Assembly (NCBI GenBank): GCA_965202585.1
Contig: OZ241826.1
Coordinates: 28,210,001 to 28,274,000, forward strand
From: Thalia democratica
Lineage: Eukaryota
Direction: 5' to 3'
Length of the DNA stretch: 64,000 nt
In this document: in pieces, positions 1 through 64,000 of the stretch
Position numbering within the stretch: position 1 is the stretch's first letter
How the letters are laid out: each line of letters opens with the position of its first letter
Translations under genes and position numbers: made by a program
The notes under the pieces: model-generated
What the model was told of the DNA's origin: nothing
Seen by the model: only the letters and a program-made list of their open reading frames with translations
Databases searched by the model: none

Positions 1-112
1 ATTAGAACTAGTTTTAAGTTTTAAAAGTAGTTTAACACTTTTTAAACAATTTCAAGGATGAATTTTATTTTTAATGTAAACTTAAAATTTAAGTTAAAAA
101 TTTATCAAACAG

Positions 113-254
113 ACTAATAAGACTGAGGTTTGAAAAGTGGCAGCTTTTAGTTCTGCACAGCTACATGATGTGTTACAACTTGAAATTATGGAAATGTGAG
201 GACAAGAAGTTACTGGCGAAAGCACTAGGTGTCGTGAATGTCGTGAAAATTGAG
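113..254 (+). CDS. Internal coding exon of a divergent homeobox gene (N-terminal arm, helix 1, helix 2); upstream exons lie outside the window
   Basis: Acceptor aacAG ends at 112 and donor GAG|gtaaga starts at 255. Open frame a-LIRLRFEKWQLLVLHSYMMCYNLKLWKCEDKKLLAKALGVVNVVKIE. R-x-R-F-x3-QL-x2-L matches homeodomain R5/F8/Q12/L13/L16, and LAKALG matches helix 2. The alternative acceptors at 150 and 160 cannot be excluded. Confidence 0.7.
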
Positions 255-797
255 GTAAGAAGTTGTATGCTTGAGTGTATATAGACGTAAATATGGTAAA
301 ACCATTTATTTAAACTTTATGTACAAATCCATTTCTAGTTGAATAGTCAAACAAACAATATTCTTAGAACCTCTAGTGTAAAAAAAATGATTTGATCACT
401 TTTAAGTTTATTAAAATTTACTACGCTTATTACCAATCAAATAATCTTTTTAACTCAGCTGTTTTTAATACCAAAGTTCTAAAAGTTTAGTAAAAATTTT
501 GCACATTTAATAAAAAACGAATATACTTCTAATTATACTAGAAATAAAGTTGCTTTTATTTTAGAAGCGTTTTTTTTTGTTTATAGCCTAGTACTCTCCT
601 AAAATAAGTTAGGAAAAATTGAGATAGGGCTTAACTTAAAATCAGTGTGTTTAGCATATCTGATTTAATATACAATAAATACATTGTGGTTTTTTATTTC
701 TTTTGGTTTACTATTTAAACCACAAATTTAAAATGGTGGTTTATAATTTTATCACCTAAAACTTTGTACAAATTTACTCTTCTGTTATGATTTATAG

Positions 798-885
798 AGA
801 TGGGTGAGCAATCGTAGGAGAAAATTCAGGGATATTTGTGTGAACCGCACCACTGATGAGCTGGTGAAGGAGTATCTGCCTTTAG
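798..885 (+). CDS. Homeobox exon encoding the recognition helix
   Basis: Acceptor tttatAG ends at 797 and donor G|gtgagt starts at 886. In-phase translation RWVSNRRRKFRDICVNRTTDELVKEYLPL-g gives W48, S50, N51, R53. Confidence 0.75.
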
Positions 886-1201
886 GTGAGTATTTATTTT
901 CATTACCATAGTTAATATATCAATACAAAGCTTAATGTTTTCCATAAAACTTTTTTTTTTTAATTTAACCATTAAGCTTTTCATGTTCTATTTCTTGTTA
1001 TATTTAAATCTATTTCTTAGTGTCTTGATACGAACCAAGCAACGTCTTAAATAATAACAAAAATACATTTCACCATCTTTAAATTTTTAAACATACTCAA
1101 GTATATATAAATAAATTACTCTGAGTACTAAATACTTAGTTGCATCTTATATACTAACAAGTCTCACTTATTTATAAAACATTTTTTTTAACTTTCCACA
1201 G

Positions 1202-1233
1202 GTCATTGTCTGAATTTTCTATTCCAAAATTAA
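1202..1233 (+). CDS. Terminal coding exon of the homeobox gene
   Basis: Acceptor ttccacAG ends at 1201. Phase-1 continuation (G)HCLNFLFQN-TAA. A further donor (gttaga at 1260) and acceptor (tttacAG ending 1355) suggest a 3' UTR intron. Confidence 0.55.
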
Positions 1234-1966
1234 CCCTAATAAATCGAAACAATTTGAAGGTTAGATTTTGTTTGTAGTTAAGATTACTTTTTTTTATTAT
1301 TGGTTTTAATATCTTTTTCATGTACTTAATACATTACTGAAAAATTTATTTACAGAAGCTGAGAGATACACACTAAAATCTAGTCACAATCAAATTTAAC
1401 CTGAAACAGTTTAAGAGTTACAATTAGGCGATCACGTCATTTGTAATAATATTAAACTTTAATGTTTATTTCAATAAAATATAAAAATGTCATTTACAAC
1501 TAAAACTTACTCCTATTTCAATCTTCATTAATAATGATTTAAACGTTATGCAGCTTGTTATAATTAACTTAAAAATTATCAAATTTCATCAAATTAAAAT
1601 GTTTTTAATTCAACTTATTAATTTTATTTGTGTGCTTAGCATTGGTTGATCGTTTTACTTTTTGTGATTTTTTTCTTCAGTTAGAATAAATTTTTAAACA
1701 GGATACTCCTCTAGTTATATTAATATAAAAAGTTTTGAAGCAAGTTAATTAAAATCTAGACTATAAGTAAAACTTTAAAATATTAAAAAAAAATCTCGAC
1801 TTGTTTCCTAAATTTTAAGTCAACATCTAGGAGTTATTGATAAACTAATATTAAAAGACTGTAGAATGCTTTTTATATGTGTTTAGATATTTTTCAGTGT
1901 TTAATGTTATTTTACTTATAGTAAGTTACTTTTACCTTTAGTTTAATCAATCCCAAATTAATCTGT

Positions 1967-1970
<4 letters not shown>

Positions 1971-2011
<41 letters not shown>
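1971..2011. repeat. (AT)n microsatellite
   Basis: About 20 perfect AT units. Confidence 0.95.
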
Positions 2012-2016
<5 letters not shown>

Positions 2017-3574
2017 GATAACGTACTGACATGCATAAAATTAAACTTAAATTACAGCTTTTAAAGTGTCATTATGAAACAAATACTAAAATTGATAAAC
2101 ACTTGCTAATGGAAGTATATTTGTAAGTAATAGGATAAGGAATGTTTGTTGTAAACAAAGATCCTTTTTTTTGAAATCTTAAAACTAACAAAATAACTAA
2201 AGCTTACTAACTTATCTAAACCAACTAATAGCGCCTCTTAGCGAAAAGAAAGTATTATTAAGTAAAGGTAAATTCGTTAGATCCCGTATATGTACATCGT
2301 CATCGTCACAAATATATTATAAATTAAAAAAAATATATCTTCTGTTCAGTATGTAAAACAAATAAAAAGTTTAGAAGCTATTAAGAATGTTATAAGTTAC
2401 TAATAATCGTTTTTTTTTTTTGATAGATCTGTAAGCTTACCAAACTTTATAGTTGTTTTAATATCATTTTGGTCTAAAAATTAAAAACACAAGTTATTTA
2501 AATCTTCCAATAGCGTCATTCAAGCTACTTACTGAATCTTTTTAAAGATTTTAACTGTTTTTTGTAATTAATATCAGCTATTTTACCAACTCTATAAAAA
2601 CTTAAAACAGTTCGTTAACACACTTGACTAGAGAAAGAAAACAAAATATAATGTTCGTTGTTTTCATTATAATGTAATTTGTTTTATAACTTTTTTTTTT
2701 GTTACATAACATGAATAGATCTTTACTTAATAGAGTTAATTTTTTTATTACTTTGTCGTTACTATCACTTAATGATTTGCTCATCTCTTGTCAGTTAAAA
2801 AAATATTCGAATAAATTTATTAAGTTTCAAACTTTTTGAGGTCGGCAGAAATTTACTGCTCTCTAAGTTTAATTAGTATAAAACATTGTTACTAAAAGAA
2901 AAAATGTTTCCAAAAAAAAAAAAAAAAAAGATTAATAGTTTTTGCAAACTGCTTTGTGTAATACTTTTTGTTTTAATTTTTAGAGAGCCTTAAAGATTGT
3001 TAGACTCCACCAGTTGAAAGTTCGTTAACAACATCTCTTTTATAATTAATTGAAGAACATTTTTAAGTTGGTGTTTAAACTAGTGATCTAGTGTATGCAA
3101 GAACCGGTCCGGATCCACTTAGTTTAAAAAGACTTTAATTTTGCGATCAGCTTCTTTCATATTTATATACTTTTATTATTGTGTTTTAATATTTACTATA
3201 TAAAAAATTATTCGAGCAAAACGGACTAGTTAAGTATTTAAATTATTTTTTTTTGTAAACATACAGCTACATACATCCGTTTAATAAAATAGTGAATTGT
3301 TAATTTAAAGTTTTTTGCATATTATATTCTTCTAGTGACTCTATGATTTACTTCCATTTATAAACATTTTTTTTTGCATATATAAAATATTTATTCAAAC
3401 TTTTATATGTTTGAGTTCGTTATAAGTCTTTACAATTTCAATTTTACTATTTTGTTCTAATTTAATAATATCGAAAAATTTTTAAACTCCTCAAATACAG
3501 CTCTTAATATTAAATATTATTTACTTAATATTTAATTACTAAAACTATAAGAAGCAGCAATAGTTCAACAACAT

Positions 3575-4290
3575 TTTTTGCGCGGCAATGTATTTAACAT
3601 GAAGGCTGGTATGTTGTTCTTAAAATCTTCTTCAGCACCCTGTTTCATTCACACACTTCAACAGATAATAAAAGGTTCAATGTTTTCAGAAAATAACTAA
3701 GTGTGTTAATAGCCAATGCCCGTCAAACTCTTGGCTACTTTAATCGTTCTACTACAGCGTGCGAGAAACTAAAAAAAATCCAGGTCACTTTAGGTTAAAC
3801 AGTGTAAATGCAAAAAGCCTTGGTACTTGTGCAAGATGTTGAAACAAGGTGGAACTCAACCAACCTTATGCTAAAAATACTAGAAAAGTTATAAACAAGT
3901 GACCAGAACTACGTGGCTAAAAACAAATTTAAACTCGAAAATATTCTAAAAGTTGATGAATGGAAACTTGTTAGCCTTTTTAATGAACTGCTCAAATCTT
4001 CTTACATAGTAACGCATCAGTGTAGTAAAAACAACACATTGCTTTCAAGTTTAACCCCGCATGCATCAGTACTAAAAAAGTCTTTTAATTATAAAGCTTG
4101 TAACCCAACAGGTCAAAGTAGTTCTACGATCTTATCAACCTTGGCAAAAAATATTACTAGGGATTTTAAAATAAGGTTTTATACTACTAATAACAGCACA
4201 CAAGTAAACCTTGATAATAACGACTTTTTTTACCAACAACAGCTGTTGATCTACGGTATCGACTTGACGTTTTCCCTGCTAGTATCAAAT
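3575..4290 (+). pseudogene. Decayed hAT-superfamily (ZBED/Ac-like) transposase fragment
   Basis: Motifs read across frameshifts and stops: RGNVFNMKA (DNAxNM-like), APCFIHTLQ (CxxH, 3641), LVQDVETRWNSTNLML (TRWNS at 3844-3858), EWKLVSLFNELLK, and TAVDLRYR in a shifted frame (A-x-x-DPR-like). The 3913-4362 ORF is part of this remnant. Confidence 0.85.
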
Positions 4291-6079
4291 AGAAAATATC
4301 TCGAAAATGATAAAACAAATACATGTCTTAAAAACATGTACCAATATGTTGATTACCATTAGATAGTTTTTAATATATTTCACACGTTCAACATATCTTC
4401 TACTATTTAAAATATTCGTTGCAAAGCATGTCTGTTACTTATAGTCAACCCTTAAATGGCCCCAGATTTTTTCAATCATCTACTGAGCACGGATTTTTAA
4501 AATTATGTGAACTAATGGTAGTACTTCACATTCAGTGTTACTCATATAGAAAACACGTGCTGTTTAGTTTGTAATTATTTCTAGTATTTTAATCAAAAAA
4601 GTAAATGAATTGTAAAAGTTTTAAAACAATTTGTTTGTAAAAATATTAAAAGCGTTGATTCATTCTTACCTTAATGTTTTACTAAACGAATGTATAAAAG
4701 TTTTGTAAAAATGTTATTTACTTTAGTTCTTGATCGAAATAAAAAACGCTTGCAATCATATAGTTACACAAGATTATTATTTTATTGATTTAGAGACCAT
4801 CCTTTTCTTAGTTATATTTGTAGTGGTGTTAGTAGGCTTATTCATCTTTTTTGAATTTATATATCTAAAGTGTTTAGCAATAAGATATTTCACGCAATTG
4901 ATAAAAAATTATTTAAAACTATCCAATTAGTATTTAAAATTCAGAAAAGTTGAAATCGAGACAAAATAGCTTTTCATTTTTTTATTATTTTAGTTTATTG
5001 AACGATAAAATATACGCTCAAAACATTTGGTCCTAGGACCTGGTGTATGTAAAACCTTTCGGTTATCGAGTCGCACACTACTGACACCTTTAAACGTCTT
5101 GTCCAGGACAAATTAATCTTATATTAATAAAGACAGTTTTTATATAAACATACTTTTATCTTTCTTGAATATTTTTCTACACAAAATGCATTCTTTAAAT
5201 ATTTTCTAATTAAAGTGGTACATTTAGATAATTAAAACTACTTTTAGTGTATACTGTTTAATTGATATGTTTTTAACAACGCTAGTACATGTTGATATTA
5301 AATACTGAGAAATATCAAAAAATGTAGAGCTACATTAAAGCATTTGTTTTTTTTTTTGTCAGGTCTTTTCTGATATCTACAAATTTTACTCTATATTTTT
5401 AAGCAATAGCCAATCTTTCAAGATTACTTATACAACAACTTTTTACTTTTCTTGGTATTGAGTTGTTAATATTATGAAGCACATTAATTCAAAGAACTAA
5501 ATAATGTCTATTATAGGAAATTTGAACGAACTCGTTGTTTGAGATTATGGGATAATGATTTGGTTATGTTGTTATAATCTAGATTTAAATATAACTTCAT
5601 ATATTGTTCTCTTTTTTTGAATAATGGAAAATACAATAAAAACTGAAAAAGTATGTAACTTTAAAACCAAATCTAATTGCACATTAAACAGTGAGTACCT
5701 TATAAAATGCCTTAAAAAGCCAAAGCTAAGAATAAGAAATATATTAGAGCAACAAGAGTTTATCTAAATCTTTCTAATTGTTACACTTTTATTTTCTATA
5801 TAATGTTTATTTTTTTTTTCTTATTAAGTATTTTTTTAGTAAGTGTTTTTACTTAATTTTTCAATAAGTTTTTTTATTATTAACTTTAAAATTTCTTATT
5901 TGATTCAACTTTACTACCTCTGATTAACAGTAAATTTAAACATAATATTGATACCTTAAAAACACATCCCTTTATTGATTAAAAAGTTACTGGTTCCTTT
6001 CTTAGTTGTTTTTACTTGGTGATTATTAATGTGCTTTTTCGATATATTTGTGCTTCAATTTTACTTGCTGTTACTTTTA

Positions 6080-6877
6080 CAGGGTTGCCACAGATCAAGC
6101 TGAGAAAAATTTCTTGTCTTTTTATTAAAATTTTCCTGACTTTTCTAAATAAAGCTCTTTATTTAAACTTATTCTAAATTACATAATCAAAAAATTAAAA
6201 CTGTACAACGCTTTAAACCTTGTTTTTTTACAGATTAAAATAACAGTTATTTGCTGAATTTAGTCTTCTAACTTCCGCTACATCACTTGAATCATTCACA
6301 TACCTCTTTTATAACTTATTTTACAAATTTAAACAAATTTGAAAAAACTATAAAGATGTAAGTTATACATATCAACTTGTTACATAAAATTCCAAGCTAA
6401 CTTTAATTACAAAGAATTTAATTATTTACTAAAAAAACCACTTTGATTTAAAAATTATGCTAAATAAACTTTTGTGTACATAGCACAGTATCACTATGGA
6501 AGTGTCCGTTCAACAGATCAAATTCTACAAAGCTTACAAAAACTGCTCGTTCAAGTTGGATACTTTTTCAATATGTTAATAGAAAAACTTTGCAGTTTTA
6601 TAGAGGACATTTTCTTAATTATTAGATGAAGGCTAGACACTTTATTAATTACTAGATAAAGGCATTGGAAATTAATAATTTCGAAAATTTTGCAATTTTT
6701 TTCTGACTTTAATAAATTTTATACCACTTGGAGGCTTTAGAAACTAGGGAATTTCGTAAATTTAAACTGACTAAAATTGATTTTTTTTGTCATATTTCCG
6801 GACTTTTTTTAAAACCCCCATTTATTCCCGACTTTTGTCATTTTTTTTAAGTTTTTCCTGACTTTGTTTCAACCCTG
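6080..6877. mobile_element. MITE family A (terminal CAGGGTTGC[C/T]ACA inverted repeats, about 0.8-1.1 kb)
   Basis: Left end cagggttgccacagatcaag, right end tttcaaccctg, with subterminal (t)ttcctgacttt repeats. Related copies at 15389-16437, 34668-35743 and 63181->64000; partial ends near 24382, 39540-39710 and 41542. Confidence 0.6.
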
Positions 6878-8136
6878 CTTTTAGCTCTAATTGACCTAGT
6901 TTTTACAAAACGATGCTAGCTTTGTGACATATTGTTATATAATCAAATAATAATTTAGCTCTTTAAAATATTTAAAATAGATTGAGCACTATACGTTTTT
7001 TAATTATTTTTTACACACTTATACTTTTCAGAGAAGATCAAAAAAGGTCTAAATAAAAACAGTAAAACGCGAATTCTATTGCTTTTATAGCTGATTTTTG
7101 TTGGTTTCTTTTAAAGTTTCTAGCAATGATGTAATTTCTTTCTTATAAGTTATGTTTAAATATGAATTCACACTTAAACTTTAAATATTCCGTACTAAAA
7201 ATAAAATATTAAAGAAAACTTTATCGGACCTTATACTATATAACTAAATGAAATACAATGGATCAGATTTTAATTTGTTTTCTTGGAATAAAATAAACTA
7301 GTATAGATTAACGTATTTAGTGAAACAAATAGGCTTAAATCATATAATAGTTCTCTTTACTTTACAGCTTTTAGCCATAACAATAAAAATCATACTAAGA
7401 ATACTTCGACATAACAAATTATGTTTTCAAGATTTGAATTTAACTTGGCCTTGGACTGAAATTTTGCCTTGTATGATAATTAGTTTTTTTGTAAGTTTTT
7501 GTTGGTAAGAAAAATTAGAATTGATAATTATTATATGTTTAGATTTTTTTTCAGATTTTACCGTAAAAATTTTTTTTGAATTTCACTCTTTTTTATAGTG
7601 TATAATGAACTTTTGCTTTAAAAAACTCTTTTTTTCATTACTTTTAGCCGTTTTTTATTGTTGTGTAAGTTTTTTAAGTTAAACATTACAATAATTACTT
7701 ACTTTTAATAATGCTTAATATTACAAGGTTTACTATATTTTCTAACTTGCAATCAAATTTACCCGACAATATCTAACCTGGTCATAGTTATAACATGACT
7801 AATTATCACCGGATCAGTGATATCTTTTTGAAAATTTAATATAACTTTAGTATTATAATATATAGTATTGAATACCATGGAACAGTATTTGACTTGGAAT
7901 AACCTTTGTTTAAATCTAAAAAAATTAATAAAGGTTAAACAGTTAGTTTTATGAACAGAAAATAACCAGTTAAAAAGATTTTATCAGATTAAAAATTTGT
8001 ATTGTAATTGTAGCAGTCTTTCGGTGGCTTATTTAATTTTGTTCAAAAATGAATTTGTTTTCTAGCTATCAACCTATATTAAATTAACTGAGGAAAATAG
8101 TAAAAAATTAAAAGCTAATATAATTTAATCAAAGTC

Positions 8137-9811
8137 TATTGAACGCTAAAAACAGCTAAGTAAGCCGGAATAAGGCCGATCGGCTGATACATGAATACCA
8201 TTCCGTTTTTAAAACAGCACCCTCTAGTACTACAAACGACTACTTTCTGAGTTGTCCGTTCGTGACGCAGTGGCTCGTTCCCTGCAAAAATTCCCTGTTC
8301 AAGCTGGTGGACGCGAAGCAGGAGCAGCGACTGGGTCTGCACTCGCACTGTTCGAACAAATCCTCGGGGCTTGCCGGGTAGCCCTTTGCTAGAACTTTTG
8401 GCACTTCGTAGGACTTGACTCCCCGAAGGCAGAGCAAGCTTCCGCGCATCTTTTCAACCTCAAATCCGTCAACTGGGTTGATCCTGAAAATTTTCAGGAT
8501 TGCCGCGTTCGGGTTCATTCCAGTCATCGACCCGAGCACAAACTGGTGATCTGGATCTGAAGTTTGCAGCAGTTCCGCTTTGTACTTGGCGCAACCGTTG
8601 GTTTCCGATATGCTGCTCGTTTTAAACAACAGTTGCCGCATGAAAGAGTTCACCTTGCGTTCAAACTGATGCTTCACATGTTCAACTTCTGCCCGTTGAT
8701 TAGCGCTTATTTCGTTTTCAAGCTCGGCGACAAAAGCGTTCATGGAGCGGTCTCCAATATTAGCAGGACTATTTTCGATCAACATGGCTTTTTGCGAATC
8801 TGATACAGGTGGCTCTTTTATGAACCTTCTTTCGTAGAGATTATCGTACAAAATGTGTTTCGCAAGCTCACGTGTGCTTTGTTTAATTTCGATTTCTACC
8901 AGGTACGCTAGAGAAACTAAGTCATGGTGAGCAACGGCTATTCTTTTTTCGTCATCACCTACTTGAAACGTGCCCGAAAGAAGTTTGTTTCCGTTGCTGT
9001 CGTGTTTGCGTACAGGAGACTCTTTAAATTTAATCAATTTGTCGTCGAAAATAGAATTTCCATCAAAAACCTTTAAAACGGGCTCGTAAGTAAAACTAGA
9101 GTCACGACACGGATACGAAGATTTTATAAACACAGTTGAAGTTGTATTTTTACCGAATACCGGTTTGCGAGTTTTAACAGTCCGGTCATCTTTACACTCT
9201 CCACAAAGACAACCTGAACTTGCCAGCGTCTTTTTCACTTTGCTAACAAACAAGTACGTCAAGTCATTGGCGTTGTCATCGTCTTTCACGTAATATTGAC
9301 CGTAACGTTGAGCAATTTCAAAGCTGTTCGTCAAATAAATGCCCGGGCCATACTTGCCGGACGACGAAGGCCTCAGTCCTTCTTTCAAGATTCCCTCGAC
9401 GTTGCTCCCTTTGGTGCCGTGCAGAAGCAGCAAGCTCGGACATCTGTAACGTTCCACTTTTGATTTGACCCTGTAAATCCTGATAGCGACGTTTTTATTT
9501 GAGTACTTTTTTAATTGGCTCAAACCGAGAGATCCTTTCAACAGATCGTAATCCGGATCTTCGCTTTCCAATAGTTGAAGCTCGTGCTTGGAATCCTTGG
9601 AAAGAGATTTTTTTAAAGCCGAAGATTTGCATTCAAACAAATTTACGGCATCTTTCACCAATTCTTCTTTTCTCGCATCGATTTGTTCGATCATATTTTC
9701 GATTTTAGTTTTTGTCTTTTGCTTTTCTTCTTCGCACCAGCGACGCAAATAGTTCTGAGGACCAGGAAACTGTGTGATTGTCTGATCTAAATATTCATCG
9801 TCTGAGTACAT
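8137..9811 (-). CDS. PARP/ARTD-like paralog copy 1; first ART domain intact, C-terminal pseudo-ART domain truncated by a TAG stop plus a frameshifting deletion
   Basis: ORF 8240-9811 contains LLLHGTKGSNVEGILKEGL, GKYGPGIYLT and RIAVAHHDLVSLAYLVEI. It ends at aag TAG where copy 4 reads aag ctg. About 52 nt are then missing relative to copy 4, and the conserved tail TRGCCFK...LIPAYLAVFSVQ continues in another frame (8136-8348 ORF). Confidence 0.85.
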
Positions 9812-11649
9812 GATTTATTAAATATATAATCTGTTAAAAATGTCTATATGTAAAAAAGATTTTGTTTTCATTGTACTAAATAATTAAAAAATATTTTTTT
9901 GTAATGAATAAAATAATATTTCTTATGTCTTTAAAAAAATGGACAAATGAACGATTTTTATTTTACAAGTACTTTCGTTTTATTTATTTTGCGTTTTATT
10001 TGAACAAAGTGTTTGTTAAAATTATTTTGTTCTTACTAAAAATTTATTTTATTACAGGTTCAACAAAGAGGTTAGCTTTGTCTTTAACATTGCATATTAA
10101 AAATCCAATTAAAATTTATTAGATAAAAATAATTAAAACTTTTTAAATCTAGTATTTAAAATAAAATTGGATAAAAAACACTTTAAATATTGAACAAAAA
10201 ATATAAATATTCATTGTTAGATTTTGACATTTAACTGTATTTTTTTTACTTCACGAAAATAATTGATATTTCCTAACCAAGTAAGAAGTTAATGTAGATC
10301 AATGTAATAGTAGACAATGCTTAAAAATATTATTTATTGCATTTTTATTTATATGTTGTGTATTTAACGATTTAAAACCGGTTAAAAGATTAAGTCTAAG
10401 GACCTGGTGTACGAAATAACACATCGGTTATCAACCATATGCTTTTACAATTCCTTAATATTAAACAAAAATTATTTTTTTATACTTTTAAATCTTAAAA
10501 ATATAGCCATTCTTCTTTTTTAAAGAAAATAAAAAAGTTAACTTAGCTAAGCGTTTACTTTGAAATCATAATGAACTCAAAAACTTTACTAACAGAATAA
10601 AATAAGAAAAAACAGTCTAAACCTAAACTATAGGGAATATTTAAAACAATAGAATGAAAAAGAAAAATTTTAACTTGATTGATACAACGAGATAAACAAA
10701 ATAAATAGCAAACATAAAATTATTTTAAGATAGGTCACAACTTTAATAAAAAAGTTAAAGTGTAGTGAGCTGAAAGATTTTTCCGTTGAGTATTATTAGT
10801 ATTTTATGGAAAATATTTAGTTTTTAATTTTCTCATATAGTTTTTTGATTTATTCACTTAAAGAAGTTTGTATATAAACAAAAAATATATAATATAGTTT
10901 GCATAATATTTTAAAGTATTCAAATAAACCATAAAATTAACTTAACTTTTATAAATTAAAATACAATATCAAGTACTATAACATGTATTAATCCGCACTT
11001 AATAAGAAAAAATCATTCTGTTTTAAATATATATTACATTTTTTTGAAAAGTTTTCTAAGCCTAAACATGTAACTTTGTAGAAACAAACAATATTTGAAG
11101 ACATTACAAAAATAAAGTTAAGGTCTTCTCAGAAAAATTAATGAATTTATTATAAGTATACTAGAAACAGAAATCCAAGCTCATTATAAAAATAACTCTG
11201 TTAGAAAGTACATCTGTAACCTGACATAATTTGTGCGTTACTAAAGACAGTTGAAAGGCTATAGTGTACTTTAAGTATAAAGTATAATAAAAAATAACTT
11301 TAACCTAATTAATACTTATATGGAGTAATACTTAAAGTTACTTTTCATAAACTAGGTTGGACAACGAAGGACTATTTTTTATTAAAGAAAAAATGCAAAG
11401 ACTTAAAAACATTAACTACCATGTACAATATAAAAAGTTCATGATTCAGAAACTACTTGCATGTTTCTTAAACCTTTAAACACAATTTAAATTTATTAGC
11501 TATACTTTGAGAATGTTTAAATAGGAAAAATAATTAACTGCTTAAACTTGAAATGATAAAAAAAATACTTATTTGAACAAAACAATTTTAAACAAAAAGC
11601 TTTAAATAAATAATTGAACAACTTGAATTTCTATTCTGTAACTACATGT

Positions 11650-11940
11650 GTACTGTTGCAAGCCGTGGCTAGAATGATCTCCTCTACAACTGATGAATAT
11701 TTATATATGGTTGTAGTATGAAAATATAAACCTGCATCAGTAAAACATGCAACCTAGCGAGCTTTCTCTTAAACGCTTGGATAAACAAGAACTTTAACTA
11801 AAAATTTTCCATTAAATTTAGACAGTTATCAAACTAAGTTTCATATCCTGTTACACTTTCTCTTATTCATTTTTAAACAAAAATCTTCACTCTATTCTTC
11901 CTCTGCCGATTTTTGGAAGTTAAACTCTTTTCTTCCTTCA
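11650..11940 (-). promoter_or_regulatory. Conserved ~300-bp upstream block shared by PARP-like copies (candidate promoter or non-coding 5' exons)
   Basis: Homologous blocks at about 13320-13437 (partial), 17140-17435, 36470-36760 and, reverse-complemented, 23340-23680 and 40540-40850. The block is always oriented the same way relative to the neighbouring paralog. The function is inferred only. Confidence 0.35.
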
Positions 11941-13869
11941 TAAACAAAATAAAACATAGCACATACAAAATGTAACTTGGTCTAAAAAAATTTTATTTTT
12001 TTCTTAACATTTAATTTATATCAGAAAGTAAAAGAACTAAAAAAATTTACGTTCGGTTTTACCTGAATTTTAACAATTCACTTTAACTTTAAAAATAATA
12101 TTAAAAATGTGTTTAAAGTTTACCTACTACAAAGATTGCAGCATTTGAAAAACACATAAATAAAAAAAAACACAAAAACAATTATTTAAGTGTTATGCCT
12201 ATATTCTGTAATACAAACTCATAAAATGTTCAGCATGTTACTGGTCTTTGCTGTCTAATACAATAAATACTAATAAATTAAAAGGTTTAAAAGCCTTACA
12301 TAAAAATAATATGACTCACATTTATAATAATTTGTAACAACTTTTTGTGACTTATTTGTACTTATACATTGTCAATATCCTTTTAGTTATTTGAACTTAT
12401 ACTTTATTAGTAATTTTTTAACTTTGCGGACTAAAATTTTGTCAGTTGTGTTTTTATTTGGTGAAATTAAGATTTATCAGTTTTAATTTGACTTTGTTGA
12501 TTTAAAGTTAGTAATTAACTTTCTGTGACTTATTAATTAATACCCATATGATACTTTTTTTAGTATGACCCTCTATTGTTTGTTAGTTTTATTTCTTTCT
12601 GGTTATGGTTTTATCTCAAGATTTTTTTAAAAGGGCAAAAAGCAGATGTCAGTATTGCTTCTTTAGAAAAATGCAAGTTTTACTGTAAAATTTGTCTTCG
12701 TTTATTATTAAATAAAATTCACTATGAAACTAAAATGGCAAGCAATTAAATATGTCATATAAAAGTGTGATAAATGCTACCTTAAAATTAAAAGTAATAT
12801 ACAAATAAAACATGTTTTGATAAAATAATGTATAGGTGTAACTATACCTAAAAGACTTGTGCTTTTTGAACTGGAGGACGCCGAATGTAACCGAAATGTT
12901 GTGTAGGTTACTTAAGACAGTTTTAGAGGTATAGTATACTTTAAACCTATACTAGAACACCATTAAAAAAAATAATTCTATCCCCACTAACACTAATACT
13001 AAAAAATATTTAAGGCTATTTATATGAAACCAGACATGATAATGAATGAACTTATAGTAGAAAAGAAAAGTTGCAAAACTAGCAAATATAAGGACCATGT
13101 ACAATATAAAAAATCTTACATTTTAGAAACTATTTCCATATTATTAAAACCTTCAAGCTTAAATAAAATTAAAAAAATCTATACTTTTAGAAAGTTTCAA
13201 CTAGAGAGTGAGAAAAAACTGCTTGAACTTGAAAAAGTGAATAAGTTATAAAACGTATTTATGAATAAAAAACATTCTTAAACTAAAAATTAAAAAAAAG
13301 AGGTATATATGATTATTCTGTAATTACATGTTAACTGCAGCAAGCTGTGGCTTGAATGATCTCCTTTCCAGCTGATGAGTATTTATATATGGCGCGAGCT
13401 TTCTCTGAAACGCTTGGATTACTAGGAACTTTAACTATATTGTTTAAAATAAATGGAAGGTTTTAAGTTAAAATTCTTATTCATCCAAGCGTTTAAGAGA
13501 AAGCTCGAAAGGTCACGTGTTCAGTTTGATAGGCTGTTACCCATCTATAACTCAATACCTCTATTACTAAAGTTTTGCATAGGCATACTAAAAAAAAGGT
13601 TAAAAATATTCTGAAGTTATATGAAATAGTTATCTTAGAAAGTAATGAAAACTTAGAAAATAGCCAAATAGAAAATGATACAACTTAGACTTAACCTCTG
13701 TTATTGTAACCAAACAAATCAGATTGTGAACTAAAGTTTTAGGATATTAAATGACAAATATTATTAACCGTTAAACAAAAGTAAATAAACAAGAATCAAT
13801 GATCACTTATGACTTAAATAATTACTATTTAATTAATAATTTCTAAGTTCATCCTTGAACCCTCCTAAA

Positions 13870-14770
13870 CAACTTTGATTTTTTAAACATAATGGTAACC
13901 CGGTCAATAATTTACTACCTTGGTCGGCGAGCATTTTGTGACCACAGTTGTTGTTGAACCTAGATAGGAAAAAAATCTGTTTCTAAAGATCTCGTTTGAT
14001 AATTTTAGTTTAAATTCCGTTGTATTACTCTTAATTTGTTATTTAATTGAGATTTTGGCAACCACAAGTCTATTTAACAGAAAGTAATACTGTTAGTTTT
14101 ATTATTTAATTAAAATTTCACCAATGGTTTTTTGTTAATAAAAAGCAAGTATTTTTAAAACATTTACTTAAGTTTTTTAATAATATTATTGTTATTGCTT
14201 TCTTTAAAGTTCAATAATGACTTTTTTTGAATTAAAAGAAAATTTATATAGCTAAACTTAAGTTTTCGAATACTTTTATAAAATAATTTTTAAAGCTTAA
14301 AACTTTAATCTTTACTTTGCTATTGTTCAGTAACAATCTTAAATTGTTGATTGTGATAGTTAAGACTAACAGTTTATATTTTCATCAAACAACCAAACAG
14401 AAATATGTTTCAAGAGAACTTGTTGACTGAGTTTACTATAAACATTTAGGCGATTTTTATTAGATCAGGGTCAAGAGTGGGTTAACTTTTATTAAGCTCG
14501 GAAGAACATACTTTACTTACTTTGAAATATAGGCTGTCATAGTTTTTATAAACATTTTAAGGAATGAATTAGATATTTAGTTATATAATAAAGCTTTATT
14601 TGTTGTAATACAACAAAGTTTCGTAATACAGTTTTGCCAAAAAATTTTCTTTTAAGCAAATAAGTCATCCTTACTAGCCTGAGTTTTAAATGAGATTAAC
14701 ACTGTAGGTAGAGTGTAGTACATAGAGCCAAGAGCTGTATCACATGTAACTCTTACATAAGTCCTAAAAT
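13870..14770 (-). mobile_element. Decayed CR1/L2-like LINE 3' fragment
   Basis: The minus strand near 13890-13960 reads PRFNNNCGHKMLADQGSKLLTGLP, resembling the CR1/L2 ORF2 C-terminal P..T.YG..S..Y.G.KLWN.LP motif. A homologous segment lies on the plus strand at about 57050-58200. Confidence 0.45.
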
Positions 14771-15249
14771 AAAACATTAATGATAAAAAGACAAAATATT
14801 CAGAAGAGTCATTATTCTTAAAAAACTCTTAAATCAAAAAAACTAGCCTAAAAACTAGAAAAACTCAAATTAAATGAACTTTAAAAAAGTATCTTACATT
14901 TAGGGCTTATAAGAAAAAAAAATTAAGACAAAATGATGTTATAAAGTTAGTACAGTAGTGTTATTTACAAAATTACTATTTAGATTAAACTTATGAAAAA
15001 TATAGCGTTTTTTTTATACACGTCATATCACAAAGTAATAAGGCAGTGATCTTCAGGCTTTAAACGTAAAGCTCAAAAGTTAAATAAAAAAGTATTTATC
15101 TCGTTGAAAATTTAATACCGACGGTTTACCAGCTATGTTGTTATGGACTTAAGACTTATAGTAAAATTATTAGTAGCCAACTAAGACTTAATTAATGTTA
15201 CATTAACCAAAAAAATCAGATTTGTATCAATGTTTTTTGTTGTTAAATG

Positions 15250-17450
15250 ACAAATATTATTAACTCCTTAAACAAAAGTAGACAGACGAATAGCAAACAT
15301 GATTTATGATCCAGTAACCTACAAGGAATTGTTTATATGGTTATAGTGTGTTTTACGTCCACACAGGGTTTCCTCTTTTTTTACAAAACACGGTTGCCAC
15401 AGATCAAGCCGAGAAAAATTTCCTGACTTTTCTAACTCAAACTCTTAATCTAAACTTTTTCTAAAGTACATAGTCAAGCACTTGAAACTATATGAAGTTT
15501 TTAATCTAATTTTAATACAGGTTAAAACAAAGTTTTCTGTTTTGCTGAATTCAATGATCAAACTTCCATTAGATCACTTGAACCATTTGTGTATGAATAA
15601 TGTGTTTGCAATAAACTGACCTATCAGCAAAATATTGTTATTATTACCTTACAAACACAGCTTGTCTGAAATTAGAAACATTTTTTTATCATTTTTAACA
15701 TATATACTTAAGTAACAGTTAGAAAATACATTAAAAATCAGACTATTTATCTTTGTATGAAATATTTCCTCCTATCATTTAGCATAAAATCTGTAACAAA
15801 TAAATCTACTCTTGTTTGTATTTAAAATTAAGTTATTCTACAAAAATACAAATAAGTAATCTGAATAATGGCATATATCTCTCTTATAACTTAATTTAAA
15901 AATTTAAAAACTTAAAAAAATTATAAAGAGGTAAAGTATACACATTAAGTTGTTACATAAAATACTAAACTAACTGCTTATTTATAAACAGCTCAATTAT
16001 TTACTAGAAGAAAAAACACTTTGATTCTAATATTATGCTAAATTATCTTATATGTAAATATCACAGTTTGACTTTGGAAGTGTCCTTGCTACTGATCATC
16101 AATACTAATAAAGCTACAAAATCTGCTCGTTCAATATGTTTAAAGAAATTTTTTGCAACTATATTAAGGATATTTTGTTAGTTTATACCATATAAACACA
16201 ATGAAATCTGAAAAATTTTGATAATTACTAGCAAAATTTTGCAATTTTTTTCTGACTTCAAAGGCATTTTAATTAACTCTTTTACTATTTGAAGGATTTT
16301 TAAAATGAGGAATTTTGTAAATTTAAAAATCTGACTATTGTTTCATCTTTATCAATTTTCCTAACATTTCCTGACTTTTTTCAAAAACCCCAATTTTTCC
16401 TGACTTTTCCTTATTTCTTGACCTTGTAGCAACCCTGTCAAAAATTTTTCTAGTTTTTTAAAATTTCTTCCAAGTTTGTAAAGTACACATTTTTGGGTCT
16501 ATTTTTAGTTTAAAGTTAAGTTTAAGGTAAGAAACTGTGTTAAATAATATAAAAACACTAAAAATATACTATAAACCTACTTTAAATGTATTATTTATAA
16601 AAAAAATTCTTGATGATGACAAAAACTTTTTATCTATTTTATAGATTTTTTGAGTAAAATTTAATTTTTACTACTCATTAATGTTAAAATTGTTAAAATT
16701 ACAGATTTTTTTAGTGATTATTGTTCAAAAATACAGGTTTTTCTCAAAATATATCAAATTTTAGGTTTTATTTGCCTAAGGATTTACCAGGTTTCCAGGT
16801 AAAATGGCAACCCTGACCAATACCACAATAAATAGATAAAAACATTTAGGAAACTAAAAACTAAATTTAAAAATACTTAGTGCTACTGTATATAAAACTA
16901 GGCATGTCATGAGTAAACATATAAATACAAAGAACAGATACAAACACTAACAAATAAATAAAAATCAACAACTTTAGAATACAACTTTAGTTGGAATAAA
17001 AAAAAATTAAATTTTAATCAAATCTATATTTTATATGCTTTAAAATGTATAATTAATTTGAAAACTATTAACTGTAAATAAAAAAACAACAATCTAGAAA
17101 AAAATTACTTATAATAACAAAAAACACAAACTTCTACTTAAACAAAGTTTTGCAGCAGTAAGGGTGTCTAGAATGTTTTCCTCTACAACAATTGAGTATT
17201 AATATATGGCTATTGTATGCTAATGCAAACTTGCATCAGTAAAACACGTGACCTTGCAAGCTTTTTCTTAAACGCTTGAATGAACAAAAGCTTTAACTTA
17301 AAAACTTTTATTAATTTAATCAGTTATCAATTGCAATATTTTATAATGTTTCACTTCTATTCTATTTTTGCAAGAGAATCTTCACTCTACTTCTCCTCTG
17401 CTTTTAGTGGAAAAATAAACACTACCCTTCCTTTATAAACACAAGGCCTA
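15250..17450 (+). repeat. Segmental duplicate of ~34550-36760 (and of 63070->64000); its right part is also present inverted at ~23340-24560 and ~40540-41735
   Basis: Collinear shared anchors: taaatgacaaatatta, tatgatccagta, MITE A, MITE B, ggcatgtcatga and the conserved upstream block. Confidence 0.85.
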
Positions 17451-18800
17451 CAGTGAAGGTTAACACTAAATTTACTGTAAAAAATGCTTTTACAACTAAC
17501 TAAAAATAATAAAAATAATCATAATTGTGTACATAGCTTTTAAATTAAAAAAATTAAGCTTATGATATCTTTTTTTTTTCCAAAGTCTGACTCATTATAG
17601 CTTTTTTTTAATCAGGTTAATTTAAGTTTCTATAAAATCACAGGACAAATTTCTAACTAGATTTTAAATTATGTTAAGTTAATTTGGTTTAAATATTTTT
17701 TTCCTTTGAAGCCAATTTTGTTGATGAACAACATTTTTAGAAAAAAAAAAAGGGTTTGAACAATTTCAGGAGAGATTTTGGTTACGTTAGACATGACAAT
17801 AAGTCTCAGAATAATTAAGATGTATTTACAAACATTAGTTTTTAAAGTCTGGTATCTAAAGGTGTTTTATTTTTACAGAGGACCCATGCAAAATGGAATT
17901 TTTTTTAATCAATTTCTAAAAATTTGATTGACTTAAAATAAAGACGAATTAAAATAATAAATTTTAGCTTAGTTAGATTGAAATAAACTGACAGTAATAA
18001 GCAAAAAGTAGGTGGATTTGATTTATTTTTTGTATAAAAAACAGGGTGGCCACTTCACCTGGAAACCTGATATTTGAGAAATTTTGTAAAAAATCCTGGA
18101 AAATCTAGAAGTTTGAACAAAAAACACTAAAAAACCTAGAGTTTTTACAGTTTTACCATGTTCAGTAGTATAATTTCGATTTTACTCAAAAAATATATCA
18201 TATAGATTAAAAATTTGGTCATCATTAGTTTTAAAGTAGCATTTAAATTGTTTCATTTAAATCATTTAAATCATTTAAACATTTAAAGTAGCTTTACAGT
18301 ATCTTTTTAATGTTTTCATACTATTTGACACAGTTTCTTACATTAAAACTAGCTTTAAACTAAAAATATACTCAAAAATGTTTACTTTTAAAATTTAGAA
18401 GAAATTTGGAAAACTGTAAAAAATTATGCAAAAAATGAGAGTCAACTTGAATAAACTAAAAAAAACATGCAATTTATTTTTGTTCTGTTGCCTTACCAAA
18501 ATTTATTTTAAAATATTATGATGAAAATAGTATAAAGATTTATCTATTCAATTTTTAATGTCAAAAATATCTTCAAGAATTTCTTGTTTTCTATTAACTT
18601 TAAAAACAAAAAACTGGTTATTTATCTTATATAACAAGCCACTCAACACTATATTAATTCAAGCGTTGTTTTTTTTTTAAATCGTATTTTTAATGGTAAG
18701 TATTTTTTTAGTTTTACGAAAACAATAAAAACAGATTGTTTAAAGAAATTTGTTATTAAATAACAAAGCATTGAAACTAAATATTTTAAATCTCGTTGAA
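17440..18800 (+). repeat. Direct segmental duplicate of ~38378-39510 plus 40281-40425
   Basis: Both start acacaaggcctacagtgaaggttaacactaaatttactgtaaaaa and stay collinear at high identity through MITE B to aaatctcgttgaaaa. Confidence 0.9.
18042..18449. mobile_element. MITE family B (~400 bp, CAGGGT[G/T]GCCA ends)
   Basis: Left end cagggtggccacttcacctggaaacctg, degenerate right end gagtcaacttg. Related copies at 38971-39359, about 16438-16815, 24002-24381, 35744-36138, 39711-40091 and 41167-41541. Confidence 0.6.
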
Positions 18801-19721
18801 AATCTAGCAAAAGTTGTCTGGTTTTACCTAAAATCTTTAAATATTATCAGATCCTTTTCAACTAAACTGACCTGGTTATCCTGAGATTTTTATAGGTTTT
18901 ATAAGTAAAAGCACTTTGGTTTTTCTTTAATTTAGTAGGATGGCTAACCACTGTTAAAGTCAAAAACACTGTATTGGGTCAACTTTGCTTTTTTAAAAAT
19001 AATTAAGTTTTTGTTTTTACAATTTGACAAAATCAATAGAAACTAGGTTTTTCAACAAAATTGGTTCTAAATAACAAAAAGTTAAAACTTAACTGTTTTA
19101 TTCAAAATCTAGCAAAATTTGTCTTAAATTCTAAAACATCTTAAGTTATGGCCCATGTGGCCTAAGTCATCCTGGAATTTTCAAAGGACTTGAAATGTTC
19201 TTAGTATTTTAAAGTGAGTGGCAAACCTGGTATATTTTAAATAAAAATGCTACCTAATCTTTTGAAATACACTGGAAATGAAATATTTTTGTTAGTTTTT
19301 TTATAACTTAATTTAATTGTTTTATATACAAAAATGATTTTAACTCCATGCCTTTTGAATAATTTTTTAGAAACCAGGTAGAATAGCCACCAAGCTATCG
19401 CTTTAAACTAAAAAAATTGTTATTATTCTACATTATCTGATGGCTATTAGACACTTTTATTTTTTTTTATTTTCTATAAAGGTTGTTTTACATGACACAA
19501 TCCTTTTTTACTCGACATATATAGTTTATCTTTAAGGTTTAGCTTAGTTGATCATAAAATTTTATTTAAATTACTAAGATCTATAAAAACAAATGTATAC
19601 TTGATTGTAAAAATAACGAAATTTGAACTGGTTTATAAAGATCTTTTGGTGCTTGAGTACTTTGGGTAATGCCTTAAACTTAAACTTTCAAAAAAGATCT
19701 CTATATGCTTTTTATACGAAC

Positions 19722-20621
19722 TAGTGATGTACCGGACTCACTATCCTAGTCCGGATCCGGCCGGATAATGCCATTTTTCGTCTGATATACGGATCGGGCC
19801 GGATCTTGATATGAAAAAAAAGTCCGTATCCGGCCAGATTCTAATTTGAAAAAAAAGTCTGGATCCGGTTCCTGCCGAATCCTAATAGAGATCCGGACGA
19901 TTCGGATCAGTTAGTAAAAAAGAGCATACAGAAAAGTATTTTTTCAAAAACAAACCCTTTATAAATTAAAAAGAGTCATTTTCGTCAGTTAAAATTAAAC
20001 ACCTACCGTGATTGGCTCATTTTGAACTCGTGACTAACTCACATTTGTTTACATTTATACTAACTAAAACTTTACTACCAAATTGTTATGCTAGTTTAAA
20101 GATTTTTTGAAAAACTCAGGCTAGTTTTCTTTTAGATTTTGAATGAGTTTAAGCTGATCCAGTTTTCAATATTTTGTGATTTTCTACTTAATTTTGTTCA
20201 AGAACTTAATTTTAATTGATTATAGATTGGTGAGGCAATGGGGGGGTACTCCTTGATTTTTACAAGTTGAGCTTATTTAATAGATTTTAATCTTAGCTAC
20301 CAGATATTGTTTCTGTGATGTACTTTATCTTTCTATCAATTTTCCTTATACTAAATTTTAAGTTATTCATAGTTTTTTTTAGCTTTTATAGAAATGCAAT
20401 TTTGAAACTACAAATGTAAGCTCTACTTTTTATGTAAAAACTAGTGATGTACCGGACTCAATATCCGGATACGGATCCGGCCGGATATTGCCATTTTTGT
20501 CTGATATCCGGATCCTAAATTGAAAAAAAATCCGGAACCGGTTCCGGCCGGATTCTAATTTGAAAAAAAGTCCGGATCCGGGTCCGACCGGACCCGAAAT
20601 TGTGAATCCGGTACATCACTA
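19722..20621. mobile_element. Non-autonomous hAT-type element with TAGTGATGTACCGGA terminal inverted repeats
   Basis: Left end tagtgatgtaccggactca (19722), right end tgaatccggtacatcacta (ends 20621). Flanking 8-mers atacgaac and atacgatc match at 7/8, consistent with an 8-bp TSD. There are many subterminal (A)TCCGG repeats and a second left end at 20442. Confidence 0.75.
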
Positions 20622-23242
20622 ATACGATCAGTTCAGACGATTGTAAAACAATTTATAAATTAGTTATGACTATAAGAATGAAATGCATATTAAACTATAT
20701 TTTAAACAACAGGTTTGCAAAATTATTTTTTTTTAAATATTTTTAAGTACTTTGAGTAATGGCCTGTACTTTAAAAAAGCAAAATTAGATGTTTTTTAAG
20801 GAACAATTCAGATTGTTTTAATATTTTCGATACATTAGTTACAAAAAGAGATGTATTAAACTGTTCATATTATAACACATCTGCAAAATTTTAAAATTTT
20901 TTAAAACACTAAAACACATTTTCAGTTTGGTTTCTCAGACATTTAACCACAAAACCAGAATGGTTTTTTGCAATGTATCCACCTATTAATTTAAGCTACC
21001 TAAAATTATACAAAATCCAGTGAATAATAAGACAATGTGGTTTTACTTAAATTTGTATAATTCAAGGTAACTTAAATTAGTTGTTGTATGCAGTGCAAGA
21101 AACATTTCTGGTTTTGTGGTTGTCTGAGCATCAAACTGAAAATGAATTTTTGTTTTTTTATTTAATTTTAAGAATTTTTTTATTAAAATTTATAAGAATA
21201 ATTATACCTAAAATGTAAGAAAATATTCCATTAATTTTCAAAAAATTATTTTATGCTCACAAAAGGTCTAAATTAAAGGCCAATGTTTACTATAGTAACA
21301 AAAATATTATAATCCCCTCATGTATGGCCTCAACTATATTCAAATAATACTTATAAGTTTAATAACCAAGAAAAGCAGGATAAACGAGATTTAAAGTCAA
21401 TCTTTAAAAGTTTTAAACACACAAGCAAATAAAATTATTTTCCATATGTTTGTCTGTGATGAACCTGCTGCGTTTACTTGCATTTCGTATTTTGAAGATT
21501 TAATATGCAGTTTTCGTAAATAAAATGAATATACTTGAGTTTGTGTAATCAAGCACAATAAATCTCTCTAGTTACATTTATTATTTTGATTGTGGTTGAT
21601 AAGACATATCAACTGAGAATTATATCTATATTATTGACTTAAAACTGCACAAAAAACTTATTAATGAAGTATTATTGTTAAAGTAAAAGAAAATTATTAA
21701 CAACATGATTTGAAATCTACGCTAGATACTTTAGATGACGATGAGAAAAAAGTCTCGGAAATTTTTAATAGTAGATAGTAAACCTTGATAGAAAAGCCAT
21801 ATTTTTTTTAAAAGGAACACTTTTGACGAAATGTTCAGGAAACCCTGATTTAGATATTTTTTATTGTAAATATTGCATCTTTTAGTGAAGAAGCAATAAT
21901 TACATTTACCTTCTGCTGTTTTCTAAAGCCTTTAAAGTTTAACCATAACCAAAAGTAATAGAGAGTTATGAAATCAACATGTAATCGAAGGTTAATTTGA
22001 ACAAAGTACCTTAGGGAGAAAAAATGAGTTTAAAAAAAGTTAACAGAGTTTTAGTCCCAATAAGTCACCTAAAGTTGGTGACAAGTTTTAAGCTATTAAA
22101 GTCAAAATAAAACTAAAATTTTATTCTACAAAATTAAACTAGAACTGTCATAATTTAAGTCAAAAGAGTCAGAATTTAACTGCCAAATTTTTATTACACT
22201 AAGTCTAAATATTACTGACAAAGTTTAAGTCCTCAGAGCTAAAAAAGAACTGACAAATTTAAAGTCAACAGATACAAAAAAGAACTTAAATAATTTAAGA
22301 CCATAAGTCACAGTAGAACATGTAAAAAATAATAAAATAGAATAAACAAAATGGTAGTCTAATCAATTAACACAAGTATTGAAAATGTATAAGTTACAAG
22401 TAATCACAAAAAATGGTGACCATTTTTAAGTCAAAGTTAGTCATATTAAAGTTTTGTAAGGTACTTAAATCTTAATAGCATAATAAAAAGGATAAAAGTT
22501 ATTAGTTTATAAGTCAGCAATAACCAGTAACACCCTGAGATATTTAGGAATTTCTGTCAAGGAAATTAGCATGAAATTTAAATGTTATTTTTTTGTGTTT
22601 TTTATACTTATCTGTTTCAAATGCTGCAATGTTTATAGTAGGTTGTAACACACATTTGATACTATTTTTGAAATTAAGATGAAAAGTTTAGGTAAAAAGA
22701 TAAGTTTTTCTGGTTAAAACACAATTAGTTTTATTTTTATTATCAATAAAAAAAAATTTAGAATTAAAGTATAGCGAAATTTTTAAATTTAGTATACATT
22801 AAAATTTTTTTGGATAACATTAGTTAATTTGATCAAGTCAGATTATAAGCAATCTCAATACTTTAAAATGAACCAGAACTGTGGAAGCAGAAAGAAATTG
22901 ACTGTAAGCTTTCCTTGTTTTTTTTTAAGTGTCTTTGGTTAATTTGTTTAAAAATTTTCTTCTTTATTTTATTTACATAAAACTGTCTTTGTTTTTGTTA
23001 AACATTTTGTTTTGTTTTGTAACTAAAAACGTTTGTTTTTTGTGTTAATAACTAATTGAAATTTTTCATTGACTTTGTTGATTGGTTATTTACAGCAATC
23101 TTATTACTTAAGCAGTTTTCTAAAGTTATTATTACTACTTTAAAAACTAATGTTGTATTTCAAATTTCTGCAGTAAGTTTCTAAAGAATTGCGGTGAAAA
23201 TACATTAAAACTTTTGTGGTAAAACATTGACTGTTCTTTTTA

Positions 23243-26200
23243 TAGGTAAACATTAAAGTAAACTTATGTTTTTAATGTTAAAAAATAATATTAGTATTAG
23301 ATTTTACCCCAAGTTCTATTTTCATATGTGTTACTTTTTTTCCTTCTTTATAAAGGAAGGGTAGTGTTATTTATTATTAGGGTTGTTTATTTTACAACAA
23401 AAAGGTAGAGGAAAAATAGAGTGAGGATTCTCTTCAAAAAGATGAAGAGGTAGTTGAACTGGAAATAAAATAATTTCATTTGATAACTATTTAAATTTGA
23501 AAACAGTTTTTAAGCTTGAGCTCTTTTTCTTCCAATCGTTTAAGTGAATGCTTGCAAGATCACGTATTTTACTGATGCAAGTTTGCATTTGCATACAATA
23601 GCCATATATTAATACTGTTTTATTGTAGAGGAAATCATTCTAGACACCCTATCTGCTGCTAAAACTTTGTTCAGTAAAAGTTTGTGTTTTTTATTCACAG
23701 TAATTTTTTTTTCTAAACAATAATGTTTTTTATATACAGTAAACGATTTATAATTTAATTATATATTTTAAAGTATAATCGATATAAATTTGATTTAAAT
23801 AAAACTTTTATATTCCAGTGAAAGTTATTTTCTAAAGTTTTTAATTTTTATAAATTTTTAAGTGTTTGTATCTGTTTTTTGTGAAAGATATGTTCATTTA
23901 TGACATGCCTAGTTTTATATACAGTAGCACTAAGTATTATTTAGTATAGCTTTTAGTTTCATAAATGTAATTATCTATTTATTGTGCTTAATAGCGTGGG
24001 TCTGGGTTGCTATTTATCTGTAAAACTGGTAAAACCTGGAATTTGACAATTTAGGCAAAAAAACCTGGAATTTGAGAAATTTTGAAAAAATCCTTGAATT
24101 TTAACAATATTTACTGAAAAAGCCTTGAATTTTAACAATTTTTATGTTACTAAGTAGTAAAATTTCGACTAGTCTCTAAAAATATATCAAATAAATAAAA
24201 AGGTTTTGTCATCATCAACATTTTCTTAAATTTATTTAATGTAGCTTTAAAGTTTACTTTCAATGTATTTTTATTATTTATCACAGTTTCTTACCTAAAA
24301 CTTAACTTTTAATAAAAAATAAACCTAAAATGTGTACTTTTAAAATCTTTGAAAAGTTTGGAAAACCTGGAAAAATTGCGACAGGGTTGCTACAACGTCA
24401 GGAAATAAAGAAAAGTCAGGGAAAAATAGGGGGTTTTAAAGAAAATTCTAGAAAAGTCCGGGATATTGAAAAATTTAAAAAAAAGTGTGATTTTTTTAGG
24501 TTAAATTTACAAAATTCCTAATTTTGTAAAGCCTTCAAGTGTTAATAAAAAAGTTAAAAATCCTTTAAAGTAAGATTAAAGTTTAAATTTTTTCCTAGAA
24601 ATTGACAATTTTTTTAGTTCTCATTACACTCATCAGGTATAAATTAATAAAATATCCTTTATCTAATTATCATTATATTATCATTAATATTGTTATTAAA
24701 TATCCTAAAATTGTTATTTTTACTTGTATTAAAATAACATTAAAAGCTTCATATTATTTCAAGTGATAGATTATGTATTTTAGAATAAGTTTGAATTAAG
24801 AGTATGATTTAAAAATTTATGAAATGTCAGGAAGAAATGGAGGTTTTGAAAAAAATGTCAAGAAATGTCAAGAGAACTGACAAAAATAAAAGAAAGTCAG
24901 AATTTATCATTATAAATTTACAAAATTCTTTATTTTACAAAGCCTTCAAATAGTAATACAATAATAAATAGTAATAGTGGATAACCTATACAAATAAACT
25001 GTGAGCTGAGATTACTGTTTAAGTAAACTTATAATAAACTAATATACTTTCAAAGTAAACATAAAAGTATGTACTTTTTTTTATATAACTTCAAATGTTT
25101 TCTGCTTCTTTTAAATAAATTTTTAGGCTTGAAAAATTATTTTTAAGCTAAGGATTTTTTTCTCGATAAATACATAGTATCTAGTGTTACATTATGTTAC
25201 TTTTATTTTTTAACTTACAAAAAATAAATTAAGTTTACTGACCAACTAATTTTTGAGCACTATGTCTTATAACCAAACATTTGAGCGCTTTTATTTGTCC
25301 TTCAAAAAATTTTGTATGAATAAATTAACTTTTTTAAATTTTTTTATGTTTATAATTTATAATAACTATATAGTAATATTTTTTATGTTATATAAAAATA
25401 TATAATAGTTAAATATAAGCTTGACTAAGTATTTCAATCAGTTTATTATGTAAAAAATTAAAATAAAAAAATTTAACTTTATTTACTAATAATACTAAAA
25501 ATCCTTCAGCTCACAACAATTTTACTTCTAACTCTTTAAAAAAAATTGTTAGCTGTTTTCCTAATATTTTCATGTTTGCTACAAATATTGTTTTTCTCAT
25601 TTTATAAATTAAATCTAACTTGCATTTTAAATTGTAATTTTCAAATATTTCACTGATTTTTTTTAAGGTATAGGATTAAACTGTATTTTAATTTTTATGT
25701 TGTTAGAAAAGGATTTCGGAACATCGTGAATAAATTTTTTTAAAGTAAACACATAACTGAACTAACTTTCTTTTCATTCATTTTATTAATTTTATTTTTT
25801 TTGATTTCAAAGTTTTGATAGTTTATAAAATATTAGTTTTTATTTACTCGCAAGAAATTTTAAAAGCATGTGGTCGGATAACAAAATTTATAAGTTTTTT
25901 TTATTTTTACTATTACTCTTACTACTAACCCTTACCCTTGATTGGTAACGTTGTTTTTTTATAAACAAATAATTATTATTTTTTTAATTAGTTTCATTTC
26001 TACCCCCGTGCAAAAATGACCTTTCGTGCAGAAGTGTCTTAGTGCAAAATTGTCCCATCGTGCATATTTGACCCGCTTCCCTTAGACCAAACATTTTAAA
26101 AGTAAATTTTTATCGATCAAAAAACATTATAAATATAAAAAAGCAATAAATATGTTTTGTACTCAAAGCATTGTCTATACATTAACTACTTACTTGGTTA

Positions 26201-27686
26201 GAAAAAATAAAGTATTTACATGAGTTAGATAGATTTAAATTTAAGTGTAAAAAGCAATCAAAGAATATTTGTACACAGTTCTTCTAGAACCCAAACTATT
26301 TACAGGAGTTTTAGAAATTTAAAATTATATTATACCTATCTGAGATAAATATTCATATATATTTATTTCTGTTAATACTGTGTATGCGTTTATATAACAT
26401 TACTTACAAATTACAAGAAAAAAAATAGAATGTTTTTAAAATTTAGAATTTATTACAGATTATTTAGTAAAAAAATCATGTACTCAAACGAAGAATGTTT
26501 AGATCAGACAATCTCACAGTTTCCTGGTCCTCAGAACTATTTGCGTCGCTTATGTGAAGAAGCAAAGCAAAAGACGAAAAGTGAAATCGAAAAAATTATC
26601 GAACGATTTGAAGCAAAAAAAGAAGAATTGGTGGAAGAAGCTGTCGATTTGTTTGATTGCGGATCATCGGCTTTAAAAAAAGCTCTTTCAAAGGATTACA
26701 AGAACGCGCTTCAACTGTTGGAAAGCGACGATCCGGATTACGATCTGTTGAAAGGATCTCTGGGTTTGAGCCAATTGAAAAAGTACTCAAATAAAAACGT
26801 CTCTCTCAGGATTTACAGGGTCAAATCGAATGTGGAACGTTGCAGATGTCCGAGCTTACTGCTTCTGCATGGCACCAAAGGGAGCAATGTTGAGGGAATC
26901 TTAAGAGAAGGACTGAGGCCTTCGTCGTCCGGCAAACATGGCCCTGGAATTTATTTGACAAACAGCTTTGAAATTGCTCACATTTTCGGTCAACAATATG
27001 CGAAAGACAATGGGATGGCCAAAGACTTGACATACTTGTTTATTAACAAAGTGAAACAAACGCTAGAAAGCTCAAGTGGTTTTTGTGGAGAGTGTAAAGA
27101 TGACCAGTTTATTACTCACAAACCGTTATTCTGTATGAAGACAACTTTAACTAAGTTTATAAACTCGTCGTTTCTCAATCTTGACTCAAGTTTGAGTTAC
27201 GAGCCCGTTTTAAAAGTTTTCTATGGAAATTCGCATTCCAACAAAGAAGTTAAGTTCGAAGACTCTTCAGCCCGAGAGTTTGACAGCGACGGAAGCAAAA
27301 TTCTTTCGGGCACTTTTCAAGTTGGTGATGACAAAAAAAAAATATTTGTGGCTCACCACGATCTAGTAACTCTCAAATACTTTATAGAAATCGAAATTAA
27401 ACAAAGTGCACGCGAGATTGCGAAATATATTTTGTACGATGAACTCTGCCAGTTTAAGTTTTCAATAGACCCGCAAACCTCAGATCCTCCAAAACACACG
27501 TTGATCGAAAACAGTCATGTCAGTTCTGAAGACTGCTTCATGAACACTTTTGTTGCTGAGCTCGAAAAAGAAATAAGCACCAATCAGCAGGCAGAAGTTG
27601 AACATGTAAAGCATTACTTTGAACGAAAAGTGAACTCTTTAATGCAACAACTGTTGTTTGAAACGAGCAGCATCTCGCAAACCAAC
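23243..27686 (+). repeat. Direct segmental duplicate of ~40432-44840 (upstream region plus PARP-like copy 2 versus copy 4)
   Basis: Continuous collinear similarity from ataggtaaac through the ATG to accaac. Confidence 0.92.
25998..26083. repeat. Four degenerate ~21-bp units (c)gtgcaaaantgNcc, also at ~43158-43235; probable MITE subterminal remnant
   Basis: ccgtgcaaaaatgacc, tcgtgcagaagtgtct, tagtgcaaaattgtcc, tcgtgcatatttgacc. Confidence 0.6.
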
Positions 27687-27770
27687 CTAAAAATGTCAGT
27701 AAACTATTATTTTATAAATTTTAGATACTTTTTAAGTATTAAGAAAACTTTTCAGTGTTTAATTTCATAG
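26478..27770 (+). CDS. PARP/ARTD-like paralog copy 2; second (pseudo-ART) domain completely deleted, with a short AT-rich read-through tail
   Basis: The true start is most likely ATG 26478 (MYSNEECL, aligned with the other copies, and preceded by a cag acceptor ending 26458) rather than 26430. HGT and GKHGPGIYLT motifs are present. Homology stops after accaac at 27686; other copies continue ggttgcgcc. Confidence 0.85.
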   Translation: MYSNEECLDQTISQFPGPQNYLRRLCEEAKQKTKSEIEKIIERFEAKKEELVEEAVDLFDCGSSALKKALSKDYKNALQLLESDDPDYDLLKGSLGLSQLKKYSNKNVSLRIYRVKSNVERCRCPSLLLLHGTKGSNVEGILREGLRPSSSGKHGPGIYLTNSFEIAHIFGQQYAKDNGMAKDLTYLFINKVKQTLESSSGFCGECKDDQFITHKPLFCMKTTLTKFINSSFLNLDSSLSYEPVLKVFYGNSHSNKEVKFEDSSAREFDSDGSKILSGTFQVGDDKKKIFVAHHDLVTLKYFIEIEIKQSAREIAKYILYDELCQFKFSIDPQTSDPPKHTLIENSHVSSEDCFMNTFVAELEKEISTNQQAEVEHVKHYFERKVNSLMQQLLFETSSISQTNLKMSVNYYFINFRYFLSIKKTFQCLIS

Positions 27771-30059
27771 TACTATTATTTGGCTACTTCTTACTATTAA
27801 AGGAATGTATACTTAATTAAAATTTATATATAACTGTGAACTACTGCGGAAATACTAGCTTACATTGAAATAAAACTTTAGTTTCAGTTTACTTTTACAG
27901 TGTCATGACTAAAAATATAAAAAAATTTCTAGACAGAGTATAATTATATATAAATGATAAAAGATTTGTTATATTAAGTACTGATCTAAAAAGTATTCCA
28001 TTGAACCAAAAAAAAACTCCAAACTAGCTTTAATTATGTTTTGTGCTTATCTAAAGCAACTTATGGCGACTTTTAGCGGAAACAAATATTTTTAAGTAAA
28101 GGCGATTCTGTTATAGCCCGTATATATAACGTCATTGTCACCAATACATTAGAAAGTATTGAAAAAATAACTTTTGTTTAGTATGTAAAAATTAACAATG
28201 TACAAATTGCTAAGAATTTCATATTTTACTGATAACCGATTTGTTTTGTTAAAACTGCTTGTTGACTGTTTTTTTTTATTTATCAAGCTGTATAGTTGTT
28301 GTATTGTCATTTAGGTCTAAAAAAGAATAATACTGTATGCTGTATCATACAGTAGCGCCACTAAACCTATTTACTAGATCTTTTGTAAGATAGAAACTAA
28401 GCATTTTTTGTAATTAATACCAATTACTTTACCCACTCGATAGAAAATTAAAAACAGTTCGGGAACACACTTGAACAGTGAATAAAGAAAAATATTGTGC
28501 AAAAGTTTTATCTCAAACTAACATCTACTTTTGTTAAGCTTGTCACTAAACAATAGTAGATCATTGATAGAGTGAAATCCTCTAAATTAATTTGTGGTTA
28601 TTATTACTTAACTATGTAATACCTCTATTTAATTAAAAAAAAATTATTCAAAATCAAAATTGAAAAATTAAAATTTTTAAAACCTTCTGATGCTAGTATA
28701 AATTTATTGTTTACTAGGTTTAACTGGTAAACAACGTTATTATTAAAACAAAGAATGTGCTTACAATTTAAAAGACAGTAAAATAAAAAGTTATATTTGA
28801 CGTTTACGCAGTTTTTCGTGTGTAACTTCTTTATTTTAAAGAAAGTTTTAATAGTTTTTAGACTCTATTAGGTGAACGTTGTTTAACAACACCAATTTAA
28901 TTATATATTGAATAAAATTTTCAATTAAGTCTTTAACAACCGTTTAGTAAATCTCTGCAGCTGCAGAATTTAGCAGTCCAACTAGTTATATCTGGTTTTT
29001 TTTCTTTATTCAAACAATTCTTTTAAAATTAATAAAAAAGCTTTAAGTGACAATTATTGCACTTTTTGTAGCGTAACGCCTTTCGTGATATTTACAAGCT
29101 AGACTTTTTTGTCGACTTTGGTTTTGACTGAATTGCAGTATAGGGGTGGAAGCTTTTTTGGTATCTGCAAATGTTGTTTCTAGGTTGTGTAATGCGTTTG
29201 AATTCATTCAATGGTTGGAAGTCACTGGTAAATTAAACCAAGTTTGACCGCAACTGCAGAAATAACACCCAACGCCCTTTTAATGGTCAATATCTGCTCA
29301 AAGTAATGTTTAAAGCTACACTTTCATATGAAAACAAACAACACAAAGAGGTTGTTTTTAAGACAAGATAGAACCAGTAAAAATGTATAAAAGTCAAACA
29401 TTTACCAAAACAACTTTGCATACATAATAAAAACAACCTTTACTGCAGCAATACCTCACGGACTACTATGCACAGTACAATCCTACAAAATCAGGAATAG
29501 GCGTCATTGCAGCTTTCAAGAACAGCTATTACCGAATATAATCAAAGAAAATCTTTAATCTAAGAAGCGAGTTAGCAGCCCTATGCGCCCATTTCAAGTC
29601 AACGTTTTGACTTTGAAATTATTTTTGTAAAATATAATTTACTTTTTTTTACTTTATTCATGTTGTTTTTTTTAAATTTACATTGTTTGTTTTGTATAAA
29701 CAAAACAAAGTGTATAATGATTAGATTTTTTTTTGTTTAAGTTTCATAAGCTTAATCTCAATTTAAACACATCACTGAAGAAGTATTTTAGTCTTTGTTT
29801 TGTACCGTTGAATCAATATCCTTCATAATAAATTTGATAGTTTGTGAATATTATATAATTTTTATTGCTTTTGTACAGTGACAAGGCTTTTGTTTTAATT
29901 AGCACAGGTTAATTTATTACCGAGTATCTTTATATATGAAAAACAATCGAGTAAGTAATGAAGCGACAAAATTTTTTGATAGAACGTTTTTAAAACCAAA
30001 GTAACGACGTAATTTTAAGTTTTTATTGTAGTTTGTTAATAGTTATGATACCAACCAAC

Positions 30060-33000
30060 TCCAACTTGTATGAAACTAAAAACGTCAATTTTATAAATAT
30101 TTGCTACTAATTGAGAAATGTGCTACTAAAACTAAGCAGAACCAATTATATAAGAGATAATAAAGAAAAATTATATACTATTTTGTATATGTGCCGACTA
30201 GCGAGTTTCTATTTCTAAAGTTCAACAACATCGATAAAGTCATTTAAACCAACACTCCATTTAGAAACGTTTATTTTTTGAATACAGCCAGGAAAATAGC
30301 TTCAATGAAATTCGTCATTAGTATGAAACACTAAAACGCTTTATAAAGATTTTGTTAACTATTCTCTGTTATGTAACTTTTTTTTTATATATTGTATGTT
30401 TATTCTGAAAAATTTTAATAATTTAGAGATTAGTGAGAAAAACTTATATAGTTTTTCAGCTATCTGCCAACATTAAATAACAAATTCGCATGGCTTTAAA
30501 ACTACCATGTAAATATGTTGAAAATAATATAAAATAACCCTCGTTCAAAGACTTTAAAATAAGGTTTATATTTTCAAGTTTGAAACCTGAAGTCCTCAGA
30601 CAAATTAAATTCGTTTTTGAATTAGTTGAATTTGCACTTATTATATACATACATTATTACGTTAAATGTCACAGTTTTTTTTTTTGCATTCTCTTACTTA
30701 ATTTACGTTGTAATTTATCCATTGCATTTAAACGTGTCCTAATAAAAACAAATCCTAATCAACTTTTACTAATTTTAACCATAATTTATAAAGTTATGGA
30801 CGTGGACAAATAAAACTTTGAATATTTATTTGTGTTTAAAAAAGAGTTATTAAAACAGCAACAATTGCAAACATAAACATGCACTATAAGCAATAACGAG
30901 AGAGCACTGTTTAGGTACCATTTGCAAGCATAAAAAATACATTAGCTTATAGAAGTTAGTAACTAAAGAAAAACTAAAGTCTGTCTCACCGCACAAAAAG
31001 TCCAGGCGTAATCTCCGTAGACTTTGGCTAATGTTTTTGTTGATCGCCTCAACTATAGAAAGAAGCAGTGGAATTTTGTTTTGCTCAAATCTACTGAAAG
31101 CTAAAATCTGTCGAGTAGGCCGATTAGTGTAATATAAAACCTGTAAAAAATATCGAAAATTTGTGTATTGGACAGTAAAATAACTTTCCATCTTTCTTAA
31201 ACAAACCTGTGATTTTAATAAAATATTATGTTAGTTACTATTCTAAATAACTATTTGTTTAAAAAACTGTATAAAATAAAGTGTATAGGACTTTCAGTAA
31301 AATTAAAACAATAGTAACTTTTATGTGTTTAAACAGAAAGTTCTATTGTTTCAACTACAAAAAGATGGTTTATTCAAAGTCTATTGAACGCTAAAAACAA
31401 CTAAATAAGCTGGAATCACGCCGATCAGCTGCAGCCAGGTTCTTTTGTTGCTTTGAAAACAGCACCCTCTGGTGTCGGAGTTTGGTAAAACTTCATCGTC
31501 CGCGCTTATTCCTTTGCATGCGACAAAGACGAACGACAACTTTCCGACTTGTCCGTTCGTGACACAGTGGCTCATTCCTTGCAAAAGTTCTATGTCCAAG
31601 CTGGTGGACGCGAAGCAGTCACAATTGAATCTGCACTCGCACTGCTCCAAAAAATCCTTGTCGTTCGCCGGGTACCCTCTCGTCAGAACGTTCACCACCT
31701 CGTTCGCCTTGACTCCTTGCAGGTAAAGTAAGCCTCCGCGTATCTGTTCGCCTTCGTCGACTGGGTTGATCTTGAAAACTTTCAGGATTGCCGAGTTCGG
31801 GCTCATTTTGGTCATCGACCCGAGCACAAACTGGTGATCTGGATCTGAAGTTTGCAGCAGCTCCGCTTTGTACTTGGCGCAACCGTTGGTTTCCGATATG
31901 CTGCTCGTATCGAACAACAGTTGCTGCATAAAAGAGTTCACTTTGCGTTCAAACTGATGCTTTGTATATTCTACTTCTGCCTGCTGATTGGCGCTTATTT
32001 CTTTTTCGAGCTCGGCAACAAAAGTGTTCATGGAGCAGTCTTCAGAACAGACAGGACTGTTTTCGATCGACACGTCTTTTCGCGGATCTGAAGTTGGCAG
32101 ATATTTTGAAAACTTGGTCTCGTTGAGATCGACATACAAAATTTGGTTTGCAAGCTCGCGTGCACCTTGTTTTGTTTCGATTTCTATCAAGTATTCGAGG
32201 GTTATTAGGTCATGATGAGCCACAAATATTCTTTTTTCGTCATCGCCTACTTGAAACGTGCCCGAAAGAATTTTGTTTTCGTCGCTGTCGAACTTGTGGG
32301 CTGAAGAGTTTCTGAATTCAACTTGTTTGTAGGAATATGAGTTTACATCGAAAACCTTTAAAACGGGCTCGTAACTAAAGCTGGAGTCAAGACACGGGTA
32401 TGAAGATTTAATAAACAAAGTTGAAGTTGTCTTCTTATCAAATAATGGTTCACAAGTTTTAACGGACTGACCGTCTTTACGTTCTCCACAAAGACAACCT
32501 GAACCTACTAGCGTCTCTTTCACTTTGCTAACAAACAAGTACGTCAAGTCTTTGGCGTTCCCATCGTTTTTCGCGTAGTTTTGACCGTAACGTTGAGCAA
32601 TTTCAAAGCTGTTTGTCAAATAAATGCCAGGGCCATGTTTACCTGACGACGAAGGTCTCAGTCCTTCTCTTAAGATTCCCTCGACGTTTTTTACTTTGGT
32701 GCCGTGCAGAAGCAGCGAACTCGGACATCTGCAACGTTCCATATTCGATTTGACCCTGTAAATCCTGATATTAACGTTTTTGTATTTTTTTGATTGGTTT
32801 GTTTCAGCGCTCAAACCAAGCGATCCTTTCAACAGATCGTTATCCGGATCGTCGCTTTCCAACAACTGAAGCTTGTGCTTGGAATCCTTTGAAAGTGATT
32901 TTTTAAAAGCAAAAGTGTTGCATATAAACAACTCCATAGCATCTTCCACCAATTCTTCTTTTTCCGCTTCAAAATATTTGACCTTGTTTTCAATTTTAGT

Positions 33001-35480
33001 TTTAGTCTTTTGCTTTTCTTCTTCGCACAGACGGCGCAAGTAGTTCTGAGGACCAGGAAACAGTGCGATTGTCTGATCTAAATACTTTTCGTTTGAGTAC
33101 ATGATGTATTTACTGTATAATATGTAAAAAAAGTCTAAATGTAAAAAAACAACTTTTTTTTTCTTAAATTGAATAATTAAAATTATTTAAATGTAGTCAA
33201 AGTAATTTAAATTAAAGTATATTGGTTTTTCTCAGATTTCTTAACCAAGTAAGTAGTTAATATTCAGAAAATGCTATTCATGCATACTTGATTTCTGTAT
33301 ATTTTTTTAATGAACAATAAAAAAAGGCTCAAAAGGTTTGATTTAAGGAGTTAATGTGATAAAAAGCCTTTCGGCTACCTAGTCGTACACCATATGCTTT
33401 TACAACTTTTTCTGAGCAATAAATGTTAATGTTTTTTAACTTAAATATATAAACCTTGATAAATATAACAATAAATATAATAAATAAATAAAATGAAAGG
33501 AAATTTAAGTTAGTAATGCTTTTACTTAAAATATTTTTACTTACGATGTACTCAAAAACGTATCTAGCAACATAAAACTTAAGTACAGTTTAAGCTTAAA
33601 CCTCAAAAAAAAATAGTAGAAATTTTTTTTAACATTACAGTTTAAATATTAACCTAAAATAGATTGATAAAACGAATTAAACTATATTTATAGCAACCAT
33701 GGAAATAATTAGAAAAGTGCTCACAACTTTTTTATAAAAGTAAAATCGTAATAAACTTAAAGTTTTTAGGTTAAGTATTATTAGTTTTTTTTGCTAGAAA
33801 CTACCTTCCTTTTATATTTGACAATTAGATTAAAACCCTTAAAATAGTTACTATTTGTTTTGACCTGGACAAGACGTTTAAAGGTATCCGTGGAGTGCGA
33901 TTCGAAAACCGAAAGGTTTTTTGATGCCTAAGACCAAAAATATTGACCGGTTTTATTTGTTGTTTAACATATATATTTGAACAAAAAAAATATTATATAA
34001 CTTTTTAAAGAAATTAATTCCACTATATATATAAAATTTAGTGTATGTCAAATAAAAGCGCTCAAAATGTTTGGTCCTAAGACCTGGTGCACAAATAACT
34101 AATTGGTTTATAAACTCAACTTAACTTTTGTAGACTAAAAAATAAAAATAAATACTGTAGCATCAGACACTATGCATTTAAGGAGAAAATAAAAATCGTT
34201 CGGTTAAAAATTATTTTTAATTCAAAAATGTATTTGAAAGAAGTAGAAAATATTTAAAGACATATAAAGAAAATGTATATACTTTTATGTTTCCTAAGAA
34301 TAAAGATTAACTTATTATAAATTTACTTTAATAGTAATCTCAGCTCACAATTTATCTGTATATTTAATTCACTGTTAGAAGGTACATCTATAATTTAGTA
34401 ACCTCTATCACAAAGTTTTTAAATGGATATACTGGAAAAATAAATAAAAGTTTATTAATATTCTGAAGTTATTTTAAAGTAGTATTTCTAAACAATTATG
34501 CAAAAAAACCAAATAGAAATGCTGCAACTAAAACTTAACTACTGTTATTTTAACAATTTTAAATGACAAATATTAACAACTCCTTAAACAAAAGTAATTA
34601 GACGATGAGCAATGATCAGTTATGATCCAGTAGCCTACAAGGAGTTATGTATGGTTATAGTGTGTTATAGGGTTGCCACAGATCAAGCTGAGAAAAATTT
34701 CCTGACTTTTCCTGACTTTTCTTAATTAAATCTTAATTTAAACGTATTCTAAAATACATATTTTAAATGTTCAACCTATAAGAAGTTTTAAATCTATTTT
34801 TTTTACTGGATAAAACATTTTTTTTTTTTTTGACCAATTCAATCATCAAACTTCCTTTACATGACTTGAACCATCTGTGTATGATCGATGTGTTCGAATA
34901 AACAGCTCTATCACCAATATACTTGTGTTATTGTCTTAAAAACACAGCATGTCTGAAAAAAGACACAATCTTTTTAGCTTTTTATAACATATATAGTTAA
35001 GTAACAGTAAGTAAATAAATAAAAATTTAAACTATACATCTGTTGTTTAAAATGTTTTCTCATATGATTAAGCATAATATATTTTAGAAATAAATCAATT
35101 TTTTTTTAACATTAATAACTTAAGTTATTCTACAAAAAATACAAAAAAGTAAACTGAATCATGGCACATACCTCTCTTATAACTTATTTTACAAACTGAA
35201 ACAACATAAAGAAAAAACATAAAGAGCTAAAGCATATACATTAAGTTATCACATAAAATACTAACCTAACTGCTTACTTATAAAAAACTCAACTATTTAC
35301 TTGAAAAAAAAACACTTTGATTCTAAAATCATGCTAGATTTACTTTTGTTTATATATCAAAGTTTCACTTTAAAAGTGTTCTTTGCTACAGATCATCAAT
35401 ATTAAAAAGCTTAAAAAAACTGTTTGTTCAATTTGTAAGCAAAAATGCAAATTTAAAAGAAGTTTTTGCAATTTTATAAA
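30060..35480 (+). repeat. Direct segmental duplicate of ~58430->64000 (copy 3 versus copy 5 with flanks)
   Basis: Very high identity by eye from the gene through 33103-35480 versus 61619-64000, and lower identity with indels in the downstream flank. Confidence 0.95.
31381..33102 (-). CDS. PARP/ARTD-like paralog copy 3, intact, 573 aa (coiled coil - ART domain - coiled coil - pseudo-ART domain)
   Basis: Uninterrupted single-exon ORF with LLLHGT (CAC at 32704-32706), GKHGPGIYLTNSFEIAQRYG, RIFVAHHDLITLEYLIEI and the C-terminal VIPAYLVVF strand. Confidence 0.92.
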   Translation of the reverse strand: MYSNEKYLDQTIALFPGPQNYLRRLCEEEKQKTKTKIENKVKYFEAEKEELVEDAMELFICNTFAFKKSLSKDSKHKLQLLESDDPDNDLLKGSLGLSAETNQSKKYKNVNIRIYRVKSNMERCRCPSSLLLHGTKVKNVEGILREGLRPSSSGKHGPGIYLTNSFEIAQRYGQNYAKNDGNAKDLTYLFVSKVKETLVGSGCLCGERKDGQSVKTCEPLFDKKTTSTLFIKSSYPCLDSSFSYEPVLKVFDVNSYSYKQVEFRNSSAHKFDSDENKILSGTFQVGDDEKRIFVAHHDLITLEYLIEIETKQGARELANQILYVDLNETKFSKYLPTSDPRKDVSIENSPVCSEDCSMNTFVAELEKEISANQQAEVEYTKHQFERKVNSFMQQLLFDTSSISETNGCAKYKAELLQTSDPDHQFVLGSMTKMSPNSAILKVFKINPVDEGEQIRGGLLYLQGVKANEVVNVLTRGYPANDKDFLEQCECRFNCDCFASTSLDIELLQGMSHCVTNGQVGKLSFVFVACKGISADDEVLPNSDTRGCCFQSNKRTWLQLIGVIPAYLVVFSVQ

Positions 35481-38400
35481 GGATATTTTATTTATTTATA
35501 CCAGTAGAGGACAATGAAAAATAAATAGTTTTGTTAATTGCTAGAAAAATGTTGCAAGTTTTTTCTGAATTTAAATGAATTTTAATTAATTTTTTACCAC
35601 TTGAAGGCTTTGTAAAATGAAAATTTTGTAAACTTAGCCTGCCAAATCTGACATTTTTTTATTGTTGTTAATTTTCATGATATTTCCTGACTTTTTTCAA
35701 GACCCCCAATTTTTCCTAATTTACTGACCTTATAGCATACCTGTCAAAAGCTTTTCCAGGTTTTCCAAATTTTTACCAATTTTGTAAAAGTAAACATTTT
35801 TGGGTCTATGATTAGTTTAAAGTTAAGTTTAAGGTAAGAAACTGTTTTAAGTAATATAAAAACATTGAAAATATACTGTTAAGCTACTTTAAATGTATTT
35901 CTAAATACAAACAAACTCTTGATGATGATAAAACGTTTTTATCTATTTGATAAGTTTTTTGGGTCAAATTGAAACTTTGCTACTCAGTTATGATAAAATT
36001 GTAAAAAGTCAAGGTATTTTCAGTGATTATTGTTCAAAGTTCCAGGGTTTTTTCAAAATTTCTTAAATTCAAGGTTTTTTTTGTCTATATTTTCAAATTC
36101 TAGGTTTTACAAGGTTTCCAGGTAAAACAGCAACCCTGACTTACACCATTAACCACAGTTTATTGAAAATATCATTAATAAAACTAAAACCTATGTTAAA
36201 AAATACTTTGGGATACTCTTTATAAAATTAGGCATGTCATGAATGAACAAACTGTATACAAGAACAGAAACAAAGACTTACAAATAAGTACAAAATTTAA
36301 CAACTTTAGAAAAAAACTTTAACTGGAATAGAAAAAATGTAACTAATCAAATCATAAGGAATATATTTGAAAGTGTATATATTAAGTTGAAAACTATTTA
36401 ATGTATACATAAAACATCAATATTTAATAAACTTTGAATAACTAAAAACACAAATTTTTATTTAAACAAATTTTGCAACAGTAAGGGTGTCTATAATGAT
36501 CTCCTCTACAACAAATGAATATTAAAATATGACTATTGTATGCTAATGCAAACTTGCATCAGTGAAACACGTGACCTTGCAAGCTTTCTCTTAAACGCTT
36601 GGATGAACAAGAGCTTTAACTTAAAAATTTTATTAAATTTACACTGTTATCAAATGCAGTTTTATATCCTGTTCCACATCCTCTTCTACTTTTGGAAGAA
36701 AATCTTCAATCTACTTCTTCTCTGCCTTTTTGTTAAAAATTATGCATTACTCTTCCTTTAAAAAAAAAACATATCAAAATATAACTTGGTCTCAAAACTG
36801 ATACTAATGCTATTCAAAAATTCTTTATGTATACTAAATTTAAAAATCAACTAATCTTTAATTCTGAGAAGTTTTTAATTTATAATAATAGTAAAAATTT
36901 ATTGTGTCTTAATAAGAAAAACTCATCGTCTCACTTAAACTTTTCATTTTACTTTTAAAAATAATATCAAATAGTTGTTACAACCTATTATAAAGGTTGC
37001 GGCATTTGAAACGGATAAGTCTAAAAAATACAAAAAAACACTTAAATGTCGTGATAATCCCTTTAATAGTGACTTACTAGAAATTTCTAAATATCTCAGG
37101 GTGTTACTGGTCTTTTCTGTCTTATTAACTTATAAATATTATCGTTTTTATTATGCTATTAAGATTTAAGTACCTTACATAATTTAATATGACTCACTTT
37201 ACCTTAAAATTGATCACCATTTTTTTGTGATTACTTGTAAATTATAAATTGTCGATACTCGTGTTAATTGAATAGACCTTATCTTTGTGAGTTTTATTTT
37301 AACTCTTTTTTTTGCATGTTCTATAGTGACTTATGGTATCAAGTTATTTCAGTTCTTTTTTTTGCTCTGTTGACTAAAAATTTGTCAGTTCTTTTTTAGC
37401 TCTGTTGACTTAAAACTTATTAATTCTATTTTATCTTTAAATGCTTAAAACTTGTCACCAACTTTAGGTTATTTACTAGGACTAAAACTCTGTTAACACC
37501 ATTTCAACTTTATTTTATCCCTATAGTACTTTTATTAATATAACTTTTTACTGTATGTTGATTTAACAACCATCTATTGTTTCGGTTACGGTCAAATTTT
37601 AAATGCTTTTAAAAACATGAAAAGGTAAATGTAAGTATTGCTTTTTAAACAAAAGATGTAAAATTTACAGTGAAATTTATCTTAATTAGGTTTTCCCGAA
37701 CTTTTGTCAAAATGCCCACTTTTTAGAAATTAAAAAAAATATGGCTACTTCTATTAAGGTTTCTTAAAAAGTTATTATTAAAAATACCTCAGACTTTTTT
37801 TTATTATCATCTATAGTATCTAGCGTAGATTTCAAATCATTTTTGTTTTTTTCACTATAATAGAGTTGCCGGCAACTCTTCAAATTATAAAAAATTGTAT
37901 TTTGTCCAACCTTTTTTTTAATGTTATTTCTAAAAAATTTTTATAGTTCGAAAAAAATCAATAAAAGCTAGGTTTTTTAACAAAGTTATTTATAAAACAA
38001 CAAAGCATTGAAATTAAATCATGTAAATATCATTTAAAAGAGCATAATATAAAAGCATAGAACTTTGCAATTCTTGGTTTATAAAAAGCTAACATTTCGG
38101 CAGCTTTGTGAATGCTGCTTAGTTTTTTACCTTTAGATGACTTGTATTCGAAATAAAATTTTAGCTCAGCTTATTTTTTTTAGCGCAAAATAATTTAAGT
38201 TATACTTTTTTTTAAAACAAATTTGTATATGTTTTACTTCAAGTTATTATTTCTAATTAGATTTTTTCTAAAGTTTTTTTTGTCCCTAGTTTAATGTCCC
38301 TGCTACTTATTTTTTATGGTTTCTGATTTGTTAACTGCACTGAGCTTGTCTTAGTATCATAATTTAAAAATTCAAACACAAGGCCTACAGTGAAGGTTAA

Positions 38401-41400
38401 CACTAAATTTACTGTAAAAATGGTTTTTACAACTAACTAAAAATAATCATAAATGTTTACATAGGTATTCAAAAATAGAGTTAAACTTAGGATAGCATTT
38501 TTACAAAGTCTGACTCAATATAGTTTGTTTAATCAGTTTAGTTTTTAGTTTCTATTAAGTCTCAGGAAAAATCTTTCACTAGATTTTGAATTATATTAAG
38601 TTAATTTGGTTTAAATATTTTTTTTCCTTAACAGCCAATTTTGTTGATGAACAACATTTTTAGAAAAAAAAAACAATATTTAAGGTTTGAACAAATTCAG
38701 GAGAGATTTTGGTTACTTTAGACATGACAATAAGCTGTAGAATGATTAAAATGTATTTACAAACATTAGTTTTTAAAATCTGGTATCTAAAGTTGTTTTG
38801 TTCTTACAGAGAGCCCATGCAACATGAATTTTTTTTTTCAATTTCTGAAAATTTTATTGACATAAAATAAAGACAAAATAAAATAATAAATTTAAGCTTA
38901 AATACATTGAAATAAACTGACAGTAAAAAGCAAAAAATAAGTGGACTTGATTTAATTTTTGTATAATAGACAGAGTGGCCACTTTACCTGGAAACCTGAA
39001 GAAACCTGGAATTTGAGAAATTTTGCAAAAAAATCTGGAAAAACAGAAGTTTAAACAAAAAACACTAAAAAACCTTGAGTTTTTACAGTTTTAACATGTT
39101 CAGTAGTATAATTTCGATTTGACTCAAAAAATATATCATATAGAATAAAAGTTGTGGTCATCATTAGTAATTTTTATAAAATAAAAACACATTTAAAGTG
39201 GTTTTACAGTATCTTTTTAATGTTTTTATACTATTAAATACAGTTTCTTACATTAAAACTAGCTTTAAACTAAAAATAGACCCAAAAGGTGTACTTTTAA
39301 AAATTTTGAAAAAATTTGGAAAACTGTAAAAAGATTTGCAAAAAACGAGTGTCAACCTAAATAAACTAAAAAAACATGCAATTTATTTTCTTTCTGTTAC
39401 CTTACCTAAATTTATCTCGAAATATTATGATGAAAATAGTATAAAGATTTATCTATTCAATTTTTAATGTCAAAAACCATCTTCAAGATCAAAAACCATC
39501 TTCAAGAATTCAACAATCGTACTTTAAAGGATTTTAAACTATTTTATTACCACTTGAAGACTTTAAAAAATTAGGAATTTTGTAAATTTAAACTGACAAA
39601 ATCAGACTTTTTTTTTATTTTTTTAATATACGGACTTTTCCAGAATTTTCTTCAAAACCTCCTATTTTTCCTTGGCTTTTCTTTATTTCCTGACGTTGTA
39701 GCAACCCTGTCGCAACTTTTCAAATTTTTCCAAACTTTTTCCCAGATTTTTAAAGTACACATTTTTGGGTTTATATTTTGTTTAAAGTTAAGTTTAAGGT
39801 AAGAAACTGTGTTAAATAATAAAAATACATTGAAAAGAAACTTTAAAGCTACAGTAAATATATTTCAAAAAATCTTGATGATGACAAAACCTTTTTATCT
39901 ATTTGATATATTTTTAGAGACAAATCGAAATTTTACCACTTAGTAACATAAAAATTGTTAAAATTCAAGGCTTTTTCAGTAGATATTGTTAAAATTCAAG
40001 TTTTTTTTAAAATTTCTAAAATTCCAGGTTTTTTTTGCCTACATTGTCAAATTCCAGGTTTACAAGGTTTCCAGGTAAAATGGCAACCCAGACCCACGCT
40101 ATTAACCACAATAAATAGATAATTACATTTGTGAAACTAAAAGCTATACTAAATAATACTAAGTGCTACTGTATATAAAACTAGGCATGTCATAAATGAA
40201 CATATCTTTCACAAAAAACAGATACAAACACTTAAAAATTTATAAAAATAAAAACTTTAGATCATTATGATCTAAAGTTCTAGTATAAAGATTTATCTAT
40301 TCAATTTTTAATGTCAAAAACTATCTTCAAGAATTTCTCGTTTACTTTTAACTTAAAAAAAATGGTTATTTATCTTATATAACAGGCCACTCAACACTAT
40401 AACTAAATGTTTTAAATCTCGTTGAAAACCCATAGGTAAACAGTATAGTAAACTTAAGTTTTTAATGATAAAAAAAAATTTAGTATTAGATTTTACTCCA
40501 AGTTAATTTATTATACGTGTTACTTTTTTTCCTCCTTTATAATGGCAGGGTTGTGTTTATTTTCCAACAAAAAGGAATAGGAAAAGTAGAGTAAGGATTC
40601 TCTTCAAAAAAAATGAAGAGGAAGTTAAACTGGAAATAAAATTTCATTTGATAACTGTTTAAATTTAAAAACAGTTTTTAAGCTGGAGCTCTTGTTCTTC
40701 CAAGTGTTTAAGTAAATGCTTGCAAGATCACGTGTTTTACTGATGCAAGTTTGCATTTGCATACAATAGCCATATATTAATACTGTTTTATTGTATAGGA
40801 AATCATTCTAGACACCCTAACTGCTGCTAAAACTTTGTTCAGTAAAAGTTTGTGTTTTTTTATTCAGAGTATTTTTTTTCTAAACAATATTGTTTTTTAT
40901 ATTCAGTAAACGATTTATAATTCAATTATTCATTTTAAAGTATAATCCTTATAAATTTGTTTTAAATAAAATTTCTATATTCCAGTGAAAGTTATGATCT
41001 AAAGTTTTTATTTTTATAAATTGTTAAGTGTTTTACTGTTTTTTGTGAAAGATATGTTCATTTATGACATGCCTAGTTTTATATACAGTAGCACTAAGTA
41101 TTATTTAGTATAGCTTTTAGTTTTATAAATGTAATTATCTATTTATTGTGGTTAATGGTGTGGGTCTAGGTTGCCATTTTGCTGTAAAACTGGTAAAACC
41201 TGGAATTTGACAATTTAGGCAAAAAAAACCAGGAATTTTGGAAATTTTGAAAAAAACATGAATTTTAACAATAATTACTGAAAAAGCCTTGAGTTTTAAC
41301 AATTTTTATGTTACTAAGTGGTAAAATTTCGATTTGTCTCTAAAAATATATCAAATAGATAAAAAGGTTTTATCATCATCAAGTTTTTTTAAATATTTTT

Positions 41401-43630
41401 ACTGTAGCTTTAAAGTTTATTTTCAATGTATTTTTATTATTTAACACAGTTTCTTACCTTAAACTTAACTTTAAAAAAAAAAAACCCAAAATGTGTACTT
41501 TTAAAATCTTGGAAAATTTTGGAAAACCTGGAAAAATCGCGACAGGGTTGCTACAACGTCAGGAAATAAAGGAAAGTCAGGGAAAAATAGGGGGTTTTGA
41601 AGAAAATTCTGGAAAAGTCCGGAGTATTGAAAAAATTTTTTAAAAGTCTGATTTTGTCAGTTTAAATTTACAAAATTCCAAATTTTTTAAAGCCTTCAAG
41701 TGGTAATAAAATAGTTAAAAATCCTTTAAAGTAAGATTTAAGTTTCAAATTTTTCCTAGAAATTGACAAATTTTTTTAGTTCTCATTACACTCATCAGGT
41801 ATAAATTAATAAAATATCCTTTATCTAATTATCATTATATTATAATTAATATTGTTATGAAATATCCTAAAATTGTTATTTTTACCTGTATTAAAAAAAC
41901 ATTAAAAGCTTCATATTATTTCAAGTGTTAGATTATGTATTTTAGAATAAGTTTGAATTAAGAGAATCATTTAGAAAAGTCATGAAATGTCAGGAAGAAA
42001 TGGAGGTTTTGAAAAAATGTCAAGAAATGTCAAAAAAATTGACAAAAATAAAAGAAAGTCAGAATTTATTATTATAAATTTACAAAATTCTTTACTTTAC
42101 AAATCCTTCAAATAGTAATACAACAATAAATAGTAATAGTGAATTAACTATACAAATAAACTGTGAGCTGAGATTACTGTTTAAGTAAACTTATAATAAA
42201 TAATATAGTTTTAAAGTAAACATAAAAGTATGTACTTTTTTTACATAACTTCAAATATTTTCTGCTTCTTTTAAATAATTTTTTAGGCTTAAATGTAATT
42301 TTAAGCTAAGGATTTTTTTACTCGATAAATGCGTAGTGTCTAGTGTTACATTATGTTATTTTTGTTTTATAACTTACAACAAATAAATTAAGTTTACTGA
42401 ACAAATAATTTTTTGTGCATCATATCTTTGAACCAAACATTTTGAGCGTTTTTATTTGTATTTCAAAAAATTTTGTATGATTGTATTAACTTTTTTAAAT
42501 TTTTTTATGTTATATAATACTATATAAATTTTTTTTATGTTATTTAAAAATATATAATAGTTAAATATAAACTTGACTAAGTATTTCAATCAAAATATTA
42601 TGTGAAAAATAAAAATTAAAAAATTTAACACTATATACTAATAATACTTAAAATCCTTCAGCTCACAACAATTTTACTTTTAACTCATTAAAAAACATTG
42701 TGAGCTGTTTTCCTAATGTTTTCATGTTTGCTACAAATATTGTTTTTCTCGTTTTATGAATTAAATCTAACTTGCATTTTAAATTGTAATTTTCAAATAT
42801 TTTCCACTGAATTTTTTTTAAGGTATAGGATTAAACTGTATTTTAATTTTTATGTTGTTAGAAAAGGTTTTCGGAACATCGTGAATAATATTTTTAAAGT
42901 AAACAGAAAACTATACTAACTTTCTTTTCATTCATTTTATTAGTTGTTTTATTTTTTTGATTTCAAAGTTCTAGTTTATACAATAATAGGTTTTATTTAC
43001 TCGTAAGAAATTTTAAAAGCATGTGGTCGGATAACAAAAGTTACAAGTTTTTTTAGTTTTATTATCACTCTTACTACTAACCCTTACCCTTGATTGGTAA
43101 CGTTGTTTTTTTTATAAAAAAATAATTATTATTTTTTTAATTAGTTTCATTTCTACTTCCGTGCAAAAATTACTTTTCGTACAGAAGTGTCTTAGTGCAA
43201 AATTGTCCCATCGTGCATATTTGACCCGTTTCCCCTTAGATCAAACACTTAATGTAATTTTTTATCATTTTAAAAACATTATATAAATATAAAAGCAATA
43301 AGTAAGTTTAGTATTAAAAGCATTGTCTGTACATTAACTAATTACTTGGTTAGAAAAAATGAACTATTTACATGAGTTAGATAGATTTACATTTAAGTGT
43401 AAAAAGCAGTCAAAGAATATTTATACACAGTTCTTCTAGAACCCAAACTATTTATAGTGGTTTTAGAAGTTTAAAATTATTTTATACCTATCTGAGATAA
43501 GTATTTATATATATATTTATTTTTGTTATTACTGTGTATTCGTTTATATAACATTACTTACATATAACAAGAAAAAATTAGAAAGTTTTTTAAAATTAGA
43601 ATTTATTACAGATTATTTAGTAAAAACATC

Positions 43631-45346
43631 ATGTACTCAAACGAAGAATGTTTAGATAAGACAATCTCGCAGTTTCCTGGTCCTCAGAACTATTTGCGCC
43701 GTCTGTGCGAAAAAGAAAAGCAAATGACAAATTTTAAAATCGAAGAAATGGTTAAATATTTTGAAACGGAAAAAGAAGAATTGGTGGAAGCAGCTGTCGA
43801 TTTGTTTGAATGCGGATCTTCGGCTTTAAAAAAAGCTCTTTCAAAGGATTCCAAGCACGAGCTTTAACTGTTAGAAAGCGACGATCCGGATTACGATCTG
43901 TTGAAAGCATCTCTCGGTTTGAGTCAATTGAAAAAGTACTCAAATGAAAACGTCGCTCTTAGGATTTACAGGGTCAAATCAAATGTTGAACGTTGCGGAT
44001 GTCCGAGCTTGCTGCTTCTGCATGGCACCAAAGGGAACAACGTCGAGGGAATCTTGAGAGAAGGACTGAGGCCTTCGTCGTCCGGCAAACATGGCCCCGG
44101 CATTTATTTGACAAACAGCTTTGAAATTGCTCACAATTACGGTCAAAACTACGTGGAAGACGATGGGATCGTAAAAGATTTGACGTACTTGTTTGTTAGC
44201 AAAGTGAAAGAGACGCTTGAAAGTTCAAGTTGTCTTTGCGGAGAGTGTAAAGAAGATCAGTATATTACTCACAAATCGTTATTCGGTAAGAAGACAACTT
44301 CAACTAAGTTTATAAACTCGTCGTTTCTCAATCTTGACTCCAGTTTGAGTTACGAGCCCGTTTTAAAAGTTTTTGATGGAAATTTGCATTCCAACAAACA
44401 AGTTCAATTGGAAGACTTTCAAGCCCGAGAGTTTGACAACGACGGAAGCAGAATTCTTTCGGGCACTTTTCAAGTAAGTGAAGTCGATAAAAAAATATTT
44501 GTGGCTCACCACGATCTAGTAACTCTCGAATACTTTATAGAAATCGAAGTAAAACAAAGTGCACGCAAGCTTGCGAAACATATTTTGTACGACGAACTCT
44601 GCCAGTTCAAGTTTTCAATAGACCCGCAAATTTCAGATCTGCCAAAAGACACGTTGATCGAAAACAGTCATGTCAGTTCTGAAGACTGCTCCATGAACAC
44701 TTTTGTTGCTGAGCTCGAAAAAGAAATAAGCGCCAATAAGCAGGCAGAAGTAGAATATACAAAGCATCAGTTTGAACGCAAAGTGAACTCATTCATGCAG
44801 CAACTGTTGTTCGATACGAGCAGCATATTGGAAACCAACGGTTGCGCCAAGTACAAATCGGTGCTGCTGCAAGCTTCAGATCCAGATCACCAGTTTGTGC
44901 TCGGGTCGATTAACGGAATGAGCCCGAACGCGGCAATCCAGAAAATTTTCAGGATCAACCCAGTCGACAAAAGCAAAAAGATGCACGGAGGCTTGCTCTA
45001 CCTGCGGGGAGTCAAATCCCACGACGTGCCAAAAGTTCTGGCAAGAGGCTACCAGGCAAGCGACGAGGATGTGTTCGAACAATGCGAATGTGGACCCAGC
45101 TGCTATTCTAGCTACGCATCCGACGTCTTGAAATGTGAACTTTTACTTGGGTTAAGCCACTGCGTCACGAACAGACAGGTCGAAAAGCTGTCGTTTGTCT
45201 TAGTGGTTAGGGATGGAAAACGCGCAGACAATGTAGCTTTTCTCAACTCTGACACTAGAGGGTGCTGTTTTAAAACCGGGTTGCAAATAATACATCAGCC
45301 GATTGGCCTTATTCCGGCTTATTTAGTTGTTTTTAGCGTTCAATAG
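43631..45346 (+). pseudogene. PARP/ARTD-like paralog copy 4 with a single in-frame nonsense codon (TAA 43865-43867, CAA in copy 2)
   Basis: ORFs 43631-43867 and 43901-45346 are in the same frame. The sequence reads ctt TAA ctg versus ctt caa ctg in copy 2. The remaining ~490 codons are open and include both domains. Confidence 0.85.
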
Positions 45347-46134
45347 ACTTTCTATAAATTATCTTAACACAATTAAAACGACAGCAATTTTCGTTTAAAC
45401 ATTTAAAAGTAACTGTTGTTTGAAGTATTTAGAAAGTTCTATACGTTATTTTTATACAGTTTTTTTTTAATAAACAGTAATTTAAAATAGTAACTAACAT
45501 GATATTTTCTTAAATTCTCAGGTTTGTTTGAAAAATATGAAAGTAAATTTACTTCCTAACTAAAAAATTTTCGATAGTTTTTACAGGTTTATCATTTAAC
45601 CAATCAGCTAACTTGATTGATTATAGCTATGGTAGATTTGTAACAAAAAAACTTTACTGTTGTCTTTCTATTTTAGACACGATTAACTAAAACATTGGCT
45701 AAAGTCTTGAGAGCCTAAGCCTGGACTTGTTTATGCCATAAGACAAGCTGAAGTTTTTCAATAAGGAAATTATAACTGACAAGTTGGCCATGTCTCATAA
45801 TTTTTATTAAATAACACCCGTGATAAGTTTTAACCTCGCTTTGAGGTTGTATTACTTTCGAAATAGTAAAACACCTCTTTTAGTTTAACTTTGTTAGTAA
45901 ATATTTACATATTTGCGATGTGTTAAAACTGTTAATTAAATAAAATTTTGTAATATTTTTTAACAGTTAAAAACAAACAATATCTAGTTCTTCCTTTTTC
46001 AACAATATTATTGTTTATTGAACGACAAAAAACGCTTATAAAGTTTGGTCCGATGATCTGATGCATAAAAATCCTTTCAATTATCGAGTTATACACCAAA
46101 ACTTCATGTCCAGGACAGACTATTAAACGTTTTC

Positions 46135-47160
46135 AGGGTCATTTCAAGCGAAATTGCGTTGCACGTAAGACTAATATTGTCAACATTTAAAAAATACTAA
46201 GTCATTTAGCATATATGACTTGTTACTAAAGACTAAAGCTAATGTATTTTTTATGCTTCTACATGGTACTTAAACACTGCTAGTTTTTTATTACTTATAT
46301 TGCTTTTTTTGCATTTATAACTTTGCATTATTGTCAATATATTTCCAAAAAAAACTACAAAGTGTTATTCTTCCACGATCATAATTTTTTCAAACATGGT
46401 TAAAATTACTGCAGAAAAAATTAATTATTGTATGTTTTTTCATTAGGACACGGTTAAATACAATTACTAAATTATAACGTAAACTAAGTAACAAAATGTA
46501 TAACAAAACTGTTATGTCTAATTAAAAAATCAAATAAAAGATATATCAGGCTAGGTTTTGATTTAAATTGTATAACATTTTTATTAAGAATTAAAAAATG
46601 TTTATGATACTTATAAATAGTAAAAAAAATACAAACATTTTCCCCTTTCAAAAACTAATGTTTTTAGGGTCATTTCAAGCGAAATTGCGTAGCACGTAAG
46701 ACTAGTAGTGTCAGCTTTTTAAAAGTACCTATATCATTTAGCATTTATGCCATTTAATTAAAGACTAAAGCTAATTTATTTTTTATTTTTGTGCATGGTA
46801 TCTACACAGTGCTAATCTGTTATTAATTTAAGTGCATGTTTTTTCTGGCAGTAATAGCTGTTTTGGTATTTGTTTTTATAACACAAATAAATATTTAAAG
46901 TTTTATTCGTCCACGGTCATATTTTTTTTTACTTTTGTTAAAATTACTGTAGAAAATGTTGACTATAATTTGTTTATATTTGGAAAGGTTTAAATACAAT
47001 TGATAAATTACAACGCAAATTAAGTAAGAGGATGTAAAAAAAACTGTGATATTTAGCGTAATAATGTATGCATATAATAATTGCAAGTTTAACAGAATAA
47101 AAAAATTAACAAATTTAATTTGTCTGAAAACTTCAGGTTTCAAGCTTGAAAATATAAACT
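46135..47160 (+). repeat. Degenerate tandem duplication (~530-bp units starting agggtcatttcaagcgaaattgcgt at 46135 and 46666); inverted homologues near 30500-30850 and 59090-59130
   Basis: Shared anchors gggtcatttcaagcgaaattgcgt(t/a)gcacgtaagacta, aaagactaaagctaat and ccacg(a/g)tcata. Confidence 0.75.
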
Positions 47161-50100
47161 TTTTTAAATATAAAGTCTCTAAATTAAAACAAACGCGTCA
47201 TTTCATATTATTTTTTAATTAGTTACGTTGTATTTTTTAAACCCATGCGAGTTTTTAATTAAGAGTTGAAAAATAGCTGAAACATTATTTAAGTTGTTCT
47301 AAGTAATCTCTCAACTACTAAAATTTTTTAGACTAAACATACTAAAGTTAAAAACGTTGCACAAAAGAGGAAAGTAAACAAAAGTGCTTTAAAGCAATAA
47401 AGCAATTTCTGGTTGTATTGTACAATGGTAAACGTTTCTAGGTGGTGTATGGGTTATAATGACTTGATTTATGTTGTTGAACGTTGTAAAATAAAAACTC
47501 GCTAATCAACACATATGCAAAACAAAATCGTTTTTTTTCTTCATTTTTTTTATAAAATTGGTTCTGCTTAGTAATACAGTTTTTAACATGGATACAATAA
47601 TTTTCATAGAAGAGACGTTTTTAGTTACATACAAGTTGGAATTGGTTGGTATTATAACAATTAACAAGTTAAGATCGCAAACTGACATTACATCGTTACT
47701 TTGGGTTTAAAAATGTTTTATCATTAAATTTTGTCGCTTCAACACTTTCTTAGTTGTTTTTTATATAAATAGTTATTGAGTAATAAGTTGACCTGAGCTA
47801 ATTAAAACAAAAGCCTTGTTTCTTTATAATGCCAAGAAATTTATATAATATTCATAAGCTTTTAAACTTATTTTGAAAGACATTACTTAAATGGTACAAT
47901 GAAAAGACTCAAACCGTACTTTAGTGATCTATTTAATTTAATTAAGTAAATATTATCATTATACTTAAACGACAAATTTTATTTTATCATTATAAATTTC
48001 GAAATGATATCTAAACTAAAGTAAATGTGCTAAGTGTTAATTTTAAAGGACAAGTAGAAAAAACAATTGCAGAAGTTTATAAAAATCAATTATCTAAAGT
48101 TGTTTTACTTAATGTTTTTATAAAGATTTAAAACAATATACAGATATTATATTGTTTGTAAACAAATATTTTGACCTTAAGGATTTTAATTTGTAGAAGT
48201 AATTTTTATTTTTTTAAACAAATTACTAGTATTAAAAAAAAGATAATTTTGACTTGATTTTATTTAATTCCATACTCTAAAGTAGTCACCAAACAATGCC
48301 AGCGTAGGCCTCGCTTGCTAGGTAAAGTCCCAAAGATGAATGATGAGCGCATTACTCGCTCAGTAGTTTTTCTGTACAACGAGGTGGTAGCAAACATATA
48401 TAAAATAAACCAAAACTACGTCACAATGACGTTAACGGGCGTAAACTAGTGCTCGTTTTATTGTATAATGATAAAGAGTTAAATGCATTGTAAAAGGTGA
48501 TAATTATTATTGAACAAAAATGACAAAGAATTTTAAACTAAGTTTTTCTTTTATCTATAATGTATTTAATAGAAAAACTTTACGAGTTTGTTCGAGTTAA
48601 CAGAAAATAAAACTCGTAATGTATATTTTGCTAAAAAAATATGAAAACACTTAAAATAGCAGTGTTGTTCATTAAAGCTTAACATTAAACTTTGTCTTTA
48701 AATCAGCGCAACACTTTAATCAGTTTACCTTAAAACTGTTTTTATAATATTTACATAATTTGCTTAGCTGTTGCTTTTAACTCTATTAGATGCAACTGAC
48801 TTACTAGAAAGCCTTCTGCTACAGAATGTTTTATTCATACGATAATTCTGATTAGAGCTTCTAAATAGTTTCAACTTGTGAATCATTAAAAACATTAAAT
48901 AATACCAATAAACTTTATAATTTTTTTAAATAGTTTCTTACGTTGTCACTCTTTGAAATTATTATTTCAGCCAGACACATTAAACTTATGAAGAAAATGA
49001 CAAAAATTATAGAAAAATTTTCATCAAGCATTTCAATAAAAAAATTCTAACAACCAATGACGACGTGTGGGAGAGAACATTGAAGCAGTAATAATGAAAA
49101 AATCAGTATTAAGTGTTTTAGTTTTATCCTTAAAGCTTTTAGTTTCCCTGCTAATGTTGTTTCTCTTAAGTATGAATATTTAGTGGTCGGATACAGAAAC
49201 TATTCCTTTTTTTTGAAATAACTTTATACTACCATTAAGCAGATTATCAATTACAAAGATATAAAGAAATCTAAGGTTCTTTTATACATAAATCTACAAT
49301 TGATATGAGTTGGTAATAAAAAAAAATTACAAGCAATTTTAATCGTTTCAGATAGTTAAAATAAATTGGTTAATTTAAAAGTTTTAAAGATTTTTTTCAA
49401 AAATTTATAGTACCTCTAAAATTATAAACATGTAGACCAAATTTATATCACAAAATAACCATATACAACAAAGCAAACACAGCAAGTTGAACAACAAAAA
49501 AAAAAAGAAATTTCAAAAACGATAATAACTTTTTAGAAAAATAAATTAAACATCAAAAGGATGATTTGAAATGGGGGCATAGGGGTGCGAGCTCGTTTCT
49601 TAAAATTAATTATTTTTCTTTCGTTATATTTGGTAATTGCTGTTCTCAAAAACTGCAATGACGCCTATTTCTGATTTTTTGAGGATCGCATTGTGCATAG
49701 TAGTCCGTGAGATATTGCTGCAGTAAAGATTATTTTTCATTATATATGCAAAGTTTTTTGGGTAAATAAGTTACACTTGAAAATACGTTTTTACTTGTTT
49801 TATATCGTCTTTAGAACCACCTCATTGTGCTTATCAGTTGTGTTTTTATAGAAAATCTTATTGTAGCTTTAAACATTATTATCATTAAAAGGGCGTTGCG
49901 TGTTATTTTTGCAGCTGTAGTTTATCTTGGTTTACTTTACTAGCGACTTCCAACCATTGAATGAATTCAAACGTATTACACAGCCCAGAAACAACATATT
50001 CAGAGACCAAAAAAACTTCCAACCCCTATACTGCAATTCTGTCAAAACCAAAGTCGGTAAAGAATTCTTCTAGCTTGTTAATAAATATTTATCAAAAGGC

Positions 50101-50800
50101 TTTAAGCTACATTAGACATTCCGCATAAAAAATATCAAAATAATTATAGAAATATCTCGGAAGGCTCTTGGCTATAAATGATATTTAATAAAAAAGCTAT
50201 CAAAGTCTTTTAAAGGTCTTATGCTAATGTAAAAAAAACTATCCGAACGCAAAAATAAAGCTAGGGTAACCCTTGTTCAGCTGCTAAACTCTGCAGCTGC
50301 AAAGATTTTTGGCTTGAAAGTTAGAAGACAAAGTAAAAAATGTTATTCAATTAATAACTAAGGTGATGTATTCAAAAAACTTTTACCTGGTAGATTTTAA
50401 CAATCTTTAAAACTCACAAAAAAATTAAAACATTAAACAGAAAAATTTACATAGGTGTTGAACATTTTTACATTTTTTTATCATTGAACCACAATTTACT
50501 TCAGTAGTAATGTTTATACCAGTTAAATAACTACTAATGAAAAAATCCTATATTACCTATAAAGCTACTTAAAGTAAAACTATAAAAAATTGTTTAAATA
50601 TAACAAAATATTACCGATTATTAAACAAGTATTACAATAAAATTTGATGATAGCTGCAAAAATAAAAAAATAAAAAAACATCTAAATCATTTTTTATTGA
50701 TATTTGTTTAAAATGTGGAACTATATACAGAATTTCATGTACAAGTATTGCTAACATTAGTATATATAGTATAGGTAGAAAAATATAAAGAATAAAAAAG

Positions 50801-51192
50801 CAAGTACTATACTACAACCCCCGAATTAGCTCAACATTAAAAACCAAATTAGGAAAGAATTTCTAAAGTTAGTAGAATAAAACTTCTTTTAAAACGGACC
50901 TCTCATTAAAATCCTTAACAGAAACACAATCAAAATAAGTTACTCATGTATGCCCAACGTAGAATCCGAAACTAACAAATCAAATTTTAAAGTTTTAGAG
51001 GAAAGTAAAACCAAGGAGCAAAATGAAAGAATTTAGATTGCATAATTAAAACTTCATGCCCAGTGGAAGGCAAATGCCTTTTCATAAGTGTTATGTACAA
51101 AGCTACGGTCAAAAATTTTAAATAAGATACAATAAGCATGTGCAAAGCTTAAAAAATAAAAATCTGAGAGAATTGACGAAACTGAGCTCTTT
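50801..51192 (+). mobile_element. Old, decayed Penelope-like retroelement fragment (RT C-terminal linker and start of GIY-YIG endonuclease)
   Basis: Interrupted motifs YYNPP, GKEFLKLV, KILNRNTIKISYSCMPN (50940-50958), TSCPVEGKCL..VMYKATV (51057-51110) and ETELS (51178-51192), all typical of PLE ORFs. Confidence 0.75.
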
Positions 51193-51889
51193 CATTTAGG
51201 CCGCCAAGTCCATCGAAGAGATGATCAAGAAAAACATCAAATGAAAAATAATGCTAAAAATTAATTAACGCAAACCGAGTAAAATTTTCTCTCTTTGCAA
51301 TGTAGAAAGACTGGAAACAGCATTTGCTGAAATAAAATAATCCCTTAACTCCAGAACTGAGTAGAGGGATTTTCAGAGTACTCGCTTATCAGAGTACTCT
51401 TTTAAAAAAGTCAAAATCAAATTGGTTTGTTTTAAATACTAAGACTGTAGTCTACATTTTGTAAAATTAAATTCACATTCAAAAAGATAAGATATATGTT
51501 TTTGTATAAGTTTTATTAATTCATTTTAGTAGTTTTAATATTGCAGCTAAAAAATAACTAATCAACTTTTTAAACAACAAAGTAGCATCTTTTTGTGTTG
51601 TTTCTATTTCATAACTAGATCATGATTCGGCAGTCTTTTTTAAGTGAAGGGCCAATATTCTCTCAGACAAGTTGACATGGGCTGTACTGTGGAGAAAACT
51701 TCGGCGGGGTGCAGTGAATTCATATAGTTGTAGTAATTATACTATTAAAACAGTGGACAAAAATGCGACAATAATTGATAATTAACAAATAAAAAACTTA
51801 TTTATAATTTTATACTACAAATGGAACTAATTGCTTTAAAAAAGTATTTTTGTAATGAAAAGTACATAGTGGGTCTTTAAAAATTTTTT

Positions 51890-51891
<2 letters not shown>

Positions 51892-51921
<30 letters not shown>
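51892..51921. repeat. (TA)n microsatellite flanking the Penelope-like insertion; a second (TA)n lies at 53031-53052
   Basis: Perfect TA runs on both sides of the element. Confidence 0.95.
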
Positions 51922-51926
<5 letters not shown>

Positions 51927-52012
51927 AGGTTAATGTTTAAACGTAAACACTTTCAACTGAGCCCACTTGAAGGGCTTTTAAATAATTTATTCAAATGGCG
52001 ATTTTAAAAATT

Positions 52013-52069
52013 CTGGAACATATGTTTCACAAAGCTTTAATTTTTCATAAAGCTTTGATCATCAGCCAG
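52013..52069 (-). ncRNA. Minimal type I hammerhead ribozyme motif (minus-strand arm)
   Basis: Reverse complement of the 52946-53002 motif. Confidence 0.75.
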
Positions 52070-52248
52070 TTAAATTCAAAATACAAAGCACTGTACTAAA
52101 CAAAGATACAAAAGTTATGCAAAAAAACAAAAAACAGTATGACGTAATATTGTACATTACAAATATTCAGTACAAAAATCGATCTACCTTCTAACTAATT
52201 AAACAACTAAAATTAACGAAAACAACAGTTAATTGACTATAAAATGCT

Positions 52249-52599
52249 TCAAAATTTGTAGTGTTTTAAAAGAAGCTTTTTTATATGTCGACAAGACGAT
52301 ATAAATTCGCTTCGCTTATTTAAACAACCTTCCTTTTTTAACGCATACATAACGGCTGTTGATTCTTTTAAGCACAGCCTACAAACAGGGTTGTTACCAT
52401 CTGCTATTGGCTGTGCTCTTTTTATCACCTCCCAAGTTAATTTAAAATCAATGTTTTTGCGCTTAAGGCCGCAAACATACTTCGAAAGCTCAGTTTCATT
52501 TTCGTATACACCACCTTTAAAGGATTTTTTATGGTTGGCATACCGAAATCTGAATTGAGTGGAGCATAGGCCGATGTAGAACTTCTTTTCAAGGTCAGA
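52249..52599 (-). CDS. Open C-terminal fragment (116 aa, no start codon) of a Penelope-type GIY-YIG endonuclease
   Basis: SDLEKKFYIGLCSTQFRFRYANHKKSF...ETELSKYV...W...CRLCLKE...LNKRSEFISSCRH, containing YIG, RYxNH, TELS, CxLCLxE and LNKRSE..SxCRH. Confidence 0.88.
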   Translation of the reverse strand, partial: SDLEKKFYIGLCSTQFRFRYANHKKSFKGGVYENETELSKYVCGLKRKNIDFKLTWEVIKRAQPIADGNNPVCRLCLKESTAVMYALKKEGCLNKRSEFISSCRHIKKLLLKHYKF

Positions 52600-52945
52600 G
52601 TTAACTGACCTTGAAAGTTAACTGACCTGTTTGTAAGCTGTGCTTAAAAGAATCAACAGCCGTTATGTATGCGTTAAAAAAGGAAGGTTGTTTAAATAAG
52701 CGAAGCGAATTTATATCGTCTTGTCGACATATAAAAAAGCTTTTTTAAAAACACAACAAATTTTGAAGCATTTTATAGTCAATTAACTGTTGTTTTCGTT
52801 AATTTTAGTTGTTTAATTAGTTAGAAGGTAGATCGATTTTTGTACTGAATATTTGTAATGTACAATATTACGTCATACTGTTTTTTGTTTATTTGCATAA
52901 CTTTTGTATCTTTGTTTAGTACAGTGCTTTGTATTTTGAACTTAA

Positions 52946-53002
52946 CTGGCTGATGATCAAAGCTTTATGAAAAATTAAAGCTTTGTGAAACATATGTTCC
53001 AG
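52946..53002 (+). ncRNA. Minimal type I hammerhead ribozyme motif
   Basis: ctgg (stem I) - CTGATGA - t caaagcttta [tgaaaaat] taaagctttg t (10-bp stem II) - GAAA - c atat g (palindromic short stem III) - t t (GUU cleavage triplet) - ccag (stem I'). Confidence 0.78.
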
Positions 53003-55625
53003 AATTTTTAAAATCGCCATTTGAATAAATTATATATATATATATATATATAAATATATATCGATTAGCGAGTTTTTATCTTACGTCATTCAATAGTTTC
53101 ACTAAAGCTGTTAAAAATCATACGCCAACTTAAAACTTATTTTAATTCACAACACAATAAAAAACTACAAAAATTGTTTATCTGTATGAAATACTACATT
53201 AATACTGGCTTCATTTGTTTACTTTCGTCTATTGATTATTGTTTTAACTTTTAAAGTCAAAAAATTTTACTAAAATTCTAAAAATAGTCTAAGACTTATT
53301 GAACCCTGATGTAAAATGTAGCAAACAGAATCAATCACAAAAAACTTAACTTTGCAAAATCAGAGTTTTGAATAATGAAAAGTCAGTTAGAAGGTAAGTT
53401 AAAAACAACTTATAAGTTTCAGCTATTTGTCAATATTTGATCAACAATTTGGATTATCTTGAAAATTCCTAAAAGAATTTATTAAACTATTTTCGTTGTT
53501 TCTTAAAATAATTTAAGCTAAATAACAGTTTAAATTTACCACTAAACGTATTAAAACTATAATTAAAGATTTAATTTATAAAGTAGTAAGGTTGAAGTAT
53601 AACTTAAATTTCTATATCAGCCTTATCTTAAACATAATAATTGTTTATATAAAATATTAAATATTTATTGTTGTATAAGAAACTAACAAAAAAGTACCTT
53701 GCTACATTTCTAAGAATTCTTTTAAAATCAGGTGATTTTAGTTAAATGATGATACTCAGATACTCAGGGCGTCATGAGCAGTAGAGGAGCCACCAGGGGG
53801 GCCATGAGGTCATAGTGTGAAGATTAAATAAGGTAATCTGAAGTTGCCTTTAAAGAGCAAATAAAAAGGTCTTGGATGTTTACTATGGTATTTTTTGAGT
53901 GATCATGGTACAAAGTTGCAATAGCTTTTTTAATTTCTATAAAGGGGGCCATATGAAAAAAAAGTTTGGTGAACCTTTGTGTCTACACAAGGAACCCATG
54001 TAAAATATCATTAGTGTTTTTTTTCAATATAAATAAAACACGTTGACACAAAATAAAACTAAATAAAGTTAATAACTTAAAGTTCAACTAAATTGAAATA
54101 TAATGACAATAGTAAGGAGAAAAGCGGTGAGTTCTTATCAGTTTTTATATCATAAACTACAAAACATACAATTTATATTTCTTCTGTTACCTAAATTATT
54201 TCAAAATCTTTTATTTGTAAAGTAAATATTTCTTTGTCATTTTTTAAGATAACAGGTTGGCCAGTTTTTAATTCAAAAAAAGCTGTATTAGGCCAACTTT
54301 GCTTTTTTTTATCGTAATAAGTATTGTTTTACATTTGACAAAATAAACAAAAATTAGATTTTTAACAAAATTAGTAATAAAATAACAGGAATTTAAATTA
54401 AATCATTGAAATCTCTTTCAAAGTCTAGCAAAATTTCCCTAGGACTATCAAAAATCTCAAAGCATTTCCTATTTTCTTAAAATTAAACTGGCCTGGAACC
54501 TTTTGAGATTTTCGTAGGTTCTATAAGTAAAAAGATTTTGTTTCTTATTTAATATAACAGGGTTGCCAGCCACTCTTCAAGTCAAACTGTATTTTTCCAA
54601 TTTTTTTTATTATTAATGCTTAAAAATATTTTTTTTAGTTTAAAAAAAATCAATAAAAGCTAGGTTCTTTGACAAAATTAGTTGTAAAACAACAAAGCAT
54701 TGAAATTAAATTATTTAAATTTTATTCAAAATCTAAGAAAAACTGCTTGAGATTATAAAAATCTTAAAAAAATCCCCAGGTTATTTCAAACTAAATTAGC
54801 CTGGTTTATCCTGAGATTAAATACATAAGATTTGAAATAGTCTGAGTATTCTTCAACATATTGATTAAAAAATAACAATGTATTTAAATTGAATCATTAA
54901 ATCCTATTCAAAATTTAACAAAAATTCCCTGAGATTATCAGAATTCCGAAAACGTACCCGGGTTCTTTTTTTTAGTTTTTTCTACTACTTAATTTAATTA
55001 TTTTATATACAAAAATGATTAAAGTTCCATGTTTTTTTCAGAAGTTTTCAGATTTCACCGAGCATTCTTACTTTTCCATTTAACAACAGATCTGCAAAAT
55101 TTAAACTGTTTTTAGAAAAAGTTGTATGTGCTAGAGCCTTATACCTTATTTATCAAGTCTACAAAATACAGTATGGGCTCATTTGATTTTGTATAATTCA
55201 AAGAAATTCAAATTATAGTTGTATATACCGCTTGGAACGTTTCTAAAATTTCAAGCTAGTTGTTTTAGAAAAAAATAAAAATAATAATTAAAGTAATTAA
55301 AAAAATATCTAAACAAAGTTTTCAATGAAATTATATATTTTGTAGTTATGAATTTTGTTTTATGAGCCATGATTTTAGACAAACTTCTTTACTGTGTGTA
55401 CTAAGTAATATATAAATTTGAATTTTTTCGAACTGAACTTTCAATTTAGATCATTTGTTTATCATAATGTGTTTAACTTTGTGTTTTCATTTAAATTATG
55501 TTTGTATATATATATAATTTATCTTAAAGTTTTGAATATAAGTTTATTTTCTTTTTCTTTTTTTGTGTGTCCTGTTTAAGTGGCTCAGGTTTTGATGCCT
55601 GAGTCCAACATTGCACAATAAACAA

Positions 55626-55652
55626 TATAATAATAATAATAATAATAATAAT
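55626..55652. repeat. (AAT)n microsatellite
   Basis: About 9 tandem taa units. Confidence 0.9.
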
Positions 55653-56137
55653 ATTGAATAGTTATTACTAAAATAATAGAGATTTTTTATTCTTTTAAAA
55701 AATATATTTCAAGCTTACAAAAGGTCTATATTAAGAGCTAATGTTTACTATTGTAACAAAAATATTATTACCACATGCTGTTTTTCCTTAACTATTTTCA
55801 CATATTATATATATGTTAAATAATTAAAAAAAGGAGGATAAATAGGTTTGAGTACATTTTTTTCTTTCTAAACACATAAGCAGATAAAAATATCATTTCC
55901 ATCTGTTTGTCTGTAATGAACCTGCTGCGTTTACCTGCATTTCATATTTTGAAGATTTAATATGCAGTTTTCGTGAACAAAATGAGTTTACTTGGATTTG
56001 TGTAATCAAGCACAATATTGAAGTAATCTTTCTAGTTACATTTTTTTCTTTGATTGTAGTTGAAAAGACTTTAAAACTGAGATTTATACCTATATTGTTA
56101 ACTTATAACTGCATAGAAATTTATTGTTGAATTTTTG

Positions 56138-56510
56138 ACGAGCATGAACTTAGCTTGAGAGCGTTTTTTAGGAATTTTATTAAAATGCCCAAACTTAAGA
56201 TCCAATTACTTTCCTTAGCTTAATGACTAATTGAATTTTTGTTTCTAGAGAACGGTCCTTTGTCTTTAGTTAAATAAAATATAATAATTTTGGAGAAAAG
56301 GTTGTATAAAAAAAAAAAAGTTTAAATGGACCCCACTTAAAAGGTCAAACCCAAATTCAATGGATTTTTTAAAGTTAAAGACAAAGGACTGTTCTCTAGA
56401 ATAAAAAACAGTTTTTAATTATTTATTAAGACTAGGAAAATAGTTGGGTTTTAAGTTTGACATTTTTCTAAAACTCCTAAAAAACGCTCTCAAGCTAAGT
56501 TTACGCTCGT
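56138..56510. mobile_element. ~370-bp MITE with ~60-bp terminal inverted repeats and an 8-9-bp flanking direct repeat (Mutator- or hAT-like)
   Basis: Left acgagcatgaacttagcttgagagcgttttttagga; right reverse complement acgagcgtaaacttagcttgagagcgttttttagga. Flanks gaatttttg and gaattttta. Confidence 0.75.
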
Positions 56511-57049
56511 GAATTTTTATGTTTTAAATTTTGAAACGTAAAAATTTTGTTAACAGATAATTTTTTTTCTAGTTTTTAACTAATATTTTAAATAAAATAT
56601 ATAAAACAATATTAATAATTACTAAGTATTTGTGGTGTGTTTATATGGTTAATTTATTTTAAACTAAGTACTCGGAGGCAAAGCGTTATCTGAAAATTTT
56701 TAAGTGTTCCTAAGTTTTGAAGTTGGTTGTTGAAATTTCTAGTCTAAAATTTATTATACTAATGTCTAACTTATATAATAAGTATTTTTCCCTTTGATAT
56801 ATAAAAACATTGATGGAATATTTTTTTTTATTTAATGCATTGGTTATAAGTTAAATGTGTGTATTTTATAGTTTAAAAAAATAGTTTTTTTCTTATGAAA
56901 ATTCAAGCTAATTTATTTTTAAAATTGCATTTTGGTTTTGATAAAAGAATATTTAATCAAATTTTTTCCAAAATTCAAATACTAGTTTTTAAGATTTGAT
57001 TTTTTTTAATCATAATTCTTTTAGATTTCATATTTTTTTATTAAATATG

Positions 57050-58200
57050 ATACCAAATAATTTAAATAAGAGTTACATTTATAAAAGGTCTTGCATTTAC
57101 TACAGTAATAATTTTGTTTAAAACTCAGGATAGTTTTTGGTTGACCAGATTGATTTTTGCTTTTAGGAAAACTTTTTTGCAAACCTGCAATACTTAATTT
57201 TTTATATTATGATAAATGAAAGTTTTTTATATAATTTGATACTTACTTTATTTCTTGAGATATTTTTCATAAAAGCTATAACAGCTTAATCAAAGTAAAG
57301 CTACTCCTGACCTTTAAATTTAAAAGATTGCCCTAGTCTTTTAAGTAAATACGAAATTCAGTCAACAAATTTTCTTTCTATACTAGAATTTTACATATAA
57401 GCTCTTAATAATTCATTTTAGACAAAAAGCATCTTTTAAAAGATCATGTTGAATGGTCATGTACTTAAGATACTTTTCTTAAAAAATACAGATTCAGGAG
57501 TTGGCACAGGCTTTACACAAACAAATACTACTCCTTTTTTTATATAAGGCAACTTATAACTTAATAATTGTTAATTAACGTTTCCTTAATTTTTTTTATG
57601 TTTAAAATTTAAACTCTTTCATCTAGATATAATTTGGTTTTTAAATCCAAAACTCAGTTAGTAAGTAAACATACCCTTACTGTAATAAGTTTATATTAAA
57701 TTTATAAGGTTCTTGTTGGTTTTGAGAAACATATTTAATTTGGTGGTTGGACGAAAATATAAACTGTTAGTTTTAACTAACAAAATCAACAAATGACGAT
57801 AGATAAATCAACGGCAAAATTAAAAGTAGACATTTAAGACATAAAATTCAGTATATAAAAGTATTCGAAACTTAATTTAATTACAATAAGTACTATTTTT
57901 TCATAAAAAATCTAAAGTAAACTAAAATAATAAAAATACTAATAGTATTATTTTCTATTAAACAGAGAAGTGGTTCCCAATGTCTCAAATAGCTAACAAA
58001 TTAATTAATATTAAATTCCTTAAGTCTCAAATTGATAAGAAATTAATAAATAATATAACAATTATAATGCGATTCGAACTATATTTTTCATACAAGATCT
58101 TTAGAAACTGACTTTTCTACCTAGGTTCAACAACAAATTAAGTTACAAATCGCTAGCCTACAAGGTAGTAAATTATAGACTGAGGTACCGATATGTTAAA
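57050..58200 (+). mobile_element. Decayed CR1/L2-like LINE fragment, homologous to 13870-14770
   Basis: Shared anchors taagagttacat, tttaaaactcagg and agatctttagaaac...ctaggttcaacaaca...caaggtagtaaatta. Confidence 0.45.
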
Positions 58201-59893
58201 AAATTGAAATCTTTTTTATGAAAATTTTTATGAAAAATACATCACTTAAGTAGTATTTTAGACTTTTTGTTGTATCATTGAATAAATATCCTTAAAAATA
58301 ATTTTGAAAGCTTATAAATTTTGTATAAATTTGTTGGTATTTATAAAGAAACAAGTCTTTTGTTTTAAGTATCTCCGGTCAACTTATCACTTGATAACTT
58401 TATATATAATATACAATTCAAACTAATTAATAACTTGTATGAAAACAAAAACTGCGTGTCGATTCTGTTAAGTTTATTTTTAAAATTATGTTATCTATAA
58501 ATTGAAATTTGAGTTACTAATACTAAGCAGAACCAATCCCATAAAAAAAAGATGAAAAAATTGTATATTTAATTAAGTATTTTTGACTAGCGAGTTTATA
58601 TTTTTAATGTTCAACGATATCAATAAAGTCATTATAACCGATACACCACCTAGAAACGTTTATTATTTTATAATTATAAAAATAGCTTTAACGAAATTCT
58701 TTATTAGTATGAAGCATTAAAATGCTTTATAACATATTTTTTAACTTTCCTCCGTTGTGTAAACATTTTGTACGTTTAGTCAGAAAAGTTTTAGTAATTC
58801 AGAGATTAGTTAGAAAAAATTATATAATAATTCAGCTATAACAAATTCGCAGAGCTTTCAAAACTACAACGTAAATAAATTAAAAAAAATATGAAGTAAC
58901 ACAATAATTTCCATTTGTGTTTGAAAAATATTTACAAAAACAGCAGTAATTACCAAAATAAACATACACTATAAGTAATAACAATTTAGCACTTTTTAGG
59001 TACCAAGCATAAAAATAAATTAGCTTTAGTCATTACTAACATAACATAAATGCTACTTGACATAGGTTCTTTTCAAAAGCTGACAGTATTAGTATTACGT
59101 GCAACGCAATTTCGCTTGAAATTACCCTGAAAACGTTTGTTTTTAAAAAAGGAAGGTTTTTGTGTCTTTTACTATTTAAACGTTTTAAAAATATCATAAA
59201 ATATGTAATAAAAAGTTTATGAAATCTAAATAATAAATTAGCCTTATTTATCGTTTAATTGGATTAGTTTCCTTTAAAAGACTAATCGTATGCATATTGA
59301 CACTTCTAAGACAACTCACTTATATACACAAACTTTTACTAACAAAATTAGATTAAAAGAGGCGCTTTAGTATATCAATAGTAACACGACCTTCAAGCAA
59401 TGTTAAAACTCATCACGGATGTTATTTGATAAGACTAATGAGACTCGGCCAACTTGTCAGATAAAAACTTTTTGTTGTAAAACCTAAACCCGTCTCACCG
59501 CACACGAGAAAGTCCAGGCGTAATCTCCGTAGACTTTGGCTAATGTTTTTGTTGATCGCCTCAACTATAAAAAGACAGCAGTGGAATTTTGTTTTGCTCA
59601 AATCTACTGAAAGCTAAAATCTGTCAAGTAGGCCGATTGGTGTAATTTAAAACCTGTAAAAAAATATCATCGAAAATTTGTGCATTGGACAGTAAAATAA
59701 CTTTCCATCTTTTTTAAACAAACCTGTGATTTTAATAAAATATTATGCTAGTTACCATTTTAAATAACTATTTGTTTAAAAATCTGTATAAAAAAAGTGT
59801 ATAGGACTATCCGTAAATTAAAACAATAGTAACTTTTATGTTTTAAAAGAAAGTTCTATTGTTTCAACTACAAAAAGATGGTTTATTCAAAGT

Positions 59894-61618
59894 CTATTGA
59901 ACGCTAAAAACAACTAAATAAGCTGGAATCACGCCGATCAGCTGCAGCCAGGTTCGTAATTTGTTGCTTTGAAAACAGCACCCTCTGGTGTCGGAGTTTG
60001 GTAAAACTTCATCGTCCGCGCTTATTCCTTTGCTTGCGACAAAGACGAACGACAACTTTCCGACTTGTCCGTTCGTGACACAGTTGCTCATTCCTTGCAA
60101 AATTTCCATGTCCAAGGTGGTGGACGCGAAGCAGTCACAATTGAATCTGCACTCGCACTGCTCCAAAAAATCCTTGTCGTTCGCCGGGTACCCTCTCGTC
60201 ACAACGTTCACCACCTCGTTCGCCTTGACTCCTTGCAGGTATAGCAAGCCTCCGCGTATCTGTTCGCCTTCGTCGACTGGGTTGATCTTGAAAATTTTCA
60301 GGATTGCCGAGTTCGGGCTCATTTTGGTCATCGACCCGAGCACAAACTGGTGATCTGAATCTGAAGCTTGCAGCAGCTCCGCTTTGTACTTGGCGGAACC
60401 GTTGGTTTCTGATATGCTGCTCCTTTCAAACAACAGTTGCTGCATAAAAGAGTTCACTTTGCGTTCAAACTGATGCTTCACAATTTCAATTTCTGCCTGC
60501 TGATTGACGCTTATTTCTTTTTCGAGCTCGGCAACAAAAGTGTTCATGGAGCAGTCTTCAGAACAGACAGGACTGTTTTCGATCGACACGTCTTTTCGCG
60601 GATCTGAAGTTGGCAGATATTTTGAAAACTTGGTCTCGTTGAGATCGACATACAAAATTTGGTTTGCAAGCTTGCGTGCACTTTGTTTTGTTTCGATTTC
60701 TATCAAGTATTCGAGGGTTATTAGGTCATGATGAGCCACAAATATTCTTTTTTCGTCATCGCCTACTTGAAACGTGCCCGAAAGAATTTTGTTTTCGTCG
60801 CTGTCGAACTTGTGGGCTGAAGAGTTTCTGAATTCAACTTGTTTGTAGGAATATGAGTTTCCATCGAAAACCTTTAAAACGGGGTCGTAACTAAAACTGG
60901 AGTCAAGACACGGGTATGAAGATTTAATAAACAAAGTTGAAGTTGTCTTCTTATCAAATAATGATTCACAAGTTTTAACGGACTGACCGTCTTTACGTTC
61001 TCCACAAAGACAACCTGAACCTACTAGCGTCTCTTTCACTTTACTAACAAACAAGTACGTCAAGTCTTTGGCGTTCCCATCGTTTTTCGCGTAGTTTAGA
61101 CCGTAACGATGAGCAATTTCAAAGCTGTTTGTCAAATAAATGCCAGGGCCATGTTTACCTGACGACGAAGGTCTCAGTCCTTCTCTTAAGATTCCCTCGA
61201 CGTTTTTTACTTTGGTGCCGTGCAGAAGCAGCGAACTCGGACATCTGCAACGTTCCATATTCGATTTGACCCTGTAAATCCTGATATTAACGTTTTTGTA
61301 TTTTTTTGATTGGTTCGTTTCAGCGCTCAAACCGAGCGATCCTTTCAACAGATCGTTATCCGGATCGTCGCTTTCCAACAACTGAAGCTCGTGCTTGGAA
61401 TCCTTTGAAAGTGATTTTTTAAAAGCAAAAGTGTTGCATATAAACAACTCCATAGCATCTTCCACCAATTCTTCTTTTTCCGCTTCAAAATATTTGACCT
61501 TGTTTTCAATTTTAGTTTTAGTCTTTTGCTTTTCTTCTTCGCACAGACGGCGCAAGTAGTTCTGAGGACCAGGAAACAGTGCGATTGTCTCATCTAAATA
61601 CTTTTCGTTTGAGTACAT
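59894..61618 (-). CDS. PARP/ARTD-like paralog copy 5, intact, 574 aa; closest relative of copy 3
   Basis: Uninterrupted single-exon ORF with the same motifs as copy 3 and about 25 amino-acid differences by eye. Confidence 0.92.
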   Translation of the reverse strand: MYSNEKYLDETIALFPGPQNYLRRLCEEEKQKTKTKIENKVKYFEAEKEELVEDAMELFICNTFAFKKSLSKDSKHELQLLESDDPDNDLLKGSLGLSAETNQSKKYKNVNIRIYRVKSNMERCRCPSSLLLHGTKVKNVEGILREGLRPSSSGKHGPGIYLTNSFEIAHRYGLNYAKNDGNAKDLTYLFVSKVKETLVGSGCLCGERKDGQSVKTCESLFDKKTTSTLFIKSSYPCLDSSFSYDPVLKVFDGNSYSYKQVEFRNSSAHKFDSDENKILSGTFQVGDDEKRIFVAHHDLITLEYLIEIETKQSARKLANQILYVDLNETKFSKYLPTSDPRKDVSIENSPVCSEDCSMNTFVAELEKEISVNQQAEIEIVKHQFERKVNSFMQQLLFERSSISETNGSAKYKAELLQASDSDHQFVLGSMTKMSPNSAILKIFKINPVDEGEQIRGGLLYLQGVKANEVVNVVTRGYPANDKDFLEQCECRFNCDCFASTTLDMEILQGMSNCVTNGQVGKLSFVFVASKGISADDEVLPNSDTRGCCFQSNKLRTWLQLIGVIPAYLVVFSVQ

Positions 61619-64000
61619 GATGTATTTACTGTATAATATGTAAAAAAAGTCTAAATGTAAAAAAACAATCTTTTTTTCTTAAATTCAATAATTAAAATTA
61701 TTTAAATGTAGTCAAAGTAATTTAAATTAAAGTATATTGGTTTTTCTCAGATTTCTTAACCAAGTAAGTAGTTAATATTCAGAAAATGCTATTCATGCAT
61801 ACTTGATTTCTGTATATTTTTTTATTGAACAATAAAAAAAGGCTCAAAAGGTTTGATTTAAGGAGTTAATGTGAGAAAAAGCCTTTCGGTTATCGAGTCG
61901 TACACCATATGCTTTTACAACTTTTTCTGAGCAACAAATGTTAAATATTTTTCACTTAAACTTTTAAACCTTGATAAATATAACAATAAACATAATAAAT
62001 AAATAAAATGAAAGGAAGTTTAAGTTAGTAATGCTTTTACTTAAAATATTTTTACTTACGATGTACTCAAAAATGTATCTAGCAACATAAAACTTAACTA
62101 CAGTTTAAGCTTAAACCTCAAAAAAAATAGTAGAAAATTTTTTTAACATTACTGTATAAATATTAACCTAAACATGATTGATAAAACGAATTAAACTATA
62201 TTTATAGCAACCATGGAAATAATTAGAAAAGTGCTCACAACTTTTTTATAAAAGTAAAATCGTAAAAAACTTAAAGTTTTTAGGTTAAGTATTATTAGTT
62301 TTTTTTTGCTAAAAACTACCTTTCTTTTTAGATTTGACAATTAGATTAAAACCCTTAAAATAGTTACTATTTGTTTTGACCTGGACAAGACGTTTAAAGG
62401 TATCTGTGGAGTGCGATTCGAAAACCGAAAGGTTTTTTGATGCCTAAGACCAAAAATATTGACCGGTTTTATTTGTTGTTTAACATATATATTTGAACAA
62501 AAAAAATATTATATAACTTTTTAAAGAAGTTAATTCCACTATATATATAAAATTTAGTGTATGACAAATAAAAGCGCTCAAAATGTTTGGTCCTAAGACC
62601 TGGTGCACAAATAATTAATTGGTTTATAAACTCAACTTAACTTTTGAAGACTAAAAAAAAAAATACTGTAGCATCAGACACTATGCATTTAAGGAGAAAA
62701 TAAAAATCGTTCGGTTAAAAATTATTTTTAATTCAAAAATGTATTTGAAAGAAGTAGAAAATATTTAAAGACATATAAAGAAAATGTATATACTTTTATG
62801 TTTCCTAAGAATAAAGATTAACTTATTATAAGTTTACTTTAATAGTAATCTCAGCTCACAATTTATCTGTATATTTAACTCACTGTTAAAAGGTACATCT
62901 ATAAATTAGTAACCTCTATCACAAAGTTTTTAAATGGATATACTGGAACAATAAATAGAAGTTTATTAATATTCTGAAATTATTTTAAAGTAGTATTTCT
63001 AAACAATTATGCAAAAAAACCAAATAGAAATGCTGCAACTAAAACTTAACTACTGTTATTTTAACAATTTTAAATGACAAATATTAACAACTCCTTAAAC
63101 AAAAGTAATTAGACGATGAGCAATGATCAGTTATGATCCAGTAGCCTACAAGGAGTTTTATGTATGGTTATAGTGTGTTATAGGAGTGCCACAGATCAAG
63201 CTGAGAAAAATTTCCTGACTTTTCCTGACTTTTCTAAATTAAACCTTAATTTAAACGTATTCTAAAATACATATCCTAACACTTCAAACTATAAGAAGCT
63301 TTAAATCTATTTTTTTTACAGAATAAAACAAAAATTTTTTTTGACCAATTCAATCATCAAACTTCCATTACACGACTTGAACCATCTGTGTATGATCGAT
63401 GTGTTCGAATAAACAGCTCTATCACCAATATACTTGTGTTATTGTCTTAAAAACACAGCATGTCTGAAAAAAGACACAACCTTTTAAGCTTTTTATAACT
63501 TATATAATTAAGTAACAGTAAGTAAATAAATGAAAATTCAAACTATGTATCTGTTGTATAAAATGTTTTCTCTTATGATTAAGCATAATATTTTTTAGAA
63601 ATAAATCAAGTTTTTTTTAATATTAATAACTTAAGTTATTCTACAAAAAAAAACAAATAGATAAACTGAAATATGGCATATGCCTCTCTTATAACTTATT
63701 TTACAAACTGAAACAACTTAAAGAAAAAACATAAAGAGCTAAAGCATATATTTTAAGTTATTACATAAAATACTAAACTAACTGCTTACTTATAAAAAAC
63801 TCAACTATTTACTTGAAGAAAAAACACTTTGATTCTAAAATCATGCTAGATTTACTTTTGTGTTTATATCAAAGTTTCACTTTAAAAGTGTTCTTTGCTA
63901 CAGATCATCAATATTAAAAAGCTTACAAAAACTGCTTGTTCAATTTGTAAGCAAAAATTCAAATTTAAAAGAAGTTTTTGCAATTTAATAAAGGATATTT

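Follow-up and report, generated by a model that had tools for sequence, protein, structure and literature searches.

Tandem PARP-like units have been described in Gig2, an interferon-induced protein family of fish and amphibians (PMC3617106). ART halves that arose by duplication are also found in the bacterial toxins C2I, iota-Ia and VIP2, where one half is active and the other, NAD+-incompetent, half now works as an adaptor (PMC6628389). Given these two examples, the principle of tandem ARTs, or of an active ART paired with a degenerate one, is not new. The pseudo-PARPs PARP9, ZAP/PARP13 and TASOR have the ART fold minus the NAD+-binding residues and are retained by selection as partners or scaffolds, acting in trans or inside large multi-domain proteins. 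TASOR has reportedly been documented as a pseudo-PARP, PARP9/DTX3L with PARP14 is said to be a precedent for a partner pair, and fast-evolving PARPs are reportedly known from host-virus conflict.

Here we analyze a 64,000-nucleotide stretch of the genome of Thalia democratica (contig OZ241826.1), called the window below, which encodes proteins with two PARP-like modules in a single chain. The gene c3 is an intact, intron-free open reading frame on the reverse strand (31381-33102), which begins with ATG, ends with TAG and encodes 573 aa. The AF2 model of the full-length protein (pLDDT 80.6, pTM 0.73) has a helix and a PARP-like ART followed by a linker, a second helix and a pseudo-ART, all encoded on the same strand. 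The N-terminal helical region occupies residues 5-57 (32932-33090) and includes a long helix at 19-57 according to DSSP on this model; hhalign pairs it with the C-module helix. The N-terminal PARP-type ART comprises residues 73-312 (32167-32886). The inter-module linker, residues 313-357 (32032-32166), is predicted to be partly disordered (pLDDT <50 at residues 335-351). The second long helix, residues 358-396 (31915-32031), is the counterpart of helix 19-57, so that each module has one long predicted helix; the initial description of coiled coils is supported to this extent. The cryptic pseudo-ART extends over residues 406-573 (31384-31887). Pfam detects PARP in c3 with 30.5 bits, above the gathering threshold of 26.7, and finds no other domain. 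The initial annotation of the locus had also seen no accessory domain and no correspondence to the architectures of PARP1-16, tankyrase or ZAP, none of which matches the protein.

The two halves of c3 are homologous. It had been noted initially that they align motif by motif as a duplicated module of helix and ART with a degenerate second ART, and both statements stand. BLASTP aligns residues 1-330 with residues 331-573 at E 3e-6 (21% identity over 164 aa). Profiles of the N and C modules, built from 38 family members, are aligned by hhalign over 205 columns (probability 99.4, E 6.5e-22); the alignment begins in the helix, takes in the KYKxELL..DxDY element and the HGT and Tyr strands, and ends with the terminal PAYLxVF strand. 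This likeness is far above chance. The C modules group in one clade (SH-aLRT 99), so the duplication was a single, ancient event; distances between N modules and distances between C modules are correlated (r 0.80). The duplicated unit would have been a stand-alone mini-PARP of ~230-260 aa. Proteins with a single module score 85-128 bits over the full length of the N profile and 34-48 bits with the C profile.

The N-terminal domain is readily recognized as a PARP. Pfam PARP (PF00644) matches it in 36 of the 38 members (best E 2e-13), its profile finds PARP3 (3.7e-7) and PARP1 (5e-7) in the PDB, and Foldseek aligns its predicted model with PARP3, PARP1, PARP2 and PARP4 (E ~1e-7, probability 1.0). 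Matches from AFDB and the Atlas together span residues ~65-312 (75-312 for AFDB), and residues 198-243 are a low-confidence insert with Cys. The H-Y-E triad is incomplete: His and Tyr are kept, and Glu is absent. In c3 these are H133 and Y161, with Y172 as the second Tyr; across the family the NAD+-binding His is present in 36/38, the Tyr in 38/38 and the second Tyr in 33/38. The catalytic-Glu position, whose register follows from spacing and predicted strands and not from residue-level superposition, corresponds to K/R291; the residue is K or R in 24 of 38 members and variable in the others. No conserved acidic residue was found within positions 289-296 across the 38 members, and His296 is present in 37 of them. 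An invariant Ala stands in place of the Ser through which PARP1 contacts nicotinamide. The domain, initially called active-type, lacks the catalytic Glu and is a mono-ART type at best.

The C-terminal module modelled alone gives pLDDT 90.5 and pTM 0.86, and Foldseek matches this model with PARP4, PARP1, PARP3, PARP14 and ZAP at probability 1.0. VIA aligns it with solved structures at Z 12-13 over module residues 55-221; the best matches are PARP catalytic domains throughout, and a few of the alignments run on into the helix preceding the ART. The expectation that both halves would adopt an ART fold is borne out by the AF2 models, according to which the C domain has a PARP-type ART fold; the hhalign alignment shows its homology to the N module. 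Sequence searches detect it poorly. Only two of 38 C modules match PF00644 at E<1 (best E 0.0077), and the C-module profile finds PARP3 in the PDB at E 0.17. Genome annotation probably misses a share of such tandem ARTs, since Pfam does not see their second domain.

In the C domain of c3 the His is replaced by Q462 and the Tyr by F497. The initially noted change of the NAD-binding His to Gln or Arg was confirmed, with Gln in both intact genes (c3 and c5) and Arg in c1 and c4. The degeneracy claimed for this domain holds for c3 but is not uniform in the family: of the 38 members, 15 retain His, 11 retain Tyr and seven retain the two together, so that the label "pseudo-enzyme" may fail for the family as a whole. 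The family has undergone repeated, independent losses of His and Tyr, and other surfaces are conserved, with D543, G463, G476 and P564-Y566-L567 (PxYL) among the retained residues. The loop at the D-loop position has at least four Cys in 18 of the members and at most one in the remaining 20; half of the family has acquired a four-Cys loop in place of the donor loop. In c3 the cluster consists of C488, C490, C494 and C496 (31615-31641, reverse strand) and is a candidate zinc knuckle, judging by the Cys counts.

Five paralogues lie in the window, of which c3 and c5 are intact and three are broken. The intact c5 (59894-61618, reverse strand; 574 aa) is 96% identical to c3 and lies within a 4.5-kb segmental duplication, in which 30969-35488 matches 59479-64000. 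The copy c1 (8139-9811, reverse strand) has an intact N domain and a broken C domain, with a frame change near residue 527-530 and ~35 residues missing, as seen by tblastn in two frames. On the forward strand, c2 (26478-27686) is truncated past residue ~406 and has no pseudo-ART; the truncation point falls where a 4.4-kb duplication common to c2 and c4 ends. The latter (43631-45346, forward strand) is full length in one frame, with a single in-frame stop at codon 79. The genes sit amid dispersed repeats and segmental duplications. Mosaicism had been suggested for this locus, and its support extends as far as a segmental duplication with a truncated copy and stops there.

This is a large intron-free multigene family, with dozens of intact full-length members at 25-40% identity that share the two-module layout and motifs. 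The members observed are confined to this animal genome and to AT-rich marine-plankton contigs; all relatives from outside the Thalia democratica genome are on AT-rich marine metagenome contigs. The dN/dS ratio is 0.26-0.35 in the N-ART and clearly <1 in the N domain and helices. In the C-ART it ranges over 0.40-0.69; no more than 5% of bootstraps attain 1, and confidence intervals touch 1 in both intact-intact comparisons. The C domain is therefore faster than the N domain yet constrained by purifying selection, and the linker (0.4-2.3) is the fastest-evolving part. The initial picture of a lineage-restricted family that locally expands and decays is supported by the five copies, three of them disrupted, and by the raised dN/dS.

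One of the closest known systems is Gig2 (grass carp reovirus-induced gene 2) in non-amniote vertebrates, which is similarly a stand-alone PARP-like family without accessory domains that has undergone lineage-specific expansions, some members having two or four tandem units. Pfam finds two to four PARP stretches in Gig2 proteins. Gig2 units are the top-scoring named match of the N-domain profile (44-51 bits per unit vs 33 bits for PARP3), but the match is limited to ~75 residues of the NAD+-binding core (N-profile positions ~133-210), and the C-module profile has no significant match to Gig2. In contrast to the modules of c3, Gig2 units are ~145 aa long, have neither the helix nor the KYKxELL..DxDY element, and repeat almost identically, each unit keeping HGT, Y and an acidic motif. 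We rejected membership in Gig2, since there is no end-to-end similarity to its unit, i.e., the PARP-like part with the Gig2-specific C-terminal part.

In clostridia and Bacillus, the enzymatic part of binary toxins (C2I, iota Ia, CDTa, VIP2) shares with the c3 family an active and a degenerate ART derived by duplication. However, these are secreted proteins of the R-S-ExE clade with the degenerate half at the N-terminus, whereas the c3 family belongs to the H-Y (PARP/diphtheria) clade, has its degenerate half at the C-terminus and shows no sign of secretion. The resemblance is an analogy, not homology of architecture; membership was rejected on the H-Y motifs and on the best matches, all of which are PARP-clade structures. 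The fold of both c3 domains is that of PARP10, PARP12, PARP14, PARP15 and PARP1-4, and the N domain resembles H-Y-I/L mono-ARTs in having His-Tyr and a non-acidic third residue. Unlike PARPs, the family lacks macro, WWE, zinc-finger, WGR and helical regulatory domains, has a basic third residue and carries two ARTs per chain. PF02877 and WGR have no match in any of the 38 members at E<0.01. The DNA-dependent PARP1-3 type was rejected, as both the PF02877 helical regulatory domain and WGR are missing and each ART has just one long helix in front of it. Tpt1/KptA was rejected too: the match (E 0.075 for a single sequence, 0.003 for the profile) covers ~30-50 residues around HGT, and the N-terminal RNA lobe is absent. 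ZAP also ranks among the structures matched by the C module, but the c3 pseudo-ART follows immediately, in the same chain, on an apparently competent ART that is its own paralogue. The architecture was initially not recognised among canonical PARPs, tankyrase or ZAP; this tandem active and degenerate arrangement was found in no named protein family, and only the underlying principle has the precedents given above.

We consider it probable that the family combines a competent N-terminal ART with a regulatory pseudo-ART and takes part in conflict or defence. The N domain is predicted from its residues to bind NAD+ via His-Tyr(-Tyr). As these are kept and the catalytic Glu is absent, any activity it has would be mono-ADP-ribosylation, as in PARP10/14/15. 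The C domain is most likely a pseudo-enzyme that would regulate the N domain from within the same chain or help it to recognize targets, by analogy with the degenerate half of binary toxin enzymes and with PARP9 and PARP14. The birth and death of copies in the array and the raised dN/dS would fit genetic conflict or innate defence.

It is rather unlikely that both domains are catalytically dead and the protein is a scaffold or a reader of NAD+, ADP-ribose or a partner, as in TASOR or ZAP/PARP13. This would explain the absent Glu and the invariant Ala, and the C-module fold does match the inactive ZAP domain. Against a competent N domain, we know of no active PARP, among those characterized, in which the catalytic-Glu position is basic. 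However, Glu is also absent from many active mono-ARTs (PARP7, PARP10-12, PARP14-16), and 33-38 of the 38 members, at 25-40% identity, retain the N-domain His, Tyr and second Tyr, which would be unexpected were NAD+ binding dispensable.

Modification of nucleic acids or phosphate groups, instead of proteins, by the N domain, with the basic residue 291 and His296 binding phosphate, seems improbable to us. PARP10, PARP11, PARP15 and TRPT1 modify RNA ends, and Tpt1/KptA is an RNA 2'-phosphotransferase. The frequency of K/R at position 291 and of His296 and the weak Tpt1 matches point in this direction, but those matches cover the shared HGT core only, the top sequence and fold matches are PARP1, PARP3, PARP4, PARP14 and PARP15, and position 291 is not invariant. 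We hardly believe that the array is functionless DNA, i.e., retro-copied or transposon-borne ORFs turning into pseudogenes, as the three broken copies out of five, the lack of introns, the surrounding repeats and duplications and the DNA-like runs (see below) might suggest, given the selection on the N domain and helices, the many intact members with conserved layout and motifs, and the conserved upstream block and poly(A) signal.

Returning to the competent ART with a regulatory pseudo-ART: if this model is right, the family adds to the PARP superfamily a large branch, hitherto unannotated, from the group that is sister to vertebrates, founded on the fusion of an enzyme and a pseudo-enzyme in a single chain. 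It offers a natural experiment in how ART domains decay into regulatory modules, and possibly an invertebrate-chordate counterpart of the antiviral Gig2 and PARP9/14 systems. A more specific version, which we regard as doubtful, is a tunicate-lineage defence system paralleling vertebrate Gig2 and interferon-induced PARPs. Here a competent mini-PARP would be permanently fused to its degenerate twin, and the pseudo-ART with its zinc-knuckle-like loop would be a sensor or decoy that gates mono-ADP-ribosylation of viral or nucleic-acid targets or soaks up pathogen factors targeting the PARP fold. If true, this would be an intramolecular pair of enzyme and decoy in the H-Y clade. This lineage is not known to have an interferon system.

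Runs containing the c3 sequence also cover intergenic DNA and behave as DNA, not as RNA. The gene is flanked by putative expression signals on the reverse strand. AATAAA, a probable polyadenylation signal, lies 6 nt past the stop codon (31369-31374). A block 5' of the ATG (33113-33160), conserved when the five copies are aligned with a metagenome relative, contains a polypyrimidine tract as well as acceptor-like AG sites, 13-22 nt ahead of the start codon, and is a candidate 5'-UTR intron or trans-splice acceptor. Distant family members have comparable acceptor-like sites 20-34 nt 5' of the start.

The gene under study, c3 (window 31381-33102, minus strand), appears in the ORF list as one unbroken reading frame of 573 aa, and the two halves of its protein match each other in BLASTP with an E-value of 3e-6. 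We gathered the family in two ways: a word-indexed search gave 15 proteins, and phmmer gave 220 cluster representatives at E ≤ 1e-3, of which 49 also pass E ≤ 1e-30. The alignment used here (A2) includes 38 near-full-length members. In these members the N module (the first half) and the C module (the second half), each consisting of a long helix and an ART domain, were compared profile against profile, which gave a probability of 99.4 and an E-value of 6.5e-22 over 205 columns. The profile alignment pairs the long helices (residues 19-57 and 358-396), the KYKxELL..DxDY elements, the His strands (family consensus LLHGT in the N module, LYLxGVK in the C module), the Tyr strands (GPGIY and aromatic-A-S-T, respectively), the DSxG motifs, and the terminal strands (PAYLIEIE and PAYLVVF). 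Because it spans those elements, the motif-by-motif pairing of the halves proposed in the initial annotation from the sequence alone is correct. An assembly or gene-fusion artefact was rejected, since the two-module layout recurs in at least 38 independent members.

The Pfam PARP threshold is passed by the N module of c3 and by those of 36 of the 38 members. Against the PDB the N profile matches PARP3 (3.7e-7) and PARP1 (5e-7), followed by PARP4, PARP15, and PARP14; there, the KYKxELL..DxDY element falls on the strand and helix with which the canonical PARP catalytic domain opens. The model of full-length c3 (pLDDT 80.6, pTM 0.73; unstructured residues 198-243 and 335-351) matches PARP3, PARP1, PARP2, and PARP4 in Foldseek with E-values of about 1e-7. 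The C module is practically invisible to sequence libraries: only two of 38 members have a Pfam match at E < 1, and the C profile finds PARP3 in the PDB with an E-value of 0.17. Modelled alone, it reaches a pLDDT of 90.5 and a pTM of 0.86, and its 50 top Foldseek matches consist entirely of PARP catalytic domains (E 2e-6 to 7e-5, probability 1.0), including those of PARP4, PARP1, PARP3, PARP14, ZAP, PARP12, PARP15, and PARP16. VIA-align places residues 55-221 of the C module on such domains with Z of 12-13. The predicted model thus agrees with the earlier suggestion that the C-terminal 170 aa adopt an ART fold. A feature search of the protein atlas returned nothing beyond ART-toxin-like leads below threshold (scores under 0.9).

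The two ART domains differ in what they retain of the catalytic residues. In the N domain His133 is kept in 36 of 38 members, Tyr161 in all 38, and Tyr172 in 33. The equivalent of Glu988 of PARP1 is Arg291 in c3, with the register set by spacing and predicted strands and not by superposition. Across the 38 members this position holds Lys in 17, Arg in seven, and N, S, I, L, H, M, D, or V in the rest. No conserved acidic residue is present among N-domain positions 289-296 of the 38 members; His296 is conserved in 37. In the C domain the His position is occupied by Gln462 in c3 and by His in 15 of 38 members, the Tyr position by Phe497 in c3 and by Tyr in 11, and both residues are retained together in seven. 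Conserved features of this domain are Asp543 (36/38), Gly463, Gly476, and Pro564-x-Tyr566-Leu567. Four Cys residues at the expected donor (D-) loop (C488, C490, C494, and C496 in c3) are found in 18 of 38 members; the remaining 20 have at most one Cys there. From these counts it follows that the C domain has lost its NAD+-binding residues more than once in the history of the family, with other features retained.

Marine metagenomes also contain single-module proteins of 220-300 aa. These match both profiles: the N profile over its full length (85-128 bits) and the C profile over the whole ART part (34-48 bits). Seven of them (P0125, P0128, P0133, P0147, P0142, P0122, and P0154, on contigs such as L010) are mini-PARPs of one helix and one ART domain. 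Two single-module proteins have the canonical PEY motif (H-Y-E), and in others CH replaces the AH motif. When named relatives of these proteins were sought, only metagenome sequences came up. The stand-alone mini-PARPs likely represent the single-module ancestors of the tandem family. A maximum-likelihood tree was built from 37 N and 38 C modules together with seven singles; it groups every C module into a single clade (SH-aLRT 99) and places the singles on one branch (92). Distances between N modules correlate with those between the C modules of the same proteins (r 0.80), the divergence of C modules is 1.24 times that of N modules, and the distance to the singles is 5.0 substitutions per site for C modules versus 3.75 for N modules. 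Taken together, the clades, the correlated distances, and the greater divergence of C modules indicate that the module duplicated once, long ago, and that the two copies have since diverged together, the C copy faster.

We estimated dN/dS by the Nei-Gojobori method among the local copies plus L001, a metagenome relative with available DNA. The values are 0.3-0.65 for the whole gene, 0.26-0.35 for the N-ART core (bootstrap 95% CI up to 0.57), 0.40-0.69 for the C-ART core (with no more than 5% of bootstraps reaching 1), and 0.4-2.3 for the linker. Conservation of the C-ART domain across members at 25-40% identity carries the same message: judged by substitution patterns, constraint on the pseudo-ART is weaker but real.

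In the proposed mechanism the N domain would bind NAD+ and, because it is without the Glu, would transfer single ADP-ribose units, and the fused pseudo-ART may supply regulation or target recognition. The family would diversify by gaining and losing copies locally, in the manner of defence or conflict genes, for which there is reportedly a precedent among PARPs. We regard activity, substrates, zinc binding, domain packing, expression, and any immune role as putative.

No canonical PARP matches this architecture, and a literature search for proteins with two PARP catalytic domains found nothing. However, the Gig2 family of non-amniote vertebrates also has tandem PARP-like units. The weaker phmmer matches with 2-4 PARP stretches per protein are Gig2 of fishes, amphibians, lampreys, and sharks, as a follow-up search from one of them revealed. 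According to the published description of the family (PMC3617106), Gig2 has expanded in particular lineages, includes proteins of two and four units, and counts antiviral and interferon-induced proteins among its members. Per unit, Gig2 scores 44-51 bits with the N profile versus 33 bits for human PARPs. Membership of our family in Gig2 was nevertheless rejected, because the match to the N profile is confined to the 75-residue NAD+ core and Gig2 is not matched by the C profile. Annotations of multi-unit Gig2-like proteins extend to lampreys (P0153, P0227), sharks and rays (P0110, P0220, P0255, P0268), and the coelacanth (P0237); therefore the tandem Gig2 design is old within vertebrates. The enzyme components of the binary toxins C2I, iota-Ia, and VIP2 carry a pair of an active and a degenerate ART domain born by duplication (PMC6628389), a design that c3 resembles in layout; these toxins belong to the other (R-S-E) clade. 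The initial observation is confirmed. Its interpretation is largely right, with the claim of uniqueness overstated in view of the Gig2 tandems and the toxin pairs and the suggested function still putative. Membership in Tpt1 was rejected since the match is limited to the HGT core, and so was a remnant of the PARP1-type helical regulatory domain, as Pfam gave no PF02877 match. Uncharacterised proteins of 420-600 aa among the AlphaFold-DB cluster matches (ranks 3, 4, 11, 23, 25, and 28) span both ART domains of c3 with low TM and may be further tandem-ART proteins of other eukaryotes. One weak match (P0144, 735 aa) joins four ubiquitin repeats to two stretches of PARP domain, an unusual fusion.

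All relatives come from marine-plankton metagenome contigs, mostly of Tara Oceans, whose flanks resemble the window in G+C content (20-25%). None of the family members has a name in NCBI or UniProt. One sample contains members only 30-40% identical to each other.

The window contains five paralogues. Both c3 and c5 (59894-61618) are intact, 96% identical, and lie inside a 4.5-kb segmental duplication of 96% identity. The first half of c1 (8139-9811) is intact, and near residue 527-530 the frame changes and ~35 residues are missing. The full-length c4 (43631-45346) has a single in-frame stop at codon 79, and c2 (26478-27686) ends after residue ~406, exactly at the end of a 4.4-kb duplication common to c2 and c4. 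Between the genes lies a dispersed repeat family of 1-2 kb with 77-80% identity in both orientations (15392-17439, 34671-36764, 40536-41824, 23379-24668, and 63187-63948), which is probably a transposable element and may have mediated the rearrangements. An inverted repeat of 408 bp with 98.5% identity is located at 51982-52389 and 52626-53033.

The c3 gene has 43% G+C versus ~24% in intergenic DNA of the genome. A block of ~50 nt 5' of the ATG (33113-33160, minus strand, in c3) is conserved in all five copies and contains a polypyrimidine tract and AG acceptor-like sites. Comparable sites occur 20-34 nt upstream in distant relatives (loci with the tract: L001, L002, L004, L005, and L010); over all copies and distant members, tract and AG lie 13-34 nt 5' of the ATG. 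They look like an acceptor for splicing or trans-splicing, which points to either an intron in the 5' UTR or the addition of a spliced leader. At the other end of c3, AATAAA stands 6 nt past the stop codon. The matching sequencing runs are of unknown type; the four examined also cover intergenic DNA, and for this reason they behave as DNA and are uninformative on expression. Their summed depth over c3 is 5-10 times that of its flanks, a ratio that many near copies in the genome could produce. Windows 33732-34099 and 34652-35000, adjoining c3, are very high-copy repeats, with a summed contig depth of ~70,000-365,000 versus ~500-8,000 nearby in three genome-like runs.
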